From NCBI GenBank assembly GCA_963663475.2, contig CAXXJV010000001.1, positions 2,510,578 to 2,574,577 on the forward strand: a stretch of 64,000 nt of DNA, read 5' to 3'. The stretch comes from Candidatus Cloacimonadales bacterium (GTDB lineage Bacteria > Cloacimonadota > Cloacimonadia > Cloacimonadales > JAFGVF01). This document shows, piece by piece, positions 1 through 64,000 of the stretch. Position 1 is the first letter of the stretch. Every line of letters begins with the position of its first letter. The notes beneath the pieces were generated by a model. It was not told the DNA's origin and did no database searches. It was given only the letters and a program-made list of their open reading frames with translations. The translations under genes were made by a program, and so were the position numbers.

Positions 1-3000
1 ATCTAGGTGTGATTATCCAGTCATCATTCTGTCCTTCTGTAGAAGCAAATGATGTTAAGAATTTATCTCCACTTTGAGGAATCATATCTTCAATAGGTGG
101 AGTAGTTGCTGAAGGATTAAAGACCATATAAGACATTGCTGAACCAGCATTATCATAATCAACATTACTAATAGTATAAGTATTTCCACCATCTATATCA
201 TGCTGAATCCAACCAGGTAAGTTAAGGGTAAAGTCTTCATGATCATCAAAATCATCTCCCCATAATGGTTCACCAATATTATAGTAGATAATAATAGCAG
301 TATTTGATGGTAGGGAGAAACCTTCAGGATCTTCATACATACCAACAACATGATAGTGGTATTCTGTACCTACAACCACATTAGCATCATGGTAGAGATT
401 AGTTCCAATTGGGATCATTTCTTCAGTAATAACTTCACCATCTCTATAAATATGATAACCTGTTAGGTATCTTTCATAAGGAGGTTCAACCCAGGTTAAT
501 GCAACATAACCAGATTGATTAGAAGCTTCTAAGTTTAGAGGTGAATTGAAATCATAGTTATAATTAGCATCAACATAGAGATTATACAATCCTGTATCTT
601 CTCTAGTTAATCTTTCATTTTCTCCATTCTCATTCTTTCTTGTGTGTGGAGGTGTTGCACCTTGAGGGTAAACATTAGATTTGGCTACTCTAAGGTAGTA
701 GTTACCACTTTGAGGTAGAACAAATTCAATATTTGAGCCATTATCAAGATAAACAGCTGGGTCAATTTCACTAGCATCGTTAGCTGGACCATAAAGCCAC
801 ATAGAAGGATTTACATCTGAGCCACCAGCATCTTCTACTGAGCAAAGTAGAGTATCACTAATACCCATTGCAGGGATTAGATACCAATCAATATCACCAA
901 TAGGCATAATAGCATAAGTATCACCATCAACAGGAAGAGTTAATGTAACAGCATCTTCCGGAACATCATTATTATCATCAGCATAAGCGTAACCAGAAAT
1001 AACAACTTCATGAGTAACTCTAGTTGCATCATCAACTATTTGGATGGTAGCAGACTTCGTTCCTTCTGAGTTAGGAGTGAAAGCTACACCAATAGTAGCA
1101 ATATTATTGAAAGGTAATACTAAAGGATAAGTATTATTATCTGTTGTTATTGTAAATTGATCTGCATCATCTCCACCTAAAGTTGGAGCATTAGCAATTG
1201 TTACATCTTGGAGACCAATAGATCTCATAGTAATAGTCTTTTCAACTGAATTACCATCTACAGGAGTCATCTCAAATAGACTATTAGTAGGATAAACTGT
1301 TAAATCTGGAGCATCAGGAATATCACCAAATTCAAGTTTTATATTAGCAAAGGCATCTCTAATATAATTTGCACTTGGTGGTGCGACAGGATCAGGATTT
1401 GTGGAATCGCTATAATAAATAATACCTCGAGTGGAGTTAGAAGGGGTACAATAGAAGTCATTATCACTTGAATGATAACCAGGGGTATCTTCTTCAACAG
1501 CAACTACAAGGTTTTGGGTATTATCATAGACGAATGGAATATCTAATTCAAATTCAATCCAACCATCTTCTGCTGGGGCATTTAGAGTACCAGTATAAAC
1601 TTGCATAAACTCACCAATATCAATCCAGTCTTCATTATTAGCAAATTCATTCATATCTGTATGAGCCATGTATATTTTGAAATCATCTGGACCAAAAGCC
1701 CCAGTTCCATTATAATGCCAGGAAATTTTTTCAATACGAGAATCAGTAATTCCTATCTCATTAGCATAATAGATTACTTGCGAATAGGTATAGCCATAAT
1801 ATGGTTCAATTGGCATATTCAAATTCGTAGCAGTACCTGTACCAATAACAGCGATATTATCAGGTAATGCCGGTAATATAAAAGCATCTGTATATATAGT
1901 TATTGATTCATTATTAGTATCATTAGAAGTAACAGTAAATGAACCAGAATAATCTCCTTCAGCAATTGGGTTTAAACTAACATCTATGATTTCACTAGTT
2001 TCAGGTTCGATTGTAAGAGTTGTTGGATTGAAAGTAAGTTCAGTACCTGTAGAAGAAAGTTGGATTTCTAAATCACTTACACCCCAGTTTTCTACAGTGA
2101 GGTTACTTACGCCTGTCCTGTTCAAATAAACATCTCCGAAGTGAAGAGTGTCTTGGATAACTACTATAGCAGGACCAGTAGGAATATATTCAATAAAGAA
2201 ATTATCTATATATTGGGTAACATAAGTACCACCTGTTCCTAAATATTTAAGAACAATAAAACTAGCATTTTCATCAACACCAGCAAAATTTTGTACATAC
2301 TGTTGCCAATCTGAACTAAAGGTAATAGTATCAATTGCAGTGAAATTTAACTCACCAACATTGTTATGAGCTACACCAACAACAATCTGTCCACCATCAG
2401 TAGATGATTTCCCCATAAAACGAATACGTTTTGTAGTAAGGTCGTCTATAGGTGGAGTAATAGCATAGAGGTCAGGGTTTGTAGCATCAGCATTGTATAA
2501 TCTTAACGTAGATGGACTTTCATAACCACCGTAAGTATTTACTCCAACAGCAGAATATGTTGCAGCGTTTTCTATTACTGAAGCCCAATCTTGAGGAAGT
2601 TGTCCAATTTCGACATCTTCAAAACCTTCAAAATGAGGGAAATCATAAATCATAGCATCATAGCCAGAACCAGTAAGTGGTATCACTGTATCACCGTTTT
2701 CTGCATCATTAATAGTAATGTTAGCAGTAAAATCTCCCACACTTTGTGGATTAAAAGCAACAGAAAAATGTCCAACATTATCTGTAATTTCTAAAGGGTA
2801 AGTATTATCATCTGTAAAGATGAAATCACTTGTTTGGTCAATAGTTACGCTATTAATTGTTAAAGTTCCTAAACCAGTATTTCTCATTGAGAAAGTTGTA
2901 GCATTTGTGACAGTATTTATTATTGTATCATCCCAGTTATATTCTTCAGGGGTTATCATCAACTGAGGAGTAGTTGGTATATCACCCATTGTAAGAAGAA

Positions 3001-4411
3001 TGTTTGCTATAAATGCTTGAGTAGTTCCAGTTGGAGGGGAAATAAAACCATAATTAGTTACATCATTATAGTGGTAAATACTTTTATTTCCATTCGTTGA
3101 AGTAGCATGAAACTCGTCGCTTGATGAAGTATAACCTTGTGTATTAGCTTCAAAAGCAATAACTAAATTGTCATTATTGTTATAATTAAAAGGTATGGTT
3201 AAAGCTAGTGTAACCCATCCCTCTTCAGCTGGAACTGATAAAGGGCCATCATAACACAAGACAAAATCATTAATATCAAGCCAAGAATCACCATCCGCAA
3301 AGGCGTCTATTTGAGTATGACCTAAATATAATTGCACATTATCTTCTGTCCAAGCGCTATTACCATTATAATAGAAAGATACTTGTTCTATTCTTTGGTC
3401 TTCAATATTTAACCATTCTTGATCATAGATCATTTGTGTAAGTGAATAACCATAAAAAGGTTCCATAGGCAGGTGTGTATTTGCCTCTGTTCCGTTACCA
3501 ATAACAATTGATCCCTCTTCTGCACTTGTAGCAAATGACCAGATTGGAGAAGGTGTAGTGAATTCAATCAAGTTATTTCCTGCTTCAATTCTCCAATAAT
3601 AAGTTGTTAAGGGATTTAGATCATCAGTAGTTATTGTTTGCTGGGTATATTCTTCTGAGATTAGGGCTGCTTCTGTCATATCACTAACATCAGTATATAC
3701 ATCACTTAAATAAACGTTAACCCAATCAGTATTAACTCCATTTGTCCAAGTTAGTTCAACAGGAGATGATTGATTGAAAGAACCATTAGCAGGACTTGCT
3801 AATGTTGGGAGTCCTGGTTCATTTTCTGAAAGGTAATGGAATCTAGTATTTGGGAATACAGGAGATAACTGACCGTCTGCAGCAGGAAATGTTCCATCAG
3901 AATAACTAAAACAAGCCATTTCAGGTGAAGCTGAAGTAGCTGTAAAAATTGGTTGTGAAGATGCATAAGATCCATCATTATTAATAACTAAAACTTCTAA
4001 GTTATCACTACCATTGTAAGTAAAAGTTTGATCAAAAATTATATCAAACCAGCCTGTTCCATTATAAGTTAAAGTACCACTGAAAACTTCAGTATATGTT
4101 TCATCAGTAGTAGGATCAATATATGTTGGATTTACGAAGTTTTCCTCGGTAGTATTTTTTAAATAGAAAGTCTGGTTAAGCATCTCATAGTTGCTAGGTG
4201 TGTTGTTTACATGATAAGAAAGTTTGTTAATTTCCATCTCATTCTCTAAATCTGCGGCAGGATAAATAGTCCGTGACCAACCGTAATCATACCAGCCATA
4301 TGCTGGGATATAACTAGAGGTCTCATTTCCATCACCAACCTGTACAAAGACTGCATTTAAGGACATTATCAAGGTTAATAATGTTAAAACAACAATCATT
4401 TTCTTTTGCAT
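1..4411 (-). CDS. Large secreted multidomain surface/adhesin-like protein; N-terminal >=1470 codons, with the 3' end running off the left window edge (not in supplied ORF track)
   Basis: Own minus-strand translation. GGAG lies 5 nt upstream of the ATG at 4411-4409, followed by signal peptide MQKKMIVVLTLLTLIMSLNAVFVQ. Frame spot-checked stop-free at 1-120, 2041-2100, 3001-3060 and 4261-4411; it ends ...FASTEGQNDDWIITPR at base 2. Contains three copies of a module with G(N/T)GT-x7-P(M/I)EP(F/Y)YGY..Q.IY. Also has Ig-like choice-of-anchor-D-type segments, a DIDWY pre-peptidase-C-terminal-like segment and an FN3-like segment. Confidence 0.8.
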   Translation of the reverse strand, partial: MQKKMIVVLTLLTLIMSLNAVFVQVGDGNETSSYIPAYGWYDYGWSRTIYPAADLENEMEINKLSYHVNNTPSNYEMLNQTFYLKNTTEENFVNPTYIDPTTDETYTEVFSGTLTYNGTGWFDIIFDQTFTYNGSDNLEVLVINNDGSYASSQPIFTATSASPEMACFSYSDGTFPAADGQLSPVFPNTRFHYLSENEPGLPTLASPANGSFNQSSPVELTWTNGVNTDWVNVYLSDVYTDVSDMTEAALISEEYTQQTITTDDLNPLTTYYWRIEAGNNLIEFTTPSPIWSFATSAEEGSIVIGNGTEANTHLPMEPFYGYSLTQMIYDQEWLNIEDQRIEQVSFYYNGNSAWTEDNVQLYLGHTQIDAFADGDSWLDINDFVLCYDGPLSVPAEEGWVTLALTIPFNYNNNDNLVIAFEANTQGYTSSSDEFHATSTNGNKSIYHYNDVTNYGFISPPTGTTQAFIANILLTMGDIPTTPQLMITPEEYNWDDTIINTVTNATTFSMRNTGLGTLTINSVTIDQTSDFIFTDDNTYPLEITDNVGHFSVAFNPQSVGDFTANITINDAENGDTVIPLTGSGYDAMIYDFPHFEGFEDVEIGQLPQDWASVIENAATYSAVGVNTYGGYESPSTLRLYNADATNPDLYAITPPIDDLTTKRIRFMGKSSTDGGQIVVGVAHNNVGELNFTAIDTITFSSDWQQYVQNFAGVDENASFIVLKYLGTGGTYVTQYIDNFFIEYIPTGPAIVVIQDTLHFGDVYLNRTGVSNLTVENWGVSDLEIQLSSTGTELTFNPTTLTIEPETSEIIDVSLNPIAEGDYSGSFTVTSNDTNNESITIYTDAFILPALPDNIAVIGTGTATNLNMPIEPYYGYTYSQVIYYANEIGITDSRIEKISWHYNGTGAFGPDDFKIYMAHTDMNEFANNEDWIDIGEFMQVYTGTLNAPAEDGWIEFELDIPFVYDNTQNLVVAVEEDTPGYHSSDNDFYCTPSNSTRGIIYYSDSTNPDPVAPPSANYIRDAFANIKLEFGDIPDAPDLTVYPTNSLFEMTPVDGNSVEKTITMRSIGLQDVTIANAPTLGGDDADQFTITTDNNTYPLVLPFNNIATIGVAFTPNSEGTKSATIQIVDDATRVTHEVVISGYAYADDNNDVPEDAVTLTLPVDGDTYAIMPIGDIDWYLIPAMGISDTLLCSVEDAGGSDVNPSMWLYGPANDASEIDPAVYLDNGSNIEFVLPQSGNYYLRVAKSNVYPQGATPPHTRKNENGENERLTREDTGLYNLYVDANYNYDFNSPLNLEASNQSGYVALTWVEPPYERYLTGYHIYRDGEVITEEMIPIGTNLYHDANVVVGTEYHYHVVGMYEDPEGFSLPSNTAIIIYYNIGEPLWGDDFDDHEDFTLNLPGWIQHDIDGGNTYTISNVDYDNAGSAMSYMVFNPSATTPPIEDMIPQSGDKFLTSFASTEGQNDDWIITPR

Positions 4412-4921
4412 AGTCACTCCTTAATCGTGTTTAATAAATTCCTTAATTTTGGATTGTGCTCAATATACTTGATAACAAGTATCTATTTGCTATGGTGGTA
4501 GCAAATTCTTTTAATACAAATCAAAGAAAGCATATTATTTTTTTCTTGGCAAGTATTATTTTTAATTTTTCTTAATATTTTAACTTTTTGCGATAATTAA
4601 ATCTATCTTAACAGTGTTAATATCTTTTCCACTATTAATTTTTTATATTGTTAACTTAATATTTCTTAGTAGTGAAATTCTTGATTATTAGTTTCAGTTT
4701 ATTAATTCCTACTTTTACCAATTAAGCCACCAATAGATGTTTTTTGCTTGGATAAATTTTTATTAATTGTATCAAATTTTCAACAGTTCATTTACTCCCC
4801 CCGCCTAACGGCAAGCCTCTCATACCCCTCTAATGAGCAGAAAGGGGAATTAGATTCTCACACCAAGGCACGAAGAAGATAAGGAAGAATATTTTTAACA
4901 AAAATTATTTGGGATTTAACG

Positions 4922-4975
4922 ACTTACTTTTGCAAAAGAAAAAGGAGTTAATCACAAAGGAATACTGCATTAGGG
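4922..4975 (+). repeat. Partial copy of dispersed repeat family Q (3' arm)
   Basis: acttacttttgcaaaagaa..tcacaaaggaatactgcattaggg matches 19384-19437 and 62036-62082 by eye (roughly 75%). Confidence 0.5.
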
Positions 4976-5030
4976 ATATAAAGTTGGGGTAAGAATATGT
5001 TAGTTGAAGTATAAAGAATAAGTTTTTGTG

Positions 5031-5107
5031 TGGTAGCGAGAGGAGGATTTGAACCTCCGGCCTTCGGGTTATGAGCCCGACGAGCTACCAAACTGCTCCA
5101 TCTCGCG
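5031..5107 (-). tRNA. tRNA-fMet (initiator, anticodon CAT), copy 1
   Basis: Hand-folded cloverleaf of the reverse complement: cgcgaga / tcggg-ctcataa-cccga / ggagg-ttcaaat-cctcc / tctcgct-a-cca. Three G:C pairs close the anticodon stem and C1/U72 is unpaired (initiator hallmarks). CCA is encoded. Confidence 0.9.
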
Positions 5108-5118
5108 ACAATAAAAAA

Positions 5119-5195
5119 TGGGGTGGCTGATGGGGCTCGAACCCACGACGCCAGGAACCACAATCCTGTGCTCTACCAACTGAACTACAGCCACC
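5119..5195 (-). tRNA. tRNA-His (GTG)
   Basis: Cloverleaf with extra G-1 opposite C73. Anticodon arm cagga-ttgtggt-tcctg, T arm gtggg-ttcgagc-cccat, encoded CCA. Confidence 0.9.
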
Positions 5196-5235
5196 ATATT
5201 TAAGGTAAAATGTGTGTTTTATAATTTTAAAAGAA

Positions 5236-5312
<77 letters not shown>

Positions 5313-5321
5313 ACATTAAAA

Positions 5322-5398
5322 TGGTAGCGGCACAGGGACTCGAACCCCGGACACTCGGATTATGATTCCGATGCTCTAACCAACTGAGCTATGCCGCC
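5322..5398 (-). tRNA. tRNA with CAT anticodon (elongator Met, or Ile2 if lysidine-modified)
   Basis: Cloverleaf ggcggca / tcgga-atcataa-tccga / cgggg-ttcgagt-ccctg / tgccgct-a-cca. It lacks the GGG/CCC initiator signature. Met versus Ile2 cannot be separated by eye. Confidence 0.8.
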
Positions 5399-5405
5399 AT
5401 TTTTA

Positions 5406-5482
5406 TGGTAGCGAGAGGAGGATTTGAACCTCCGGCCTTCGGGTTATGAGCCCGACGAGCTACCAAACTGCTCCATCTCGCG
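5406..5482 (-). tRNA. tRNA-fMet (initiator, CAT), copy 2
   Basis: 77 nt identical to 5031-5107. Confidence 0.9.
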
Positions 5483-5595
5483 TCAAGTTTTATCAATTTA
5501 TAAAATAGTGTTTTTCTGTCAAGTAAAATTTTCATTTATTTGATTTTCACTTATCAATCAGGAAAGATTGATTAACACTAACACACTATATAGAA

Positions 5596-5672
5596 TGGCA
5601 CGCCCAAGAGGAGTCGAACCCCTAACCTTCTGATCCGTAGTCAGACACTCTATCCAATTGAGCTATGGGCGC
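5596..5672 (-). tRNA. tRNA-Arg (ACG)
   Basis: Cloverleaf gcgccca / tctga-ctacgga-tcaga / agggg-ttcgact-cctct / tgggcgt-g-cca. Confidence 0.9.
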
Positions 5673-5674
5673 AC

Positions 5675-6262
5675 ATCGTTTTTGCATAAAAAAACTAGGG
5701 GGTTTTATGTCAAGCATATTTTTTAACTTTTTTTAGTGATACTTAGCTATCATATTGATTAATTGAAGGTTAATAAGTCTTTTTATTTTTTATATTCTCC
5801 TTATAGGCTAGCATCTTATTCTTCTTTAATTGTTAGTCTCCCTGAAAAAATGGGATTTTTACAGGAAAAAGTATAAAAGTATAAAGTGACACCCAAGTTT
5901 TCCATCTGCAAAAACGATCCATATATCTCATAAAATCCCACACATTAAACTCTTACACCTATTTTCAATCGTTTTTTCAAAATTTCCAATTTAACTGCTT
6001 TCACAGGAAACTTTATCGTTTGATTTATACTTTTAAAGTAGTTTTGTGGTTGTAAAGAACACCATTAATAACCTTAAACATCTAATAAATAAAGAATTAG
6101 TCTATTTTGTAGTTTTAAGGCAATTGAAAAAAATCGTTTTTACGCTTTTTTCTCACTGCAAAAACGATTCGGTTTCTCACATTTGATAAAAAAGCGTAAA
6201 AACGATTTTGAAGAAGTGACAGAGTTTTTTCATTATTGATAAAAAACCGTAAAAACGATTTT
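5675..6262. repeat. Iteron-like field: seven copies of (G/T)nAAAAACGAT on both strands, including a 27-nt direct repeat
   Basis: Core AAAAACGAT (or its complement) occurs at 5675-5685(-), 5908-5918(+), 5968-5978(-), 6133-6145(-), 6158-6168(+), 6194-6206(+) and 6247-6259(+). TTGATAAAAAA(G/C)CGTAAAAACGATTTT at 6183-6209 and 6236-6262 is 26/27 identical. 6129-6151 is the inverted copy of 6187-6209. Confidence 0.75.
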
Positions 6263-6287
6263 AACTTTATTAACAATATAGCGTTAA

Positions 6288-8156
6288 TTATTTTTGAAAA
6301 GTAACGTCCAAACTCGCTCCGTATAAATTCTTTTCGATTATTCTGTATCGACATTTAGATTCTATAGTTTTGCTTAGAACAGTTTTCAGTTCTTTCTTAG
6401 CTGTAGAAACTCTTTTATTCTTGCTCTTGCAGCTTTTAGTTTCTAGCAATCTAATTTTTAACGAATCATTTTTTAGTTCTATGATTATTGAATCAATATC
6501 TGTTATGCAAGATTCACTTGGTTTCTTTCTGAAGTCATAAATATTTATTCTCGAGTTATATATCAGAGCAAATCCTTCAAAGTTTCTTAGTGTATTCTTT
6601 AAATGATTAACTTCATGTTTCCTGCCTTTGTCTGAGATACCTTCTTGGTGCCTGTCCAAGTCTTCCTTAATCAATTCAAAATTATCATGAGGTGTTTTGA
6701 TATAAAATTTTTGGTGATCTATTTCTTGTACTTCACTCAATCTATAATCATCTTTAAATATGAATTTCAGTATTGCCCAAAATAGATTTTCATAAGATGG
6801 TATTAGATCTTTATCTAAAACTTTGAATAAAATATACTTATGGGCATTTGTATCTGTTTTAAAGATATTATTTAACTTTTCACTTGGTATGCCATTTTGT
6901 TTTGCTCTTTGTTTGAGCTCATTAAACATAACATTATGAATCATTTTTGGGTTAGATACTTGCAATTCACTTTCTTTTAATAACATATTACATATATTAA
7001 AATTGATAGTAACAAAACTTGAAGAAGTAAACTTTTCTGTAAAAAAAATATCTGCTGATCTAGCATTTGTAATCGGATTGTGATCTAAATACGTTTCTAT
7101 GCCAACGCAGTGCTTTCTTAATATTGATATTCTTCTAACTTCATCATAAAAATTAATTCTTGATCTGTGGACTGGTAATTTGAATCTAACATAAGGAATA
7201 TAAGATTTTATTTCTTTAGTAACTAATCCTGTTTGAATAGCATCTCTGATAATTTCTTTATATTGTGATGCTTGTTTCTTCTTAACATCAATAATTTTCA
7301 ATGACTCAATTTCATAAGATTTTTGTAGTGCACAAACTTCTGGATCATGATAAATTGAATCATATAGTTCATTTACAAAAGGATTTAAACTACTATTAAT
7401 ATTCAATTTAACAACTCTATCGGAATTATTTAAAGAGTTAATGAATGAAAAAATATCAGCATTAAATGGTATATGCGAATAGTGTGCATCTATTGAGATA
7501 ATTGATAATTTTCGTATAATTCCATAAACATCCGTTAATTGTTGAAGTTTATGAATATTTAACTTGCAAGAGTTAGAACTTAGCAACATTTTAAACAAAA
7601 ACCTAATACTTTGCTTCATTTCTGTACTCAAAGAAGAGTTTCTATCTAGTCTATGCAAAGAAATTAAAAAATGAAACTTTGAAACATCGAAATTATTAAT
7701 TATGACATTGGCAATTTCTTCAAGCTCATTATCTAAATTACATAAGAAAATTGATTTAAATCCTTTTAACTTTTTTGCAAACTTTAACAATGATCGTTCA
7801 TCTGCATATGTATTCTTAGTGTGCCCAAAATTTGACAGCATAAACCAACTTTTAAGAATACTGTTACCTGTATATTCTTGACCGTTAACTTTGATACTTC
7901 CTAGGGAAAAACTCGAGCCTTTATGAATATTATCAAATAAATCAACCATAGCACACTGTAACATCAGATATTCATACCTGCTATGGGATGCTCCATCAAA
8001 TGTTTTTTCAATCAACCCCAAATGCTTAATTCTTTTCTGTCTATCAAACTCTTTTTCAGTTTCATACAATGAATAAACACTTCGAGCAATATCATAAAAT
8101 TTTATAGAGACTAGTCCAAAACTAGGGATAGCTACCTTATGAATAATTGAGGACAA
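6288..8156 (-). CDS. Orphan 622-aa protein: degenerate HD-phosphohydrolase-like N-terminal region plus PD-(D/E)xK nuclease-like C-terminal region (candidate defence effector)
   Basis: Long ORF with a TTG start 6 nt after GGAG, which sits directly behind the stop of the S24 gene (12-nt gap). FDRQKRIKHLGL..GASHSRYEYLMLQ and WFMLSNFGHTKNTYADE resemble the SAMHD1/COG1078 signature with the metal ligands replaced. The C-terminus ITDIDSIIIEL..LKIRLLETKS gives a D...ExK arrangement. Confidence 0.7.
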   Translation of the reverse strand: MSSIIHKVAIPSFGLVSIKFYDIARSVYSLYETEKEFDRQKRIKHLGLIEKTFDGASHSRYEYLMLQCAMVDLFDNIHKGSSFSLGSIKVNGQEYTGNSILKSWFMLSNFGHTKNTYADERSLLKFAKKLKGFKSIFLCNLDNELEEIANVIINNFDVSKFHFLISLHRLDRNSSLSTEMKQSIRFLFKMLLSSNSCKLNIHKLQQLTDVYGIIRKLSIISIDAHYSHIPFNADIFSFINSLNNSDRVVKLNINSSLNPFVNELYDSIYHDPEVCALQKSYEIESLKIIDVKKKQASQYKEIIRDAIQTGLVTKEIKSYIPYVRFKLPVHRSRINFYDEVRRISILRKHCVGIETYLDHNPITNARSADIFFTEKFTSSSFVTINFNICNMLLKESELQVSNPKMIHNVMFNELKQRAKQNGIPSEKLNNIFKTDTNAHKYILFKVLDKDLIPSYENLFWAILKFIFKDDYRLSEVQEIDHQKFYIKTPHDNFELIKEDLDRHQEGISDKGRKHEVNHLKNTLRNFEGFALIYNSRINIYDFRKKPSESCITDIDSIIIELKNDSLKIRLLETKSCKSKNKRVSTAKKELKTVLSKTIESKCRYRIIEKNLYGASLDVTFQK

Positions 8157-8168
8157 ACATTTCTCCTT

Positions 8169-8753
8169 TTAAATAACCCTAAACAGAAAGACCATCTCAC
8201 CTAAGATCCTGAAGGTCTCAAGTTCAAAGTCTTCTATTATTATTACATCAAAATCTGGATTAAGTGGTTTAAGTATAACCCTCTTCTTCTCTTTATCAAA
8301 TTGTAGTTTTTTTAAAGTAGCACCTTCAGGTGTATGACAAGCACATACTTTACCATTCAAACTTGGTATATCTATGTTCTCTCTTATAACAACAACATCT
8401 CCATGAGCAATTATTGGGAACATACTGTTTCCATTAACCTTGAGAGCTATATACTTGTTCTCTTGATCTGACAAATAAGCTTTTGGTATCTCTATATACT
8501 TTGATGGAGCATCATCATAACCATTCATTGGAGTACCTGCAGCAATCTCTCCATATATAGGTAGAGTTATAACCCTTGAATCGAAAGGGTTGAGTTTATG
8601 TTTATATACTGAGTTATTTCCTGTCATCTCTTCTATATTCTTTTTATGACCATCTCCATAGAGATTTCCATCAGAATCTAAAACAAACATTCCACCTTTA
8701 CCAGTTAATAACCAATTTAAGTTTAAACCATAGCGTTCGTTGATACGAGCCAT
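8169..8753 (-). CDS. S24 (LexA/CI-type) self-cleaving peptidase domain ORF; C-terminal part of a frameshifted XRE-HTH/S24 repressor
   Basis: Ala-Gly cleavage site (GEIAAGTPM), catalytic Ser (VNGNSMFP) and Lys (GATLKKL). The N-terminus starts inside the end of an HTH (YGLNLNWLLTGKG). The missing HTH lies upstream in another frame (8770-8895). Confidence 0.8.
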   Translation of the reverse strand: MARINERYGLNLNWLLTGKGGMFVLDSDGNLYGDGHKKNIEEMTGNNSVYKHKLNPFDSRVITLPIYGEIAAGTPMNGYDDAPSKYIEIPKAYLSDQENKYIALKVNGNSMFPIIAHGDVVVIRENIDIPSLNGKVCACHTPEGATLKKLQFDKEKKRVILKPLNPDFDVIIIEDFELETFRILGEMVFLFRVI

Positions 8754-8769
8754 GGCTGTTGCTGGAGGT

Positions 8770-8895
8770 TTACTTGTTTTTTCTGTTCAACCAATCTGAT
8801 AGATTACCTGATGTGACCTCAATAGTATTCGTAAACTCGGAACGCTTTATATCAAGAGCATTTACGAACATTAACAGCCTATCTTTTATATCCAT
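8770..8895 (-). pseudogene. XRE-type HTH fragment (41 codons), separated by one frameshift from the S24 domain ORF
   Basis: AGGAG-N6-ATG; MDIKDRLLMFVNALDIKRSEFTNTIEVTSGNLSDWLNRKNK*. Removing one A from the A6 run (forward T6 at 8777-8782) fuses it to ..KTSKPPATAMARINERYGLNLNWLLTGKG. Confidence 0.7.
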
Positions 8896-8930
8896 TTAAT
8901 CTCCTATCTTTTATATCCATTTAATCTCCT
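8881..8930 (-). repeat. Perfect 25-bp tandem duplication covering RBS, ATG and the first five codons of the repressor gene (plus a degenerate third unit to ~8950)
   Basis: atcttttatatccatttaatctcct appears twice (8881-8905, 8906-8930). On the coding strand this reads AGGAGATTAAATGGATATAAAAGAT x2. Confidence 0.9.
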
Positions 8931-8949
8931 ATCTTATATATCATTCCAT

Positions 8950-9052
8950 TTCGCATTGTTGCACACTGATGCGTTGGACTGAAACTTTTCCTTGACTACT
9001 TTCGCATATTTTGCTTTATAGATTTAGTAATCATTATTTGCAACATTGCGAA
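8950..9052. promoter_or_regulatory. Three operator-like sites in the divergent repressor / Cro-like intergenic region
   Basis: TTCGCATTGTTGCA (8950-8963,+), TTCGCATATTTTGC (9001-9014,+) and TTCGCAATGTTGCA (reverse complement of 9039-9052). The core GCAA-NN-TTGC is palindromic. Confidence 0.55.
8992..9020 (+). promoter_or_regulatory. Candidate sigma70 promoter of the Cro-like gene
   Basis: TTGACT(8992-8997)-N17-TTTATA(9015-9020). The spacer is occupied by operator-like site 9001-9014. Confidence 0.4.
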
Positions 9053-9081
9053 CAATGTCAATAAAAATTTAGGAGGTTCGA

Positions 9082-9324
9082 ATGAGATCACCATATCATC
9101 CTGCTGTAATAAGATCAGCTATGACGCTTAAAAGACTCACAACAAAGGCATTAGCCGAACGCTTATTCATCTCCAGAAGATCATTAGATTATTTTATTAA
9201 TGAAGGAATACATATAAGAAAAGCAGAAGATGTCTTAGAAATTCTTCAACCTGAGCTTGATGAGATAAGTGAAATTTATCGCAAACACACTAACATAGAA
9301 GTCGAGAGTTGCGAAAAGAGGTAA
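9082..9324 (+). CDS. Small HTH DNA-binding protein (Cro/excisionase-like), divergent from the S24 repressor
   Basis: AGGAGG RBS 6 nt upstream. Helix-turn-helix-like LTTKALAERLFISRRSLDYFINEG. Confidence 0.6.
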   Translation: MRSPYHPAVIRSAMTLKRLTTKALAERLFISRRSLDYFINEGIHIRKAEDVLEILQPELDEISEIYRKHTNIEVESCEKR

Positions 9325-9385
9325 TGATGGAATACAAAGAACTAACAGTTAACAACAAGAGTTTAACTAGGAAAATATCCAGTTA

Positions 9386-9646
9386 ATGAGTTATGTAGGA
9401 TTAAAAAATTTAAATACAATCCTGATGGTCGCAGTTGATATAATATACTCTGCTATAAAATATTTAGATGAGCTATTATACTTATACCCAGAATTTGGAA
9501 ATTTGAAAGAACAGACATATAAATATGTATATTATAAGCTTAGCAGAGTCATAAAACATATATTCAGCAATACAAAACTTAACAAGATTTTACCCTGCAA
9601 AGGTGAATATCATGACAAGTTACAGCTGAAGATCAATTTTTCTTAA
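9386..9646 (+). CDS. Hypothetical 86-aa protein
   Basis: ORF only; chained to upstream ORFs through TAATG overlaps. No recognisable motif. Confidence 0.35.
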   Translation: MSYVGLKNLNTILMVAVDIIYSAIKYLDELLYLYPEFGNLKEQTYKYVYYKLSRVIKHIFSNTKLNKILPCKGEYHDKLQLKINFS

Positions 9647-9683
9647 AAAAAATGGGGGTATGCCAAAAATTACTAAAAATTAC

Positions 9684-9713
9684 TTGACATTACTAGAACA
9701 TACGGCTTAAATA
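9684..9713 (+). promoter_or_regulatory. Candidate sigma70 promoter of the FG-GAP gene
   Basis: TTGACA(9684-9689)-N18-TAAATA(9708-9713). Confidence 0.4.
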
Positions 9714-9810
9714 TCTTTAGCATATTTACTAGGATTTTGTTTACAGAAATTTAACAGAAGATGAGATTTTGCCAAGTGGTAAGTTTTTAACTTAAAAATA
9801 AGGAGTATCT

Positions 9811-11427
9811 ATGAGAAAATTTGTACTATTAATTCTATTGTTGCTGACCGCAATTCTACAACTATACGCAGACAACGAACTAGAACCTTGGATTACCCTT
9901 AGTGGAGAGTGGGCTCCATCCTGGTTTGGGAAACACATGGCAGTATTAGACTTTAATGCAGATGGTATAGATGACTTAATCGTTTATCATATTGGAGAAT
10001 ATGGTGTTTATCATGGAGCTTTAAATATCTACTTTGGTGGAAGTAATTTCGGTAATGAACCTGATATGGTAATAGAAGGAGATCATGTTGGTCATTTAAG
10101 AGAAGGTGTCTTCTACTGCGGAGATGTTAATGGTGATGGCTATGATGATTTTATAAGTCATGCTTTTGTTCATAGTGATGGTGTTGGAGACCCGAATGAT
10201 TACGCCTTTCGCTACTACTTTGGTGGACCCAATCCTGATATTGAAGTTGATCAAGAATTTTCATATAGTGATAATGATCAAGATTGGTATGGGATAAGAA
10301 CCTGTTTAGGAGATGTTAATAATGATGGTTATGATGATATTGGGCTTAAAAGATTTGAGGGTAATGGTTATCCTTTAAAGATATTACTTGGTAATACGCT
10401 TGAACTTGTGGAAATTATTCCTGCTGAAGAGTCAACTCTTTTTTTCCCTAATATTGAACCTATGGGAGATATCAACAATGATGGTATAGCTGATTTCTCA
10501 GTTGGTTATGGATATGAAGCACATGGTACGGAACATCAACATACAAGAATATTCTATGGAGGAGAAGATTTTACAACTAGTTTTATTGACTACAAACACT
10601 ATGTTAATTCCGAATACATGTTTAAAGGGGCAAAGACTATTGGTGATTTTAATGGGGATGGATTAAATGATTTTCTTTTTCCAGTACCAAATAATGCGTC
10701 AAACGACTATTATGCCTTAGCCATACGAGCTGACGAGATACTAGAGTCAGATGAACTTCATGTAGAACAATTTTATTATGACCAACCTTTACTAGACGCT
10801 TCTAGACCTATGTCCTACACTATAGGTTACGGAGACTTTAATGGTGATGGTTTTAGTGATTTTGTTGGTTCTAATATGGAATATGCTATAGATGATGGAG
10901 CTGCCGGAATCTGGTTTGGCAGGGCAACCCCAAACGGAGATTGTGATATTAGATTAAATAGTCCAACTGTAGTTCATCAATTTGGCTACAAAGTTAAAGT
11001 TGGAGATTTTAATGGTGATGGATTGGATGATATTGCTATCTCTTCTCCTCACCGAGCAGGTTCTTTAGAAGATGGATTTAATGGAGAAGTTTATATTTAT
11101 AAAGGATCAGTTGATTTAGCTGATACGGCTGTAGCTAATAGTGACCAAGAAGTTGAAGAAAATCATGGTATAAGATTAAATATCTACCCGAATCCTTCTA
11201 AATCTAGTATGGATATTAAGTACACTATTAAAGGTTCCTTAAGTAGAGATATTTCGGGTACACAGCTAATTATCTACAACATTAAAGGTCAAAAAATTTA
11301 TTCAACAAGTATTAATAGTAAAGATAACACAATTAGCATACCTCAAGTCCCATCAGGATGTTACATTGCTGAAATTAAAGAAAACAATAAAGTCTTGGCT
11401 TCTAGTAAGTTTAATTTAATAAAATAA
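9811..11427 (+). CDS. Secreted FG-GAP/VCBS-repeat protein with T9SS-type C-terminal sorting domain
   Basis: AAGGAG RBS and signal peptide. Repeated GD(V/F/I)NGDG(Y/L/F)(D/S)D motifs. C-terminal LNIYPNPSKSSMDIKY..IYNIKGQKIY. Confidence 0.8.
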   Translation: MRKFVLLILLLLTAILQLYADNELEPWITLSGEWAPSWFGKHMAVLDFNADGIDDLIVYHIGEYGVYHGALNIYFGGSNFGNEPDMVIEGDHVGHLREGVFYCGDVNGDGYDDFISHAFVHSDGVGDPNDYAFRYYFGGPNPDIEVDQEFSYSDNDQDWYGIRTCLGDVNNDGYDDIGLKRFEGNGYPLKILLGNTLELVEIIPAEESTLFFPNIEPMGDINNDGIADFSVGYGYEAHGTEHQHTRIFYGGEDFTTSFIDYKHYVNSEYMFKGAKTIGDFNGDGLNDFLFPVPNNASNDYYALAIRADEILESDELHVEQFYYDQPLLDASRPMSYTIGYGDFNGDGFSDFVGSNMEYAIDDGAAGIWFGRATPNGDCDIRLNSPTVVHQFGYKVKVGDFNGDGLDDIAISSPHRAGSLEDGFNGEVYIYKGSVDLADTAVANSDQEVEENHGIRLNIYPNPSKSSMDIKYTIKGSLSRDISGTQLIIYNIKGQKIYSTSINSKDNTISIPQVPSGCYIAEIKENNKVLASSKFNLIK

Positions 11428-11437
11428 GGAGTAAAAA

Positions 11438-14400
11438 ATGAAAAGGTTATTTGTAACAGTATCACTTGCAATATTTGTTTTAAGTTGTTGGTCATCAATT
11501 AGAGATGATTTCCTTATTGGTAATTATGGCTACATTCATCCAGCTTATGGAGAAACTTCATATACTAGATTGTTCACTTTAATGCAAGAAGCCAACTATA
11601 ATTCATCAATTTGTTCGCCGGTAAAACTTACCCAGTATCCATGGGGAGATTTGAGTACAATGTTAAGTAAAATGGAGCAATGCGATTTAACTCCAATTCT
11701 TTATGATAATTATACTAATTATTCCAATGGTGTGATAAATGAAATAAGCCCAAGAAATCTTTCCATGGGTATATATGCAAAATTCGAAGCTGAGTTTGAT
11801 AGTAGAGAAGATAACAATATTCCTGAAAGTGATAGGCATATAGAAGAGAATAATGACATTTACCATTATCATTTTGATATTGATAGAATTGGGGCTATAA
11901 ATCAAGCATTCGGAAGAAGATTCCTGTTTTGTTCACCTACTACAATGACAGAAGATGTTATTGTTGATAATTTAAGGCATAGGTGGAAAAATCACAAAAA
12001 TGGTGTTGATGGAGATTTTATTGATAATGCTGATTATTTACCTTACAAGGAAGCATTTGAATTCTCTAATGGTAGTGATGAATTAAATTATATCCAGTAC
12101 AATAAGTTATATATGACAGTTTGTTATAAGGTTAGTTCAGACACCTCTTCTGCTTTAAAATTTGGTCTAAAGTTACTTAACATTGATGCCAACGATAATG
12201 AAGAGTGGTATTTTAAAGAGATTAGAAATACCATGAATAATGATTATGGAAACGTGTTGACCTATACAGCACAGGAACTTAATGACCCTGCAATAACATA
12301 TGTAGACACATTGGAATTTTCAGATTTTAGGAAGATAACTTTCGAGTTAGAATTGTCTAGTTTGTTGGATGGAGAAATTAATAGTCGAGACAATGATGAT
12401 AGTAGATCATATCTATATAACTTTCATAGCAGAAAAAGATTAAATGGCATAACCCCATACATATACTGGGAAGGTAATCATGATGTTAGAATCGATTATA
12501 TTGAGTTTGAAGATGACGTACATAAACAAATTGTGGATGGCGTGGCACTTGATGCTTTAGAAAATAGATTAAATAAATACTCCTCAGTACATAATCACTA
12601 TACTGTAGATGAGCCCAAGTTTACTCACTTTGATTCTCATAAATTGATAGATGAAAGACTTAATAATTATAACATAATCACAACTAATTGGCCAATAAAT
12701 TTTAAAGAGAAAAAACCAAATAATACTAGATATTTTCATCCAGGGCAATTTGTAGAACAAGCCCAACCTGATGATTTAATGATAGATTTTTATCCACTAA
12801 AACCTGACGCTAATTGGAATAATATTGATGATGATAATTTTGTTCAATTCCTAATAGATTGGTGGGCTTGTGCAAACTATAGAAGAGCAAAACATAAAGC
12901 TGAAGATAGACCATTTTATGTTGTGCCTTGTACTGCTGGTAAATGGGATAATCGTTTTAATATATGGGTAGGATATCAATATCCGACGATCAACATGATT
13001 AAATGTCTGCAATATTTACCTCTCTGTTATGGGGTTGATGGAATAATAGATTTTCCATTTTATAAAGATACTACATTTAATGATAATGACCCTGAAGATA
13101 ATGGTCATCGCTGGTATGCCCTAGTTAATGATGATGATAATGATTCCATTCATCCTAATGGACGGCATATTACACCACAATACTATGCAATAAAAGAAGC
13201 CAATGAAAAAGTATATAGATATGGAAATATTCTTAAAGATTTAACATGGCTAGATGCTACTACTATTAAAGCAAATGGTATTCAAGCTCTAGATTCTGAA
13301 ATCTATATTATTGGTCAAAATCAGGAAGAAGGTGAAGATAAACCCCTTAATAATAGTATCTATAAATACTTCCCAACTGGAGGAATAAAAACTTCTAGTA
13401 TTGGGAATAATAATGATAGAGACACCTATAATGGCTACATTCACATCGGATTGTTTGAAGACGAATATGGTCATCAGAAGTATATGCTTGTGAATAGGCG
13501 TACTGATTTTGTTGAAGATAGTAGTGGCTTAATGAATACTTTAAACCCTGATATATTAACTTCAAGATATGAAGATCAAGTATCATTTTTCCAAGCTTCT
13601 CCTCAATGTGTAAATTTTGATTTAGATTATGCAACTGAGGATTTTAATAATTCATTCGGTTCTCATGTTGCCCTATATGATCCTTATTCAAAAGAAATTT
13701 ATCGACCTAACTCAGAAAATGTAATAAGTGTTGAACTTAAACCTGGAGAGGGTAAAATGTTAGAATTTGTAAATTATCTATCTGGGGATATAACGATTTC
13801 ACCTTTGCCATATTTAGATGGACATTATGTGATAGGTGACACGTTAAATATTGATGATAATGTTAGTCTATCATTTTCTCCTGAGTCAAGAGTATGTATA
13901 AAAGATAGTACAATAATTAATATCTGCAAAAATGCAAAGCTATCATTAAGTGGAAGTGTAGAAATAAATAGTACCATAAATGCTGATTCTTTAGCAACAC
14001 TTGAATTACTTAATACTTATAAATGTTTATTAGGAGATGGAGTTAAGTTAAATGCCAATAACGGAACAATTATAATTGAAAACTCTTCACTAGAAGCTAT
14101 AACAGATAAATGGGGCGGTCTATATTCTGATAATTTAGCAAATTTAAATAGTTGTATTATAATTAAAAATAGTGAGTTAAAACAATTTAGTAATCTTAGT
14201 ATGCACAATGGATTTCTGACTATTCTTGATGATAGTAATCTGTATTTTACTCAAAGGTATACTGTTCTTAAAAATGTTACAACTAACATCCATAATTCAA
14301 TATTAAACTTTGAACACAATGGATTTCGTTATTTTAACTCAAATTTGGAAGGAAACATATATATAACTAACACACAATTTAATGGTTCTTCAAATCTGAA

Positions 14401-16075
14401 AGCCATTGAACTTTCAGGTTCTGTTTTAGGTCTTGTAGTTTTAGATGGTGTAACCTTTAACAACTTTAATAAAGGAATAAATATTGTGAGTTTTAATAAT
14501 TCACCCTCATATTTTGAAAATATAGTGATTGCTGATTGTGAATTTAACAATTGCGATAGTGGAATATTGCTCACCGATTCACCTTCTTTTGGACAAATCA
14601 ATATAAACACAACTGCATTTAACAATATTGATGATGAAGGAATTGGAGTATATATATTCAATACTAATACAAGCGTCAATATAGATAGCTGTTCATTTTC
14701 TGGTAATGGTACAGGAATATCTACTACTGGTATATCTCCATTTATTTCTAATTCCATATTTTCTAATTTAACAGTAGGTGTTAAAGAAGAATTAACAATT
14801 TCAAATACTGTAGCTAAGATAAAAGATTGTACTTTTAGGTATTGTGATACTGGATTTGAAGGTAGAGAATCCACAACAAGATTGGAAGAGAATACTTTTC
14901 AAGAAAATATAACAGGTATCAAATCTCTAACAAATTCAGTTTTAGATATTTCTTATAATGCTTATAATATTTTTGATAATTCGATTAGAAATTTATATTT
15001 TCCAACAGATGAACCCAATGACTATTTAATAAAGTGTTTAAAAGGGCATAACGATTTCTACCATAGATTTTCTCCACCAAATACACTAGCAAATGATTTT
15101 GATTTTACTGTACCTATTATGAATAGGATTGGTATAGATGCAAGTTATAATTGGTTCTCAACTTCTACAGTGAGAGTTGCACCAGCATCAATGTCTAATT
15201 ATGTTTCGGTTAATGAATTCGATCCTGTCTCAAATTCTTTTTACCCACCTTCTATAACACCCGATAGATTTTATGAAGCCCTATGTGAAGAAAATAGTGG
15301 TTATAACTTAGAAGCATATCTAATATATAAATTAATTTTAGATGAAGCTATACCAACTGAGAGTAGTCTCTGGGCTAGTTGTGTTGATGGTATTTATAGA
15401 AACTCTTATATTATTGGTATTGATATTTTAGAAGTTGATAGCTATATGGAAGATAAAGTAGAACAATTTTCATCTATTGATAACTCCTTATCAGAAATGA
15501 TTGACAACTATATAATGAGAGTTCATTTACTTTACAAGAATTACAATGAGGTTATAACTATTCTCGAGAATAGAATTAATTGTCCAACTTCTGAAATTGA
15601 CTCTCTTAGTGCTGTACTTGATTTAGAGATAGTACTAAAATTGGCTAACGCTTCGCAAGGTAAATCTGAGGTTAATACAACTTTTGCTCAATATAAATAT
15701 AAGACATTTGAGAAGTTCGAAGAAGAACATGCAAAGCATTGGGACATATATAATGATATGACAAAAGATGATGAATCAGATTATAATGTTCTTCCTCCTA
15801 ACAAGCTTAATCTATCTAACTACCCAAATCCTTTTAATCCTGAAACGACTATCATGTTTGGTTTACCTGAAGATAGTGACATAGAGATAAAGATATACAA
15901 TCTAAAAGGACAAGTTGTTAAAAAACTTGTAAAAGATCACTTTAAAGCAGGCTATCATGCTGTTGTTTGGAATGGTAAGAATGATAGTAATCAAAAAGTT
16001 GCTTCTGGTGTTTATCTAACAAGAATAACTTCTAAAGAGAAAACTAAAACTAAAAAGATAATGCTTATGAAATAG
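11438..16075 (+). CDS. 1545-aa secreted protein: unknown N-terminal half, parallel beta-helix-like repeat region, T9SS-type/FlgD-Ig-like C-terminal domain
   Basis: AAGGAG RBS and signal peptide. Asn/Ile/Ser-rich ~22-aa periodic region at about aa 800-1180. C-terminal NYPNPFNPETTIMFGL..IKIYNLKGQVV..WNGKNDSNQKVASGVYL. Confidence 0.8.
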   Translation: MKRLFVTVSLAIFVLSCWSSIRDDFLIGNYGYIHPAYGETSYTRLFTLMQEANYNSSICSPVKLTQYPWGDLSTMLSKMEQCDLTPILYDNYTNYSNGVINEISPRNLSMGIYAKFEAEFDSREDNNIPESDRHIEENNDIYHYHFDIDRIGAINQAFGRRFLFCSPTTMTEDVIVDNLRHRWKNHKNGVDGDFIDNADYLPYKEAFEFSNGSDELNYIQYNKLYMTVCYKVSSDTSSALKFGLKLLNIDANDNEEWYFKEIRNTMNNDYGNVLTYTAQELNDPAITYVDTLEFSDFRKITFELELSSLLDGEINSRDNDDSRSYLYNFHSRKRLNGITPYIYWEGNHDVRIDYIEFEDDVHKQIVDGVALDALENRLNKYSSVHNHYTVDEPKFTHFDSHKLIDERLNNYNIITTNWPINFKEKKPNNTRYFHPGQFVEQAQPDDLMIDFYPLKPDANWNNIDDDNFVQFLIDWWACANYRRAKHKAEDRPFYVVPCTAGKWDNRFNIWVGYQYPTINMIKCLQYLPLCYGVDGIIDFPFYKDTTFNDNDPEDNGHRWYALVNDDDNDSIHPNGRHITPQYYAIKEANEKVYRYGNILKDLTWLDATTIKANGIQALDSEIYIIGQNQEEGEDKPLNNSIYKYFPTGGIKTSSIGNNNDRDTYNGYIHIGLFEDEYGHQKYMLVNRRTDFVEDSSGLMNTLNPDILTSRYEDQVSFFQASPQCVNFDLDYATEDFNNSFGSHVALYDPYSKEIYRPNSENVISVELKPGEGKMLEFVNYLSGDITISPLPYLDGHYVIGDTLNIDDNVSLSFSPESRVCIKDSTIINICKNAKLSLSGSVEINSTINADSLATLELLNTYKCLLGDGVKLNANNGTIIIENSSLEAITDKWGGLYSDNLANLNSCIIIKNSELKQFSNLSMHNGFLTILDDSNLYFTQRYTVLKNVTTNIHNSILNFEHNGFRYFNSNLEGNIYITNTQFNGSSNLKAIELSGSVLGLVVLDGVTFNNFNKGINIVSFNNSPSYFENIVIADCEFNNCDSGILLTDSPSFGQININTTAFNNIDDEGIGVYIFNTNTSVNIDSCSFSGNGTGISTTGISPFISNSIFSNLTVGVKEELTISNTVAKIKDCTFRYCDTGFEGRESTTRLEENTFQENITGIKSLTNSVLDISYNAYNIFDNSIRNLYFPTDEPNDYLIKCLKGHNDFYHRFSPPNTLANDFDFTVPIMNRIGIDASYNWFSTSTVRVAPASMSNYVSVNEFDPVSNSFYPPSITPDRFYEALCEENSGYNLEAYLIYKLILDEAIPTESSLWASCVDGIYRNSYIIGIDILEVDSYMEDKVEQFSSIDNSLSEMIDNYIMRVHLLYKNYNEVITILENRINCPTSEIDSLSAVLDLEIVLKLANASQGKSEVNTTFAQYKYKTFEKFEEEHAKHWDIYNDMTKDDESDYNVLPPNKLNLSNYPNPFNPETTIMFGLPEDSDIEIKIYNLKGQVVKKLVKDHFKAGYHAVVWNGKNDSNQKVASGVYLTRITSKEKTKTKKIMLMK

Positions 16076-16151
16076 TATCATATGATACCATGAACTATAG
16101 AATCCTGTTATAAGGGGTTTTATAAGGCATGATTAATATGATAAATAAATT

Positions 16152-16177
16152 AAAGGCACGGCGCTAGTCGTGCCTTT
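16152..16177 (+). terminator. Hairpin terminator after the 1545-aa gene
   Basis: aaaggcacg-gcgctagt-cgtgccttt; weak T tract. Confidence 0.55.
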
Positions 16178-16262
16178 CTATAATTAAAACACTCTTGAGT
16201 TGATTATCCCTAGCTCGTTGATTTTTATATTTAATTAACTCAAAGTTCAGCTTAAGTGAAGA

Positions 16263-17045
16263 ATGACCATAATCTATATAGTTAAGATATTTCAGTCCGT
16301 TGATATCATAGATACGCAGATAAAATCAGCTCATGATTCTATTGCTAATCACACAGGTTTAGGCAATAACAAACACACAGCATCTCAAGTTAAGACAACT
16401 GATGGTTCTGATGTTGAAACTAAACTAGCAACACTATTTTCAAGTAAAGCAGATAATGGTCACACTCATGATTATGCTAATTCAAGTCATGCCCATAGCA
16501 CTGATAATATTAAGAATAATGAAGGCACATCACTAACCTCAATCTTAAGTCAAAATGATTCAAGGCTAGCTAGCGTAGAAAATACTCTCAAGTTCTTAGA
16601 TCCTGATTTAAGCAGTGTTACTGTATCTGCTTTCATTACTAATCAAACAAGTGGTATTAGAATTATGTGTAGCGTTATGCCATTGATTAACATACACAAC
16701 TGGAATATAAGAATAATAAAGGCTGGTAGAACCTTAGCTGAAGTAACTAGTGCTAGTTCTTTTTTCTTTATAGCAGAAGACTCTTTAGATGGTATTATTG
16801 ATGGTGATACAGTAGATATCATAGTTACAGCTTTTTCAGGTCAGAGTAGTCAAACTACAACCTATTCTCACAAATATGAGCACATAAGTTCTAATGTTGA
16901 AGAACGACTAATAAGTATTGAACACCAGTTAACTATTGGTAATATTATCTTTAAAAATGGAAGCTACGCTGTCGCTACAAGGAAAAAACCTATGTCAATG
17001 TATAGTAGAGTAGAAGCTTACCTAGTTTCTTTTCCTCATTTATAA
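16263..17045 (+). CDS. Orphan phage-tail-fibre-like protein (start uncertain)
   Basis: KHTASQV and GHTHDYANSSHAHS His-x-His motifs resemble tail-fibre repeats. No convincing RBS at the annotated ATG. Confidence 0.4.
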   Translation: MTIIYIVKIFQSVDIIDTQIKSAHDSIANHTGLGNNKHTASQVKTTDGSDVETKLATLFSSKADNGHTHDYANSSHAHSTDNIKNNEGTSLTSILSQNDSRLASVENTLKFLDPDLSSVTVSAFITNQTSGIRIMCSVMPLINIHNWNIRIIKAGRTLAEVTSASSFFFIAEDSLDGIIDGDTVDIIVTAFSGQSSQTTTYSHKYEHISSNVEERLISIEHQLTIGNIIFKNGSYAVATRKKPMSMYSRVEAYLVSFPHL

Positions 17046-17232
17046 ATTTTAATAATTAATATAGTAGTAATGCATAGACTTTTTTGAATAAGATAATCAA
17101 TATTAGCATTAATGGACTCTTGAAAATCTATTAAGTCAAAGTGATTTTATATTATCATTATGATTAATTTTCTTGCAAAATCAAATTTTGTATTTATTAT
17201 AAAAGTATCATGAATATTAAATAGGAGAAAAT

Positions 17233-18603
17233 ATGAAAACAATAGTTGTAGGAATCAATCATGCAGGAACATCTGCTATAAGAACACTTATGGCCCAAAA
17301 TAAAGATATGGAAATAATTGCTTATGATAGAAATGATAACATTTCATTTTTAGGTTGTGGTATAGCCCTAACAGTCAGTGGTGTTGTAAAAGACCCAAAT
17401 TCTCTCTTTTACTGCAATCCTGAAAAACTGATGGATAAAGGTGCTTCTATTAACATGAATCATGAAGTTATAGCCATAAATCCACAAGCTAAGAAAGTAC
17501 AAGTAAAGAATTTAGCGACTGGGCACATTTTTGAAGAAACTTATGATAATTTAATCTATGCAGCAGGTTCTTGGCCAATAGACATTCCTGGAATTCCTGA
17601 AGAAAATGCCAATTTAGAAAATATTGAAGTATGCAAATTATTCCAGCATGCTCAAGAATTAATTAGAAAGGCAGATGATCCTAATATCAAGCAGGTCACA
17701 ATTGTTGGTTCAGGCTATATAGGTGTTGAGTTAGCTGAAGCCTATCACATCAAGGGTAAGAAAGTTACTTTGATAGATTTCGAGGATAGAATTTTACCAA
17801 GTTATTTTGATGAAGAGTTTACTAGCCAGGTTGAAGCTGATCTTAGAAAAGATGGCTTAACTTTAGCCTTGGGAGAAAAAGTTGTAGATTTTGTTGGTGA
17901 AAATGGAAAGGTAAAAAAAGTAATAACTAATAAAGGTGAATATGAAGCTGATTTAGTAATTAAATGTATTGGTTTTAAACCTAACACTGACCTCCTTCCA
18001 AGTGCAGAAAAAACTTCTGGTGGAGCTTTAATAGTTGATAAGCATATGAGAACATCTCTTCCTAACATTTGGGCAATAGGCGATTCCGTAGCAATGTATC
18101 ATGCAGCTTATGAACGCAATATGCAAGTAGCTTTAGCAACAAATGCAGTAAAATCAGGTATAGTTGCAGCATCAAATATTAATGGTAATGAAGCTGTGAA
18201 AGTTGATTCTATTGTTGGGACCAATGCTATTCATGTTTTTGGCCACAAAATGGCATCAACAGGTATAAGCGAAGAAGCAGCTAAAAGACAGGGAATTCCT
18301 GTTGCTGTTAATTATGTTGAAGAGAATGATAGACCTGAATGGATGGAAGAATATACTACTACAAAATTCAAAATTGTGTATGAAAAAGATACACTGAGAC
18401 TCTTAGGTGCCCAAGTTGCTTCTTCACACGGTGAAAGTCATACTGAAACTATTTACTATTTAGCTTTAGCTATTCAAAAAAATTTAACTTTACTTGATTT
18501 AGCATTTACAGATGTCTATTTCTTACCACACTTTAACAAGCCATTTAACTTTGTCCTTGCAGCAGTTATGGAAGCTTTAGGTTTGGACTACTATAAAGAA
18601 TAA
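17233..18603 (+). CDS. nox: NADH oxidase (FAD-dependent pyridine nucleotide-disulfide oxidoreductase, Nox/Npx family)
   Basis: MKTIVVGINHAGTSAIRTL and redox Cys motif NISFLGCGIAL. A second GSGYIGVELAE dinucleotide fold. Confidence 0.85.
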   Translation: MKTIVVGINHAGTSAIRTLMAQNKDMEIIAYDRNDNISFLGCGIALTVSGVVKDPNSLFYCNPEKLMDKGASINMNHEVIAINPQAKKVQVKNLATGHIFEETYDNLIYAAGSWPIDIPGIPEENANLENIEVCKLFQHAQELIRKADDPNIKQVTIVGSGYIGVELAEAYHIKGKKVTLIDFEDRILPSYFDEEFTSQVEADLRKDGLTLALGEKVVDFVGENGKVKKVITNKGEYEADLVIKCIGFKPNTDLLPSAEKTSGGALIVDKHMRTSLPNIWAIGDSVAMYHAAYERNMQVALATNAVKSGIVAASNINGNEAVKVDSIVGTNAIHVFGHKMASTGISEEAAKRQGIPVAVNYVEENDRPEWMEEYTTTKFKIVYEKDTLRLLGAQVASSHGESHTETIYYLALAIQKNLTLLDLAFTDVYFLPHFNKPFNFVLAAVMEALGLDYYKE

Positions 18604-18639
18604 ACTTGATACCATATAATGTAACAGACCTTTATTGAA

Positions 18640-18667
18640 GAGGGGCGGATAAATAAAATCCGCCTCT
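18640..18667. terminator. Hairpin between convergent nox and VOC genes (possible bidirectional terminator)
   Basis: ggcggat-aaataaa-atccgcc with flanking G/C extension; no clear T tract. Confidence 0.4.
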
Positions 18668-18720
18668 ATAGGTTGATTAAGATTTTTACACCCACATGAG
18701 CTAGCATAATTTAAAACACC

Positions 18721-19089
18721 TTACTTCAACTTCTCTGTTAAGGCAATCCTGTTTCCTTCAGAATCCTTAAACTCAGCTACAAAACCATATTGGCCAACAG
18801 AAGTTTTTGGATAAAGTTCTTCCCCACCATTACTGACAACCTTTTCCATGAGAGAATCAATATCTTCTGTATTAAAATAAATAAAAATGCCTGTTAGACT
18901 TGGTTTATATACTTGTCCTTGAACTAAAGCTCCTGTAATACCGTCTTTATTTTTATCAAAGGGGAAGAAAGCCATATCTAGCTCATCAACTTTATCTCTT
19001 ATAAATTCATAATCAAAAACAATACTGTAGAAAGAAACTGCTCTTTCTAAATCTAAAACTGGTATTTCAAAATAGCCAACTGGGTTCAT
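18721..19089 (-). CDS. Glyoxalase/bleomycin-resistance (VOC) family protein
   Basis: 122 aa with the typical VOC pattern Y.EIPV.DLERA..FY..VF..... and G..GFVAEFKDSEGN.I. Confidence 0.7.
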   Translation of the reverse strand: MNPVGYFEIPVLDLERAVSFYSIVFDYEFIRDKVDELDMAFFPFDKNKDGITGALVQGQVYKPSLTGIFIYFNTEDIDSLMEKVVSNGGEELYPKTSVGQYGFVAEFKDSEGNRIALTEKLK

Positions 19090-19275
19090 ACTTCTTATCC
19101 TTCTTGAATTTTTCTAACAATAATACTAGCTACTTTATTTGTAAAGATTTATTTACTTTCTAGCTAAGACTTTTCTTATGAGACTGTTCAACCACCAATA
19201 ATAAAAACAGAAGGGTTGAAATTATTTATCACATTTCCTACTCTACCTTGGAGAGAGCCCTATTTAACCCAGATA

Positions 19276-19437
19276 GTGTAGTAGAGCTTTAGTAAAGAGT
19301 GCAGATTATTCTAGCAAAATAGCTTACAGAATTTTGACGCATATATTTTATATATTCGGAGAAATTATGGAAGTTACTTTTGCAGAAGAATATAGTGCTG
19401 TTCACAAAGGTCTACTGCATTATTGGGTTTAATTTCT
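19276..19437 (+). repeat. Repeat family Q, long copy (imperfect hairpin element with ~58-nt insertion)
   Basis: gtagtagagctttagtaaagagtgcagatt...gttcacaaaggtctactgcattattggg. The ends are homologous to 61994-62082 and mutually complementary. Confidence 0.65.
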
Positions 19438-19474
19438 CAAAAATTAATGAGAAAAAACTATATTCTCCTCTATT

Positions 19475-19553
19475 CATCCTTAATCCTTCCTTTACAGTCT
19501 TTCGATGAAACTGGGACTTTCATCGAAAGACTGTAAAGGAAGGATTAGGGATG
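19475..19553. repeat. Repeat family P: 36-bp stem / 7-nt loop palindromic element, copy 1
   Basis: catccttaatccttcctttacagtctttcgatgaaa-ctgggac-tttcatcgaaagactgtaaaggaaggattagggatg (one G-U pair in the stem). Confidence 0.9.
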
Positions 19554-19845
19554 ATAAGGGTATTAATAAGACCGATCTTCCTCAAACCTAGGTAAGGTAC
19601 ATCGGGTGAGAAAAAATAATAATTTCGTCCTTACAGGGTTAAGATAAAGCTTTGGCGAATATATACAGGGTCTAAAGAAGCCTGCCTATTAAATGACATC
19701 ACTTAGGGATATCAGAGGTCTTATTCTGCTTAAGCCAGGTAGAATTTAACCCTCTTATTGTCTTCTAATAAAGTTAATTCAAATTTTCCTTGCCAAATAT
19801 TCGTGATAATTTTATCTAAACACAAATTAATATTTGGAGAAATAA

Positions 19846-20559
19846 ATGATAGCCTTAGGTGTTAATATTGATCATATTGCTACAATCCGACAAGCCAGAA
19901 GAGGTATTGAACCAGACCCAGTTCATGGAGCTTATATTGCTGAACTTAATGGAGCAGACCAAATTACTGTTCATCTAAGAGAGGATAGACGTCATATCCA
20001 GTTTAGGGATGTACAAATATTACGGGAAAGTGTTCAAACTAAATTAAACTTAGAGATGGCACCTATAGCAGAAATGGTAACTATAGCAAAGCAAATTAAG
20101 CCAGACACAGTTACTTTAGTTCCTGAAAAGAGAGAGGAAATTACAACTGAGGGAGGCTTATTAATAACTAATGAAGTTAAAGAAGTTATTGGTCAGCTTA
20201 AAGAAGCTAACATTGAGGTCAGTCTTTTTATTGAAGCAGATCTTGATATGATTAAGTTAGCTGGAAAATATGGTGCTGATGCTGTTGAACTTCATACTGG
20301 TAAATATGCTGAGAAATTCCAAGAAGACAATTATGAAGAAGAGCTTAAAAGGCTACTAAAAGGTGCGAAAGCTATTAAATCAGCTGGTATGAGAGTAGTT
20401 GCAGGTCATGGATTAAACTATAAAAACATTTATCCCTTATTAGAATTAGACATTTTTACTGAATATAATATTGGTCATTCAATTATTTCTAGATCTGTAT
20501 TTACAGGTTTAGCTGAAGCAGTTAATCAAATGAAAAGAATAATAAATAATAAATATTAA
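19846..20559 (+). CDS. pdxJ: Pyridoxine 5'-phosphate synthase
   Basis: LGVNIDHIATIRQARRG.EPDPV and ITVHLREDRRHI motifs. Confidence 0.9.
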   Translation: MIALGVNIDHIATIRQARRGIEPDPVHGAYIAELNGADQITVHLREDRRHIQFRDVQILRESVQTKLNLEMAPIAEMVTIAKQIKPDTVTLVPEKREEITTEGGLLITNEVKEVIGQLKEANIEVSLFIEADLDMIKLAGKYGADAVELHTGKYAEKFQEDNYEEELKRLLKGAKAIKSAGMRVVAGHGLNYKNIYPLLELDIFTEYNIGHSIISRSVFTGLAEAVNQMKRIINNKY

Positions 20560-20577
20560 AAGAATGGAGGAAGTAAA

Positions 20578-21765
20578 ATGTTCAAACAGATGAAAACAGA
20601 TTTACAGAATTTATTTGTTGAGTTGAAAGAACAAGGTTTATACAAAGAAGAGAGAATCATAGCATCTCCTCAAGGTGGATCTATCAAATTAGCAGATGGC
20701 CAAGAAGTTTTGAACTTTTGTGCTAACAATTATTTAGGTTTAGCTAATCATCCTGAAGTAGTTACTGCATCACAAGAAATCATGAACCAAAGAGGCTATG
20801 GCTTATCTTCAGTCAGATTTATCTGTGGTACTCAAGATATCCATAAGCAACTAGAAGCTAAAGTTTCTGAATTTTTAGGAACTGAAGATACTATTCTATA
20901 TGTTGCAGCTTTTGATGCTAATGGTGGTATTTTTGAACCCCTTCTTGATGAGTCATGTGCAATCATCTCAGATGAACTAAACCACGCCTCAATTATTGAT
21001 GGAGTTAGACTTTGTAAAGCTAAAAGATATAGATATAAACATTCTAATATGGAAGAGTTAGAAGCAAGATTGATTGAAGCCCAAGATGCTAAATATAGAT
21101 TAATCTGTACTGACGGTGTCTTCTCAATGGATGGTGATATTGCTAAATTAAAAGAGATCTGTGACTTAGCAGATAAATATGATTCTTTAGTAATGGTTGA
21201 TGACTCACATGCTACAGGTTATATTGGTAAAGGTGGCAGAGGAACTCACTATGCTTGTGGTGTAGAAGGTAGAGTTGATATCATTACAACAACTTTTGGT
21301 AAAGCCTTAGGCGGTGCTAATGGTGGTTGTACTTCAGGTAGAAAAGAAATTATTGATTTGTTAAGACAAAGATCACGTCCTTATCTTTTCTCAAACACTG
21401 TAAGTCCATCAGTTGTTGGTGGAACCCTTAAAGTTCTTGAACTACTTGAAAAAGACCCTTCTATTATTCAAAAAACATGGGATAATGCGAATTATTTCAG
21501 GAACAAAATGATTGAAGCTGGTTTTGATATTGTTAAAGGTGATACTGCTATTGTTCCTGTCATGCTTTATGATGCACCTAAAGCAGTAGAAATGGCTAAC
21601 AGACTTTTAGCTAAAGGTATCTATGTAATTGGATTTGTTTATCCTGTAGTTCCTAAAGGCAAAGCAAGAATTAGAGTACAATTATCTGCAGCTCATACTC
21701 AAGAAATGCTAGATAAAGCTATCAATGCCTTTATCGAAATTGGCAAAGAAATGGAAATTATTTAA
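20578..21765 (+). CDS. kbl: 2-amino-3-ketobutyrate CoA ligase (glycine C-acetyltransferase)
   Basis: [31 protein letters not shown] and TFGKALGG (PLP Lys) motifs; 395 aa. Confidence 0.85.
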
Positions 21766-21778
21766 AATATAGATTATC

Positions 21779-21815
21779 TACGCTGAGATTCTAGTGAATT
21801 TCAGCGTATTTTCTT
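21779..21815 (+). terminator. Rho-independent terminator after kbl
   Basis: tacgctga-(14 nt)-tcagcgta followed by ttttctt. Confidence 0.65.
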
Positions 21816-21824
21816 AGGGAGATT

Positions 21825-22646
21825 ATGTTATATATTGTACCAACACCTATTGGCAACCTAGAAGATATCACACTTAGAGCAATTCGAATATTAAAAGAAG
21901 TTGACCTCATAGCCTGTGAAGATACTCGTACTTCTAAAAAACTATTACAACATTTTGAGATAAAAACACCAACTATCAGCTACCATAAGTTTAACGAAAA
22001 ACAAAGATCACAAGAATTGATTTCTAAACTTATCCAAGGTAAAAATATAGCAATTATTTCTGATGCTGGTAGCCCTGGTATCTCAGACCCTTCTTCCTAT
22101 ATCATTAAAGATGCAATAGAAAATAATGTTGATATCGATGTCTTACCTGGACCTACTGCAGCTATTCCTGCCCTTGTTATCTCTGGACTAAGCACTGATT
22201 CTTTTGCTTTCTATGGCTTTTTACCAGATAAACAAAAAGATAAAACTATCCTGTTCTCTAAGATAAGAGAGATCTCTAGCAGTCTATTATTCTATGTCTC
22301 GCCCCATAGTTTAGAAAGATCTTTACACGACTTTCATGATAATTTAGGTGATAGAAATATTGCAATTGTTAGAGAAATTAGTAAATTATATCAGACTGTT
22401 TACAGGGGTAAGCTTAGTTATTTTATTAATAACTTCTCTGAAATCACTCTTAAGGGTGAATTTGTTCTGGTGATTGAGGGATATAAAGAAAGGGACATGT
22501 CAGATACTGAAATACTAGTTGAAGCAAAAAAACTTCTTGCAGAAGGTTATTCTTTAAGTAAAATAGCCAAAGAAATAAGTAAAGAATGGGCTGTAAAAAA
22601 GAATCAAGTTTATCAACTTCTTTTAGATAATAATTTTGATAAATAA
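21825..22646 (+). CDS. rsmI: 16S rRNA (cytidine1402-2'-O)-methyltransferase
   Basis: LYIVPTPIGNLEDITLRAIRILKEVDLIACEDTRTSKKLL. Confidence 0.85.
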   Translation: MLYIVPTPIGNLEDITLRAIRILKEVDLIACEDTRTSKKLLQHFEIKTPTISYHKFNEKQRSQELISKLIQGKNIAIISDAGSPGISDPSSYIIKDAIENNVDIDVLPGPTAAIPALVISGLSTDSFAFYGFLPDKQKDKTILFSKIREISSSLLFYVSPHSLERSLHDFHDNLGDRNIAIVREISKLYQTVYRGKLSYFINNFSEITLKGEFVLVIEGYKERDMSDTEILVEAKKLLAEGYSLSKIAKEISKEWAVKKNQVYQLLLDNNFDK

Positions 22647-22743
22647 AGACCACTTAAAGTAAATAATTTCATTCCTGAGGAGTCATACCTTCAGTGATAA
22701 AATTCACGTAAGAGTATGCTCCAGAGGATTTGCTTATTGTCTT

Positions 22744-23943
22744 TTATTGTAATTTTTTAATCTCGCCAGCCTTTTTAAGTCCATATTTAGCAGAAGCTGG
22801 ACCAGCTAACATGATTAAAAATGTTGTGCCAACCATAATACTAACAAGCTGTTGTGCCTCAGCTTTATAGTTAGCATTTATTAGATAATGGGCTGTAGCC
22901 AAGGTAAGTCCAATGGCCACACCTGCTTGTGATAAAAGAGTGAAACCTAAATACTTAGTAGTTAACTTTGGTGCTTTGGAGATTTTGCAACCTAAGAAAG
23001 CTCCGCTCCACTTACCAAATGTTCTGGTAAGAATATAAATTACAATCATAACCCAATTGGCATATATCATATGAAAGTCAAGTTTTGTACCAATTAGAAC
23101 AAAGAATATAACGTAGATGGGAGGTGACCAGATACTAAGAGAAGTGTTTAACTTTCTTGAGAGTAAACTGCTTCTATTAACAAGAACTATACCCACACAC
23201 ATATTTAAAAGGATTGGAGATATTTCTAAACCAATTGCTATTGAACAATTTAAAAAAAGCATTCCTAAAGCAAAAAGCAACATAATAATGTTATCATGAA
23301 TTTTCTTAACTATCCAGACAATGAAGAAGCCAGATGCAATACCAATTGAGATAGCTAAAATAAGTTCAATTCCAGCTTTTAAGAGAGCTTGAGAAACTGT
23401 TATTTCATGAGAACCAAGCAGAATAATTGCAATTGGAATGGCTACAGAATAGATCAATAGGGCATAAATATCATCTAATCCCATAACAGCATAAAGAGTT
23501 TTTGTTAAATTTCCTGAAGCTTTATATTGATTAATCACATCAGTTGTACCTGCAGGTGCAGTTGCACTTGCTAAAGCTCCATAAATGATTCCCAGGGATA
23601 TATTTTGAGTTACTAGATAAACTATTGCACCTACAACTAAAAATGTCATAGTAGCCTCAAATATCACAATAATTATTATCCCAGAGCCAAGTTTTTTAAG
23701 ATCTTTTAGTTTTAGCTCAGTTCCAATTCCTAAACCTAAAAGAGAAAGAGTTATTGAATTTATTAAATCAAATGTGTCATATTCAACATCAATTCCAAAA
23801 AGATAAATAGCTTGTCCTATTACTGCACCAGCAAGGATATATCCTAAAACCATGGGTGCATGGAATAAAGATACTCCTTTAGCCATAAGAATGGACATTA
23901 ATATTGAAACACCTAAAAAACCTAAAAATAAATACTGTTCCAT
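22744..23943 (-). CDS. Cation:proton antiporter (CPA2-like), paralog 1
   Basis: 399 aa, polytopic. Clearly paralogous by eye to 24300-25535 (shared ASATAPAGT.DVI.QY.ASGNL..TLYAV.GLDD, GFTLLSQAGVAIGL). Confidence 0.7.
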   Translation of the reverse strand: MEQYLFLGFLGVSILMSILMAKGVSLFHAPMVLGYILAGAVIGQAIYLFGIDVEYDTFDLINSITLSLLGLGIGTELKLKDLKKLGSGIIIIVIFEATMTFLVVGAIVYLVTQNISLGIIYGALASATAPAGTTDVINQYKASGNLTKTLYAVMGLDDIYALLIYSVAIPIAIILLGSHEITVSQALLKAGIELILAISIGIASGFFIVWIVKKIHDNIIMLLFALGMLFLNCSIAIGLEISPILLNMCVGIVLVNRSSLLSRKLNTSLSIWSPPIYVIFFVLIGTKLDFHMIYANWVMIVIYILTRTFGKWSGAFLGCKISKAPKLTTKYLGFTLLSQAGVAIGLTLATAHYLINANYKAEAQQLVSIMVGTTFLIMLAGPASAKYGLKKAGEIKKLQ

Positions 23944-23949
23944 AGTTTT

Positions 23950-24267
23950 TTACCCGTAAATCTTATGAGAGTTGATTAAAATAATCTTACCTAACTCTTC
24001 TCCAATAATGTCAATACCTGCATGTTTTAATTCTTCAATAATAAACTCTACCTGTTCTTCATCTGCAAAACCCATAATTACTTTACCGTAGTCTCTTTGT
24101 GTTCCATAAGTATCTCTAAAAGATGCAAAAAGAGGATTATCAAATATTAATTTATGTCCAGTAGCTTCACCAGAAAGAACTATGGTGTCTTCCACTCCTG
24201 CTTCAGCAATTGCCATCAAAACATCAGATATATACTTTTCATAGAAAAGTTGAAATATCATGTACAT
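23950..24267 (-). CDS. Small PII-like fold protein between the two antiporter genes
   Basis: Pattern beta-alpha-beta MIFQLF..ISDVLMAIAEAGVEDTIVLSGEATG and C-terminal GEELGKIILI, reminiscent of the PII GDGKIFV motif. By-eye similarity only. Confidence 0.45.
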   Translation of the reverse strand: MYMIFQLFYEKYISDVLMAIAEAGVEDTIVLSGEATGHKLIFDNPLFASFRDTYGTQRDYGKVIMGFADEEQVEFIIEELKHAGIDIIGEELGKIILINSHKIYG

Positions 24268-24299
24268 ATCTACTCCTATATAGTCATTGTTATTTGTTG

Positions 24300-25535
24300 T
24301 TAATGTTGTTTAGCTTCACCTGATTTTATCAGTCCATACTTCACAAAGTTTGGAGCTATAAGCATAATTAAGAAAGTTGTAATTGTCATAACAGAAGTAA
24401 TTAACTTTGCTTCTTGTTCATATCCCGCAGACATCAAATACTTACTAGCAGCAATTGATAAACCAATAGCAACACCAGCTTGTGAAAGTAGAGTAAAGCC
24501 TAAGTATTTTCTTATTTTCAGAGGAGCCTTAGCTACTACAGCACCTAAATAAGCTCCATTATATTTTCCAAACATGGTTGAAGCAATATAGATTACTATT
24601 AATAACCAGAATTTTTGGATAAGCATGATGTCAAGTCTGGTTCCTATTAAAACAAAGAACCAAACATATATTGGAGGAGACCATTCTGTGAGTGCCATGT
24701 TTAGCTTTCTAGCGATTAATTTACTTCTATTTACAACTACAATACCAGCAAACATATTTATCAAAATTGGTGATAAATTCATTTGTTCCGCAATAGCACA
24801 CATTAATAAAATACTACCTAAGGCTAGATAAGTTAACATAAATTTCTCATGTACTTTTTTACCAAAATAGGCAAGTCCATAACCTATTGCTGAGCCAATA
24901 CCTATAGAAAGAATAACTTCTATTACTGAATGAATCAAGGCTTGTCCAATACTAAGTTCATTTGAGCCAAGTAGCATAATCGCGATTGGTAGGGTAATTG
25001 TAAAAATTAAAAGGGCAAATATATCATCTAACCCAAGTACTGCATATAAGGTGGTAACTAGGTTCCCAGAGGCTCGATATTGTTTAATGACATCTACTGT
25101 ACCAGCTGGAGCAGTAGCAGAAGCAAAAGAACCAAATAAGAGACCTAAAGGAATAGAAATCTTCCACCCCATACTGAAATGCAGTAAGAATGAAATAACT
25201 AAACTTACTACTATAAAGGTAAGAGTAGCTTCGAAGAGAGTTATCCAGAAGACTGTTTTGCCTACTTTCTTTAGTTCCTTATACTCAAGTTCAGTACCAA
25301 TACCAAATCCAATTAAAGAGAGGGTGATAATATTTACTATCTCATAATCATCAACTCGGAATTGCCAAGGATTGCTAACTGGGATAGATAAATCTAATAC
25401 TATTCCGACAATAGCCCCAGTAATGATATAGCCTAAAAGTAAGGGAGCTTTGAGTAATGATACTCCCCGGCTAGTTAGTATTGAAAGTAGTAATGATACT
25501 GCTAGAAAGAAAAAGATTAATGCAATTTCAGACAT
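24300..25535 (-). CDS. Cation:proton antiporter (CPA2-like), paralog 2
   Basis: 411 aa, polytopic; see paralog 1. Confidence 0.7.
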   Translation of the reverse strand: MSEIALIFFFLAVSLLLSILTSRGVSLLKAPLLLGYIITGAIVGIVLDLSIPVSNPWQFRVDDYEIVNIITLSLIGFGIGTELEYKELKKVGKTVFWITLFEATLTFIVVSLVISFLLHFSMGWKISIPLGLLFGSFASATAPAGTVDVIKQYRASGNLVTTLYAVLGLDDIFALLIFTITLPIAIMLLGSNELSIGQALIHSVIEVILSIGIGSAIGYGLAYFGKKVHEKFMLTYLALGSILLMCAIAEQMNLSPILINMFAGIVVVNRSKLIARKLNMALTEWSPPIYVWFFVLIGTRLDIMLIQKFWLLIVIYIASTMFGKYNGAYLGAVVAKAPLKIRKYLGFTLLSQAGVAIGLSIAASKYLMSAGYEQEAKLITSVMTITTFLIMLIAPNFVKYGLIKSGEAKQH

Positions 25536-25543
25536 GATATCAG

Positions 25544-26011
25544 CTATTTAGTAGAAGTAATAATGGAATAAATTTCGTATTTATCCTTAGCTTTTAAAAG
25601 CTCTTTTTGAACATGATTATCTTTTAATCTAAGAACTAATCTTGATAAAAGTCTGATATATTCCTTATCTTGCTTATCTGATGCACCAATCATAAAAATT
25701 AGTTTTACAGGTTTATCATCTAGAGATTCGTATTCGATACCATTTTTCAATCTACCAATTGCAATAACAAAATCATCGCATTCAGGTATTTTAGCATGAG
25801 GAATGGCAATACCAAGTCCAATACCAGTACTCATTAAGGATTCTCTTTTGAAAATTGCTTTCTTAAATGCAGTTATGTTAGTAATGTTTTGTGAGCTTGA
25901 AATCAAATCAATCATCTCATTCAAGGCATCAGTTTTGTTGTCAGCCTGCAAGTCTTTAATTCTTGTTTCATCAATAAAATCACTTATTTGTAGTATTCTC
26001 ATATCAACCAC
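25544..26011 (-). CDS. PTS EIIA type-2 (PtsN/EIIA-Ntr-like) regulatory protein
   Basis: MSTGIGLGIAIPHAK with the phosphorylatable His; 155 aa. Confidence 0.75.
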   Translation of the reverse strand: MVDMRILQISDFIDETRIKDLQADNKTDALNEMIDLISSSQNITNITAFKKAIFKRESLMSTGIGLGIAIPHAKIPECDDFVIAIGRLKNGIEYESLDDKPVKLIFMIGASDKQDKEYIRLLSRLVLRLKDNHVQKELLKAKDKYEIYSIITSTK

Positions 26012-26030
26012 CTTTTAAAAAACTTGTGGC

Positions 26031-26059
26031 TATATAATTATTCTTGATAATTTTGTCAA
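26031..26059 (-). promoter_or_regulatory. Candidate sigma70 promoter of the EIIA-antiporter operon
   Basis: Minus strand: TTGACA(26059-26054)-N17-TATATA(26036-26031). Confidence 0.5.
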
Positions 26060-26122
26060 TAACTAAGATTTTTTTATTAATTTTCAGGAAATAATTAAGT
26101 TTGATTTCCTGATTATTCTCCC

Positions 26123-26476
26123 TTAAACATAATCGTAGAACAGGCTTTTGATAGCCCTGTATAATTTATTAATATCAAAATCATACATCATCAGGAGAAT
26201 TGTGAAAATTACTAAAGCAACAAAAAGAATAACCCAGAGAAAATTAGCATAAAGCATATGAATGCTAGCCCAAAAATGAACTTTAGGTACAGAGACAGAA
26301 TTACTATTATTCTTATCTATCTTATCGTAAATTACCTGAGATTCCGTTCCCCACATAATCTCATTTTCAGGATCTTCATCATCGATATAAGGTATATACC
26401 CCATCTTGTTATACCTATCCAGTAAATTCTTAGGTATTGTTGCAATTTCATTATCAGTAAGCATTCTTTTAGCCAT
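26123..26476 (-). CDS. 117-aa membrane protein co-transcribed with the second XRE/S24 repressor
   Basis: 11-nt gap with GGAG RBS after the repressor stop. One C-terminal TM segment, FLWVILFVALVIFTILLMM. Confidence 0.5.
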   Translation of the reverse strand: MAKRMLTDNEIATIPKNLLDRYNKMGYIPYIDDEDPENEIMWGTESQVIYDKIDKNNSNSVSVPKVHFWASIHMLYANFLWVILFVALVIFTILLMMYDFDINKLYRAIKSLFYDYV

Positions 26477-26487
26477 ATAAGCTCCTT

Positions 26488-27198
26488 CTATTCAAACTTC
26501 CTATAGAGAAATGTCATGACACCTATTAGAGCACAATCAGCGTGATCTTGAGGTTCAATGACAATAGTTTCAAAACCTTCGTTCAATGGTATTAATAATA
26601 ACTGATGGGTATTCTTGTCAAGCTTCATTTTCTTTAATGTTACTTCCCCATCTAATCTTACAGCACAAATCTTACCATTACTTCTTTCCCAGTCATTTGA
26701 TTTCTCAATAAGAATAACATCCCCATTCTTTATCACAGGCTCCATGGAAGAGCCATTAACTTTGAGACAGAGGTAGTTTTCAGCTTTGCCATGAATCTGG
26801 TCTCTAGAGAATTTAACATCTCCAAAGTCATCATGTTTTGATTCTATAGGCATACCAGCAGAAATTTCACCTGAGATGGGAATTGTAATCATTGAATCAT
26901 CAAAGAATTTCATTTTAGCTTCAATAACTTTATGAATATGATTATCAAGGACCTTTTCAAGTTGATCTATTTCTTTAACCTTAGAACCTTCAATAACCAT
27001 ATTACCTTTGCCAGTAATTAACCAGTGAAGATTTATTCCGTATAGGTTACAGAGCTTATTCATAGTATCAATAGAGGGTTTGATTTTACCTGATTCCATT
27101 TGAGATAGAGCAGAAGCTTTAAGATTTAGTCTGTCTGCCAGCTCAATTTGCTTGATATTACGAGTTTTTCTGATTTCTTTAATTCTTGAACCTATCAT
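26488..27198 (-). CDS. XRE-HTH / S24 peptidase repressor (LexA/CI-like), intact paralog
   Basis: HTH IKQIELADRLNLKASALSQMESGK, YGINLHWLITGKG, Ala-Gly site GEISAGMP, Ser VNGSSMEP, Lys VTLKKM. Confidence 0.85.
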   Translation of the reverse strand: MIGSRIKEIRKTRNIKQIELADRLNLKASALSQMESGKIKPSIDTMNKLCNLYGINLHWLITGKGNMVIEGSKVKEIDQLEKVLDNHIHKVIEAKMKFFDDSMITIPISGEISAGMPIESKHDDFGDVKFSRDQIHGKAENYLCLKVNGSSMEPVIKNGDVILIEKSNDWERSNGKICAVRLDGEVTLKKMKLDKNTHQLLLIPLNEGFETIVIEPQDHADCALIGVMTFLYRKFE

Positions 27199-27227
27199 TT
27201 AGTAGTCTCCTCTTTATTAATAAGACT

Positions 27228-27256
27228 AGATTAAGTAATGGTTAATAATTTGTCAA
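27228..27256 (-). promoter_or_regulatory. Candidate sigma70 promoter of the second repressor gene
   Basis: Minus strand: TTGACA(27256-27251)-N17-TAATCT(27233-27228). Confidence 0.45.
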
Positions 27257-27331
27257 GGTTTAATTTTCACTTATAACTATAAGCAGTCTTATTGCCTTAG
27301 GATAGAAGATGAGGGAGCAGAAAAGATAAAT

Positions 27332-27403
27332 AGTTTAAATAAATCTATTAGCGATCTTTTTTTGCAAAAAGAATCAAAAAATCAGAGAAGTTGACTTTGT
27401 CAA
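27332..27403 (-). repeat. Repeat family S, copy B (contains palindrome GTTGACTTTGTCAAC)
   Basis: The reverse complement ttgacaaagtcaacttctctga..caaaaaaagatcgctaatagatttatttaaact aligns with 63124-63197 (about 80% by eye). Confidence 0.7.
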
Positions 27404-27424
27404 CCCTCTGATATTTGGTTAAAT

Positions 27425-28306
27425 TTATAATTTAGATCTTTTTATCAAGTATTTGAGCAAGTTATCTTCAAGAGCTGTCTGACTAGTAAAAGAGACATAC
27501 TCAATCTTTGAGTGTAAGCATTGTTCTTTTATGTAGTTAAAGAAGTCAGAATAGGCAGCTTGATACTTATCTTTAATCTGCCAGGGAAAAACTCTGATTT
27601 CAGACTTAGATTCAGAATCTACAAAGATAGTTTCTTTGGAATAGTTAAAATCTTCTTCTTGTTGATCAACAATATGAAAGACGATAACATCATGTTTTAA
27701 ATATCTAAAATGTTTAAGGCCTTTAACAAGGTCTTCAGCAGAATCTAAAAGGTCTGAAATGATAATTATTAGTGATCTCTTTTTTATTTTCTCAGCAATC
27801 TGATGTAAGATTTTGATGCTGTTAGTCTTGCTATCGCTTTCAAGTTCAAAGAGTTTCTTATAAATACCAGCAATGAATGCTTGATTAGTTTTTGGAGGTT
27901 GCCAGTAAGAGATTTCATCATTGTAGGTTACTAGCCCTACGGCATCGTTTTGCTTATTAATGAGGTAGGTCAAAGCAGCAGCTAAGTGCTTTGCATATTC
28001 TAGTTTTTCTACTTTGTGAGAAGTGAAGCTCATAGATTTACTATGATCAAGCAATATATAAGCATTCACATTAGTCTCATCTTCAAATCTTCTTACATAA
28101 TACCTATCAGTTTTGGCATATTGCTTCCAATCAATATCCTTGATTTGATCACCAGGAATATATTGTCTATAATCTGCAAACTCTACACTATAACCATGAT
28201 AGGGAGACTTATGCAGTCCTACCATAAAGCCTTCAACAATCTCTTGTACATTGAGATGAAAGGCATCAAGTGTATTTACAACTTTTTCAGTTATAAGTTT
28301 ATTCAT
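27425..28306 (-). CDS. DUF58 family protein (vWA-like, MoxR-associated family)
   Basis: F.DYRQY.PGD..KDIDWKQYAKTDRYYVRRFEDETN signature. Confidence 0.75.
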   Translation of the reverse strand: MNKLITEKVVNTLDAFHLNVQEIVEGFMVGLHKSPYHGYSVEFADYRQYIPGDQIKDIDWKQYAKTDRYYVRRFEDETNVNAYILLDHSKSMSFTSHKVEKLEYAKHLAAALTYLINKQNDAVGLVTYNDEISYWQPPKTNQAFIAGIYKKLFELESDSKTNSIKILHQIAEKIKKRSLIIIISDLLDSAEDLVKGLKHFRYLKHDVIVFHIVDQQEEDFNYSKETIFVDSESKSEIRVFPWQIKDKYQAAYSDFFNYIKEQCLHSKIEYVSFTSQTALEDNLLKYLIKRSKL

Positions 28307-28512
28307 TAATCCTTTTTCTTATAAAATAGGGCTAAGGGAACTAAAATAAGGTAGCCGATAGATAAGATTATAGGAGATAAAGTTTTATCGCCTAAATCAT
28401 CACCAGCATATTTCATAATAATATAGCCTGCGATTATGACAATTATTGCTATAGTTAACAAGATATAGTTAGTCTTGTTTAGGTTTAATTTGTTTATATT
28501 CTTTTTTTTCAT
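28306..28512 (-). CDS. Small two-TM membrane protein (DUF3098-like)
   Basis: 68 aa with two hydrophobic helices. Family call from memory only. Confidence 0.45.
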   Translation of the reverse strand: MKKKNINKLNLNKTNYILLTIAIIVIIAGYIIMKYAGDDLGDKTLSPIILSIGYLILVPLALFYKKKD

Positions 28513-28520
28513 ATTACCTC

Positions 28521-29288
28521 TTAAAATCTAGTTGTATAAATAATTTGGAATGCTCTATCAAAAGTTATCTTTTCTCCACCATGGAAATTAGGAGCATTTT
28601 CAAGTAGATCGTATATAGTGAATTTAAACTGTAAGTCTGGGATAATAAACCAGCCCGCAGATAGATTAAGATAGCCTTTTCCATCTCCATAATGTTCAAA
28701 ATCATTTGTTGATTTTTCATTATCATTAAAGGCAAAATTGTATTCTAAAAGGAAGTTTAGATCCTGGCCTATACTTTGTCCTAGAGTAAGAAAGCTATTT
28801 ATATCCTTATCACCATCATCATTTTCTGTTGATTTATTGATGCCAAAGATTATTTTAGATCCCTTAAGAATGAGGTCATTTTTACCAATTGCTGCATAAA
28901 AGCCAGGAGATTTATGTTCATAGCGATTTTGACCTTCAACCCATTTACCGTGTCCCTCAGAATCGAATCCAACACTTAAAGCTGGAATATTTACAGTTTC
29001 TTTTAAGAGTTGAAACTTTGCCTTGAAGTCTATATGATCATACCAATCTGGTTCATTATTACCAACGAAGTTTTCTGCTCCGTAAGAGAAGCCTATTGAT
29101 AATCTATCAAAAAGTCCAATATTAGAAGCTAATCTCATTGAACTATCGCCATAGAATTTGCTAGCAAAACTGTACTCTCCCCTATTTAAAACATTTGGAC
29201 TAGGTGTAGTAATTGAGTTAAATTCATCAACACCTAGCAAGATACATGTTATAGAGATTAATAAAACTATCAAGAATATTTTTTTCAT
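28521..29288 (-). CDS. Secreted protein, probable outer-membrane beta-barrel
   Basis: Signal peptide, alternating beta pattern, C-terminal ..IIYTTRF ending in Phe. Confidence 0.5.
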   Translation of the reverse strand: MKKIFLIVLLISITCILLGVDEFNSITTPSPNVLNRGEYSFASKFYGDSSMRLASNIGLFDRLSIGFSYGAENFVGNNEPDWYDHIDFKAKFQLLKETVNIPALSVGFDSEGHGKWVEGQNRYEHKSPGFYAAIGKNDLILKGSKIIFGINKSTENDDGDKDINSFLTLGQSIGQDLNFLLEYNFAFNDNEKSTNDFEHYGDGKGYLNLSAGWFIIPDLQFKFTIYDLLENAPNFHGGEKITFDRAFQIIYTTRF

Positions 29289-30358
29289 TTAGACTCCTTT
29301 ATTTTAAATGATTTTGCGATACCTTCAAGTTCTGTTATAAAGGGAACTTTAGTTCCTGCAGGGTAATAGACTGCGGTATCAATGAAGTAAGCAGAGCTTG
29401 TACTTTCATCATAAAAAGTATAACTTTTGAAAGTCCCCCCCATATTTGTATTATCATTTTCCCAAGCACCTTCTAGAATAAAACCATTATAGCTTACTTT
29501 ATCCCAAGTTGTGAAGGTTTTTGGTAAAATTCTTGTCCTCATCCAATCAATTCTATCTCCATCGAGAATATCTTTCCCGATTTTACTGCGACTAGCCTTT
29601 ACCCATTCTTGATTAAAATCATCCATCTCAATTTTTTCACTAAAGACAGTGATAAATTTATCAGGTAGGATAGTATTTTTCTTCTTATATCTATAGATAA
29701 ATGAGATTAAATTATCCTCTTTATCTTCTTTATAGACTTGGAAGGTTGAAGGTAATGTTATGCTAAAGTTATAATTACTAAACTGATAATCTAAACTTCC
29801 CCTATAGTAAACTCTCCTAGTCATTCTGGCTAAAAATCTTTGTTCATAATCAAGATAAAGGTTAGCAATTCGAGAAAGAATAATTCTATCTAATCCTTGA
29901 CTATCAGAGGCTAAGATAAAAGTTACTAATTGATCATCAGACCATTCATTTTGGTAGGTAAGAATAGTTGGACTTCCAGCCATGACTTGGTCAAGTTTAG
30001 CTTGGGGGACTTTACTTTCAATAAAAGCTGTGAAATTACTAGGAATTGAAAGATTACAGATAAAAATAATATTTTTTGCTTTTTCTAGTTCTTCGAAGTC
30101 TTCAAAATTCTTCCAGATTAAGAAGAAGGTTCTCTCTTTTTGAGCTCCTTCAAAAGGGTAACCAAATTGGTCTTTCATTATTTTTGCAGTATTTTCTTGT
30201 AAAGTTTCATTAGTGAAAAGATATACATCTTGATGGTTACCATAAGATACAGGCTTGCTGTTATCTGTAAAATTACTAACTGGCATATAGTCTTGGTCTG
30301 ATTTATGACAAGACAATAATACAGGGATAATTAGTAGGATAAAGAGTAAGTTTTTCAT
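29285..30358 (-). CDS. Lipoprotein of unknown function
   Basis: Lipobox PVLLSC after an N-terminal hydrophobic segment; 4-nt overlap with the downstream gene. Confidence 0.55.
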   Translation of the reverse strand: MKNLLFILLIIPVLLSCHKSDQDYMPVSNFTDNSKPVSYGNHQDVYLFTNETLQENTAKIMKDQFGYPFEGAQKERTFFLIWKNFEDFEELEKAKNIIFICNLSIPSNFTAFIESKVPQAKLDQVMAGSPTILTYQNEWSDDQLVTFILASDSQGLDRIILSRIANLYLDYEQRFLARMTRRVYYRGSLDYQFSNYNFSITLPSTFQVYKEDKEDNLISFIYRYKKKNTILPDKFITVFSEKIEMDDFNQEWVKASRSKIGKDILDGDRIDWMRTRILPKTFTTWDKVSYNGFILEGAWENDNTNMGGTFKSYTFYDESTSSAYFIDTAVYYPAGTKVPFITELEGIAKSFKIKESK

Positions 30359-30894
30359 TAAAACAACTCCTTAATATTCTTAAGGTATGAAGAACCTGAC
30401 AGTATAGTAACTAGAGCTACAAGCCAAAAGTAGATATTCAAGTATAAGGAGTAATCAGAAAGATTAATACTCAAACCTAGCAAGAAGAGAGAAAGTGTTA
30501 ATCCCACCATTTGAGTAACTGTTTTTATCTTTCCCCAGTAGTTAGCAGCTAGGTAGATTTTCTTTTTCTTATAGATATCCCTTAGAAGGGTGATTAAGAT
30601 TTCTCGACCAGTAATTATGATGAATATCCACATAGATAGGTAGCCATGCTTACCGAAGGTTAAGAGAGCAAGAGCTGAAAGCACTAATAGTTTATCAGCC
30701 AAAGGATCCATGATTTTACCAAAGTTAGAAATAACTTCATATTTTCTAGCCAAATAGCCATCAAAATAATCGGTAATTGAAGCTATCATGAAAAGGGAAA
30801 AGGCAGTCATTAAGTGATTCTGCACAAAATAGTAAATAAAGAAGGGAATCATCACAACCCTTAGCATAGTTAGTATATTCGGTATATGTTTCAT
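30358..30894 (-). CDS. pgsA: CDP-diacylglycerol--glycerol-3-phosphate 3-phosphatidyltransferase
   Basis: CDP-alcohol phosphatidyltransferase motif DYFDGYLARKY....FGKIMDPLADK. Confidence 0.8.
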   Translation of the reverse strand: MKHIPNILTMLRVVMIPFFIYYFVQNHLMTAFSLFMIASITDYFDGYLARKYEVISNFGKIMDPLADKLLVLSALALLTFGKHGYLSMWIFIIITGREILITLLRDIYKKKKIYLAANYWGKIKTVTQMVGLTLSLFLLGLSINLSDYSLYLNIYFWLVALVTILSGSSYLKNIKELF

Positions 30895-30895
30895 T

Positions 30896-31852
30896 TTATA
30901 GACTAGTCCTCTCTTTTTTAAGAATAAATATTGCTAGGTTAGTAGCTATTAAAATAATAATAAAAAACACGTTTCTAGTGTCAATATTAATATTTAATAT
31001 CTCTTGAAAATCAATAATAAAAGTTGTAAGTAAGCAAACAAGACTCAACATTAAAGTTAGAGATTTTTTCCACCAAAGATTTCTAAAGTATTGCTTTGGA
31101 GAAATATGTCCTTTGAGTAAGAAGTTAATCTTCTCCTGATTAATCATTTTGAGATAGAAATCAAAAACTTGGATAAAAATAGTAGCCAATAGGAGGGTAA
31201 TAATTAAGATAATAGCTTGTAGATAATTTTGATAAGTAGACTCTTTTATGTATTTGTCTCTTTGATTAATAATATTGGAATAATCTTGCATAATTTCAGA
31301 GAACTTAGCTTTATCATAATAATAGTGTTTAATATTGGATTTTACTGAAGGCACTACATTACTATTAAGGTAGGAGTAACCATTTTCTTGGAGATAGTCT
31401 TCAATAGCGATAATTTGATCCATAGCTTGCAGGTCAGCTAGGAAGGAAATAAGAAGCTCGTTAGGAAGATAAAGTTTCATTTTATTGAGAAGTGACTTAT
31501 TAGATTTATTCAGGTTGGAAGAGTTCATAAAATCTTTTAATTTACTATCAAAGAGGAGGGTATCGATAAATGATGCCTGAGGCTGAATAGTAATACTCTG
31601 GAAGTCCTCTTCTGTGAATTTCGCCATTATATCATTACGAACTTGCTTTAGTTCATTACTTCTAGTACTGTAGATAGAGAATTTTAAATCAGATAAATCA
31701 TTTATTATCTTATTTTCAGCTTGAGCAAGTATAGACTGTGCTTGCTTACCTGTAGCTTTACTGATAACCTGTAAATAGTTTTGATATCCCCAAGAAATAG
31801 TCATGATTAATATCAAAATAAGAATATTTAGGCTTATAAATCTCTTTTTCAT
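30896..31852 (-). CDS. Membrane protein with FtsX-like topology (1 TM, ~180-aa loop, 3 TM)
   Basis: Hydrophobic segments at about aa 8-24, 205-225, 262-282 and 292-312. 4-nt overlap with the upstream ATPase gene. Confidence 0.4.
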   Translation of the reverse strand: MKKRFISLNILILILIMTISWGYQNYLQVISKATGKQAQSILAQAENKIINDLSDLKFSIYSTRSNELKQVRNDIMAKFTEEDFQSITIQPQASFIDTLLFDSKLKDFMNSSNLNKSNKSLLNKMKLYLPNELLISFLADLQAMDQIIAIEDYLQENGYSYLNSNVVPSVKSNIKHYYYDKAKFSEIMQDYSNIINQRDKYIKESTYQNYLQAIILIITLLLATIFIQVFDFYLKMINQEKINFLLKGHISPKQYFRNLWWKKSLTLMLSLVCLLTTFIIDFQEILNINIDTRNVFFIIILIATNLAIFILKKERTSL

Positions 31853-32442
31853 AACTTCACTACCCCATCTTCATCAATTACAAAAGTAAAATCCATTTCA
31901 GGTATCTTCAAACTTGAAGTCAATAAAATACATCCTCCCTCTGATTTATACTTACTCAGAATTTTACCAACTAGAGACAATTCTTTTAGATTAAAACACT
32001 TGTCAAAATCATCAATAATTAATAAACATGGGTTCATACCACAGGCTATTGCTAGCTCTAGGAACTTCTTTTTACTGTAAGTTAGTTCCTGAACCAGCCT
32101 TTCAAGATCATTTTCTAAGTCTGCAATAATAACATATTCACTGATGCTATCAAATCTGTACTTAGAAGCAAATCTTAAATTATCATTCACACTCTTATCT
32201 GCTAGCAGATTTACTTCCCTTGATAATAAATAGGAATCTATTCTATGTTTATTAATATTCTGAAAATCTATAATCCCTCTATAACTAGAATATAAACCGT
32301 GAACAGTTCTAACAAATAGTGATTTTCCAGTTCCTTCCTGACCCACAAGAGCATTTATAGTAGATTCAGGAAGCATCATTTCAGGGACTCTTATGACAAT
32401 TCTTTTATTTCTAATAACTTCTAAATCATTTATCTGTAGCAT
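31849..32442 (-). CDS. ABC-type ATPase with degenerate signature motif (FtsE-like?)
   Basis: Walker A GQEGTGKS and Walker B LLIIDDFD. LSGGQ is replaced by LTYSKKK. Confidence 0.5.
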   Translation of the reverse strand: MLQINDLEVIRNKRIVIRVPEMMLPESTINALVGQEGTGKSLFVRTVHGLYSSYRGIIDFQNINKHRIDSYLLSREVNLLADKSVNDNLRFASKYRFDSISEYVIIADLENDLERLVQELTYSKKKFLELAIACGMNPCLLIIDDFDKCFNLKELSLVGKILSKYKSEGGCILLTSSLKIPEMDFTFVIDEDGVVKL

Positions 32443-33067
32443 GTTTTAATCCAATTATTATTATCTTGTTTTCATTTATCTTTTCAATCATTTCTAATCT
32501 ATTTTTAACTATTTGAGCTAGTAAGTCATCTTCCCTATTCTTAGCATAAAGCAAATAAGCTTGTCCTGCTTCTGCCAGATTCCTTTTAACACAAGTAAAA
32601 ACATCTGACATCCTACAAGCAAGTTCAAATTTAGCAAGATTCCTTCTATGACTAGGACTCAGTCTCCCCTGACCTAATTTCAAATAAGGAGGATTAGCTA
32701 AGATTAAATCATACTTACCATTTGCCTGATAATCCTTTATATCACCTGTAATTACCTTAATATCTAAACCTAAGCTCTGACAATTATATTGAGCTATTTG
32801 GGCTTGTTCATGGTCTATCTCAAGTCCAGAAATCTCCCAGTTAGGAAAACTTTTCTTTAGCATTATAGCATTAATCCCTGTTCCCAGACCTAGCTCTAAG
32901 ACCTTCTTTACTTCCTTAGAGGACTGACTAAATCTTTGAACTAAGAAATAATTGAAGAGCTCATTATCTGTTGAAACTCTTTGGCCATCTTTATGCTGAT
33001 AGATTTTAGATCCATCAGGTAAAGTAACTAATGTACACGCTTGTTTCAACGAGGAGTCAAGAATCAT
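32426..33067 (-). CDS. SAM-dependent N6-adenine methyltransferase, TrmN6 (YfiC)-like
   Basis: LELGLGTG SAM motif and LILANPPY motif. Confidence 0.6.
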   Translation of the reverse strand: MILDSSLKQACTLVTLPDGSKIYQHKDGQRVSTDNELFNYFLVQRFSQSSKEVKKVLELGLGTGINAIMLKKSFPNWEISGLEIDHEQAQIAQYNCQSLGLDIKVITGDIKDYQANGKYDLILANPPYLKLGQGRLSPSHRRNLAKFELACRMSDVFTCVKRNLAEAGQAYLLYAKNREDDLLAQIVKNRLEMIEKINENKIIIIGLKHATDK

Positions 33068-33070
33068 TAC

Positions 33071-33979
33071 TTAAGATAATTTTAGCATTGCATCAATACT
33101 TTTCTTAGCAGCTATCCTCAGATCTTTAGGTAAATCTATTTCAAATTCTTCATTTTGCAAACTGGCTAAGACATCCTCTAAGTGAATCTTTTTCATATTT
33201 ACACAAACTGCTTTGTTAGCTAGAGCTATTATACTCTTTCCAGGATTATCCCTTTTAATCTGCTCATATAAGCCTACTTCAGTTCCGATAATTAAATTAT
33301 CATGATCTTTAGCATAATCAGCCATTCCCTTTGTTGAAGCTACAAGATCAGCATACTTTATGATCTCAGTAGGACATTCAGGATGAACCAATAACTTATG
33401 TTTAGGATATTCTTTTTTTACATCAATTACATCTTGCTTAGACATTTTGATATGATGAACTGGACAGTAACCATCCCAGACAATTATATGTCGGCCTGTT
33501 TGATGGGCAGCATAAGTACCCAAATTTTGGTCTGGAACAAAAAGAATCTTTTGATCTTTAGGGAAAGTTTCGATTATTTTAACTGCATTAGAAGATGTAC
33601 AACAGATATCACTTTCAGCCTTAACCTCTGCAGTAGAATTTACATAGCACATAACTATCGCATTTGGATGGTTGTTTTTGAACTGAATTAACTGGTCCCT
33701 AGTAATCATTTCTGCCATAGGGCAGCCAGCATCTTGTACAGGCAGTAAAACCTTGGTCTTAGGTGAAAGAATTTTAGCTGTTTCAGCCATGAATCTTACC
33801 CCACAAAAAAGGATTATATCCGCCTTAACCTTACTTGCTTCAATTGATAATTGTAGAGAATCTCCAACAAAATCTGCAATATCTTGTACGTCTAATGTTA
33901 CATAATTATGAGCTAAAATTACAACATTTTTCTCTTTCTTTAATCTATTTATTTCCTGAATTATGTCTTTGGTCTCCAT
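33071..33979 (-). CDS. nadA: Quinolinate synthase
   Basis: ILAHNY, GVRFMAETAKIL, AGCPMA, CYVNSTA and HPECP motifs. Confidence 0.9.
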   Translation of the reverse strand: METKDIIQEINRLKKEKNVVILAHNYVTLDVQDIADFVGDSLQLSIEASKVKADIILFCGVRFMAETAKILSPKTKVLLPVQDAGCPMAEMITRDQLIQFKNNHPNAIVMCYVNSTAEVKAESDICCTSSNAVKIIETFPKDQKILFVPDQNLGTYAAHQTGRHIIVWDGYCPVHHIKMSKQDVIDVKKEYPKHKLLVHPECPTEIIKYADLVASTKGMADYAKDHDNLIIGTEVGLYEQIKRDNPGKSIIALANKAVCVNMKKIHLEDVLASLQNEEFEIDLPKDLRIAAKKSIDAMLKLS

Positions 33980-34029
33980 CTTTTCCTCTATATTATTTAT
34001 TTTTTTTATTTTCCTATCTGAATTAGTTT

Positions 34030-34122
34030 TTGCTAGTCTTTTTCATGACTAGCAAGTTAAGCTCTAGCAAACTTTTAATCTTTATCCATGCTCGCAGGGA
34101 GTAATTTCTAAAAATTGCTAGT
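34030..34122. promoter_or_regulatory. Four TTGCTAG half-sites (two inverted pairs) upstream of nadA; candidate operator
   Basis: ttgctagtc(34030-38)-8 nt-gactagcaa(34047-55); ctagcaa (34064-70); ttgctagt (34115-22). Confidence 0.4.
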
Positions 34123-34185
34123 ATGTTGAGAACTTCTAAGTAAAGGAAAAACTATTTAGCTTTTCTTTTCAAATCCTTTGAGTTT

Positions 34186-34620
34186 TTAGAGCTTAGTATG
34201 ACCAAAGCCACCCTGACCTCTAACTGTCTCCGATAAGTCCTCTACAATTTCCCATTGAGGTTCCTCATATTTACTTATCACCATTTGAGCAATCCTCATA
34301 CCATCAGTAACGGTAAAATGTTCATTCCCAAAATTATAGAGAATAACCTTCACTTCTCCCCTATAATCAGGATCAATGGTACCAGGTGAGTTTAAAACAC
34401 CTATCTGATGTTTTAAGGCTAGTCCTGAACGGGGTCTAACTTGAACTTCATAACCTGATTCTATAGCTATGGCTAGTCCTGTTGGTATAAGCACCAAACT
34501 ATTAGGGTCCACAATTATATTTTTATCTAAACAAGCACAAATATCATATCCTGCTGCATGTTCAGAATACCTTTTAGGCATTATTGCCTTAGCATTCAAT
34601 TTCTTTATTTCTATTCTCAT
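34186..34620 (-). CDS. dut: dUTP diphosphatase
   Basis: AGYD, RSGLALK, GTIDPDYRGE and RGQGGFGHT motifs. Confidence 0.9.
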   Translation of the reverse strand: MRIEIKKLNAKAIMPKRYSEHAAGYDICACLDKNIIVDPNSLVLIPTGLAIAIESGYEVQVRPRSGLALKHQIGVLNSPGTIDPDYRGEVKVILYNFGNEHFTVTDGMRIAQMVISKYEEPQWEIVEDLSETVRGQGGFGHTKL

Positions 34621-35516
34621 TAGAATTTTCTTGTAAGTATGAAATCAGTTAAAAGTTCTAGTTTCTCAGCTTTTTCTCCATAGTGGGAAAGTATTTTCTT
34701 TGCAGAAGAAATTAATTTTTCTGCCATTTCATGTGATTTATCTAAACCATAAACAGCTGGGAAAGTAGCTTTTTGAACCTCTGCATCCTTACCAATAGTC
34801 TTTCCTAAGAGAGCAGAAGACCCCTCAACATCTAAGATATCATCGACCACCTGGAAGGCTAATCCTATTTTAGATGCATATTTATCTAATCTTTCGATAT
34901 CATCTTGAGGTGCATTAGCAGCTAAACATCCAAATCTTACAGCTAAGTTTAGAAGTTTAGCAGTCTTGTTCTCATGAATGTACTCAAGAGTTTTCTTAGT
35001 TACTTTTTTTGATTCATAAGCAATATCATTCATCTGACCTGAGATAATACCATCAGAACCTGCAGTAGATGCTAATTCTTTAATATACATCATTTTTTCT
35101 TCATCAGTAAAGGGTGAATCTGCAATCAAGTCAAAGGCAGACACCAAGAGAGCATCACCTGCTAAAAGGGCAATATCAGAGCCATAAACTACATGACAAG
35201 ACTTTTTCCCTCTCCGCATATCATCGTTATCAATCTCAGGAAGATCGTCATGTATAAGAGTATAAGTGTGTAATAATTCTATAGCGCCAGCAAGATACTT
35301 AACTTTAGAAAAATCATTATCAAAAAGAGAGTATATGGAAAGTGTTAAGTAGGGTCTAATCCTCTTACCACCAGCAAACAAGGTATGCCTGATCGCCTTA
35401 TGAATCTGTTTAGGATATTCATCTTTTCTAGGTAAAAACCTATCTAAAATAATATTAACTATCTCTCTCTTTTCTCTAATATCTCTTTTAATCATCATTG
35501 ATTTTTGATTAGACAT
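34620..35516 (-). CDS. Polyprenyl (farnesyl/geranylgeranyl) diphosphate synthase
   Basis: LIHDDLPEIDNDDMRRG and FQVVDDILD aspartate-rich motifs. Confidence 0.85.
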   Translation of the reverse strand: MSNQKSMMIKRDIREKREIVNIILDRFLPRKDEYPKQIHKAIRHTLFAGGKRIRPYLTLSIYSLFDNDFSKVKYLAGAIELLHTYTLIHDDLPEIDNDDMRRGKKSCHVVYGSDIALLAGDALLVSAFDLIADSPFTDEEKMMYIKELASTAGSDGIISGQMNDIAYESKKVTKKTLEYIHENKTAKLLNLAVRFGCLAANAPQDDIERLDKYASKIGLAFQVVDDILDVEGSSALLGKTIGKDAEVQKATFPAVYGLDKSHEMAEKLISSAKKILSHYGEKAEKLELLTDFILTRKF

Positions 35517-35520
35517 CTAA

Positions 35521-35733
35521 TTACTTCTCCTGATTCTTTCGGTTAATAACTTCAATTTTTTCTTCAAACTTATTTAATTGCTTTTCGCAAAAATCTAATA
35601 AATACTTGCCTCTTTCATAGAGTTCCATCATCATTTCAAGGGAAATCTCAGCCTCTTCCAGCTTTGCCACAACTTTATTAAGTTCTTTGATAGCTGATTC
35701 ATAGTTCTTTGGTTCTAGTGCTTTTCCTTCCAT
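35521..35733 (-). CDS. xseB: Exodeoxyribonuclease VII small subunit
   Basis: 70 aa; YE.A..EL..VV.KLE......LE.....YE.G..L...C. Confidence 0.75.
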   Translation of the reverse strand: MEGKALEPKNYESAIKELNKVVAKLEEAEISLEMMMELYERGKYLLDFCEKQLNKFEEKIEVINRKNQEK

Positions 35734-35742
35734 TAGTCTTCC

Positions 35743-36669
35743 TTAAGTGAACATTGCATTCACAAATTCCTTTGCATCAAAATCTTGTAAATCTTCAATC
35801 CCTTCTCCAACACCTATTAGTTTTACAGGAATATTTAATACTTTTTTAATATTCAAGACAATGCCTCCCTTGGCTGTTCCATCTAGTTTAGTTAATACTA
35901 AGCCAGTAAGTGGTACTATACCATTGAATGTTTTTGCCTGATTAATTGCATTTTGACCTGTTGTAGAATCTAAGACTAAGAATACTTCATGGGGGCCATC
36001 AGGTGCTACTTTCTTGATGGTTCGATAGATTTTTTCTAACTCTTTCATTAAGTTAGCCCTATTATGCTGTCTGCCAGCCGTATCTATCATAACAACATCT
36101 TTATTTTTGGCTATAGCAGACCTTATTCCATCAAATACTACTGCTGAAGGATCTGCACCTTGATCTTGTTTAACAATATCAACATCTGCTCGTTCAGACC
36201 AAATAGTTAACTGTTCTACAGCGGCAGCTCGGAAGGTATCTCCTGCAATCATTAAAACTGATTTTTTTTCATCATTAAACCGCTTGGCTAATTTACCAAT
36301 AGTAGTTGTCTTACCCACACCATTAACGCCAATAAACAAGATTATGTATGGCTTTTTATCTGTCATTTCAAAAACTTGACCTTCTTCCTCATAATCAGCC
36401 ATTAGCTCTTGAGTCATTATATTTTTTATAATTTCTTGAACTTGTTCTGTTTCTTTAATTTTATTTATTCTAATTTCATCTCTTAACTTATCAATAATTT
36501 TAGTGGTCATCTCAACTCCAGTATCACCCTGAAGTAAGATTTCTTCCAACTGCTCTAAAAGTTCTTCATCTACTACGCCTCTAAGCTTGACAGCTTCGGC
36601 TATTTTACCTATGAAATTATTTTTAGTAGTAGCTAATTTATCTTTTAGCTTTTTTACAAATTTAAACAT
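35743..36669 (-). CDS. ftsY: Signal recognition particle receptor
   Basis: GVNGVGKTTTIGKLA, DTAGR, TKLDGTAKGG. Confidence 0.9.
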   Translation of the reverse strand: MFKFVKKLKDKLATTKNNFIGKIAEAVKLRGVVDEELLEQLEEILLQGDTGVEMTTKIIDKLRDEIRINKIKETEQVQEIIKNIMTQELMADYEEEGQVFEMTDKKPYIILFIGVNGVGKTTTIGKLAKRFNDEKKSVLMIAGDTFRAAAVEQLTIWSERADVDIVKQDQGADPSAVVFDGIRSAIAKNKDVVMIDTAGRQHNRANLMKELEKIYRTIKKVAPDGPHEVFLVLDSTTGQNAINQAKTFNGIVPLTGLVLTKLDGTAKGGIVLNIKKVLNIPVKLIGVGEGIEDLQDFDAKEFVNAMFT

Positions 36670-36707
36670 TATTCTGCTCCTAAAGTAAATAACTATTATG
36701 TTATGTC

Positions 36708-36735
36708 ATTATAAGTGATCTTAGTTAAAAGTCAA
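36708..36735 (-). promoter_or_regulatory. Sigma70 promoter of the ftsY-xseB-ispA-dut operon
   Basis: Minus strand: TTGACT(36735-36730)-N16-TATAAT(36713-36708). Confidence 0.65.
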
Positions 36736-36922
36736 TAGAAAATATTATTTTGTTGAATTATACCTCTAATTGTTATTTTTACTGATTATCATAATATTTA
36801 AGTTTTAAAAAAAAGCCCCGAATTAACGAGACTTTAATGTCATTGCGATAAATCCGCAGAAACTAAAACAAAAAGGGAAGAAATACCTCCATTTTTAACT
36901 TTTCATTGAAACCAAGTATGTC

Positions 36923-38659
36923 CTATTTTAAAAGTATCCCTTTGCCAGTACTAACTTCATTATTGTTTCTAATCCTAAACAAATATAAGCCTGAAGCTAC
37001 ACTTCTATTGTGATTATCCACCCCATGCCAGGTAAAGTTATGAGTGCCTGCTGATTGCTTAGCTAAGTCTTTTGTATAGACTTTTTGCCCTTTAATGTTA
37101 TAAATTTCGACATATACATTACTGCTTTTCTTAAGAGTATAAGCTATTGTAGTTGTGGGATTAAAAGGATTAGGATATAGAGAGTTTATCCTAATATCAG
37201 AAACAGCGTTGACGTCTATATTTTCTTCTAAATCGTCATTATCAGTTGCAATAATATTATAAGTTAGAAAAGGATAACCATCATTAATTTCAGGGTTAAT
37301 ATCCCAGACATCCCAATCTGCAACATCACCATAAGGATCACCCACAAAATCCCATGGAAGATAATCATAAACTTGAGTATAAGTTGCGACATCTTTCATT
37401 TGAGCAGTAGTCATACCATCAGCATGAATCAAAACTTCAGGATTTATCTCTGCCACTTCATAATCTACATAATTATCATATCCTACCCAGAATTCTCCCC
37501 CAAAAGGAATTGTAAAACCTGCATCCCTATCTGAACCTATAATTCGGTTAGCTGTATATGATCTATTAATACCTCCATTAAGTTGAACATAAAAATCACC
37601 GGCAAAAAGATTAATCATTGGATTATTGTTCTCCTGGGCATAGATATCAACCATAGTGTAGCTATTAGAAATAAAACAAAACAGTGCAGAACCTATAAAC
37701 CCCCCAGTACAATCTGAGCCGGTTATAAACCCTTTTGCACTACAACCGGCTATTTCAGGGAATTGAGGATCTGGATTATCAGCATCGGCACCTCTCATGT
37801 TCCCTACAAATCCACCAACATACTCTAGCGTTTCATTATTTAATGATTCTATCTCTGTATAGGAGTGACAATCTACAATATCATAACCATTACTTCCTAC
37901 AAAGCCTCCAATATAAGAACCTCCATTTAGCACAATATATGATTCACTTTGGCAAAGAAAAATCTCTCCATCGTTACTACCTATGAATCCTCCAACTATC
38001 TCTAAAACATAATGTTCGCTGTAAAGTTCTAAGGTGCTACTGCAATTTTGAATCCTTGAACCTGAAGAAGAACCAACAAATCCACCTATATCTCCAGGAG
38101 ATTGAGAAATATCTGCTATGTTTATCACAACTTCGGAAGAAGAATATTCTATCAATGAACTATTTACAAATGTAGCAATGCCTCCACTTTTTTCATAACA
38201 TAAAATACTTCCTGATACAGTAACATTGTATACAGAACTTTCTGAAGTTATTCCTATAGCCAATAAGCCTACAATAGAACCAGTATAATTAAAATCTCTT
38301 AAAGTTAAATTTTTAACTAGACCACCAGTTATCTGTCGGAAGAAACTAGCATTACCATCAACTCCACGATTAAGGTAATGATTGAGAATTTCATAGCTTC
38401 CCCCATCATACTGTCCAGAAAACCAAATATCATTCCATTCAGCTACTTCATTTACATTAGCAGACTCAGAAGCATCAATATCAGCTGTTTGAAGAAAATA
38501 GCTATCCCAAACCTCTTCAGTCTCAGATAACCAAAGTAAATGAGCAAATTCGCTTATTAAATACGGGTCATCTTCTGTCCCTAAACCAGGAGCTTGTAGC
38601 CCCTGACCACATAACATAACACTACAAACACATAGCACAGTCACAAATAATAACTTCAT
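36923..38659 (-). CDS. Secreted GLUG-motif repeat protein with T9SS-type C-terminal sorting domain
   Basis: Signal peptide. Repeated (I/V)GGF(V/I)GS..G.I..C motifs. C-terminal LYPNPFNPTTTIAYTL..VEIYNIKGQKV..VASGLYLF. Confidence 0.8.
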   Translation of the reverse strand: MKLLFVTVLCVCSVMLCGQGLQAPGLGTEDDPYLISEFAHLLWLSETEEVWDSYFLQTADIDASESANVNEVAEWNDIWFSGQYDGGSYEILNHYLNRGVDGNASFFRQITGGLVKNLTLRDFNYTGSIVGLLAIGITSESSVYNVTVSGSILCYEKSGGIATFVNSSLIEYSSSEVVINIADISQSPGDIGGFVGSSSGSRIQNCSSTLELYSEHYVLEIVGGFIGSNDGEIFLCQSESYIVLNGGSYIGGFVGSNGYDIVDCHSYTEIESLNNETLEYVGGFVGNMRGADADNPDPQFPEIAGCSAKGFITGSDCTGGFIGSALFCFISNSYTMVDIYAQENNNPMINLFAGDFYVQLNGGINRSYTANRIIGSDRDAGFTIPFGGEFWVGYDNYVDYEVAEINPEVLIHADGMTTAQMKDVATYTQVYDYLPWDFVGDPYGDVADWDVWDINPEINDGYPFLTYNIIATDNDDLEENIDVNAVSDIRINSLYPNPFNPTTTIAYTLKKSSNVYVEIYNIKGQKVYTKDLAKQSAGTHNFTWHGVDNHNRSVASGLYLFRIRNNNEVSTGKGILLK

Positions 38660-38701
38660 TTTTACTCCCTTTTCTATATTATACTCAATATCTTTAAGTT
38701 T

Positions 38702-38736
38702 AAGATCAATACAGAGAGAGACATCCTCCCTCTGTA
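38702..38736 (-). terminator. Hairpin downstream of the CTD remnant
   Basis: tacagagagag-acatc-ctccctctgta (one mismatch), then TTGATCTT on the minus strand. Confidence 0.35.
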
Positions 38737-38763
38737 TTATATTATATTAATCTACATTTTCTG

Positions 38764-39054
38764 TCAACTATTCATAAGAATCATTTTATTAACAACATTA
38801 TCATTATCAGAAGAGACTTTATACAAATAAATGCCTGAAGATACTTTTTTGTTGTTTTCATTGGTACCATTCCAAACAACTGAATGAATTCCTGGACTTA
38901 ACTTATTATTCACAAGTGTCTTAACACGCTGTCCTTTGATGTTGTAAATCTGTAACTTCACAACCGACTCATCTGCTATATCAAAGCTAATTGTTGTTTC
39001 TGGGTTAAATGGATTAGGGTATTTTGATGAAGTTTCAGAGTTAGAGGGACAACA
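38764..39054 (-). pseudogene. Stand-alone T9SS-type C-terminal sorting domain; remnant of a decayed cargo gene
   Basis: The frame is open only from a TAA at 39055-39057: CCPSNSETSSKYPNPFNPETTISFDIADESVVKLQIYNIKGQRV... No signal peptide or passenger domain. Upstream DNA (39058-39270) has only tiny ORFs. Confidence 0.65.
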
Positions 39055-39271
39055 TTATCTGTTTCAGAATCCTCCATACCAAATATTTGATAGATGTCAC
39101 TCCTTTTTTAATTTTAATTTCTCATTTTATTAGTCAAGTATAAATAACTAATAACTTCAATAATCCTTTTCATTTCACACAAGGTTTGTTTATTTATTTT
39201 TTACTACATAAGTCACCTCCTCATTGTAGGCAATAATTTTTTCATTTTCTTCCTTTTTGTTTAAACACTTT

Positions 39272-39463
39272 TTAATGCTTTTCGATTACTACAGTTTCTC
39301 CATTAACTTCAAGAGTAACAACTTCATCATCATCTGATAGAATAATATAATCTGTTCCTTGAACCTCTTCCCAAGTTACAACTCTTAAGCCTTGATATAG
39401 TTCTTGACTTATTAAGGGACAACATAATAATAACATAATAATAATTAAAAGTTTGAACTTCAT
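39272..39463 (-). CDS. 63-aa secreted protein
   Basis: Signal peptide MKFKLLIIIMLLLCCPLISQ; acidic mature part. Confidence 0.45.
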   Translation of the reverse strand: MKFKLLIIIMLLLCCPLISQELYQGLRVVTWEEVQGTDYIILSDDDEVVTLEVNGETVVIEKH

Positions 39464-39541
39464 TTTTACCTCTCTCTATATATATAGACTATAAAAGAGA
39501 TTAAAAATGTGCTAGTTTTTCATAAACCCCTATTATACTGA

Positions 39542-40510
39542 ATGCTACAGAGGAACAGCGAAATGAATAAAGTTATTAGTAAGGCCTTTGAAAGATCTAA
39601 ATTTATTGCCTTAAAATATGTCAAAGATATAGATATTGCTGAAGAAGTTGCTCAATTATCGACTATTCAGTTATATTTAAACTTTGATAAAATTGATAAA
39701 ACAAAGATAAACAGCTGGTTATTTGCTGTTACTCGCAATCTTTGTTTGGACATTTTAAAAAAACAAAATGAGACTATAGAGATTTTAGTAGATCCTTTGA
39801 ATTTAAGTAAAGCCATAGCTTATACACAAATTGGGATAAATGAAGAGCTTGACATAGATATTTATGCTTTTATTTCTCAAGCAGATAAAAAGTTATTAAA
39901 GAAATACTACAATCAAAATGTGCCTATCTTTAAATTAGCTCAAGATTTCAAGATTAAGGAAAGTAAGCTTAAGCAAAAAATACATTCATTAGAAAATGAG
40001 ATTAAACTGTTTCATTTGATCACTAGTGATGTTATCTATTTTAAACCTATCACAAATACCAAATTGGCTAAAAAGATAGATAATTTAATTAAAGCTCTAG
40101 TAAAAGCTCTCCAAAACAATAATTTAGCTTCTATGAGAAGATATTGCAAAGGGGCTATCATTCATGATTCAATCAAGAAGATTAAGATTAAATCTTATGA
40201 AGCATGTAAAATAAAAGTAATTGAAGATAATAATTATGAAATGGTTGTAGGCTATTTAGATTTTGAAAATCGAATAAGAGTTTTTTTTATTAATTTCTCA
40301 ATCACTAAGTCTGGAAATATTCAGGTCTTGGAAATGCCTATTTTACCTAAAAGGGTTTTAGTGATTGATAAAAAACATGTTGCCCATCAGAACCCAACTA
40401 AAGAACTCACAAATAGGAAAGGTGTGTATAATAACAAACTTGGCACAATTGATGAGATGAAAGATAAAGGGATTGCTAAAGTAATTCAAACGGAAGATGA
40501 CTTTAGCTAA
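39542..40510 (+). CDS. ECF-like sigma-70 family factor with ~170-aa C-terminal extension (start possibly ATG 39563)
   Basis: Region 2: DIAEEVAQLSTIQLYLNF..INSWLFAVTRNLCLDILKK. Region 4: ADKKLLKKYYNQNVPIFKLAQDFKIKESKLKQKIHSLE. GAGGAA precedes the second ATG. Confidence 0.7.
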   Translation: MLQRNSEMNKVISKAFERSKFIALKYVKDIDIAEEVAQLSTIQLYLNFDKIDKTKINSWLFAVTRNLCLDILKKQNETIEILVDPLNLSKAIAYTQIGINEELDIDIYAFISQADKKLLKKYYNQNVPIFKLAQDFKIKESKLKQKIHSLENEIKLFHLITSDVIYFKPITNTKLAKKIDNLIKALVKALQNNNLASMRRYCKGAIIHDSIKKIKIKSYEACKIKVIEDNNYEMVVGYLDFENRIRVFFINFSITKSGNIQVLEMPILPKRVLVIDKKHVAHQNPTKELTNRKGVYNNKLGTIDEMKDKGIAKVIQTEDDFS

Positions 40511-40579
40511 ACCATAAGCAACTGAACACAACAAATGTTTCCCTACCACTAAAACTATTCTATTAAATCAAGATTTTCA

Positions 40580-40609
40580 TTGACGAATTTGCCTTGAAAG
40601 ATTTAATAT
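40580..40609 (+). promoter_or_regulatory. Candidate sigma70 promoter of the CoA-transferase operon
   Basis: TTGACG(40580-85)-N18-TAATAT(40604-09). It lies inside the ORF-track start, which supports the downstream ATG. Confidence 0.45.
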
Positions 40610-40638
40610 GCAAAAAAATCATTAATATAGGAGTCAAG

Positions 40639-41292
40639 ATGGCTAAAGTTATTACTTCTAAACAGGCTGCAGAGATGATTAGACCCAATGATAGACTTAT
40701 GATTGGTGGATTTCTTGCAGTTGGAGCCCCAGAAACAATAATTGATGAATTAGTGAAAAGCAATGTAAAAAACTTACACGCAATCGTTATTGCATCTGAT
40801 TATGAAAATAGAGGAATCGGTAAATTGGTTGCAAACAAACAAATTAAATCAGCTCAAGTTTCCCATTTAGGAACAAATAGAGAAATACAAGCACAAATGA
40901 ATGCTGGACTTATCGACATTGAATTAGTTCCCCAAGGAACACTTATGGAGAGAGTAAGAGCTGCTGGTGCTGGTTTAGGTGGCATTCTAACTCAAACAGG
41001 TTTAGGCACTTTAGCTCAAGAAGGAAAACCTGTTATCGAATCTGACGGTAAACTCTATATTTTAGAAAAACCAATCCATGCTGATTTTGCTCTGATTAGA
41101 GCTCATAAGGCAGACAAATTAGGAAACTTAGTTTATAATAAAACTGCTCGTAACTCTAATCCTAATATGGCTATGGCTGGCAAAATCACAATTGCTGAAG
41201 TTGATGAAATTGTTGAAGTTGGCCAAATTGACCCAGAAGCTGTTGTTACTCCAGGTGTGTTTGTTGATTACATAGTAAAAAGGGAGGCATAA
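40639..41292 (+). CDS. 3-oxoacid/acetate CoA-transferase subunit A
   Basis: AGGAG-N5-ATG at 40639; MAKVITSKQAAEMI...GGFLAVGAPETIIDEL. The track start at 40594 lacks an RBS. Confidence 0.85.
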   Translation: MAKVITSKQAAEMIRPNDRLMIGGFLAVGAPETIIDELVKSNVKNLHAIVIASDYENRGIGKLVANKQIKSAQVSHLGTNREIQAQMNAGLIDIELVPQGTLMERVRAAGAGLGGILTQTGLGTLAQEGKPVIESDGKLYILEKPIHADFALIRAHKADKLGNLVYNKTARNSNPNMAMAGKITIAEVDEIVEVGQIDPEAVVTPGVFVDYIVKREA

Positions 41293-41963
41293 TGGATAGA
41301 AATGATAAAAACTACAAAAGAGCTCTTATAGCAAAAAGAATTGCTCAAGAGCTTCATGATGGAGACTTTGTTAACTTAGGTATTGGACTTCCCACACTAG
41401 TAGCTAATTATATCCCCGAAGGAATTACTGTTCATTTCCAAAGTGAAAATGGCATCATGGGTGTTGGTTCAGCACCAAGTCCTGAAAATCAAGACCAAGA
41501 TTTAATCAATGCGGGTGGTGGACATATCACAGCTCTTCCTGGTGCTTCTTATTTTGATTCTGCTACTTCTTTTGCTATTATTAGAGGTGGACATCTTAAT
41601 ATGACCGTTCTGGGAGCTTTACAAGTAGATGGTAAGGGTAACCTAGCAAACTGGATGATACCTGGTAAAATGGTTCCTGGTATGGGTGGAGCAATGGATC
41701 TAGTTACTGGTGCTAAAAATGTTGTAGTAGCTATGGAACATTGTGATAAACATGGTAATTCTAAGATTCTTAAGGAATGCACCTTACCACTGACAGCTAA
41801 GGGAAAAGTAACTCTTATTGTTACAGATATGGCTTTAATTAGAATCACTGACAAGGGTGCTATACTTGAAGAAATAGCTGCGGGATTAACTGTTGAAGAA
41901 GTACTTAATCATACCCAAGCAGAATTAATTGTAGCTGATAATATTAAAGAATTTGATGTTTAA
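41292..41963 (+). CDS. 3-oxoacid/acetate CoA-transferase subunit B
   Basis: Catalytic Glu motif FQSENGIMG; ATGA overlap with subunit A. Confidence 0.85.
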   Translation: MDRNDKNYKRALIAKRIAQELHDGDFVNLGIGLPTLVANYIPEGITVHFQSENGIMGVGSAPSPENQDQDLINAGGGHITALPGASYFDSATSFAIIRGGHLNMTVLGALQVDGKGNLANWMIPGKMVPGMGGAMDLVTGAKNVVVAMEHCDKHGNSKILKECTLPLTAKGKVTLIVTDMALIRITDKGAILEEIAAGLTVEEVLNHTQAELIVADNIKEFDV

Positions 41964-41994
41964 AAAAACTAAGTTTTTGTTAAACTAAATATTC

Positions 41995-42020
41995 AAGGCT
42001 GGGATTTCTCAGCCTTTTTT
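41995..42020 (+). terminator. Rho-independent terminator after the CoA-transferase operon
   Basis: aaggctg-ggatttct-cagcctt followed by tttt. Confidence 0.75.
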
Positions 42021-42096
42021 GATGTTATTTTATATTTTTCAATTGACTTGATTTAACTAATAATTAATTTTGTAAAAAAATTCTAAGGAGTCGCTT

Positions 42097-42417
42097 ATGT
42101 TCCCAGGTGGAAATATGAAACAGCTTATGAAAAAAGCTCAAAAAATGCAAAAAGATCTCTTGAAAGCTCAAGAAGAGATGGAAAATAAAATATTCTCAGC
42201 TTCCTCAGGTGGCGGTATGGTTAAAATTGACATGAATGGTAAATTTGAAGTAAAGTCTATCAAAATTGATCCTGAAGTCATCGATCCTGATGATGTTGAA
42301 ATGTTAGAAGACTTAATTTTAGCAGCTCTTAAAGATGGTTTTGAACAAGTCTCTAAAAACAATGAATCTTCCATGTCTGATGTTACAGGTGGAATGAAGA
42401 TACCAGGCTTATTCTAA
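42097..42417 (+). CDS. ybaB: Nucleoid-associated protein YbaB/EbfC
   Basis: GGNMKQLMKKAQKMQ..L...QEE and GGG.VK...NG motifs; AAGGAG RBS. Confidence 0.85.
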   Translation: MFPGGNMKQLMKKAQKMQKDLLKAQEEMENKIFSASSGGGMVKIDMNGKFEVKSIKIDPEVIDPDDVEMLEDLILAALKDGFEQVSKNNESSMSDVTGGMKIPGLF

Positions 42418-42425
42418 ACTAAGTA

Positions 42426-43019
42426 ATGATAAAAGCCATTGAAGACTTAAAGGATTCTTTAAAGACTTTGCCGGGCATTGGAGAAAAGACTGCTCAACGC
42501 CTGGCATTGCATATTTTATCTCAAGATAAGCTATATTCAAGCCAGCTAGGTGAATCTATCCTACAAGCAGTTGCTAAAATTGAAAATTGTAAAATATGCA
42601 ATATGCTTACAGATGATAATCCTTGTAGATTTTGTAGTGATATAAATCGCAATGATAAAAGCCTTTGTATTGTAGAACATACTGCTGATGTTTTTATGTT
42701 AGAATCTACTGGAGAGTTTTATGGTAAGTACTTTGTTTTAGGCAACTTACTATCTCCTATTGATGGAATAGGTCCTGATGATATTCATATTGACCAAGTC
42801 TTATCAAGAATAAAAGATTATGATGTTGAAGAAGTAATCATAGCATTAAGTCCATCTGTTGAAGGCGAAACAACAATAGCTTATATCGCAGATAGACTAG
42901 AGGATTGGTCTGGTAAAATAAGTAGATTATCTACAGGCATTCCTTTCGGTGGAGACCTTGAGTATTCTAATAAGATTACTATTGCTAATGCTTTAAAGCA
43001 TAGATTTAACATGAAATAG
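42426..43019 (+). CDS. recR: Recombination protein RecR
   Basis: LPGIGEKTAQRLA, Cys4 motif C.IC......C.FC, Toprim region. Confidence 0.9.
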   Translation: MIKAIEDLKDSLKTLPGIGEKTAQRLALHILSQDKLYSSQLGESILQAVAKIENCKICNMLTDDNPCRFCSDINRNDKSLCIVEHTADVFMLESTGEFYGKYFVLGNLLSPIDGIGPDDIHIDQVLSRIKDYDVEEVIIALSPSVEGETTIAYIADRLEDWSGKISRLSTGIPFGGDLEYSNKITIANALKHRFNMK

Positions 43020-43027
43020 TAGGGCCC

Positions 43028-43672
43028 ATGTTTACAGGAATAATAGAAGAAATTGGAAAAATTTCCAGTATTAGCAATCATGGGGGCAAGAAATATTTTA
43101 CCATTGAAGCTAGTAAAATAAATAGTGACTTGAAAATTGGTGATTCAGTTGCTTGTAATGGGATTTGTTTAACTTTAATAAGTTTTACAGATAAAGCAAT
43201 AACTATTGAAGCCATGAATGAGACAATTGCTAAAACAAGTGCTAAATATTGGTCGCTTGGTAATTCTATCAATTTAGAAAGAGCCTTAAGGTTCAATAGT
43301 AGACTAGATGGGCATATCGTGCAAGGTCATGTTGATACTATCTCGCAAGTTCTTACTGTTAAAAAGCAAAATAATACACGCTATATTGAAGTAGTTCTAG
43401 ACCAGCAATATGCTGATCTTGTCGTAGCTCAAGGTTCAATTGCAATCAATGGGGTAAGTTTAACTATTGCTAAACTTAATAATAAAAGTCTGCAAGTAGC
43501 TCTAATATCTTTAACTGAAGATTTAACTAACTTATCACTTGTTAAAGTTGGCGATTATGTTAATCTTGAGTTCGATATTATAGGTAAATATATTCTTAGA
43601 AGCCAAGAGTTAAAGAAACAATCATCAGCTTCACAAATAACAAAAGCATGGTTATATGAACAAGGTTTTTAA
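43028..43672 (+). CDS. ribE: Riboflavin synthase (alpha chain)
   Basis: MFTGIIEEIG, GDS(V/I)A.NG.CLT and NGVSLT duplicated lumazine-binding motifs. Confidence 0.9.
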   Translation: MFTGIIEEIGKISSISNHGGKKYFTIEASKINSDLKIGDSVACNGICLTLISFTDKAITIEAMNETIAKTSAKYWSLGNSINLERALRFNSRLDGHIVQGHVDTISQVLTVKKQNNTRYIEVVLDQQYADLVVAQGSIAINGVSLTIAKLNNKSLQVALISLTEDLTNLSLVKVGDYVNLEFDIIGKYILRSQELKKQSSASQITKAWLYEQGF

Positions 43673-44939
43673 GTTTTCTCTCTTACTAATTATCCTTTTG
43701 GTTGCTTGTGGCAAAGCCAAAAGTCCTACTGGTGGTCCTCAAGACAAAGAAGCATTAAAAATTATCTCTATATTTCCAGATAATTATGCTTCTATAAGTG
43801 ATAAAAAGATTGAAATAACCTTCAACAAAGAAGTAGATAAAAGATCAGCCCAAAATGCATTTAGATTTTATCCTCCCCTAGAATCCTTTGATATTATAAG
43901 TGATGATAGAGAAATAAGCCTAGTAATCAATGAGGAACTGCTAAAGAATAGAAACTACTATTTAACAATATCTAATCTCCTAAAAGATACTCGTAACAAC
44001 AGCTTAGATTCTAATACGACTTATACCTTTAGTAATGGTAAGTTGCAAGACTCTAGACTTTTTGGTCAAGTTATCTATGCTAAAGATGAAGATAAAGCTG
44101 AAGATAAAAAGCTGATTTTGCTTGATCAAGATTCTGTAACAGTCTTTATCAAGACTTTTTCAGGTCATAACTATGATATTGATGGTTTAGAATATAGGCC
44201 TTATATTCTAAGATCTTTTATAGATAAAAATAACAATGGAAGATATGATATTGAAAAAGAGCCTTATTTTGAAAAGTATATAGATTCTCTTAAAACCAGT
44301 AAAAGTGATATTGTCTTAGCTTATGTGGACACCTCAAGAGTCCTAACCCAGAGGGCAAGCGCTCTTAATAATCAACTTGTTGAAGTAAGCCTTTCTGAAG
44401 ATTTAGCAAGTTGGGATTCTTTAAGTATTATTAACCCAGCAGATTCTTCATCTTTATCTTTCAGTCATGCCTTTTCTCAAGAAGACAAGTTCTTTATTAT
44501 TACAAGCCTACAAGATACCTTAGACTATCGTCTAGCAATCTTCAATTTGCTTGATAATAATAATAACCTAACTCCTGTATCAAGAATTAATTTCAAAGGA
44601 TCAAGTCATATTGACACCCTTAATTTTAAAATTCTTGATTCATTTCCCGCCAACGGTTCTACTGTTAACGAAAGCTTTCCAGAAATTTATGTAAAATTTG
44701 ATAAGATTGTTATGGGACAAGATATCAAAGCTAGTTTAAAAGAGAATGAAACTAATAAACTTATTGATTTTGATATAATAGAAAGTAAGACTTTTTCTGC
44801 TAAATTCAAGCCCCAAAATAAACTAAAGAGTTTCAATAGCTATACTTTTACTATTTCCAGTGAAAGTAAAGACTTTTTAGGAAACAATTTAGACCAAGAT
44901 TTTCAAATCAACTTTATGGTTACAGGAAATAACCAATAA
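43656..44939 (+). CDS. Lipoprotein with SbsA-type Ig-like (Big_5-like) domains
   Basis: Lipobox LLVAC; I.S..P.N.....D..I.ITFNKEVD pattern at the N-terminus and again near aa 325. Confidence 0.55.
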   Translation: MNKVFKFSLLLIILLVACGKAKSPTGGPQDKEALKIISIFPDNYASISDKKIEITFNKEVDKRSAQNAFRFYPPLESFDIISDDREISLVINEELLKNRNYYLTISNLLKDTRNNSLDSNTTYTFSNGKLQDSRLFGQVIYAKDEDKAEDKKLILLDQDSVTVFIKTFSGHNYDIDGLEYRPYILRSFIDKNNNGRYDIEKEPYFEKYIDSLKTSKSDIVLAYVDTSRVLTQRASALNNQLVEVSLSEDLASWDSLSIINPADSSSLSFSHAFSQEDKFFIITSLQDTLDYRLAIFNLLDNNNNLTPVSRINFKGSSHIDTLNFKILDSFPANGSTVNESFPEIYVKFDKIVMGQDIKASLKENETNKLIDFDIIESKTFSAKFKPQNKLKSFNSYTFTISSESKDFLGNNLDQDFQINFMVTGNNQ

Positions 44940-44940
44940 C

Positions 44941-45345
44941 TTAGATTGAGATTATTACTTCTCTTTGTCTTGGACCATCAAACTCACAGAAATATATTCC
45001 CTGCCAAGTACCTAAAAGAAGTTCATTAGCCTCATAAGGAATGTTAATCGATGTTCCCACTATACTTGAGAGAAAATGAGCATAAGAGTTGCCTTCTTGG
45101 TGCAGATACTCTCTTAAGTTTGGAGAAATTCTTTTAAAGGCAAACTTTAGATCATAGACAACATCTGGATCTGCAGCTTCATTAATTGTAACACCAGCAG
45201 TAGTGTGCGGGATGTAGATGTTTACTAGTCCATTGTGTTGAGGTGATTCTTCAACTAATGCTTGCACAATCTTAGTGATTTCAATCATATCAATCTTAGC
45301 ATTTGTATTTACTTTAATCCTTTTAATTAGCATAATTTCCTCCAA
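44941..45345 (-). CDS. yjbQ: YjbQ/UPF0047 family protein (secondary thiamine-phosphate synthase family)
   Basis: PHTTAGVTINEAADPDV..D, GNSYAH and LGTWQGIYFCEFDGPR motifs. Confidence 0.8.
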   Translation of the reverse strand: MEEIMLIKRIKVNTNAKIDMIEITKIVQALVEESPQHNGLVNIYIPHTTAGVTINEAADPDVVYDLKFAFKRISPNLREYLHQEGNSYAHFLSSIVGTSINIPYEANELLLGTWQGIYFCEFDGPRQREVIISI

Positions 45346-45442
45346 CTTTTACTAATAATCCCTAATAAAACAGTAGATCTTGCAATAAATTTCTACCACA
45401 CTATCTATTATAATTTAACTAATTAAACTAATTTTCAAAGAT

Positions 45443-47893
45443 TTATTTTGTTTTAGCTACATAATAACCATACTCAGGAATTTGATTATCTTGTATTTTC
45501 TCAAATAAGCTGATTGGATATTGACTTATAAAGGAGCTTATCTCAATTTGTAAGTTACTTCTATTGATAATTATTATTATTTCCTTGGTATCTTGCAGAC
45601 TCCATCGTTTGTAGATAAGTAAGTGTTCATCTTCAATAAACTCTATATATCCATCCCAAAGAAGAGGATTGTCTTTTCTAACTTTAATAATATTCTTATA
45701 AAAATCTAATAAATCAAGTCTTTCTTCATCTGTCTCGTAATCCCATGGGAAAGGTCTCCTATTATCAGGGTCTTTTTCTCCAGCTAAAAAGACTTCATCA
45801 CCATAATAAATGTGAGGAATTCCGATAAAAGTAAATTGGAAGACGATAGCTAGTTTTAACCTAGCAAGCTTATCTTTGGCTAAACTTCTTAATCTGAGAG
45901 TATCATGACTAGCCAAGAGGTTCATTTGGCTTTTGATACTTTGCCAAGGAAGATTAAGCAGACCACTAGAGATTCTCTCAATAAAAGTACTTAGGGATGT
46001 TGACTTGTTAAAGAAATAAGCAAGTAGAGGATCTTTGAAGAAGTGATAATTCATAATTCCATCAAAATATTCACCTTGTAGCCATTCTTGTGGATCATTC
46101 CAAACTTCTCCTACCAGGTAAGCATTTGCTTTGACTCCTTTTACCATATCTCTAAAGACTTGCCAGAACCAAAATGGTACTTCTTCTGGAACATCTAATC
46201 TAAAACCATCTATATCATATTCAGTAAGCCAGATTTTCATTGATACTAGCAAATAATTAACCAAATCATGATTAAGGTCAGCTACTTCAATATCTTTAAC
46301 CATATTTTCAGCTTTTGGTCCTCGAGATAGATCATAGTTAAATTCAGGCAAATCTTTTACCCCCCACCAGCATTGATAATAATCTTCAGCAATAAAGTTT
46401 TCATCTAGTTTCTTAGGAAGAGGCCATTTATACCAATCAAACCACTTCCAATATTTAGATTTATCTCCTTTTTCTCGACAATCTTTAAAAGCAAAAAAGT
46501 CATATCCACAATGATTTAAGGCTATATCTATAATTACTTTTATCTCATTCTGGTGTAAAATGTCTACAAGTTCTTTAAAGGCAGGGTTACCACCTAGATG
46601 GGGATCTATTTGCCTAAAATCTATACTATCATATCGATGGGGAGATTTAGCTGTAAAGATAGGATTGAGATAGATTAATGAGATTCCTAATTCTTTAAGA
46701 TATGATATTCTTGATTGGATTCCTTTCAAATCACCTCCGTAGAAGGCAAACCAATCAGGATTAGCTTGAGCTGAGTAAGGGCTCTCTTTTAGTATTTTGA
46801 TATCATTCCAATCAGCTAAATGATAGTATTCTTCATTTTTATTAAGACTTCTAACTTGAGGTTTTTGATTTTTTCCTTGATAATAAGTTTCTTGAAAATG
46901 GGGATTAAGACTAGAATCTCCGTTAGCAAAACGATCAGGCATAATTTGGTAGATTATTTTTGAATGTAGGCTTGAATCTATTTGGATAATCCTAAGAGAA
47001 TAGGGTCTAAACCAGGATCTTACTCTTTTATTATTGCTGAGTTTATCCTGGTTTGCATATAGGATAAGGTCTTTACTTTTAAGTATTAAAGAAAATTTAT
47101 ATATCTTATATATGTCCTGTATTTTAATTATTGTGTGGAAAGTAACTTGCTGATTAGTGCTAGCAAGGCAGACAAGTTTATGTGATTCATCATTTAGTTG
47201 TAAGCTTATTTCAAGTTGAGGAAAATTAGGTACTAGGATCTTAAATTCAAAAGAATCAGCATAGTATCTATATATTCTGATAATTTTGTCTTTTAGGAAA
47301 ATATCATTGGAATCATAGGAATCAATCAAGACTGGATTAATAGAGATATGATCAGTCACCGAGGTTTTAATAACTGAATTAGGGGAAATATTATCATGTG
47401 ATTCTTTAATAGTCTGGGAGTTTGCTTCTTTCTCGTTATACCAGCGATCTCCTTTAGCTAGATACTTATACTGATACTGGCCTTTAGGAAGAAACAGGTT
47501 GCTTTTGAAAAAACCTTTATCCAAATGTAATTGATTAGCATTAGGTAACCAGTTATTAAAATCCCCAACAATTGATATTTCCTCATAGTTCTTTGAATTC
47601 TTTAGTTTAATAGGTATTATATAAAGTAAATCATCATCAGAGGGAATATTAAGCAGAGAAAATGTTTCCCTTCCTTGGCTTACTGTATTAGCTTTGGGAT
47701 CTAGAATTATTTGATTATCTTTAAGGAAGTAATATTTATATTTACCTGGTTTGAGTTGGATTTCCAGCTTATAAATACCTGAATCTTCTTGCATTTTAAG
47801 TGAGTTTTTCTTCCAATTATTAAAGTCACCCACTAAGTAAATATCAAACTTGCCTGCTATGGGTGGTTGATAAGAAAAGAGTATTTTTTTCAT
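45443..47893 (-). CDS. GH13 alpha-amylase-family enzyme with two N-terminal CBM48-like (GDFNNW) modules
   Basis: GH13 regions DIALNHCG, GFRLDVPEEV, LVGEVW and LLASHDTLR. GDFNNW appears twice at the N-terminus. Confidence 0.8.
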   Translation of the reverse strand: MKKILFSYQPPIAGKFDIYLVGDFNNWKKNSLKMQEDSGIYKLEIQLKPGKYKYYFLKDNQIILDPKANTVSQGRETFSLLNIPSDDDLLYIIPIKLKNSKNYEEISIVGDFNNWLPNANQLHLDKGFFKSNLFLPKGQYQYKYLAKGDRWYNEKEANSQTIKESHDNISPNSVIKTSVTDHISINPVLIDSYDSNDIFLKDKIIRIYRYYADSFEFKILVPNFPQLEISLQLNDESHKLVCLASTNQQVTFHTIIKIQDIYKIYKFSLILKSKDLILYANQDKLSNNKRVRSWFRPYSLRIIQIDSSLHSKIIYQIMPDRFANGDSSLNPHFQETYYQGKNQKPQVRSLNKNEEYYHLADWNDIKILKESPYSAQANPDWFAFYGGDLKGIQSRISYLKELGISLIYLNPIFTAKSPHRYDSIDFRQIDPHLGGNPAFKELVDILHQNEIKVIIDIALNHCGYDFFAFKDCREKGDKSKYWKWFDWYKWPLPKKLDENFIAEDYYQCWWGVKDLPEFNYDLSRGPKAENMVKDIEVADLNHDLVNYLLVSMKIWLTEYDIDGFRLDVPEEVPFWFWQVFRDMVKGVKANAYLVGEVWNDPQEWLQGEYFDGIMNYHFFKDPLLAYFFNKSTSLSTFIERISSGLLNLPWQSIKSQMNLLASHDTLRLRSLAKDKLARLKLAIVFQFTFIGIPHIYYGDEVFLAGEKDPDNRRPFPWDYETDEERLDLLDFYKNIIKVRKDNPLLWDGYIEFIEDEHLLIYKRWSLQDTKEIIIIINRSNLQIEISSFISQYPISLFEKIQDNQIPEYGYYVAKTK

Positions 47894-47898
47894 ATGCT

Positions 47899-50800
47899 TT
47901 AGAAGTTTATTGTGTGGAACAACATAATTTCGTGCGAGTTATCTCCAGAAGGTCTATATTTGTATGTATAAGACATCTTAGTATTGAAGTTAATATTTGT
48001 TCTAATCTGAAAGTCTTGATCATAAATAATTTTAGTTCTCCTATTTAAGTCAGTAATCTCTTGGAAAAAACCTTCATAGTTAAAGTATAATCTCTTGTAG
48101 ATAGGTCTTCCAAAGTTAATTGTAAGATTATTGAGTAGTATTGAACTTGAGAATTGGGCTAGTTCCGAATCTGAAACTTCTTGAGTTTGCCCTTGATTTA
48201 GACCAGCATTTTGATCGTTAATAACATAATTATTAACCATATTCTTAACAAAACCTGGTCTAATATTGAAATAATCAAGTAAGAGTCTTCTTCTAAAGAA
48301 AGTTTCAACAGGTCTTAAGAAACTATTAACAAAGGTATTATCAACATTTGAACCTAGCATAAGAATTGTTTCATTTTGTAAGGCATTTTGATCTTCTTGC
48401 TGAGAATCATAGGAGCTATCTGAAATTCTTAATCTATTTATAGCTTGTGCTTGAGTTTTATCATCTGGATTATCGCTTGCTAGGGTTAAGACTAAGTCAT
48501 TAATACCTAGTTGATTACTCTGTCCATTAGAAACTTTTAAGGTAACAGTAGAACCATCTTGCACTCGTTTAACAAATGTTCCATTAATGGAAAAATCAAT
48601 TTCATTAATGAGAATCTCCACTAAATCAACGTCAAAATCAGTGTCTAAGAAAGTGACTGTTCCTTCTTCAGCAAGAAATCTTGCATCAGGTACAGACCAC
48701 TCATTATTCTTATAAGTAAGGTATAAGTAGCTATTAGGTGTAACAGAAATATCAGTAGGATAAGTGACATACTTCAAGTTCTCTCCCACTTGTAATCTAG
48801 CATTTAACTCAAATGGTAGGGGATTAGATTCTTTATCTTCTTCTTGAGTTTTCTTTTCTTTTCTACTAAAAGTACTTTGGGAAGCTGATGTAATAATAGA
48901 TAATAAGTTTTCAGTATTAGGAGGGTAGATAATAGAAGCATTAGAGACATTAACCTCCACATCAATCTTCATGTCATCAAAAGGACCTTTTATGGTAGCA
49001 AAGTTATCTGATAGTCCAGCTATCTTAACCAGAGCAGCCTCATTTTTAGGCATATATTGTGGTATATGAGCAAGGATACCTTTCTGAGATGTGGATATGC
49101 TAAATTGTCCTAAGATTAGATTTCCTATAAAAAAATTATCATTATCTTCAGAGATTTTATTAGCTATTGTCAGAAAACCATCACCCAGCTGTAATTTAAA
49201 TCTATCGAGGTCAAGTTGATTATCTTTAAATTGAGCAGTGATATCAATATCTTCTATAGTCTGGGGTTGATTAACAAGTTTTAAAAAGCTGTCTTCAGTG
49301 TTAATATAGCCTTCATAGACTTGAAAACCTTCTTCATCAACACCAACAATGAGTTCGCTTGTTAAATCAAATGTTCCAGCTTCTAAAAGATCAGGAGTAA
49401 ACTTTTGGAGAATGTTAAAAACATCAGCATCTAGTTTAACATAGAGTTTTTCTTCTGAAGGGATAAATTCATTTTTAAAGAGATCATAAGAGAAGTCTCC
49501 GATAATATTAACATCAGCATAATTATGGGAATTAAAGTAAAGATTATCTACATGGATTCTTTGAGGAAGGTAGAGGAGGTTAAAATAGACATCATTAACT
49601 GCAATATCTTGAATTTGGAAGTCAGAGCCAACCCCTTTCAATCTAAATCTGTACTTGTCTTCTTCTCTAGAGTCATATCTAAAAGTTAAATCTCCACTAA
49701 CAAAGCCTTGTAAGGGAATTATATTCTGATAATCTTTAAAATCTATTTCTTTGATAAGAGCATCAATATCTGCTTGCAAACCATCTTCAGTTTCAATAGA
49801 ACCTGTGGCTGAGATAAGTATTTGTCTCTCATTATAGACTATTAGTTCTTCTAGAGATATTAAATCTGTTAAGCCTTCAAAGCTAGCTTTCAATCCATAA
49901 CCAGAAAAGCCAGCATACTCCAGACCAGTAATATTTACTTGTCCTTTAATCATTTCGTTGAACCAAAAATAATCAATATTTAAAGTTATGAAACCATTAG
50001 GATATTTTTCAGCTATTTTCTTAGGTAAGAATTTTTTAAAGTCTCGCAAAGCAAGTTGATTAACCTCAAGTTTTAAACCTCTATCAGCAGACAATAAGTC
50101 TCTTCCCTTGATCACTATCTCTTGATTAATTTTGAGATCAGCATTAAGTTCAGCAAATTTATTGAGAGACATTTGGGTTAGGATATTTAATTCTTGATTA
50201 TATAGCTTACCATTAATAGTGTTATTGGAAAGAGCTAGTTGCTTGTCAGCGAGATTCCATTGTACATTAGTTCTAAGAGGAAGATAAATATTATCAGACA
50301 GGGCGGTAATTTCTAGATTTAAATCAGCTTGAACATTATCATTATCTTTTCTTAGATCTATTTTGCCATTAATAAGAGGATTTAATTCAGAGAATGAATC
50401 ATTCTTCAAGCTAGTATAAGCCTTGTTTGCTTGAAAATCTAGGAAGGTTAGAGAGGCCTGAGAATTAGAAAAGGCTAAATCTGTTTCAACCTTCATTGAA
50501 AAATTATTATTATCTAAATTAGCAGATAAGAAATCTTTATCCAAACTAACAAAGCCAGAAATTGGGGGTAGCAAGGTCTCTTTATAACCAATTGTAAAGT
50601 CACTTACAGCTAATCTAAAATATGAGTTACCTTCTAGGATAATACCTTTAGTTAGAAGGTCTCCCTGTAGGGTTATATTACTGTCTTCTTTATTTTTAAT
50701 CAGAAGGTCAGCAGCTATATAGTTTTTGTGTAAGATACCATGACCAGTAATAAGATTTTGGTCGAGTTCAGTGTTATTTAGGTGTAATTCTAGTTGTTCT

Positions 50801-51975
50801 TGATAGTCTAGGCTAGCATCAATGTTAGTTAAAACGAGAGAGTTAAAATCTAAGGTATCAGACTTTATCTGGCCTGTAATCAGTAAATCAGATGCATAGC
50901 CACTCACTCCTACATTAGCATTGACAATTCCTTTCATAAAATTATAGGAATTAGCAATTTGATAGTTTTTAACATTAGCATCTGCTTCAATCTCAAGCCT
51001 ATCAAAGAGTTTTATCAATCTACCTTCTACACTAACTGGAATATTCATAAATGATGATTTAGCAGGTTTTACCAACAAGTCTTGACTATCCCCTGTAATA
51101 AGTAGTTCATCTAGTTGCAGAGGTAAGTCAAAAAGATTAGCTTTAGCCTGTTTACTAAATAAGTTTAAGCTTAAGAATAGTCCTTGGGGAGAATCAAACT
51201 CAAGTTTAGCTGAACCTACTAAGTTTAATTGTAAATCTTTAGCTACAGGAACATAGAGGGAATCAGGATTATAACCTGCTAGATCTAAAGTGATTTCATT
51301 AAGGCCTGTATCGGTAAATTTCAAAGCTACTTGAAAATCATTCTTTCTATTATCAAGCATCTTGACTTGCAGATTTTTATCTCTCTGATTATCAAAAGTT
51401 ATATCAGCTTGCGAAAATGTATCTCTGATACCGAAATAAGACTTATAAACAACCTCAGCTTCAAGGTCTGCTTTCTCGATAGTAACCTTCCTAACATAAT
51501 CCCTGATATCAAATGGTTTATCATTTTCTTTTTCTTCTATTTTGTCTCTTCTCTCTCTGGATGTTTTTTCTTTCTCTAAGAACTTCTGGTCATATTTTAT
51601 TTTAGGACTATCAATATAGAGAGAATCTACAACTTGCACTAGCCAATTTGTTGGATTAATAAGGGATGAATAATTCAAGTCTAAGTTCAGTTTTGGGGTA
51701 TTTAGATAATAGTATATATCATTTTGCGATTCAACTATTAGGTCATCGAAATAAATACCAGTACTATTTATATCAATCTTAGACATGCTTATATCAGTCT
51801 TAGCTAAATCAGCTACTGTATTTTCTAAGAGATACTTGGCAATATCATTTCTTTTCCAAACAAGAGTAAAGATAAGAGTTATAAATATTAAGAGCAAGAT
51901 ATATATTACTGACCTTTTCTTCCATCTCTTTTTAGATTTTTGAATCTTATTAGACTGATTAGTGATTTTTTTCAT
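47899..51975 (-). CDS. TamB/AsmA-like translocation and assembly module protein
   Basis: 1358 aa with an N-terminal membrane anchor VIYILLLIFITLIFTLVW and a long beta-rich body. Sits in an envelope operon with Lol genes. Family call by architecture only. Confidence 0.55.
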   Translation of the reverse strand: MKKITNQSNKIQKSKKRWKKRSVIYILLLIFITLIFTLVWKRNDIAKYLLENTVADLAKTDISMSKIDINSTGIYFDDLIVESQNDIYYYLNTPKLNLDLNYSSLINPTNWLVQVVDSLYIDSPKIKYDQKFLEKEKTSRERRDKIEEKENDKPFDIRDYVRKVTIEKADLEAEVVYKSYFGIRDTFSQADITFDNQRDKNLQVKMLDNRKNDFQVALKFTDTGLNEITLDLAGYNPDSLYVPVAKDLQLNLVGSAKLEFDSPQGLFLSLNLFSKQAKANLFDLPLQLDELLITGDSQDLLVKPAKSSFMNIPVSVEGRLIKLFDRLEIEADANVKNYQIANSYNFMKGIVNANVGVSGYASDLLITGQIKSDTLDFNSLVLTNIDASLDYQEQLELHLNNTELDQNLITGHGILHKNYIAADLLIKNKEDSNITLQGDLLTKGIILEGNSYFRLAVSDFTIGYKETLLPPISGFVSLDKDFLSANLDNNNFSMKVETDLAFSNSQASLTFLDFQANKAYTSLKNDSFSELNPLINGKIDLRKDNDNVQADLNLEITALSDNIYLPLRTNVQWNLADKQLALSNNTINGKLYNQELNILTQMSLNKFAELNADLKINQEIVIKGRDLLSADRGLKLEVNQLALRDFKKFLPKKIAEKYPNGFITLNIDYFWFNEMIKGQVNITGLEYAGFSGYGLKASFEGLTDLISLEELIVYNERQILISATGSIETEDGLQADIDALIKEIDFKDYQNIIPLQGFVSGDLTFRYDSREEDKYRFRLKGVGSDFQIQDIAVNDVYFNLLYLPQRIHVDNLYFNSHNYADVNIIGDFSYDLFKNEFIPSEEKLYVKLDADVFNILQKFTPDLLEAGTFDLTSELIVGVDEEGFQVYEGYINTEDSFLKLVNQPQTIEDIDITAQFKDNQLDLDRFKLQLGDGFLTIANKISEDNDNFFIGNLILGQFSISTSQKGILAHIPQYMPKNEAALVKIAGLSDNFATIKGPFDDMKIDVEVNVSNASIIYPPNTENLLSIITSASQSTFSRKEKKTQEEDKESNPLPFELNARLQVGENLKYVTYPTDISVTPNSYLYLTYKNNEWSVPDARFLAEEGTVTFLDTDFDVDLVEILINEIDFSINGTFVKRVQDGSTVTLKVSNGQSNQLGINDLVLTLASDNPDDKTQAQAINRLRISDSSYDSQQEDQNALQNETILMLGSNVDNTFVNSFLRPVETFFRRRLLLDYFNIRPGFVKNMVNNYVINDQNAGLNQGQTQEVSDSELAQFSSSILLNNLTINFGRPIYKRLYFNYEGFFQEITDLNRRTKIIYDQDFQIRTNINFNTKMSYTYKYRPSGDNSHEIMLFHTINF

Positions 51976-52637
51976 ATAAGACTTAGTTTACCCTCTCGGA
52001 TAGTATAGTGGGTATCTTCTGTAGATACTAAACTTAGATCATGAGTAACAAAGATTATAGTCAATCCTTGTTTGTTTAAATCTCTAAGAATATCCATTAC
52101 AATTTTTGTAGTTTCATTATCAAGATTTCCTGAAGGTTCATCAGCTAAAAGTATCATTGGTTTAGTAACGATAGCTCTAGCAATTGCGATTCTTTGTTCT
52201 TCTCCCCCACTAAGTTGATTAGGGAAATGATTTATTCTATCTAATAAGGCTAATTTCTCGATAATAGATTGAGCTTTTGCATAAGCTTCTTTTTTCTTAA
52301 GACCTTGCACTAGCAGAGGAATAGCTACATTTTCTAAGGCGGTAAAATCTTCTAAGAGGTAATGAAATTGGAAAATAAAGCCAATGTTCCTGTTGCGGAA
52401 ACTTTCTATGTTAGAGATTTTAGTATGAACTTTTCCATCCAAAGAAATCTCTCCTGAATCTGGGCTATCTAATAAGCCAATGAGATGAAGTAAGGTACTC
52501 TTACCACAACCAGATGCACCTGTTATTGCTACAAATTCGCCTTTTTTTACTGTAAGATCTATTTCTTTTAGTACATTTAGTTTATGATTAGCATCGCGAT
52601 AACTTTTACTAACTTTATTTAGTTTAATTATTTCCAT
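51972..52637 (-). CDS. lolD: ABC transporter ATP-binding protein, LolD family
   Basis: GASGCGKSTLLH, LSGGEEQRIAIARA, LLADEPSGNLD. Confidence 0.7.
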   Translation of the reverse strand: MEIIKLNKVSKSYRDANHKLNVLKEIDLTVKKGEFVAITGASGCGKSTLLHLIGLLDSPDSGEISLDGKVHTKISNIESFRNRNIGFIFQFHYLLEDFTALENVAIPLLVQGLKKKEAYAKAQSIIEKLALLDRINHFPNQLSGGEEQRIAIARAIVTKPMILLADEPSGNLDNETTKIVMDILRDLNKQGLTIIFVTHDLSLVSTEDTHYTIREGKLSLI

Positions 52638-52638
52638 T

Positions 52639-53868
52639 TTAGCGTCTCAATATTTTTATTATTTCAAGTTTATTTATTGATCTAAGAGATAGTAGGATAG
52701 TAACAGACATAATAAGAAGAGTAGTTCCGTAGATCAAAATGAGTGATGAGAATGAGGGGTTTATCATTATTTTATCTATAAAATAGATATCAGCTTTTAA
52801 GGTAAAATAATCTTGATGAGTTAATAGATAGGCTAAACCATAACCTACCAGTAAACCAAGTATTATACCTATATGAGTCAAAAGTAATGAAAAGATATAA
52901 TATAGTAGTTTTACCTGACTTCTTTTTAGCCCAAGTGTCATTAGAATTCCAATTTCTTCAATCTTCTCATTAATGATTGTACTGATTGTACTTATTACAT
53001 TAAAAGCAGCTACAATGATAATAATACAAAGAATCAGAAAAATCATCATTTTTTGTAGGGTAAGAGCTGCAAAAATAGATGAATCATAAGAAATTACATC
53101 ATGTGCATAAAGAATAGGCAGACTTGTCATGAAATCTCTGTTGAGTTGGCTAGCAATCTCTGAGCTTTTATCGCTATTTCTTTGATTTAAAATTAGAGAA
53201 TAGTCAGAATCTTTCAGCTTTTTACCACTCAATGTTAACAATTTATCGGAAGAAACAATCGCCCTAGTAAGATCAATGTCATAAAGACCTGTTTTATAAA
53301 CATCTTTGACCATTAAGTCTTGAGATTGGTTAACTAATCCAAATATAGAATACCTAATTGAACTAGGTAGTATAACTTGAATTGTATCACCAACCTGAGC
53401 ATTAAGTTCTTTAGCTAAATATTGGCCAAGAATTATTTGATTTTTTCCAAGTTGGAAACTTTTATTATTAGCAAAAGGATAAACAAGAGAATTATAAGCA
53501 GAATTCTCTTGATAAAATCCTTCTAAATAGGCTGGAGATTTCTCCCCTTTTCTACTAATAATTACAGATAATTTCTTGCGATTTGCTATAGCTCTAATAT
53601 CATTCTTGTAATTCGCGAGAATACTATTCAGCTTAGCTTCCTGAGTAGAAGTTAGCTCCTGACTATTATTCACGATAACTATATCAGGCTGAGATGCTTT
53701 AAAGGCCTGGCTTAGAGTTTCTTCATAACTTTCAAAGAGAATCATAGACAGACTTAGTGCCCCTACAGCTATTATGATACCAAGTATCATAAATATTGAA
53801 TTCTTCCCCCAAGAGGATTTTTTAAGTCTCTTTAGACTCTTCCAATATAAAGGAATTAATTGTTTCAC
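52639..53868 (-). CDS. FtsX-fold ABC permease, LolC/E family
   Basis: 409 aa: TM1, a large periplasmic domain, then three C-terminal TMs. Confidence 0.65.
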   Translation of the reverse strand: MKQLIPLYWKSLKRLKKSSWGKNSIFMILGIIIAVGALSLSMILFESYEETLSQAFKASQPDIVIVNNSQELTSTQEAKLNSILANYKNDIRAIANRKKLSVIISRKGEKSPAYLEGFYQENSAYNSLVYPFANNKSFQLGKNQIILGQYLAKELNAQVGDTIQVILPSSIRYSIFGLVNQSQDLMVKDVYKTGLYDIDLTRAIVSSDKLLTLSGKKLKDSDYSLILNQRNSDKSSEIASQLNRDFMTSLPILYAHDVISYDSSIFAALTLQKMMIFLILCIIIIVAAFNVISTISTIINEKIEEIGILMTLGLKRSQVKLLYYIFSLLLTHIGIILGLLVGYGLAYLLTHQDYFTLKADIYFIDKIMINPSFSSLILIYGTTLLIMSVTILLSLRSINKLEIIKILRR

Positions 53869-54362
53869 TAGTTATCTCTTTCTGAAGGAGCAGGTAATTC
53901 AATTATTATTTTTTCAGGTTCTGGCTCAGCTTCAGCTTCTTGGATTTCACTATGTGCTTTAAATATTGAAAATTCATTATTCTTAAACATATCTATTACA
54001 TAAACAACTAAGAACACTGTTACTGTGATGATAAGCAAAGCATAAATGAAATTATAAGAAATTAGAAACTTTCGCTCTTGCTTATACTCTAATGATTTGA
54101 AATTATTTACTTTATATTCAGGATATTTGCTTTCTATGATTGAAATAATCTTACTCTGATTAATATTTAGCTTCCTTACAATTGTATAAGCATAACTCTT
54201 TACTACTCCAAAGCCACCTAAAGACTCTATATCATCCTCTTCTAATAGGACAAGGTGGTCTTTTTTGATTAATGTAATATCTGCTAACTCTTCTATTGAA
54301 AGATTGTGTTCTTCCCTTATACTTCTTATATATTGTCCTATACTATCCATCATAAACTCCAT
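53868..54362 (-). CDS. RodZ-like HTH membrane protein
   Basis: IGQYIRSIREEHNLSIEELADITLIKKDHLVLLEEDD followed by one TM. Confidence 0.6.
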   Translation of the reverse strand: MEFMMDSIGQYIRSIREEHNLSIEELADITLIKKDHLVLLEEDDIESLGGFGVVKSYAYTIVRKLNINQSKIISIIESKYPEYKVNNFKSLEYKQERKFLISYNFIYALLIITVTVFLVVYVIDMFKNNEFSIFKAHSEIQEAEAEPEPEKIIIELPAPSERDN

Positions 54363-55141
54363 TTGAAGGTACCTTGGCAGACTATTCTAACCTCACCTTC
54401 TAAATTTACATTATTATTACTCTGAAAAACCTTTAGGTCTCCCCCATCTAATCCAACAATAATAGATGAATCTACTAAACTAGCTTGATAACAATCCCAA
54501 AAAAGGGCACTAGCGCCACTCCCACAGGCAAAGGTAAGTCCGCTACCTCGTTCATAAACTATTGCCTCTACTCTTTTTGGAGATACTACATCTATTAATT
54601 CTATATTTATTCCATCAGGAAAATCTCTAGTCTTCTGTAAATCTTCTGCAAGCTTGAGAAATTCAGCACGAGTCAAGTTTGCCTCTTTGTTATTAACAAT
54701 AAGATGTAAATTACCAATATCAATAACATTACCATTAAGACTAGGTGAAAAAAAATTTCTTACTAGTTTAGGCTGACCCATCTCTACCCTTACACAAGCT
54801 TGTTCAACATCAACTTTCGCCTGTTTCACTCCACTTAAACTATTAATACTTATCTCTACCTTACCCATATCTTGAGCAAGTAAATAAGCCAGAGATCTAA
54901 GAGCATTTCCACACATCTTTGCCTCAGAACCATCACTGTTAAATATCCTCATAAAACAGTCAGCTTCTACATCTGGATTAATTACCACTAATCCATCTGA
55001 ACCTATGCCAAATCTAATATCACTAACAGCTATTGCTAGACTAGTCAAATCTATATCTTGTAAGGATAAATCCCTATTATCCACATAAATATAATTATTT
55101 CCTTGGGCTGTAATTTTTGTAAAGTTAATATTCTTATTCAT
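54350..55141 (-). CDS. dapF: Diaminopimelate epimerase
   Basis: FNSDGSEAKMCGNALR and ERGSGLTFACGSGASA catalytic Cys motifs. Confidence 0.9.
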   Translation of the reverse strand: MNKNINFTKITAQGNNYIYVDNRDLSLQDIDLTSLAIAVSDIRFGIGSDGLVVINPDVEADCFMRIFNSDGSEAKMCGNALRSLAYLLAQDMGKVEISINSLSGVKQAKVDVEQACVRVEMGQPKLVRNFFSPSLNGNVIDIGNLHLIVNNKEANLTRAEFLKLAEDLQKTRDFPDGINIELIDVVSPKRVEAIVYERGSGLTFACGSGASALFWDCYQASLVDSSIIVGLDGGDLKVFQSNNNVNLEGEVRIVCQGTFKWSL

Positions 55142-55847
55142 CTAAGGCAAAAATCTCTCTAAAATAATCACTGAAGTTATAAAATCCTTGCTTACAAGCA
55201 ATCCAGTCAATAGATTTAACAGCTCCTGAAACAAATGCTGCCCTATCTCTAGCTAGATGCTTCATTTCAATGAAATCAAAATTACCATCAAAACCAAGGA
55301 CATGGGTTCCTGGTTTCTTACCAGCTCGAATAGCTTCAAATTCAAATCCTGGTCTCATTTCAGAATAGTTAGATTTTACTAGACCAGTAATATATTTAGC
55401 AGTACCAGATGGTTTGTCTTTTTTCTCCTTATGATGTTCTTCAAAAGCATAGAGATCATACTCAGGAATCTTATTCATCATTTTAGCTAGATAAGCTACC
55501 ATCTGAAAATAAATATTCATCCCAACAGAAAAATTAGCACCGAAAATTATTCCTACATGATATTTATTAGCAATAACTTTCACTTTTTCTATATCATCAT
55601 ACCAACCTGAAGTTCCTATGATTATGTTTACACCACATTTAGCTAAAGATTCTATCCGTCTAACCACTCCCTCAGGTTGGGTAAACTCCAGAGCAATCTC
55701 AGCTCCATTTAAGCTATCTCTGCTTATTTGTTTGTTATATTTTGACATGCTATCATCGATAATAGAAACAATTTCATGTCCTTTTTTCTCGCATAAAGAG
55801 TGGAGCATTTGCCCCATTTTTCCATAGCCAATTAAAGCAATTTTCAT
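55134..55847 (-). CDS. dapB: 4-hydroxy-tetrahydrodipicolinate reductase
   Basis: MKIALIGYGKMGQ NAD fold; EEHHKEKKDKPSGTA. AAGAGG-N7-ATG at 55847. The track start (55868) overlaps the predicted -10 box. Confidence 0.85.
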   Translation of the reverse strand: MKIALIGYGKMGQMLHSLCEKKGHEIVSIIDDSMSKYNKQISRDSLNGAEIALEFTQPEGVVRRIESLAKCGVNIIIGTSGWYDDIEKVKVIANKYHVGIIFGANFSVGMNIYFQMVAYLAKMMNKIPEYDLYAFEEHHKEKKDKPSGTAKYITGLVKSNYSEMRPGFEFEAIRAGKKPGTHVLGFDGNFDFIEMKHLARDRAAFVSGAVKSIDWIACKQGFYNFSDYFREIFALDE

Positions 55848-55866
55848 ATTTATACCTCTTTTATTC

Positions 55867-55895
55867 ATAATAAAATACTTTTAATATTTTGTCAA
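55867..55895 (-). promoter_or_regulatory. Candidate sigma70 promoter of the dapB-dapF...tamB operon
   Basis: Minus strand: TTGACA(55895-55890)-N17-TATTAT(55872-55867). Confidence 0.4.
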
Positions 55896-56030
55896 TTATA
55901 TATTTGTAGTTCAATTAAAGGTCTTTGTTCTACTTCCTATCTGTTAATTACACTAACAAAATAATTGACATATTTATGATTTGTTTTTTAATTGAAACAA
56001 ATACTAAAAATTAATATTTAAGGAGTTATA

Positions 56031-57278
56031 ATGCCTATATTTAGACCTTTCAAGGCTGTTAGACCTGTTCCTGCAAAAGCTAAAGAAATCGCTTCTTTAC
56101 CTTACGATGTTATGGATTCTGATGAAGCTCGTTTAGAAGTTAAAAAGAATCCTCTTTCATTTATTCATGTTGAAAAAGCTGAAGTTGACCTTCCTGAAGG
56201 TACAAGTCTTTATAGTGACGAAGTTTATAATAAAGCTAAAGAAAACCTGTACAACTATGTGAAAAATGGTCATATGATTCAAGATGAAAAAGCTGCTTTC
56301 TATGTTTATCGTCAAATTATGGATGGCAGAGTACAAACTGGTTTAGTTGGTTGTGCAGCTACTGAAGATTACATGAACAATATCATTAAAAAACATGAGC
56401 TTACTCGTGCAGCTAAAGAAGCTGATAGAATTAAACATGTTGATATCTGTGATGCTCACTCTTCTCCTGTTTTCTTCACATATAGACACAGAGATGATAT
56501 TAATGCTGTTGTAAATAAAACTATTGCTGGTCCTGCAGAATATGACTTTGTCGCAGACGATGGTATTGCTCATGCTTTATGGGTTATCTCTGATGATCAA
56601 GATATAGAAACTATTACTAAAGCCTTTGCTGACATGGATTACCTCTATGTAGCTGATGGCCACCATAGAACTGCTTCTGCTGCAAAAGTTGGCTTACTCA
56701 GAAAAGAAGCAAATCCTAACCATACAGGTCAAGAAGAATATAACTTCTTTATGACTGTTATCTTCCCTGATAATGATCTTTATATAATGGACTACAATAG
56801 AGTTGTCAAAGATTTAAATGGTCATTCTCAAGAAGATTTCTTCAAACTTATTGAAGAAAAATTTGACATTGAAAAGTTTGCTGGTCAAACTGCTTACCAC
56901 CCTGAAGCAAGACATAATTTTGGCATGTATATCCAAGGTCAATGGTATAAATTAACTGCTAAAGAAGGAACTTTCGATGAAAAGTCTCCTACAAAATCAC
57001 TTGATGTTTCTATTCTTCAAGAAAACCTCCTTCACCCAATTCTTAATATTGGCGACCCTCGTACCGATGAAAGAATCGACTTCATTGGTGGCATTAGAGG
57101 TTTAGGTGAGTTAGAAAAAAGAGTTGATTCTGGTAGAGAAGTTGTGGCTTTTGCTATGTTCCCAACCTCAATCGAAGAGTTAATGAATATCGCTGATGCA
57201 GGTGAAATTATGCCTCCTAAATCAACTTGGTTTGAACCAAAACTTAGATCAGGCCTTTTCATTCATCCACTAAAATAA
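56031..57278 (+). CDS. DUF1015 family protein
   Basis: MPIFRPFKAVRP......ASLPYDVM...EA start and ADGHHR motif; AAGGAG RBS. Confidence 0.75.
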   Translation: MPIFRPFKAVRPVPAKAKEIASLPYDVMDSDEARLEVKKNPLSFIHVEKAEVDLPEGTSLYSDEVYNKAKENLYNYVKNGHMIQDEKAAFYVYRQIMDGRVQTGLVGCAATEDYMNNIIKKHELTRAAKEADRIKHVDICDAHSSPVFFTYRHRDDINAVVNKTIAGPAEYDFVADDGIAHALWVISDDQDIETITKAFADMDYLYVADGHHRTASAAKVGLLRKEANPNHTGQEEYNFFMTVIFPDNDLYIMDYNRVVKDLNGHSQEDFFKLIEEKFDIEKFAGQTAYHPEARHNFGMYIQGQWYKLTAKEGTFDEKSPTKSLDVSILQENLLHPILNIGDPRTDERIDFIGGIRGLGELEKRVDSGREVVAFAMFPTSIEELMNIADAGEIMPPKSTWFEPKLRSGLFIHPLK

Positions 57279-57301
57279 GAACTTTAAATTTATTTATAAC
57301 T

Positions 57302-57335
57302 AAAGAGTGTTAGACTTTCTAACACTCTTTTTTTT
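57302..57335 (+). terminator. Rho-independent terminator after the DUF1015 gene
   Basis: aaagagtgttaga-ctt-tctaacactcttt followed by a T run. Confidence 0.85.
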
Positions 57336-57595
57336 AGGCTCAAGTTCAAGTCTGGTGGAAATTATGTTGCATTATTTATCATTTTATTAAACCCTTACAG
57401 GGTAATATCTTTGGGCTAGCCATCATTACCCAGGCTTGCGATACTTTGAATCTTCGCTAAAGCTACGCCTTCACAAGTCAGCATCTTACCCTGGGCTAAA
57501 TTATTTTATCCCTTTCAGGGATTTTTGATGAATCAATAAGTAATGAAATATTCTCATTTTCCTATATTATTCCCACCAGACTTGAACTTGAGCCT
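57336..57595. mobile_element. MITE-like 260-bp non-coding element with perfect 23-bp terminal inverted repeats
   Basis: aggctcaagttcaagtctggtgg (57336-57358) is the exact reverse complement of 57573-57595. No ORF inside. Flanked by T runs on both sides. Confidence 0.5.
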
Positions 57596-57707
57596 TTTTC
57601 TATTGTTAATCTCAAATTGTGGATTTGAACTTTAATTCTTAGTTGACACTTTTAATGACATAATCAAGTATGCATTCGAGAAAAACAGAAAGGATAAAAT
57701 TTTTACA

Positions 57708-58694
57708 ATGGACCAAATAACTCAAAGAGCTTTTAATAGAAGAAAGAAAGAGATTGAGCTAATAAAACTCTCAACTATAGGAAACTTTTGCTTCGGCTTA
57801 ATAGGAATTTTCTTTGCTATTATTACTAGCTCAAGATCAATCCTCTTCGATGGATTATATTCATTTGTCTTAAGTTTCTTTACTTTAATATCAGCTCGAG
57901 TTGTTAGATTAATAACTAAAGGGCAAACTGTTCAATATCAATTTGGTTATGGTGCTTTTGAACCATTACTGATAATTATTAGATCAATTTTCCTTTTCGG
58001 GATGTACATGGTTTTAGGTTATGAAGCCATAACTTCTCTTTTTCAGGGAGGATATTCAATTGTTACTTCCTTTGCCTTAATTTATTCCTTAATAAGTACA
58101 GGGGCTTGCTTAATTATCTGGATAATTTTAAGAAAAACAGCTCGAAAAAACACATCTCCTGTGCTAAAAGCGGAAGCATATGGCTGGTTTTTAGATACTA
58201 TTCTTTCAGCAGCTGTCTTATTAGCCTTCCTCCTTATCGCCTTCTTCAATTACATTGGAGCTGATTCACTAACCCATTACATAGACCCTTTAATTACCCT
58301 AAGTCTTGTAATTTTAATGTTACCAGCACTTTTTACTATGTTTCTAGTTAATTTCAGAGATATGGTTTCAGCAGCACCACCCATAGAGATTCAGGAAGAG
58401 TTAAGAAGAATTATGCAGGGTTTTCAAGATAAATATGCTTTTGCCAATATTGAAAATTTTTCTGAAAAAAGAGGAAGAAGTCTTTATTTGATATCCCATG
58501 TTTATCTAAATCAGGAAGTGACAATGAAGACTTTAGATAAGATTAGAAAAGAAATGGTGAAAGAAATCAAGGCTTGGTGGTTCTATTCTGATATTGATAT
58601 TGTTTTTACTCTCAATCCTGCTTGGATTCAATTATCCAATATTAACTCAGAAATCGATCCAGATTCTAAATCTGATAATGAAGATATCCACTAG
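57708..58694 (+). CDS. Cation diffusion facilitator (CDF)-like transporter
   Basis: Six predicted TMs plus a cytoplasmic C-terminal domain. S.SILFDGLYSF resembles the TM2 motif but without the canonical His/Asp. Confidence 0.5.
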   Translation: MDQITQRAFNRRKKEIELIKLSTIGNFCFGLIGIFFAIITSSRSILFDGLYSFVLSFFTLISARVVRLITKGQTVQYQFGYGAFEPLLIIIRSIFLFGMYMVLGYEAITSLFQGGYSIVTSFALIYSLISTGACLIIWIILRKTARKNTSPVLKAEAYGWFLDTILSAAVLLAFLLIAFFNYIGADSLTHYIDPLITLSLVILMLPALFTMFLVNFRDMVSAAPPIEIQEELRRIMQGFQDKYAFANIENFSEKRGRSLYLISHVYLNQEVTMKTLDKIRKEMVKEIKAWWFYSDIDIVFTLNPAWIQLSNINSEIDPDSKSDNEDIH

Positions 58695-58764
58695 AGCAAA
58701 AATATAAATTAAGGTCAAGGTCAAGCTCAAGACTATAGAAATCTTTGAATATAAATTCAAATAA

Positions 58765-58788
58765 GGCAATAGATCTTTGAGAATAGCA
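58765..58788 (-). repeat. Fragment of repeat family Q (3' arm)
   Basis: The reverse complement tgctattctcaaagatctattgcc matches 62047-62070 tgctattctcaaaggtctactgca at 21/24. Confidence 0.5.
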
Positions 58789-58803
58789 CTATATTATCCT
58801 TAG

Positions 58804-58882
58804 CATCCTTAATCCTTCCTTTACAGTCTTTCGATGAAAGTCCGTGTTTCATCGAAAGACTGTAAAGGAAGGATTAAGGATG
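58804..58882. repeat. Repeat family P: perfect 36-bp stem / 7-nt loop palindromic element, copy 2 (inverted relative to copy 1)
   Basis: Same 36-nt arm as 19475-19510. The loop gtccgtg is approximately the reverse complement of the copy-1 loop ctgggac. Flanks also match copy 1 in the inverted sense. Confidence 0.9.
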
Positions 58883-59033
58883 GATAGGGAGAAATTTGAT
58901 ATCTTTGTGTTCTTTGGGTAAATATTCTTCTTCAGCCTCTGCTGTAACCTGCAATCCCCTTGACCTCAGATTGACTTCTTGTCACTTGGGTGTCAGGACT
59001 CCTTTTAGTCCGTCGGTTCAGATAAGATTCTGG

Positions 59034-59066
59034 GTAAAAAAGAAAGGGAGCTTACCAGAAGCTCCC
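59034..59066 (-). terminator. Rho-independent terminator of dcp
   Basis: Minus strand: gggagctt-ctggt-aagctccc followed by tttctttttt. Confidence 0.85.
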
Positions 59067-59150
59067 CAAACAATATTTATTTTCATAGTTATAAGTATTT
59101 GCTAATAATTATACTACAAAAGTTTTCTAATATCAATTATAACTTATTAT

Positions 59151-61193
59151 TTACTTAATCAGACCATCTCTTCTAAGCATAGCATCTGGATCTGGTTTTC
59201 TTCCTCTAAACTTAATAAATAAGTCCATAGGATGTTGTGAGTTTCCTTTAGCTAGGATATTTTCTCTAAATGATTTAGCTGTATCTTTATTAAAAATACC
59301 GTCTTCTTTGAATTTTGAGAAAGCATCAGCATCAAGCACTTCAGCCCATTTGTATGAATAGTAACCTGATGAGTAGCCACCGTGGAAGATATGTGAGAAA
59401 GAACAAGATGTATTTACACAATCAACTTTTGGATAAAGTCTAGTTCTTTCAGTAACTTCACCTTCAAATTCAGCAACATCTTCAACATGAGAAGGATCTG
59501 CAGAATGCCAAGCCATATCGATAAGTCCTAGAGATACTTGTCTAACATTAAAGATACCTTTATTGAATGTTTCAGCTTTTTTAACTTTATTAACTAATTC
59601 TTCAGGGATAAGTTCACCAGTTTCATAGTGGTGAGCAAATAGCTTTAGAGTTTCCATTTCAAGAACCCAATTTTCCATAACTTGGGAAGGAAGTTCAACA
59701 AAATCCCAATAAACATTTGGACTTGCTAAAGATTTGTAATGAACATCTGAGAGAAGTCCATGGAGAGCATGACCAAATTCATGGAAGATAGTAGTAACTT
59801 CACCTAAAGATAATAAAGCAGGTTTATCTTCAGAAGGAGGAGTCAATGAACCAACAATAGAAATGAAAGGTCTTTTTACTTCTCCTTGTTGGAAGCCCTG
59901 AGAACGATAACCTGTCATCCAAGCACCAGCTCTTTTGGTATCACGTGGATAGAGATCAACATAGAAAAGCCCCATGTAACGACCATCTTCTTCTTGAATA
60001 ACTTCAAAAACTCTAACATCTTCATGATATTTTGGTAAATCTTCATGTTCAATAAACTTAAGTCCGTATAATTTATTAGCTACAGTGAAGATACCATTAA
60101 TTACATTCTCTGCTTTGAAGTAAGGTCTTAACTCTTCTGAATCAAAATTGAATTTCTTCTTTTTAAGTATTTCTGAGTAGTAAGAAACATCCCAAGGCAT
60201 AAATTGATCAATTCCATCTTCTTTAGCGATAGCTTCTATTTCCTTAACTTCTTCTTTAGCAACAGGAAGAGCAACATTAAGGATCTTTTCTAAAAACTCG
60301 TTAACAGTTTTAGGATTTTCAGCCATTCTTTCTGCTAATGTAAAGTCTGCATGAGTATCAAATCCTAATAATTGAGCTCTTTTATGTCTAAGATTTGCAA
60401 TTTGCTTAACAAGTTCTTGGTTATCAAATTCATCACGGAAGGCTCTTGCGCCCCAAGCTTTACTAAATTTTTCTCTTAAATCTCTATTTTTGGCATATTG
60501 AAGAATAGGCATAAACATTGATGGTTGAAGTAAAAATAACCATTTACCTTCATGACCTTTCTTTTTGGCCATGTAGGCTGCTTGAGCTTTTGCATTTTCT
60601 GGAAGCCCATCTAACTCAGCTTCATCTTCTACAATGTATTCAAACTTATTAGTAGAATTTAACACATTTTGAGAGAACTTAGGACCTAATTGAGACATTT
60701 CCATATTTATCTTCATTAATTCTTTTTTCTTATCTTCAGGTAAAAGAGCACCATTACGTATAAATGATTTATAAACCTTGTCTAAGAGACGTGTTTGTTC
60801 AGCATTAAGATTTTCTTGATCTTGATGATCATAGACATATTTTAGCTTTTCAAACATCTTTGGGTTCATCATAGTTTCATTTCCAAACTCAGCAAGCTTT
60901 TGTGAGATTTCACCAGCTAAAGCAGAAAACTCTTGATCTGCATTGCTACTTAAAAGATTGAAATAAATAGATGTTATGTAATCTAACTCTACACCTGTTT
61001 CAGCTTCAATTGTATTGGCAAAATTTGGTGTTTCAGGACTAGCGATATAGTCATTAAACTCTTTTCTAGCAATATCAAGTGCCCAATCGATAGCAGGCAT
61101 AAAATGTTCAGTTTTGAATTTGTCAAAAGGAATTGCTTCGAATTTAGAATATCTTTCCCCTGTCATTAAAGGATTATTTTTTTGTTCAGACAT
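59151..61193 (-). CDS. dcp: M3-family zinc peptidase (peptidyl-dipeptidase Dcp / oligopeptidase A-like)
   Basis: HEFGHALH zinc motif; 680 aa; GGYSSGYYSYKWAEVLDADAF. Confidence 0.85.
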   Translation of the reverse strand: MSEQKNNPLMTGERYSKFEAIPFDKFKTEHFMPAIDWALDIARKEFNDYIASPETPNFANTIEAETGVELDYITSIYFNLLSSNADQEFSALAGEISQKLAEFGNETMMNPKMFEKLKYVYDHQDQENLNAEQTRLLDKVYKSFIRNGALLPEDKKKELMKINMEMSQLGPKFSQNVLNSTNKFEYIVEDEAELDGLPENAKAQAAYMAKKKGHEGKWLFLLQPSMFMPILQYAKNRDLREKFSKAWGARAFRDEFDNQELVKQIANLRHKRAQLLGFDTHADFTLAERMAENPKTVNEFLEKILNVALPVAKEEVKEIEAIAKEDGIDQFMPWDVSYYSEILKKKKFNFDSEELRPYFKAENVINGIFTVANKLYGLKFIEHEDLPKYHEDVRVFEVIQEEDGRYMGLFYVDLYPRDTKRAGAWMTGYRSQGFQQGEVKRPFISIVGSLTPPSEDKPALLSLGEVTTIFHEFGHALHGLLSDVHYKSLASPNVYWDFVELPSQVMENWVLEMETLKLFAHHYETGELIPEELVNKVKKAETFNKGIFNVRQVSLGLIDMAWHSADPSHVEDVAEFEGEVTERTRLYPKVDCVNTSCSFSHIFHGGYSSGYYSYKWAEVLDADAFSKFKEDGIFNKDTAKSFRENILAKGNSQHPMDLFIKFRGRKPDPDAMLRRDGLIK

Positions 61194-61228
61194 ATTTTTC
61201 TCCTGTGATTAATATTTTATATATTACC

Positions 61229-61256
61229 AATATAATCAGTTTGTATAAATTGTCAA
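61229..61256 (-). promoter_or_regulatory. Candidate sigma70 promoter of dcp
   Basis: Minus strand: TTGACA(61256-61251)-N16-TATATT(61234-61229). Confidence 0.5.
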
Positions 61257-61395
61257 TAATAATTTTTCTACCCTGGGTTTAATAGTATTTATCATAGTTA
61301 ATTTACCTTGATAATTAACCTAGAAAAATAATTTTACTAATTTATTTTGACAGAATATCAAATGAATATTTTTTGTAGAAATCACAAATAAACTA

Positions 61396-61962
61396 TTGGG
61401 AGATACGTTGGAAAAAACTATTAAAGCGAATCCGGCTCCGATTGGGTTAATCGGTTTCGGAATGACTACTATTTTGTTAAATATCCATAATGCAGGATTC
61501 TTTCCTTTGGATGTTGTAATTATGGCAATGGGAATTACCATTGGAGGACTTGCACAGATTATTGCAGGTATTTTAGAGTATAATAATAATAAGACCTTTG
61601 GGACAGTGGCTTTTGTTGCTTATGGCTTCTTTTGGTTATCTTTAGTTATGATTTGGACCCTACCTAAAATGGGGATTGGACAAGCTCCCACTCCTCTATC
61701 TTTAGGACTTTACTTATTACTTTGGGGACTTTTCACCTTAGGTATGTTTATAGGAACTTTTAAATCAGTACTTGTTTCTAAAATGGTATTTGGAACCCTC
61801 TTTATTCTCTTTATGCTCTTAGCAACTGCTAATTTTACTGGCAATCATCATATTCACACCATAGCAGGTTATGAAGGTATTTTATGTGGTGCTTTAGCTA
61901 TGTATGAAGCTCTTGCCCAAGTTATTAATGAAGCACACGGTAAAAAACTCTTACCCTTATAA
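61396..61962 (+). CDS. satP: Acetate/succinate uptake transporter family (GPR1/FUN34/YaaH)
   Basis: NPAPIGLIGFGMTTILLN signature and six TMs. Non-ATG start: TTG 61396, or more likely TTG 61408 (GGAG-N5). Confidence 0.8.
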   Translation: MGDTLEKTIKANPAPIGLIGFGMTTILLNIHNAGFFPLDVVIMAMGITIGGLAQIIAGILEYNNNKTFGTVAFVAYGFFWLSLVMIWTLPKMGIGQAPTPLSLGLYLLLWGLFTLGMFIGTFKSVLVSKMVFGTLFILFMLLATANFTGNHHIHTIAGYEGILCGALAMYEALAQVINEAHGKKLLPL

Positions 61963-61993
61963 TCATTAGTTAATAAGAAAGTAATAAACCAAT

Positions 61994-62082
61994 GGTGCAG
62001 TAGAGCTTTAGAGAAGAGTGCAGATTCTTCAAGCAAAAGAATATTCTGCTATTCTCAAAGGTCTACTGCATTATTATTAGGG
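61994..62082 (+). repeat. Repeat family Q, short copy (imperfect ~90-nt hairpin) between convergent satP and xth
   Basis: ggtgcagtagagctttagagaagagtgcagattcttc..gaatattctgctattctcaaaggtctactgcattatt; the arms are largely complementary. Confidence 0.65.
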
Positions 62083-62101
62083 ATAATATTTGACTTACAT
62101 G

Positions 62102-62929
62102 CTAAATATCTATTTCTAGTAAAAGAGGAGTATGATCTTGTCTTTCTCCCGAATCAATCATTTCAGATTTTACAACTTTATCTGCAATTTCATTACTGAC
62201 CAACCAATAATCTATTCTCCAGCCAGAATTGTTTAATTTACTAGTTTTTACTCTTTGAGCCCACCAAGAATAAACTCCTTGAACATCGCCATGCAAATGT
62301 CTAAAGCTATCTGTAAATCCTTTTCCTAAGAGATTAGTAAATCCTTGTCTTTCTTCATCAGTAAAACCAGCAGACATATGATTACTATCAGGATTTGCCA
62401 GATCAATTTCTTTATGAGCAACATTATAATCACCTGTAGCTATAACTGGCTTATTCTTCTTTAATGAGGCTAAATATTCTGCATACTTTTTATCCCATAC
62501 TTGCCTATCTTCCAGTCTTTTAAGTCCATCTCCAGCATTAGGAGTATAAACTTGAGTAAGATAGAAATTACCGAAATCTAAAGTAATAATCCTACCTTCA
62601 AAGTCCATTGTACTAGGAGCATCAATAGTAGGATAAGTAACTTCTGGTGAATATTTTTCTTTGTAGAGAAACATAGTTCCAGCATAACCTTTTTTTGCTG
62701 GTTCTTGAGAAGATCTCCAGACATAATTATATCCTGTAAAATACTCTTCTAAAAGTTCTTTATGTTTCTTACTAGGCCCATTAGCTGGTAGTTTAGTCTC
62801 TTGCAAAGCTATAACATCAGCATCTTTATCTATTATAGTTTTAATCACTTGTCTTGATAACAAGGCCCTATTAGAATCGCTTGTTAAAGCAGCGTTTAAT
62901 GAATCTATGTTCCATGATATTAGTCGCAA
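62102..62929 (-). CDS. xth: Exodeoxyribonuclease III
   Basis: ISWN..SL, ALQETK, GDYNVAH and DH.P motifs. TTG start with GGAGG-N5. Confidence 0.85.
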   Translation of the reverse strand: MRLISWNIDSLNAALTSDSNRALLSRQVIKTIIDKDADVIALQETKLPANGPSKKHKELLEEYFTGYNYVWRSSQEPAKKGYAGTMFLYKEKYSPEVTYPTIDAPSTMDFEGRIITLDFGNFYLTQVYTPNAGDGLKRLEDRQVWDKKYAEYLASLKKNKPVIATGDYNVAHKEIDLANPDSNHMSAGFTDEERQGFTNLLGKGFTDSFRHLHGDVQGVYSWWAQRVKTSKLNNSGWRIDYWLVSNEIADKVVKSEMIDSGERQDHTPLLLEIDI

Positions 62930-63123
62930 TCTGTCCTCCCTTAGATTAATAATTACCTAAAATTAAAATATTTATTATTATTAAACTTTAGGGAAAATTA
63001 AGTCAAGGAAAAAGTAATTTTAATCAAGATGTGTAGGAGAACTTCCACAGGTCTGAATCTATAAAATAAAAATTTCTATTGCTTTAAAATTGACTTTTAA
63101 ATAGTTGACCTTAGAGAGAAGTA

Positions 63124-63197
63124 TTGACAAAGTCAACTTCTTTGAGTCTTGGGTCTCTTTTTTACAAAAAGAAATCGCTAATAGATTTATTCAAACT
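63124..63197 (+). repeat. Repeat family S, copy A (contains TTGACAAAGTCAA palindrome)
   Basis: ttgacaaagtcaacttctttga..tacaaaaagaaatcgctaatagatttattcaaact aligns with the reverse complement of 27332-27403. Confidence 0.7.
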
Positions 63198-63350
63198 CGA
63201 GCAAAATAGTATTTAAATACATTGCAGTGGAGAGTTTGGATAAAGATATAGCGACTTTAATAAAATTTCTAAATTACCTAGATGTAGCTTAGTGTCTGAG
63301 ACAATTCAAGAATTGGTGGGTTTATCAACAGCCTACTTAGAGGGGAAAAT

Positions 63351-64000
63351 ATGAAAAGAAAAAGTCTTTATCAAAGTACTGTATCCTTGTTATTAGTATC
63401 TGCTCTCTTTAATGGAGTATTTAATGGATTCACTGGAATTCAAGACATTATTGCTAGAAAGGCATTTAACGCACTTGATTGGCAATTAATGATTTTGACT
63501 ATGATTTGGCCTGTAACCAATTTTTTATCAATCTGGTGGGGTAAAATTCTAGAACAATCTTCCAATAAAGCTAAGTTTTTCTGGGCTGTAGCTGTATTAG
63601 GCAGATTATCCCTACTCATGGCCTATTTTACTACTTCCATGAATATCTATTTGCTTATCTTTGGACTTGTCTCCTTCTTTAATGGAATTCTTTCGCCCGC
63701 ATCTAATTCTATTTATCAAAGTAATCTACCTAATAATAGGTCTAAAGTTTTTGGCTATACTATGAGTCTTGCTTCCTTTATAAGTATGATCTTTGCCTTT
63801 ATCTCTGGTCGTTACTTAGACTCTTCTGAAGCTAATTTAAAATTAATCTTCATTGTAGTATCACTAGCAGGTTTTACTTCTGCCTCTGTCTTAAGCTTTA
63901 TCAGAATCGAAGATAATAAAGTAAAATACCAGAAGAAGATGCTAAGAAAAGAATTTTTCCTTACTCCCCTTAAACGAGCATTAGGCTTGCTGAAAAATAA
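63351..64000 (+). CDS. MFS-type transporter, N-terminal 216 codons (runs off the right window edge; not in ORF track)
   Basis: Own translation from the ATG at 63351 after AGGGGA, stop-free to 64000. Successive hydrophobic helices (VSLLLVSALFNGVF, LMILTMIWPVTNFLSIWW, AVAVLGRLSLLMAYF...). Confidence 0.65.
   Translation, partial: MKRKSLYQSTVSLLLVSALFNGVFNGFTGIQDIIARKAFNALDWQLMILTMIWPVTNFLSIWWGKILEQSSNKAKFFWAVAVLGRLSLLMAYFTTSMNIYLLIFGLVSFFNGILSPASNSIYQSNLPNNRSKVFGYTMSLASFISMIFAFISGRYLDSSEANLKLIFIVVSLAGFTSASVLSFIRIEDNKVKYQKKMLRKEFFLTPLKRALGLLKN

Follow-up and report, generated by a model that had tools for sequence, protein, structure and literature searches.

At issue is how a gene for an S24 repressor, a divergent gene for a small HTH protein and a passenger gene of 622 codons came to lie together, with no integrase gene, beside a tRNA cluster in a genome of Candidatus Cloacimonadales. 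The window that we analyzed (i.e., the whole stretch of 64,000 nucleotides around this locus) had previously been interpreted from its letters alone. The gene order and coordinates given in this sequence-only reading match ours, and so do the neighbors that it named: six tRNA genes at 5031-5672 on one side, and genes for FG-GAP proteins with Por_Secre_tail (T9SS) domains on the other. Its description of the locus as a decayed prophage immunity module, in which a CI/LexA-type S24 repressor and a divergent Cro/Ner-like gene accompany a foreign passenger, also holds. Comparison with relatives shows that 5880-9353 is what remains of the left end of a prophage, which belongs to a Mu-like, transposable family in Candidatus Cloacimonadales, and that the rest of the prophage was removed by a deletion that joined the remnant to the interior of a neighboring IS element. 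The remnant consists, in this order, of an attL block, the gene for the 622-aa protein (the cargo), the HTH-S24 repressor gene, an operator/promoter region, a Ner/Cro-like gene and the start of a transposase gene (Table 1); the cargo and ner genes are both intact. No integrase gene is to be expected here, as the family moves by a DDE transposase whose gene was lost with the deletion. The explanation as a whole (i.e., a Mu-like left-end remnant with a slot that holds a candidate defense gene in one operon with the repressor) is in our judgment quite probable.

Table 1. Features of the prophage remnant and of the IS fragment joined to it, in window coordinates.
Feature	Coordinates	Strand	Remarks
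attL block (Mu-like left end)	5880..6263	-	conserved terminal block, ~385 bp
Hairpin and U7 run	6123..6209 (hairpin 6130-6209, U7 6123-6129)	-	on transcript strand
Cargo gene, 622 aa	6288..8156	-	TTG start, AAGGAG Shine-Dalgarno 6 nt upstream
HTH-S24 (CI/LexA-type) repressor gene, disrupted	8169..8895	-	Pfam, comparison with relatives
Repressor S24 ORF	8169-8753	-	194 codons
Repressor N-terminal HTH fragment	8770-8895	-	41 codons
Three tandem 25-bp units	8871..8945	-	span repressor Shine-Dalgarno site and start codon
Operator/promoter region	8950..9061	.	conserved sites and consensus matches
Putative Pe-like promoter	TTGACT 8993-8998, TTTATA 9016-9021	+	spacer 17; read by eye
Predicted Pc-like promoter	TTGACA 9061-9056, AATAAT 9038-9033	-	spacer 17; consensus match
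Ner/Cro-like gene, 80 aa, intact	9082..9324	+	position and HTH-like sequence
MuA-like transposase remnant, first 10 codons (MMEYKELTVN)	9324..9353	+	identity to L011 protein
IS 3'-terminal fragment, DDE_Tnp_1 family, non-phage	9354..9689	+	~336 bp
86-aa ORF, C-terminus of IS transposase	9386-9646	+	tblastn

The DNA of the repressor-ner region is 77-91% identical to that of the related loci L008, L010, L011 and L012, and 67-70% identical to that of L013 and L014. In L011-L014, ner is followed by the gene for a protein of 672-680 aa that starts with MMEYKELTVND, contains Mu-transpos_C and rve domains and matches phrog_310. Beyond this transposase, the relatives encode a MuB-like AAA ATPase (phrog_296, DNA transposition protein) and DUF3164, and then come genes for the terminase subunits (small and large) and for head morphogenesis. 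Among phage records, 260 are matched by the transposase; in those of Fusobacterium phiRTG5 and Bacillus BalMu-1, the gene concerned carries the annotation transposase or transposase A. The intact relatives are Mu-like transposable phages, and the locus is neither an island of the integrase type nor a satellite bounded by att repeats.

The left end of the remnant is sharply defined. Its attL block is 70-96% identical to the blocks in L008, L009, L011 (two copies), L012 and L015, while L010 is represented by its repressor region only, with no attL match. In the alignment of the seven end copies, conservation stops sharply at ...GGTGTCACTTT[A/T]TA, in every copy at the equivalent of window position 5880, and is followed by seven unrelated flanks; in L012, a host glyoxalase gene begins 2-3 bp past the phage end. 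Read inward from 5880, the terminus is TATAAAGTGACACCCAAGTTTTCCATCTGCAAAAACGAT and has 5'-TA, whereas Mu ends typically have 5'-TG. The prophage has lost both its right end and its target-site duplication. The repeat field that had been noticed downstream of the cargo gene is present: the core AAAAACGAT/ATCGTTTTT, a putative site of transposase binding, occurs six times in the block, and all seven AAAAACGAT sites of the window fall within 5675-6259, where 0.56 would be expected. A hairpin that follows the cargo stop codon at a distance of 79 nt has arms of 26 nt that are 96% complementary and a predicted RNA fold of -33.8 kcal/mol (z=-6.4; equalled by 0 of 200 shuffles). Among the six other end copies, L012 has a degenerate form of the hairpin and the remaining five retain it. 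The structure may serve as the intrinsic terminator of the repressor-cargo operon, as an inverted pair of transposase sites, or as both.

At the right, homology to phage ends at 9353. The last ten codons before this point encode the same residues as the start of the 680-aa L011 protein, in which Mu-transpos_C (E=1.1e-18), rve and phrog_310 transposase (E=2e-85) were detected. The segment that follows, 9354-9689, is 96.7% identical to the end of a full IS copy at L019 18440-18775, and the window from exactly 9354 onward is collinear with L019 9544-16331, so that homology to L019 and to the IS begins precisely at the right breakpoint, 9353|9354. By these alignments, this is the point at which the deletion joined the phage remnant to the IS. 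Two supposed members of the cassette thereby disappear: the 20-codon mini-ORF consists of the first ten codons of the MuA-like transposase fused to IS sequence, and the 86-aa ORF, which is 96% identical to residues 293-389 of the 389-aa DDE_Tnp_1 IS transposase, belongs to the C-terminus of that protein. Given that the genome is a metagenome assembly and that IS copies are repeated in these genomes, the junction might be an assembly chimera across such copies. It lies, however, inside the IS and its transposase gene, 336 bp from the IS end, whereas assemblers switch paths at repeat boundaries, and the contig is a 2.9-Mb assembly; we give this explanation hardly any credence. In the comparison with related genomes that the sequence-only reading had called for, L019, the closest available relative (~94% identical right of the junction), is without the cassette at this place.

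These two ends differ from the borders 5686-5709 and 9643-9662, at which imperfect direct repeats had been taken to bracket a self-contained, integrase-less immunity cassette inserted by the tRNA cluster, with the 622-aa gene under SOS control. The tRNA cluster does adjoin the locus, and the two repeats agree at 18 of 24 bases, which is better than chance (reached by 1 of 300 shuffles and by 0.7% of random genomic pairs). The right repeat is, however, native IS sequence: it recurs in IS copies without an adjacent cassette (L019 18480 and 9839) and in L020 and L021, whose contigs begin inside the IS fragment. The left repeat lies 170-195 bp outside the true phage end, within the promoter of the tRNA operon, which has an orthologous counterpart in L011. 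Moreover, the locus abuts the 5' side of a tRNA gene, whereas integrases usually target the 3' end. With its borders refuted and two of its ORFs traced to IS and transposase fragments, the self-contained cassette is a very improbable explanation.

The base composition of the locus is not uniform. The AT-richness that had been ascribed to the entire cassette is confined to 5673-8156, where a windowed GC scan gave 26-28% GC (window mean 32.3%, sd 1.6), which ranks in the lowest 1.1% of 1.9-kb windows; the cargo gene has 27.9% GC, while the S24-ner part has 34-35%. The cargo has no DNA homology to any related prophage, and its protein has no match in Pfam, PADLOC, PHROG or NCBIfam. Its family, with 29 close homologues in a superfamily of 636 clusters, is found neither in PADLOC v2 nor among 50,697 phage records. 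The AlphaFold2 model (pLDDT 86) has SAMHD1 as its top Foldseek matches (E=2.7e-7), and the profile alignment to the HD dNTPase EF1143 spans EfxRqkkIKhLG...GAsHsRY. A SAMHD1/HD-dNTPase-like fold is thus predicted for the N-terminal ~470 aa, in which the metal ligands are degenerate (Y63, S108 and N109): Y63 is found in 125 of 127 family members, and HD at positions 108-109 in none of them. The C-terminal ~145 aa are modeled as an α/β domain with E515, D555, E572 and K574 (E/D/ExK). D223, E515, D555 and K574 are present in all 127 members and E572 in 125, and the protein of the window keeps every family-invariant residue. The designation of the passenger as nuclease-like had come from reading of motifs alone, and a nuclease fold was not confirmed by Foldseek searches of PDB or BFVD with the C-terminal domain (best E=7e-3, TM about 0.2; not significant) or by Pfam and PDB sequence searches, which gave no match.

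The position and neighborhood of the 622-aa gene make it a candidate for a new anti-phage defense gene, given that the same slot in related prophages holds defense-type genes. The gap from repressor stop codon to cargo start is 9-13 nt, on the same strand, in the window (12 nt), L008, L009 and L011, and in L015 the cargo starts within a few nt of a repressor remnant in which only 50 codons of S24 are left. The cargo matches PDC-S56 in L015 (E=2.5e-192), PDC-S31 in L011 (E=3.4e-41), bSEFIR in L009 (E=6.6e-52) and PDC-M30A/M41A in L008, where a radical-SAM gene comes next; in L013, an Old-family ATPase is encoded nearby (E=1.5e-56). These matches suggest that the stretch from repressor to attL is an exchangeable slot for defense genes. 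It should be noted that the PDC-S and PDC-M families are themselves candidate defense families. The homologues of the 622-aa protein, none of which has an S24 repressor beside it, are mostly chromosomal, in defense islands or mobile contexts. Their neighbors include a type I restriction-modification operon (hsdMSR), DndB with STAND and SMC genes, DndB with methyltransferase, HigB and Fic genes, ParDE, AAA_15/21 with pP_pnuc and RelA_SpoT, and recombinases. The 622-aa protein would most likely be a single-protein anti-phage defense factor, in which the SAMHD1-like domain, having lost its HD metal ligands, probably binds nucleotide or nucleic acid rather than hydrolyzing dNTPs, and the C-terminal domain with its invariant E...D...ExK would act as effector and may be a nuclease of the PD-(D/E)xK type.

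It is also conceivable that the gene serves the phage or another mobile element instead, as an anti-defense gene, nucleotide-pool modifier or toxin, or encodes a diverged active dNTPase. Its fold is that of a dNTP triphosphohydrolase, H58, R60, H112 and D223 are conserved in the family, so that some nucleotide or metal chemistry is possible, and phages also carry counter-defense genes as cargo. Throughout the 127 members, however, other residues stand in place of three of the four canonical HD metal ligands, and the location of the homologues, their absence from the phage records and the contents of the slot in sister prophages all argue for defense; a non-defense role appears rather unlikely.

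The repressor is only partly as it had been described. An S24 peptidase domain is indeed present (Pfam PF00717, E=4.8e-21), and direct reading finds in it the Ala-Gly site (IAAGTP) together with Ser (GNSM) and Lys (TLKKL), but the gene is not intact: the HTH and S24 halves lie in different frames. The repressor of the window is 94.6% identical to the L011 protein, and the full-length repressor of the relatives has 242 aa. The frameshift stems from a 2-bp deletion, specific to the window, in a run of A that is A6 here (8777-8782) and A7 to A9-10 in relatives, six of which are without the deletion. One of the tandem 25-bp units at the start codon is likewise a window-specific duplication, missing in L008-L012 and L016, and creates an upstream ORF of 13 codons. 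Homopolymer runs are a classic place for assembly errors, and the frameshift could be one. If it is, or if it is bypassed, the decay would be only apparent, and the host might retain a domesticated, working repressor-cargo defense unit under SOS control. Consistent with such domestication are the intact cargo and ner ORFs with all family-invariant residues, and the remnants L015 and L009, which keep a cargo ORF and attL despite loss of lytic genes. The combination of a 2-bp homopolymer change with a 25-bp duplication at the start codon nevertheless looks like real decay, a -1 slip on A AAA AAC, read directly, gives the wrong frame, and for transcriptional slippage a run of six A is short. We consider domestication the less probable account, though one of some weight, and favor a decaying remnant.

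The control region between repressor and ner had been reported to contain three operator-like sites, and these are borne out as two full sites and one half-site, all conserved in relatives. The window has two perfect TTCGCAWTGTTGCA sites and no more, one at 8950-8963 (+) and the other, inverted, at 9039-9052 (-), and the central half-site is at about 9000-9013. One operator is located within the spacer of the predicted Pc-like promoter, by which the repressor-cargo operon is probably negatively autoregulated. The Pe-like site fails the -10 rule of the promoter search, and the region shows no enrichment of promoter-like sites (17 found, 23 expected); both promoters are predictions from consensus matches. 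The divergent 80-aa gene, whose stop codon overlaps the transposase start (TAATG), shares 97.5% identity with its L011 counterpart, which lies immediately before the gene for the MuA-like transposase. Its product has no significant match in Pfam and other family searches, and its Ner/Cro-like assignment is a provisional one by position and HTH-like sequence.

In intact relatives, the repressor promoter would transcribe the repressor and then the cargo gene, such that a lysogen would constantly express the cargo. The 622-aa gene is thus better regarded as co-transcribed, by its short distance from the repressor stop codon, than as the separately repressed DNA-damage target that had been envisaged. 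DNA-damage control of the cargo is possible in intact relatives, where RecA-stimulated cleavage of the repressor would transiently raise cargo expression; in the window copy, with its broken repressor, cargo expression would be unregulated or under Ner control. Expression of the cargo with the repressor in a lysogen would resemble that of rexAB in lambda, which is expressed together with cI. A precedent is Fc02, a Mu-like phage of Pseudomonas, in whose lysogen repc is co-transcribed with an accessory gene downstream of it and with exclusion genes (PMC9936078).

The cassette beside the tRNA cluster is the stump of a Mu-like prophage. In a scan of one genome per species, its repressor was confined to MAGs of Candidatus Cloacimonadales/Cloacimonadota, and OY782781.1 has three copies of it; a metagenome scan returned three short loci only, and a scan of IMG/VR gave no match to the repressor. 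In the related loci L011–L014, the same 80-aa gene (i.e., ner) is divergent from the repressor and is followed by a 672–680-aa protein starting MMEYKELTVND, a 237-aa AAA ATPase, a DUF3164 protein and terminase and head genes. The 680-aa protein of L011 (OY782781.1) contained Mu-transpos_C (E=1.1e-18) and rve domains and matched the phrog_310 transposase (E=2e-85). Its 237-aa ATPase matched AAA_22, TniB and phrog_296 (DNA transposition protein), and further along come TerS, TerL and a head-morphogenesis gene. The transposase was also matched by 260 phage records, including Fusobacterium phiRTG5 and Bacillus BalMu-1, in which the gene hit carries the annotation transposase or transposase A. In the window, the ner stop codon overlaps the transposase start as TAATG, and 10 codons at 9324–9353 are identical to the MMEYKELTVN of the L011 protein; what had been taken for a 20-codon mini-ORF is this beginning of a MuA-type transposase. 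No other MuA or MuB sequence and no morphogenesis genes were found in the window, and the predicted MuB-like ATPase and morphogenesis genes are known from the relatives only. As the sequence-only reading stated, the cassette has no integrase; the integrase is missing because the family transposes and its transposase gene was deleted. That reading of a decayed temperate-phage immunity region with a foreign passenger stands; to be revised are the type of phage, the border on either side, the identity of two ORFs and the condition of the repressor.

The locus can be compared with the early region of Mu (attL - c repressor - ner - A - B) and with Mu-like phages such as B3/Fc02, D3112, BalMu-1 and the hankyphage. 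As in these phages, the regulatory genes begin at the left end with the repressor, whose transcription runs toward that end; ner is divergent from it and coupled to genes for a DDE transposase (Mu-transpos_C and rve) and a MuB-like ATPase, the terminus has repeated sites, and insertion sites vary between copies. Unlike that of Mu, the Cloacimonadales repressor is of the HTH-S24 autocleavable type, and the phage terminus is 5'-TA, not TG. The Repc of E. coli Mu is not known to contain an S24 domain. An exchangeable defence slot of 1–2 kb between repressor and attL also distinguishes this family from Mu and the Mu-like phages. In the hankyphage, a CI-like repressor is located at one extremity (PMC12135933). 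Through this locus, a family of Mu-like phages is defined for the uncultivated phylum Cloacimonadota; it has an S24 repressor and a fixed cargo slot between repressor and left end. Several related loci are stumps like the window copy: L015 retains 50 repressor codons, cargo and attL, L009 is without ner and transposase, and L010 is without cargo and attL. The window copy itself, only 3.5 kb, is an ordinary prophage remnant, a dead stump.

All the ORFs named in the sequence-only reading are present in the window; they are listed below with the flanking tRNA genes and the contents of the cargo slot (i.e., the position between repressor and attL) in related loci.

Features of the window and PADLOC assignments of the slot contents in related loci
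Feature or locus	Position in window	Strand	Assignment	Source
622-aa ORF	6288-8156	-		ORF listing
S24 ORF	8169-8753	-		ORF listing
80-aa ORF	9082-9324	+	ner-like	ORF listing
86-aa ORF	9386-9646	+		ORF listing
tRNA genes, n=6	5031-5672			
L015 slot			PDC-S56	PADLOC E=2.5e-192
L011 slot			PDC-S31	PADLOC E=3.4e-41
L009 slot			bSEFIR, with UDG-like gene before it	PADLOC E=6.6e-52
L008 slot			PDC-M30A/M41A-like, with radical-SAM gene	PADLOC
L013, close to slot			Old-family ATPase	PADLOC

Phage homology in the window was confined by blastn to 5880–6263 and 8168–9353. The first block (i.e., attL) recurs 3' of the cargo in L008, L009, L011 (twice), L012 and L015. Seven aligned end copies (alignment A3) stop together at ...GATGGAAAACTTGGGTGTCACTTT[A/T]TA and are followed by seven unrelated flanks, and a host glyoxalase gene of L012 begins 2–3 bp past the phage end; given the common stop and the divergent flanks, the terminus is therefore at window position 5880. 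Six of the window's seven AAAAACGAT sites fall within 5880–6263, against 0.56 expected. These repeats, which are likely to be transposase-binding sites, are the repeat field recognized earlier, so that what was read as a field of repeats is the attL block with its six AAAAACGAT cores. A hairpin inside the attL block (-33.8 kcal/mol, z=-6.4) is followed by U7 and may terminate the operon; Rfam matches at 6129–6210 were sub-threshold miRNA models that reflect the hairpin only. The pair TGTCAAG(5708)...CTTGACA(9689) was rejected as Mu-type terminal inverted repeats, as both are TTGACA promoter or IS-end sequence and the true end is at 5880. An insertion orthologous to that of L011 was likewise rejected: beyond the phage end the flanking sequences cannot be aligned, and identity is 91–96% in the phage DNA compared to 76% in a neighbouring host gene.

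On the right, phage homology ends at 9353 and the right end of the prophage is deleted. From exactly 9354 onward, the window is collinear with L019 9544–16331 (93.6% identical) and also corresponds to the 3' end of a full copy of a DDE_Tnp_1 insertion sequence (IS) at L019 18440–18775 (96.7%). The junction reads ...ACAGTTAAC up to the break and AACAAGAG... beyond it, with no real microhomology. This structure is explained by a deletion that would have run from transposase codon 11 into the neighbouring IS, leaving a stub of 10 codons. The 86-aa ORF, previously counted among the genes of the cassette, corresponds to residues 293–389 of the 389-aa IS transposase. Fragments of this IS are found at window 9354–9689 and at L019 8954–9879 and 18440–19700, upstream of the FG-GAP/T9SS gene in both the window genome and its ~94%-identical relative. 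Gene order near the IS is not the same in the window, L019, L020 and L011, which makes this region a hotspot of rearrangement. The orthologue of the 538-aa FG-GAP/T9SS gene at L019 10001–11632, in a genome of 2.88 Mb, is broken into ORFs of 223 and 269 aa and is either a pseudogene or an assembly frameshift, which bears on the trust to be placed in homopolymer frameshifts of these assemblies.

The direct repeats proposed to flank the cassette are better than chance (18 of 24 bases, reached by 1 of 300 shuffles), and they do not delimit the element. The right copy, AAAATGGGGGTATG, is IS sequence that is present in the cassette-free IS copies at L019 18480 and 9839 and in L020 and L021, whose contigs begin inside an IS fragment. 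Its left counterpart is promoter spacer of the tRNA operon, a promoter that L011 also has, and lies 170–195 bp outside the phage end. With one copy in a tRNA promoter and the other inside an IS, they are not att borders; the true ends are 5880 and 9353. For an integrase-mediated, tRNA-associated island or satellite, neither a site-specific recombinase nor att repeats spanning the tRNA 3' end were found, and the cassette lies 5' of tRNA-Arg. At window 5675–5709, the 12-mer ATCGTTTTTGCA directly upstream of tRNA-Arg(acg) equals the phage-end motif ATCGTTTTTGCAG; no other AAAAACGAT site lies outside attL in 64 kb. Since this stretch is also the promoter and leader of the tRNA operon, common to L011, the 12-mer could be a coincidence, target mimicry or an old solo end. 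At L011 10001–14745 (OY782781.1), 518 bp separate a related prophage from the orthologous Arg-Met-Met-Arg-His-Met tRNA cluster downstream of it. This prophage includes a tandem duplication of partial S24, PDC-S31 cargo and attL, and a third, degenerate phage end at 14500–14527. The L015 stump lies ~460 bp from a tRNA-Pro/Val cluster. These positions hint that the prophages prefer regions adjoining tRNA operons.

The S24 domain of the repressor covered the full profile of PF00717 (E=4.8e-21), and the catalytic Ser (GNSM) and Lys (TLKKL) and the Ala-Gly cleavage site (IAAGTP) were identified by direct reading. The S24 ORF, earlier described as the repressor, accounts for no more than its 194 C-terminal residues, and the HTH half is encoded apart from it, in another frame, by a 41-codon ORF at 8770–8895. 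Relatives in the same 90%-identity cluster have 242 aa and read ...NRKKASKPSPPAMARINE.... In an alignment of seven copies, the window alone had A6 where the others had A7 to A9-10 (a 2-bp deletion at 8777–8782), and it alone had a 25-bp tandem duplication over the repressor Shine-Dalgarno site and start codon. Rescue of the repressor by programmed -1 frameshifting on A AAA AAC was rejected on direct reading, as the slip enters the wrong frame. Two perfect TTCGCAWTGTTGCA sites, the only ones in 64 kb, form an inverted pair at 8950–8963 and 9039–9052 with a half-site between them; these three operator-like sites, already noticed in the sequence-only reading, are conserved in relatives. The best sigma-70-like match of the region, TTGACA-17-AATAAT, is on the repressor strand (9061–9033) with an operator-like site in its spacer, and TTGACT-17-TTTATA, facing ner, was read by eye. 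Both the operators and the promoters are putative, being assigned from sequence. A second HTH-S24 repressor, intact, with 236 aa and 35% identity to that of the prophage, is found amid host genes at 26488–27198 (-), with an ORF for a 117-aa membrane protein downstream (26123–26476); this gene may encode the host's own LexA-like SOS regulator, or it may be a further orphan immunity gene.

Wherever a locus retains both attL and the 3' end of the repressor, the gap is filled by one or two genes on the same strand. Repressor stop codon and cargo start are 9–13 nt apart in the window, L008, L009 and L011; in L015, where a remnant of the repressor is left, the cargo starts no more than a few nt from it. 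The cargo DNA is unrelated between loci. PADLOC matched the cargo of four sister loci (L008, L009, L011 and L015) and the Old-family gene near the slot of L013. The 642-aa cargo of L015 was rejected as a homologue of the 622-aa protein (best E=0.011). As the cargo is directly downstream of the repressor on the same strand, it would be expressed from the prophage, presumably co-transcribed with the repressor and so made in the lysogen. By analogy, the slot is read as a prophage defence hotspot that would function like lambda cI-rexAB, with which it shares defence cargo directly 3' of the lysogeny repressor on the same strand; its co-transcription is predicted, in contrast to that of cI-rexAB. 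A direct precedent comes from Fc02, a Mu-like phage of Pseudomonas, whose repc shares a transcript in the lysogen with an accessory gene downstream of it (PMC9936078). Defence genes carried by prophages include those of the P2/P4 hotspots (Rousset et al. 2022) and of mycobacteriophages (Dedrick et al. 2017), both as cited in PMC10884400. A fixed slot whose content varies among otherwise similar phages is common to such hotspots. Unlike the lambda, P2/P4 and mycobacteriophage cases, the slot described here belongs to another host phylum and to a transposable phage type, and its cargo comprises PDC-S56, PDC-S31, bSEFIR, PDC-M30/41-like genes and the 622-aa family. Literature searches on defence hotspots of Mu-like and transposable phages returned no description of such a slot. 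Its repeated occupation by known or candidate defence genes provides a positional rule for finding new ones. At L013 10740–14205, an HNH endonuclease gene (HNH_5) and the Old-family ATPase-TOPRIM gene adjoin the repressor, and the neighbours of the stump at L009 300–8950 are genes for a DEAD helicase, an SMC-like protein, a Dnd-associated protein and an AAA_15/21 protein. The stumps lie within larger defence islands or seed them.

The 622-, 80- and 86-aa proteins had no significant match in Pfam, NCBIfam, PHROGs or PADLOC. For the 622-aa protein, no PADLOC v2 family was found at E<=1 and the PADLOC dGTPase model gave no match, and the protein was absent from 50,697 phage records. Its 29 close homologues are ~630 aa long and 31–37% identical, the named ones coming from Bacillaceae, and the superfamily comprises at least 636 clusters at 50% identity. 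The homologues are stand-alone genes whose neighbours are a type I restriction-modification operon (hsdMSR); DndB, STAND and SMC genes; DndB, methyltransferase, HigB and Fic; ParDE; AAA_15/21, pP_pnuc and RelA_SpoT genes; or recombinases. With an AlphaFold2 model of the protein (pLDDT 86), the 50 best Foldseek matches in PDB were nearly all SAMHD1, plus the uncharacterised Aquifex 2hek (E=2.7e-7 to 2e-5); these matches had a probability of 1.0 and a target TM of 0.39–0.56 over 430–500 columns. Residues ~1–470 are thus predicted to adopt the all-helical HD fold of SAMHD1.

The family profile, aligned to the EF1143 dNTPase, contained the motif EfxRqkkIKhLG...GAsHsRY. The N-terminal motif xRLxxIKQLG...GAxHxR, like the fold, is common to the protein and to SAMHD1 and bacterial dGTPase-type HD dNTPases. 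The register of the HD motif was taken from the EF1143 alignment and the known HD motif. Unlike in SAMHD1/dGTPase, the H...HD is replaced family-wide by Y63 and S108-N109, and a further C-terminal domain of 145 aa is present. In the 127 full-length members compared, other residues stand at the positions of the canonical metal ligands, with Y63 for the first His in 125 and S/L108-N109 for the HD, which is found there in none; D223, invariant in all 127, is the only ligand kept. The metal-binding H...HD...D motif was accordingly not found in the 127 members. Anti-phage defence by dGTPases acts by dNTP depletion. Given the replaced metal site, the extra domain and the lack of a PADLOC dGTPase match, the 622-aa protein is therefore not to be filed as a dNTPase.

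In the C-terminal domain, E515, D555 and K574 are invariant among the 127 members, and 125 of these have E572. The pattern and spacing of E...D...ExK suggest a PD-(D/E)xK nuclease, and a separate AlphaFold2 model of the domain (pLDDT 91) places these residues in a strand-hairpin context compatible with this fold. No Foldseek match at E<1e-3 was found for the domain in PDB or BFVD, no Pfam family recurred among 20 members, and a PDB profile search gave no match; since the dedicated model has neither a structural nor a sequence relative, the nuclease label is therefore kept provisional. Shedu combines a variable N-terminal sensor with a C-terminal PD-(D/E)xK domain (bioRxiv 10.1101/2023.08.10.552793). 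The 622-aa family resembles such single-protein systems in that its small C-terminal domain comes after a large putative sensor at the N-terminus, in an invariant E...D...ExK of that small domain with a D-to-ExK spacing of 17 residues, and in having stand-alone genes in defence islands. Unlike Shedu, it matches neither Shedu/DUF4263 nor any PD-(D/E)xK Pfam family and has no structural match, so that the likeness is conjectural.

We read the 622-aa protein as a fusion in which a conserved effector domain follows a SAMHD1-like sensor domain that is catalytically degenerate. The SAMHD1-type fold, its metal site lost, would sense nucleotides or nucleic acids and control the domain with the invariant E/D/ExK. 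A wider reading, which we advance tentatively and regard as somewhat doubtful, is that the family is an undescribed, widespread single-gene defence system of ~630 aa, with a dead SAMHD1 dNTPase fold as sensor and a new E/D/ExK effector, and that the slot is a hotspot; its named members would be those of Bacillaceae plus the Cloacimonadales copy. A literature search on SAMHD1-like defence nucleases returned no description of the family. If this reading is true, the repressor-attL stretch of the Cloacimonadales Mu-like phages would be a defence hotspot not recognised before, in which more systems can be sought, and a defence role of the protein would mean that an immune dNTPase scaffold was turned into a sensor. 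As homologues occur in culturable Bacillaceae, the family is testable directly. The lasting interest of the locus would lie in the defence slot of the phage family and in an unannotated SAMHD1-fold family with a systematically degenerate HD site.

The foreign composition is confined to the cargo side. The GC content of the cargo gene, attL and spacer is 26–28%, compared to 32.3% (sd 1.6) for the window, and these stretches are the lowest-GC 1.9-kb windows across 64 kb; the repressor and ner have 34–35%, so that the AT-richness once attributed to the whole cassette holds for its cargo side only. The surroundings are as first described, with the tRNA cluster on one side and, rightward, FG-GAP proteins with a Por_Secre_tail (T9SS) domain on the other. 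Just past the tRNA cluster, a giant gene with an ORF of at least 1473 codons (window 2–4420, minus strand) runs off the window start.

Follow-up and report, generated by a model that had tools for sequence, protein, structure and literature searches.

A widespread, unnamed bacterial protein family pairs a SAMHD1-like pseudo-HD module with a nuclease-motif domain and is a candidate single-gene defence system

Introduction

What is the 622-amino acid protein encoded within a 64,000-nucleotide stretch of Candidatus Cloacimonadales DNA (referred to throughout as the window), and is it plausible as a defence protein? An initial annotation, made from the sequence alone, described the protein as an orphan that combines an inactivated HD domain with a PD-(D/E)xK nuclease-like C-terminus, and proposed that it is a new defence effector expressed alongside a phage-type repressor. 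We examined the gene, its relatives, its predicted structure and its genomic context to evaluate this proposal.

The gene is intact, atypical in composition and member of an unnamed family

The open reading frame is as originally claimed, and its translation contains all of the sequence strings quoted in the initial annotation.

6288..8156, minus strand: complete gene, 622 aa, with a TTG start and a TAA stop (ORF translation and homologue alignment)
8163..8168, minus strand: Shine-Dalgarno-like AAGGAG, 6 nt 5′ of the TTG, within the 12-nt spacer that follows the repressor stop (sequence)

The 622-aa gene is intact, and its TTG start is supported by the N-termini of 28 homologues that align over the full length (31–37% identity, 96–100% query coverage). 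As proposed, the start codon (8154–8156) follows an upstream S24 peptidase ORF, with exactly 12 nt separating it from the TAA of that ORF (8169–8171).

The GC content of the gene (27.9%) is below the window mean of 32.3% (sd 1.6%, same-size windows), which places the gene in the lowest 1.1% of same-size windows. The low GC that had been noted is thus a real contrast, though a smaller one than the spot values originally given (22–28% in the gene versus 35–37% in its neighbours), as kbl-sized neighbours have a GC content of 33–35%.

Far from being an orphan, the protein belongs to a family that has simply gone un-annotated. We identified 29 relatives in a 90%-cluster database and, within a library of 50%-identity representatives, 402 at E≤1e-3, 225 at E≤1e-10 and 51 at E≤1e-30. 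Pfam, PADLOC, NCBIfam and PHROGs contain no family for the window protein or for 79 diverse relatives. At E≤1 the window protein matched neither the full set of system models in PADLOC-DB 2.0.0 nor the Pfam HD models (PF01966 and relatives), and the 79 diverse members were likewise without a match to these HD models at E≤0.01. A phmmer search of the PDB with the single window protein also returned no match.

The suggestion that this is not a described defence family stands: it has no match in PADLOC (2023) and none was found in the searchable literature, where we found neither a SAMHD1-like/nuclease fusion nor a pseudo-HD defence protein. A 2026 survey of dGTPase fusions reports CARD, death, TIR, SIR2, NLR and SAM partners, with no nuclease fusion and no inactive forms.

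Family members have a patchy distribution that spans Gammaproteobacteria, Betaproteobacteria, Bacteroidota and Bacillota, and sequence patterns of close relatives matched 9 of 185,579 GTDB species representatives. A tblastn search of 50,697 phage genomes gave no match, nor did IMG/VR yield a close relative when scanned with a narrow family alignment. We conclude that the gene is a member of a widespread, unnamed bacterial family that joins a SAMHD1 relative to a small nuclease-motif domain.

The N-terminal module resembles SAMHD1 and has replaced its metal ligands

The AlphaFold2 model of the protein (pLDDT 86.4, pTM 0.83) and conserved alignment columns define an N-terminal module with the following features.

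6747..8156, minus strand: SAMHD1/EF1143-like HD-fold domain without the HD metal site, approximately residues 1–470 (AlphaFold2 and Foldseek)
7956..8057, minus strand: equivalent of HD motif I, residues 34–67, EKEFDRQKRIKHLG...GASHSRYEY (profile-to-PDB alignments and hhalign)
7794..7853, minus strand: equivalent of HD motif II, residues 102–121, KSWFMLSNFGHTKNTYADER (alignment to 2hek, LLHDLGHPPFSH)
7467..7514, minus strand: residues 215–230, with R215 (109/110) and D223 (110/110) (column counts)

A Foldseek search of the PDB placed nothing but SAMHD1 or HD-domain homologues among its best 50 matches, with E-values from 2.7e-7 to 2e-5, a probability of 1.00 and target-normalised TM-scores of 0.39–0.56 over 432–508 aligned columns. 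A 110-member family profile searched against PDB sequences recovered four HD dNTPases – 9mr6 (1.8e-6), 2o6i (1.4e-5), 2hek (4.7e-5) and 2q14 (3.8e-4) – and the resulting alignments fall exactly on the motifs quoted in the initial annotation. Judged from these sequence comparisons, the HD-like motifs are far beyond chance.

Within the motif I equivalent, a tyrosine (Y63, 108/108) stands in place of the metal-ligand histidine (SAMHD1 H167), and H58 (108/108) and R60 (104/108) are kept. Within the motif II equivalent, S108-N109 takes the place of the H-D dyad and G111-H112 is kept, with N109 present in 95/110, H112 in 101/110 and T116 in 109/110 sequences. The five commonest residues at position 108 are S, L, G, T and F, with no His among them, and H-D is not among the commonest residues of the motif. 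The last HD-superfamily aspartate (SAMHD1 D311) probably corresponds to D223, to judge only by spacing. An hhalign comparison of the family profile with an approximate SAMHD1 core sequence covered motif I only (33 columns, E 1.9e-5), so D223 could not be mapped onto D311.

H58, R60, H112, T116, R215 and D223 are each 91–100% conserved, conservation across the protein peaks at residues 31–125 and 506–580, and an N-terminal beta-hairpin with a conserved glycine is kept. The pseudo-HD reading of the initial annotation (EH to EY, HD to SN) is strongly supported, as Foldseek and the family profile both match HD dNTPases and the metal ligands are replaced family-wide. With or without a role in defence, the family offers a clear, well-conserved case of a pseudo-HD domain.

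The overall fold is shared with SAMHD1, EF1143 and bacterial anti-phage dGTPases, including Clover CloA, over ~470–500 alignment columns, and the motif I (RLxxIKQLG...GAxHxRFE) and ‘LLxxxGH’ segment of HD dNTPases are recognisable in family sequences. Unlike HD dNTPases, every family member has replaced three or more of the four metal ligands, His...His-Asp...Asp (Tyr for His; x-Asn for His-Asp) – a loss that would have taken place in the ancestor of the family. The family also differs in carrying an extra C-terminal domain of ~130 residues and in having no Pfam HD match. Because the metal ligands are replaced and a C-terminal domain has been added, dNTP depletion is an unlikely mechanism for this protein.

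An HD fold without catalysis has a precedent in the inactive HD domain of RelA-type enzymes, which has a regulatory or structural role in a multidomain protein, though that domain belongs to the RSH subfamily, is partnered with a synthetase rather than a nuclease and acts in a different biological process. SAMHD1, EF1143 and the dGTPases are themselves defence proteins, some of them nucleotide-regulated; Clover CloA, a defence dNTPase of this fold, is controlled by nucleotide binding at allosteric sites (PMC12265719).

The C-terminal domain carries a near-invariant nuclease-like motif

The initial annotation assigned the C-terminus to the PD-(D/E)xK nucleases. This assignment is partly supported by the features of the domain.

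6291..6689, minus strand: C-terminal domain, approximately residues 490–622, a nuclease-like alpha-beta-beta-beta-alpha-beta unit (domain model)
6435..6614, minus strand: candidate catalytic residues E515 (helix), D553/D555 (strand) and E572-x-K574 (next antiparallel strand) (alignment columns and model)

The model of the C-terminal domain (pLDDT 94.1) places its elements in the order helix, strand(s), D-strand, ExK-strand, helix, strand, an order that fits the core topology of PD-(D/E)xK enzymes. The residue pattern of that class is also present: one strand bears acidic residues, the antiparallel strand that follows bears (D/E)xK, and the helix ahead of them supplies a Glu, as is often the case in these enzymes. 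The E/D/E/K set falls on helix 46–58 and strands 86–98 and 101–109 of the domain model. These positions are nearly invariant (E515 108/110, [DE]553 103/110, D555 110/110, E572 109/110, K574 109/110).

Pfam searches with 42 C-terminal domains from the family returned sub-threshold matches to HSDR_N (twice), Card1_endonuc (0.004), Endonuc_Holl (0.02), SduA_C (0.022, from one of the 42) and RmuC (0.08). Together they make up 5 of the 36 families matched at E≤5, and we take all five to belong to the PD-(D/E)xK clan. The motif speaks for the assignment, and the element order and these sub-threshold matches are compatible with it.

On the other side, the domain has no structural match in the PDB or BFVD: Foldseek with the pLDDT-94 model returned nothing significant (best E 0.16 in the PDB and 0.14 in BFVD), and its top matches included no nuclease except negligible influenza PA fragments. 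Searches of PDB sequences with C-terminal domain profiles returned only noise. A word-indexed search of a 5.8-billion-protein database with the C-terminal profile recovered only two short unannotated proteins, and hmmsearch with this profile yielded no match under E 0.1 among 225 neighbour proteins, of which at least one (L022) has a TnsA-like endonuclease domain according to Pfam. A stand-alone 152-aa homologue of the C-terminal domain is encoded on a P. megaterium plasmid.

In its design the protein resembles Shedu (SduA, DUF4263) and other single-protein defence nucleases that place a sensing or regulatory region before a C-terminal PD-(D/E)xK domain. In each case a sizeable and variable N-terminal module precedes a small D...ExK module, one gene suffices and the setting is a defence island. 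The window protein and Shedu nevertheless have no detectable homology beyond the one sub-threshold match to SduA_C; their N-terminal modules are unrelated, and the window protein is without a PADLOC or Pfam match.

The gene is found in mobile contexts and near known defence systems

In this genome the gene lies within a small island of roughly 3.5 kb beside a tRNA cluster, with no convincing att-like direct repeats flanking the island. We compared 26 homologous loci and found recombinases within 6 kb of the gene in eight of them (tyrosine integrases in five, serine recombinases in three). The only other neighbour family to recur was a PDC-M01/Septu-like pair, present at two loci. The gene is always solitary, with no antitoxin-like or other conserved partner, and its flanks are never alike among loci except in one syntenic pair. 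Copies are found on two Bacillaceae plasmids, and several others have housekeeping neighbours on either side (groESL, tig-clpPX and the his operon). The horizontal acquisition proposed earlier is supported by the low GC, the patchy spread across phyla and the recombinases in 8/26 neighbourhoods, and the gene looks horizontally mobile.

A PADLOC-recognised system lies within 6 kb of the gene in 5 of the 21 informative loci and is directly adjacent in four (raw count). The adjoining system is Avs4 (1e-165) in Lysinibacillus and, in Priestia, PtuAB/PDC-M01 together with an Aga nuclease (7e-78). A Peribacillus plasmid has PDC-M01AB (6e-185) next to the gene, and a metagenome contig has a type IIG RM system (E 0) there. 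At the fifth locus, a DpdB-like protein and an MTase, together with HigB and Fic, are encoded ~5 kb away, and at another locus ParDE adjoins the gene.

Since the family is often found among mobile elements and known anti-phage genes, we consider it a credible defence candidate. The effector claim of the initial annotation gains circumstantial support from the 5/21 loci, whereas the lack of a PADLOC-recognised system at the remaining informative loci, the several copies in housekeeping contexts and the absence of a PADLOC match for the protein count against it. It is plausible, on balance, that the protein is a new single-gene defence candidate, with this as its putative function.

The same neighbourhoods could arise if the gene were cargo of mobile elements with a role other than defence, in which case nearby defence genes would only reflect shared integration hot spots. 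It might, for instance, act in addiction or as a toxin, or help its element by processing DNA or countering host defences. The recombinases, the plasmid copies, the TA genes nearby and, in this window, the adjacent tRNA cluster and CI-type repressor all agree with such a role. We nevertheless think it unlikely, given that many copies have no recombinase nearby, that an antitoxin-like or other conserved partner is lacking and that the search of phage genomes returned no match and that of IMG/VR no close relative. In our judgement, moreover, a large regulatory domain joined to a small catalytic one is an architecture expected of defence effectors and not of TA toxins.

A proposed sensor–nuclease mechanism

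The reading we favour, and to which we assign about an even chance, is that of a stand-alone, mobile two-module protein in which a pseudo-dNTPase sensor and a nuclease effector act against phages or mobile elements. Module 1 (approximately residues 1–470) would derive from a SAMHD1/EF1143-type dNTP triphosphohydrolase and would bind nucleotides or nucleic acids without hydrolysing them, serving as a sensor and as a scaffold for oligomerisation. By alignment, R60, H58 and H112 correspond to SAMHD1 R164, H162 and H210, of which R164 and H210 contact substrate phosphates. Because these three residues are kept and the metal ligands are lost, we read module 1 as a non-hydrolytic binder. Module 2 (approximately residues 490–622) would be the effector, an Mg2+-dependent nuclease of PD-(D/E)xK type, with a ligand in the pseudo-active or allosteric pockets licensing DNA cleavage. 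We infer ligand sensing, nuclease activity and the defence role from the features described above.

More tentatively, a dNTPase of the SAMHD1 lineage may have turned into a non-catalytic nucleotide sensor that gates its fused nuclease, making the gene a single-gene immune system – a possibility that we regard as real, if short of probable. The trigger could then be a dNTP pool altered by phage infection, or nucleotides or nucleic-acid ends that are unusual or modified; the response would be DNA cutting instead of nucleotide depletion. The proposed logic is that of type IV and other modification-dependent restriction enzymes, in which a recognition domain gates a fused restriction-type nuclease. 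In contrast to those enzymes, the family has no known modified-base reader (SRA, EVE, YTH and others), and we know of no precedent for a dNTPase-derived pocket as the sensor in such a scheme.

The roles of the two modules could instead be reversed, with the N-terminal domain an active enzyme whose site has been re-modelled (Tyr63, Asn109, His58, His112, Asp223) and the C-terminal domain regulatory or DNA-binding. The substituting residues are invariant or nearly so (D223 in 110/110), which would argue for a functional pocket, and the structure searches matched the C-terminal domain to no nuclease. To our knowledge, though, the H...HD...D ligands are present in every HD-superfamily hydrolase or oxygenase characterised so far, and no part of the protein is better conserved than the C-terminal E/D/E/K set. 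The HD-motif mutation D101A, furthermore, abolishes defence by a bacterial dGTPase (Tal et al. preprint), and we judge a re-modelled enzyme to be improbable.

If the sensor–nuclease reading is correct, the SAMHD1 fold would have two uses in prokaryotic immunity: as an enzyme that depletes nucleotides and, once catalysis was lost, as a sensor coupled to a nuclease. No pseudo-SAMHD1 immune sensor would have preceded this protein, which would also parallel, in bacteria, the nucleic-acid-binding and nuclease-associated roles that are debated for SAMHD1 and provide a tractable model for how the allosteric and active-site pockets of dNTPases are repurposed for signalling. It would also add to the defence catalogue a new family of at least ~225 clusters at 50% identity from several phyla. 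Invisible as it is to Pfam, NCBIfam, PADLOC and PHROGs, the family merits a database entry even if the defence role fails.

A frameshifted CI-type repressor precedes the gene in this window

A repressor gene comes first and the 622-aa gene second in what resembles a transcription unit.

8169..8895, minus strand: gene for a self-cleaving repressor with a CI-type HTH and an S24 domain, split by a 1-nt frameshift at an A6 run, 8777–8782 (three-frame translation)
9033..9061, minus strand: TTGACA-17-AATAAT, the closest match to a sigma-70-like promoter (11/12) 5′ of the repressor and putative effector (consensus only; such sites are not enriched over shuffles)
6123..6209, minus strand: long AT-rich hairpin and U-run, ~80 nt 3′ of the gene stop, a terminator-like end of the transcription unit (inverted repeat and RNA fold)

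The frameshift divides the repressor into an HTH fragment (8770–8895) and the S24 ORF (8169–8753, minus strand), which matches Pfam Peptidase_S24 (E 4.8e-21) and retains only the tail of the CI HTH. When the frame is repaired, residues 1–238 of the resulting 241-aa protein match phrog_4 (transcriptional repressor) at E 5e-36, compared with 5e-28 for the unrepaired ORF. The repressor keeps its Ala-Gly site and Ser/Lys dyad. We infer that the gene is co-transcribed behind this CI-type repressor, which would be RecA-cleavable; as the repressor frame is broken, expression would be either damage-inducible or constitutive.

The initial annotation likened this arrangement to lambda cI-rexAB. The order is indeed the same, with a CI-type repressor, an effector 12 nt further on along the same strand and small divergent ORFs on the other side. 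The parallel does not extend further: the repressor is frameshifted, there is no RexA or RexB homology, and we found no prophage, with no integrase, structural, replication or other phage-like gene in the flanks of the pair. Neither an S24 nor an HTH partner recurs across the 26 homologous loci, and the S24 protein was rejected as a conserved partner because its linkage is unique to this window.

Least probable of the readings considered is a chromosomal repair nuclease linked to DNA damage or the nucleotide pool, with the S24 repressor providing SOS-type control of a housekeeping function: the self-cleaving LexA/CI-type repressor upstream and the housekeeping genes that flank some homologues would suit it, but the family is sporadic among GTDB species representatives, its flanks differ outside the one syntenic pair, the GC of the gene is atypical, and the repressor, whose HTH is of Cro/CI type, carries a frameshift and accompanies the gene in this window alone.

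At the far end of the putative transcription unit, the terminator-like hairpin has 26-nt arms that are 96% complementary, with an RNA fold z-score of -4.9 and 0 of 200 shuffles folding as well.

The gene and its family

The locus contains the following features:
5031-5672, minus strand: six tRNA genes, Met(CAT) x3, His, Arg(TCT) and Arg(ACG)
Some 80 nt 3' of the gene's stop codon: long hairpin ending in a U-run (z = -4.9)
6288..8156, minus strand: the gene under study, 622 aa, TTG start
9033-9061: strong sigma-70-like site, upstream of the repressor-gene pair

The position, strand, length and TTG start of the gene are exactly those given in the initial annotation. Its proposed 12-nt coupling to an upstream S24 ORF also stands: the TAA stop of that ORF occupies 8169-8171, the TTG 8154-8156, and the spacer contains an AAGGAG 6 nt 5' of the TTG. 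This start is consistent with the N-termini of 28 full-length homologues.

The protein had been described as an orphan, which it is not. A 90%-cluster database contains 28 relatives (31-37% identity, 96-100% query coverage), all named 'hypothetical' or without a name. Scanned exhaustively with HMMER, 1.84 billion cluster representatives yielded 402 proteins at E<=1e-3, 225 at E<=1e-10 and 51 at E<=1e-30; those among the 150 matches listed are mostly 590-640 aa long. The window protein had no family match in Pfam, NCBIfam, PADLOC or PHROGs, nor did 79 diverse relatives in Pfam or five in NCBIfam. The view that this is not a described defence family thus held, given that neither a PADLOC match nor a literature description was found; the literature searchable included a 2026 survey of dGTPase fusions, whose partners are only CARD, death, TIR, SIR2, NLR and SAM. 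What emerges is a large family, so far without annotation, in which a pseudo-dNTPase is joined to a predicted nuclease-like effector – a structural and evolutionary finding that we consider solid.

A SAMHD1-type fold without the HD site

The N-terminal three quarters of the protein is a SAMHD1-type HD fold that lacks the HD site. An AlphaFold2 model built from 29 sequences (pLDDT 86.4, pTM 0.83) had 195 Foldseek matches in the PDB at E<=0.001 (best E 2.7e-7, probability 1.00), and the best 50 of these 195 consisted solely of SAMHD1 structures and HD-domain homologues (9mr6, 2hek), with alignments of 432-508 columns and TMt of 0.39-0.56. In an independent comparison with PDB sequences, a profile of 110 diverse members matched 9mr6 (1.8e-6), EF1143/2o6i (1.4e-5), 2hek (4.7e-5) and 2q14 (3.8e-4). 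Fold and sequence homology place the protein in the SAMHD1/EF1143 lineage, though it fails that family's catalytic definition.

The family motif RLkxixHLG...GAhHSRwEY aligns on RLRxIKQLG...GAxHxRFEH of HD dNTPases, and LLsNiGH on LLHDLGH. In SAMHD1 numbering, we take Y63 to lie at H167, S108-N109 at H206-D207, R60 at R164 and H112 at H210, placements consistent with the hhalign register. Y63 occurs in 108/108 and N109 in 95/110 sequences of the family alignment, and His is absent from the five commonest residues at position 108 among the 110 members. At H58, R60, H112, T116, R215 and D223, conservation is 91-100%. The fold match and these family-wide Tyr and x-Asn replacements bear out the earlier reading of an inactivated-looking HD domain. 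Because the replacements extend across the family, loss of the metal site is ancestral to it, and the new residues are under selection; this pattern marks a pocket that was re-purposed, not one in decay. Defensive dGTPases require the HD motif, and D101A abolishes defence (Tal et al. preprint). A family without the motif that defines them should not be filed as a dNTPase.

A putative PD-(D/E)xK-type C-terminal domain

The end of the protein, from about residue 490 to 622, makes up a distinct unit, modelled at pLDDT 94.1 with a trimmed alignment. Along the chain come two short strands, a pair of helices, five strands, two more helices and a last pair of strands. The second helix carries E515, D553/D555 share a strand, and E572-x-K574 is on the antiparallel strand that follows. 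Conservation is high at E515 (108/110), the D553 position (103/110), D555 (110/110), E572 (109/110) and K574 (109/110), and this motif region and the HD-like motif region are the most conserved parts of the protein. The resulting pattern, (D/E)xDGhhh...hhhhEAK, is typical of PD-(D/E)xK nucleases.

We scanned 42 family C-terminal domains singly against Pfam and matched 36 families at E<=5. These sub-threshold matches include HSDR_N (twice), Card1_endonuc, Endonuc_Holl, SduA_C and RmuC, which we take to be members of the PD-(D/E)xK clan. Since this clan makes up well under 1% of Pfam families, five of 36 is likely an enrichment that did not arise by chance. Foldseek with the domain model returned nothing significant (best E 0.16 in the PDB, 0.14 in BFVD), profiles of the domain had no match among PDB sequences, and hmmsearch found none among 225 neighbour proteins. 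The PD-(D/E)xK C-terminus that had been proposed thus gains from the conserved E/D/E/K motif and the Pfam matches and loses from the structure and profile searches; we consider a nuclease of this type probable rather than demonstrated.

The C-terminal domain is an independent evolutionary module. A stand-alone 152-aa homologue (L017:8055-8513, on Priestia megaterium plasmid pBMG4) has 30% identity to residues 455-575, and so the domain circulates on its own. It directly follows a DUF6602 protein, with a helicase (DEAD/DEAH) and an AAA ATPase nearby.

Genomic context across the family

We compared 225 neighbouring ORFs, all against all, from 26 homologous loci in genomes, metagenomes and a plasmid, and found no conserved partner. 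Leaving out one syntenic Methylophilaceae pair, the only neighbour families to recur were tyrosine integrases (5 loci), serine recombinases (3) and a pair of PDC-M01/Septu-like ATPases (2). At 8/26 loci there is a recombinase no more than 6 kb away, including a further Pfam-confirmed integrase in one (L001), and hosts span Gamma- and Betaproteobacteria, Bacteroidota and Bacillota. At 27.9%, the GC content of the window gene is below that of the window (32.3%) and within the lowest 1.1% of same-size windows. Horizontal acquisition, as first proposed from low GC, is supported on all three counts. The family had no match in 50,697 phage genomes, and IMG/VR yielded no close relative.

Known defence systems adjoin several copies. 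PADLOC identified Avs4 (1e-165) upstream of the Lysinibacillus copy, which has a Ppl-like protein downstream; in Priestia koreensis, PtuA/PtuB-like proteins together with an Argonaute-associated nuclease (7e-78) on the downstream side; on a Peribacillus megaplasmid, PDC-M01 A+B (6e-185, 8e-95) beside the gene; and on a metagenome contig, a type IIG restriction-modification enzyme located 166 nt downstream. In a fifth locus, a DpdB-like protein, a type II methyltransferase, HigB and Fic lie a few kb off, and ParDE adjoins another copy. Other copies sit between housekeeping genes (groESL, tig-clpP-clpX, his operon). The defence role first suggested is thus circumstantial: PADLOC recognises a system near the gene in 5/21 loci, a figure that suggests such a role but does not prove it. 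The overall picture is of an accessory gene that stands alone, moves horizontally and frequently ends up in defence islands. A mobile-element role other than defence would fit the recombinases as well, but is unlikely.

On a metagenome contig, a ResIII helicase of 872 aa that carries a TnsA-like endonuclease domain (L022:601-3219) stops 26 nt short of a family member. PADLOC does not recognise this helicase, which may itself be a defence gene not yet catalogued.

A proposed mechanism

Loss of catalytic metal binding with phosphate-contacting residues kept (R60 and H112, at SAMHD1 R164 and H210) would leave the SAMHD1-derived module binding a nucleotide or nucleic-acid end without hydrolysing it. 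Binding would set the oligomeric state or conformation, as in SAMHD1-family enzymes; in bacteria, Clover CloA offers a direct precedent for control of this fold by nucleotides (PMC12265719). The change would in turn license the E/D/E/K site to cut DNA. These steps are proposed from conservation and homology; genomic context suggests that the role would be defence against phages or other mobile DNA. Such logic – a sensor fused to a putative PD-(D/E)xK nuclease – resembles that of Shedu-type and type IV restriction-type proteins, though the window protein has no detectable membership in either family.

The HD pocket could instead be re-modelled and still catalytic, beside a non-catalytic C-terminal domain, as the negative searches with that domain would allow. 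The conservation of the E/D/E/K motif and the family-wide loss of metal ligands make this improbable, and we favour the ligand-controlled nuclease.

The upstream repressor and local setting

The upstream ORF (8169..8753, minus strand) is a Peptidase_S24 protein (Pfam E 4.8e-21) that forms part of a CI-type repressor rather than an S24 peptidase alone. The HTH half lies in a different frame (41 codons, 8770-8895, minus strand), and a 1-nt shift at the A6 run at 8777-8782 joins it to the S24 ORF. The repaired 241-aa repressor matches phage repressor family phrog_4 over its full length (E 5e-36; truncated S24 ORF, 5e-28) and still has the Ala-Gly site together with the lysine and the serine of GNSM. 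Sequencing error, pseudogene formation or slippage may explain the frameshift. If an error, the downstream gene would be expressed damage-inducibly; if real, constitutively.

Damage-inducible expression would also suit an SOS-linked repair nuclease, which we consider quite improbable since the repressor is not a family-wide neighbour. The suggested parallel with lambda cI-rexAB holds insofar as a CI-type repressor lies upstream; with no integrase or other phage gene found around the gene in the window, the analogy describes this locus and not the family.

Three tandem 25-nt repeats (8871-8945; 100/88/76% identity) extend over the ATG of the HTH fragment and its ribosome-binding site. The frame that begins at the first ATG is a dead end after 13 codons; the repeats may be operator-like or a duplicated 5' end. 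Two small ORFs divergent from the repressor (9082-9324 and 9386-9646, plus strand; 80 and 86 aa) occupy a cro-like position. They lack Pfam or PHROG support and only give the impression of being HTH proteins.

Between the gene's stop codon and tRNA-Arg lies an AT-rich repeat family with CGTAAAAACGATTTT (5898-6262), further copies being at 5898-5918 and 6148-6168. The 26-nt inverted repeats pair 6130-6155 with 6184-6209 and 6237-6262, and one pair forms the terminator-like hairpin (z -4.9). The tRNA cluster, about 600 nt from the gene, is the left border of the low-GC island; two of its three tRNA-Met(CAT) copies are 97% identical. A second repressor pair lies at 26126-27198 (minus strand), where the gene for an intact 236-aa HTH-S24 protein (phrog_4 E 1e-45) has a 1-nt overlap with a 122-aa ORF that neither Pfam nor PHROG matched.

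In the left flank, beyond the tRNA genes, a large secreted protein of at least 1473 aa (2-4420, minus strand) runs off the window. The right flank consists of large secreted proteins of 538 aa (9811-11427, plus strand) and 1545 aa (11438-16075, plus strand), whose C-termini look like type IX secretion sorting domains.
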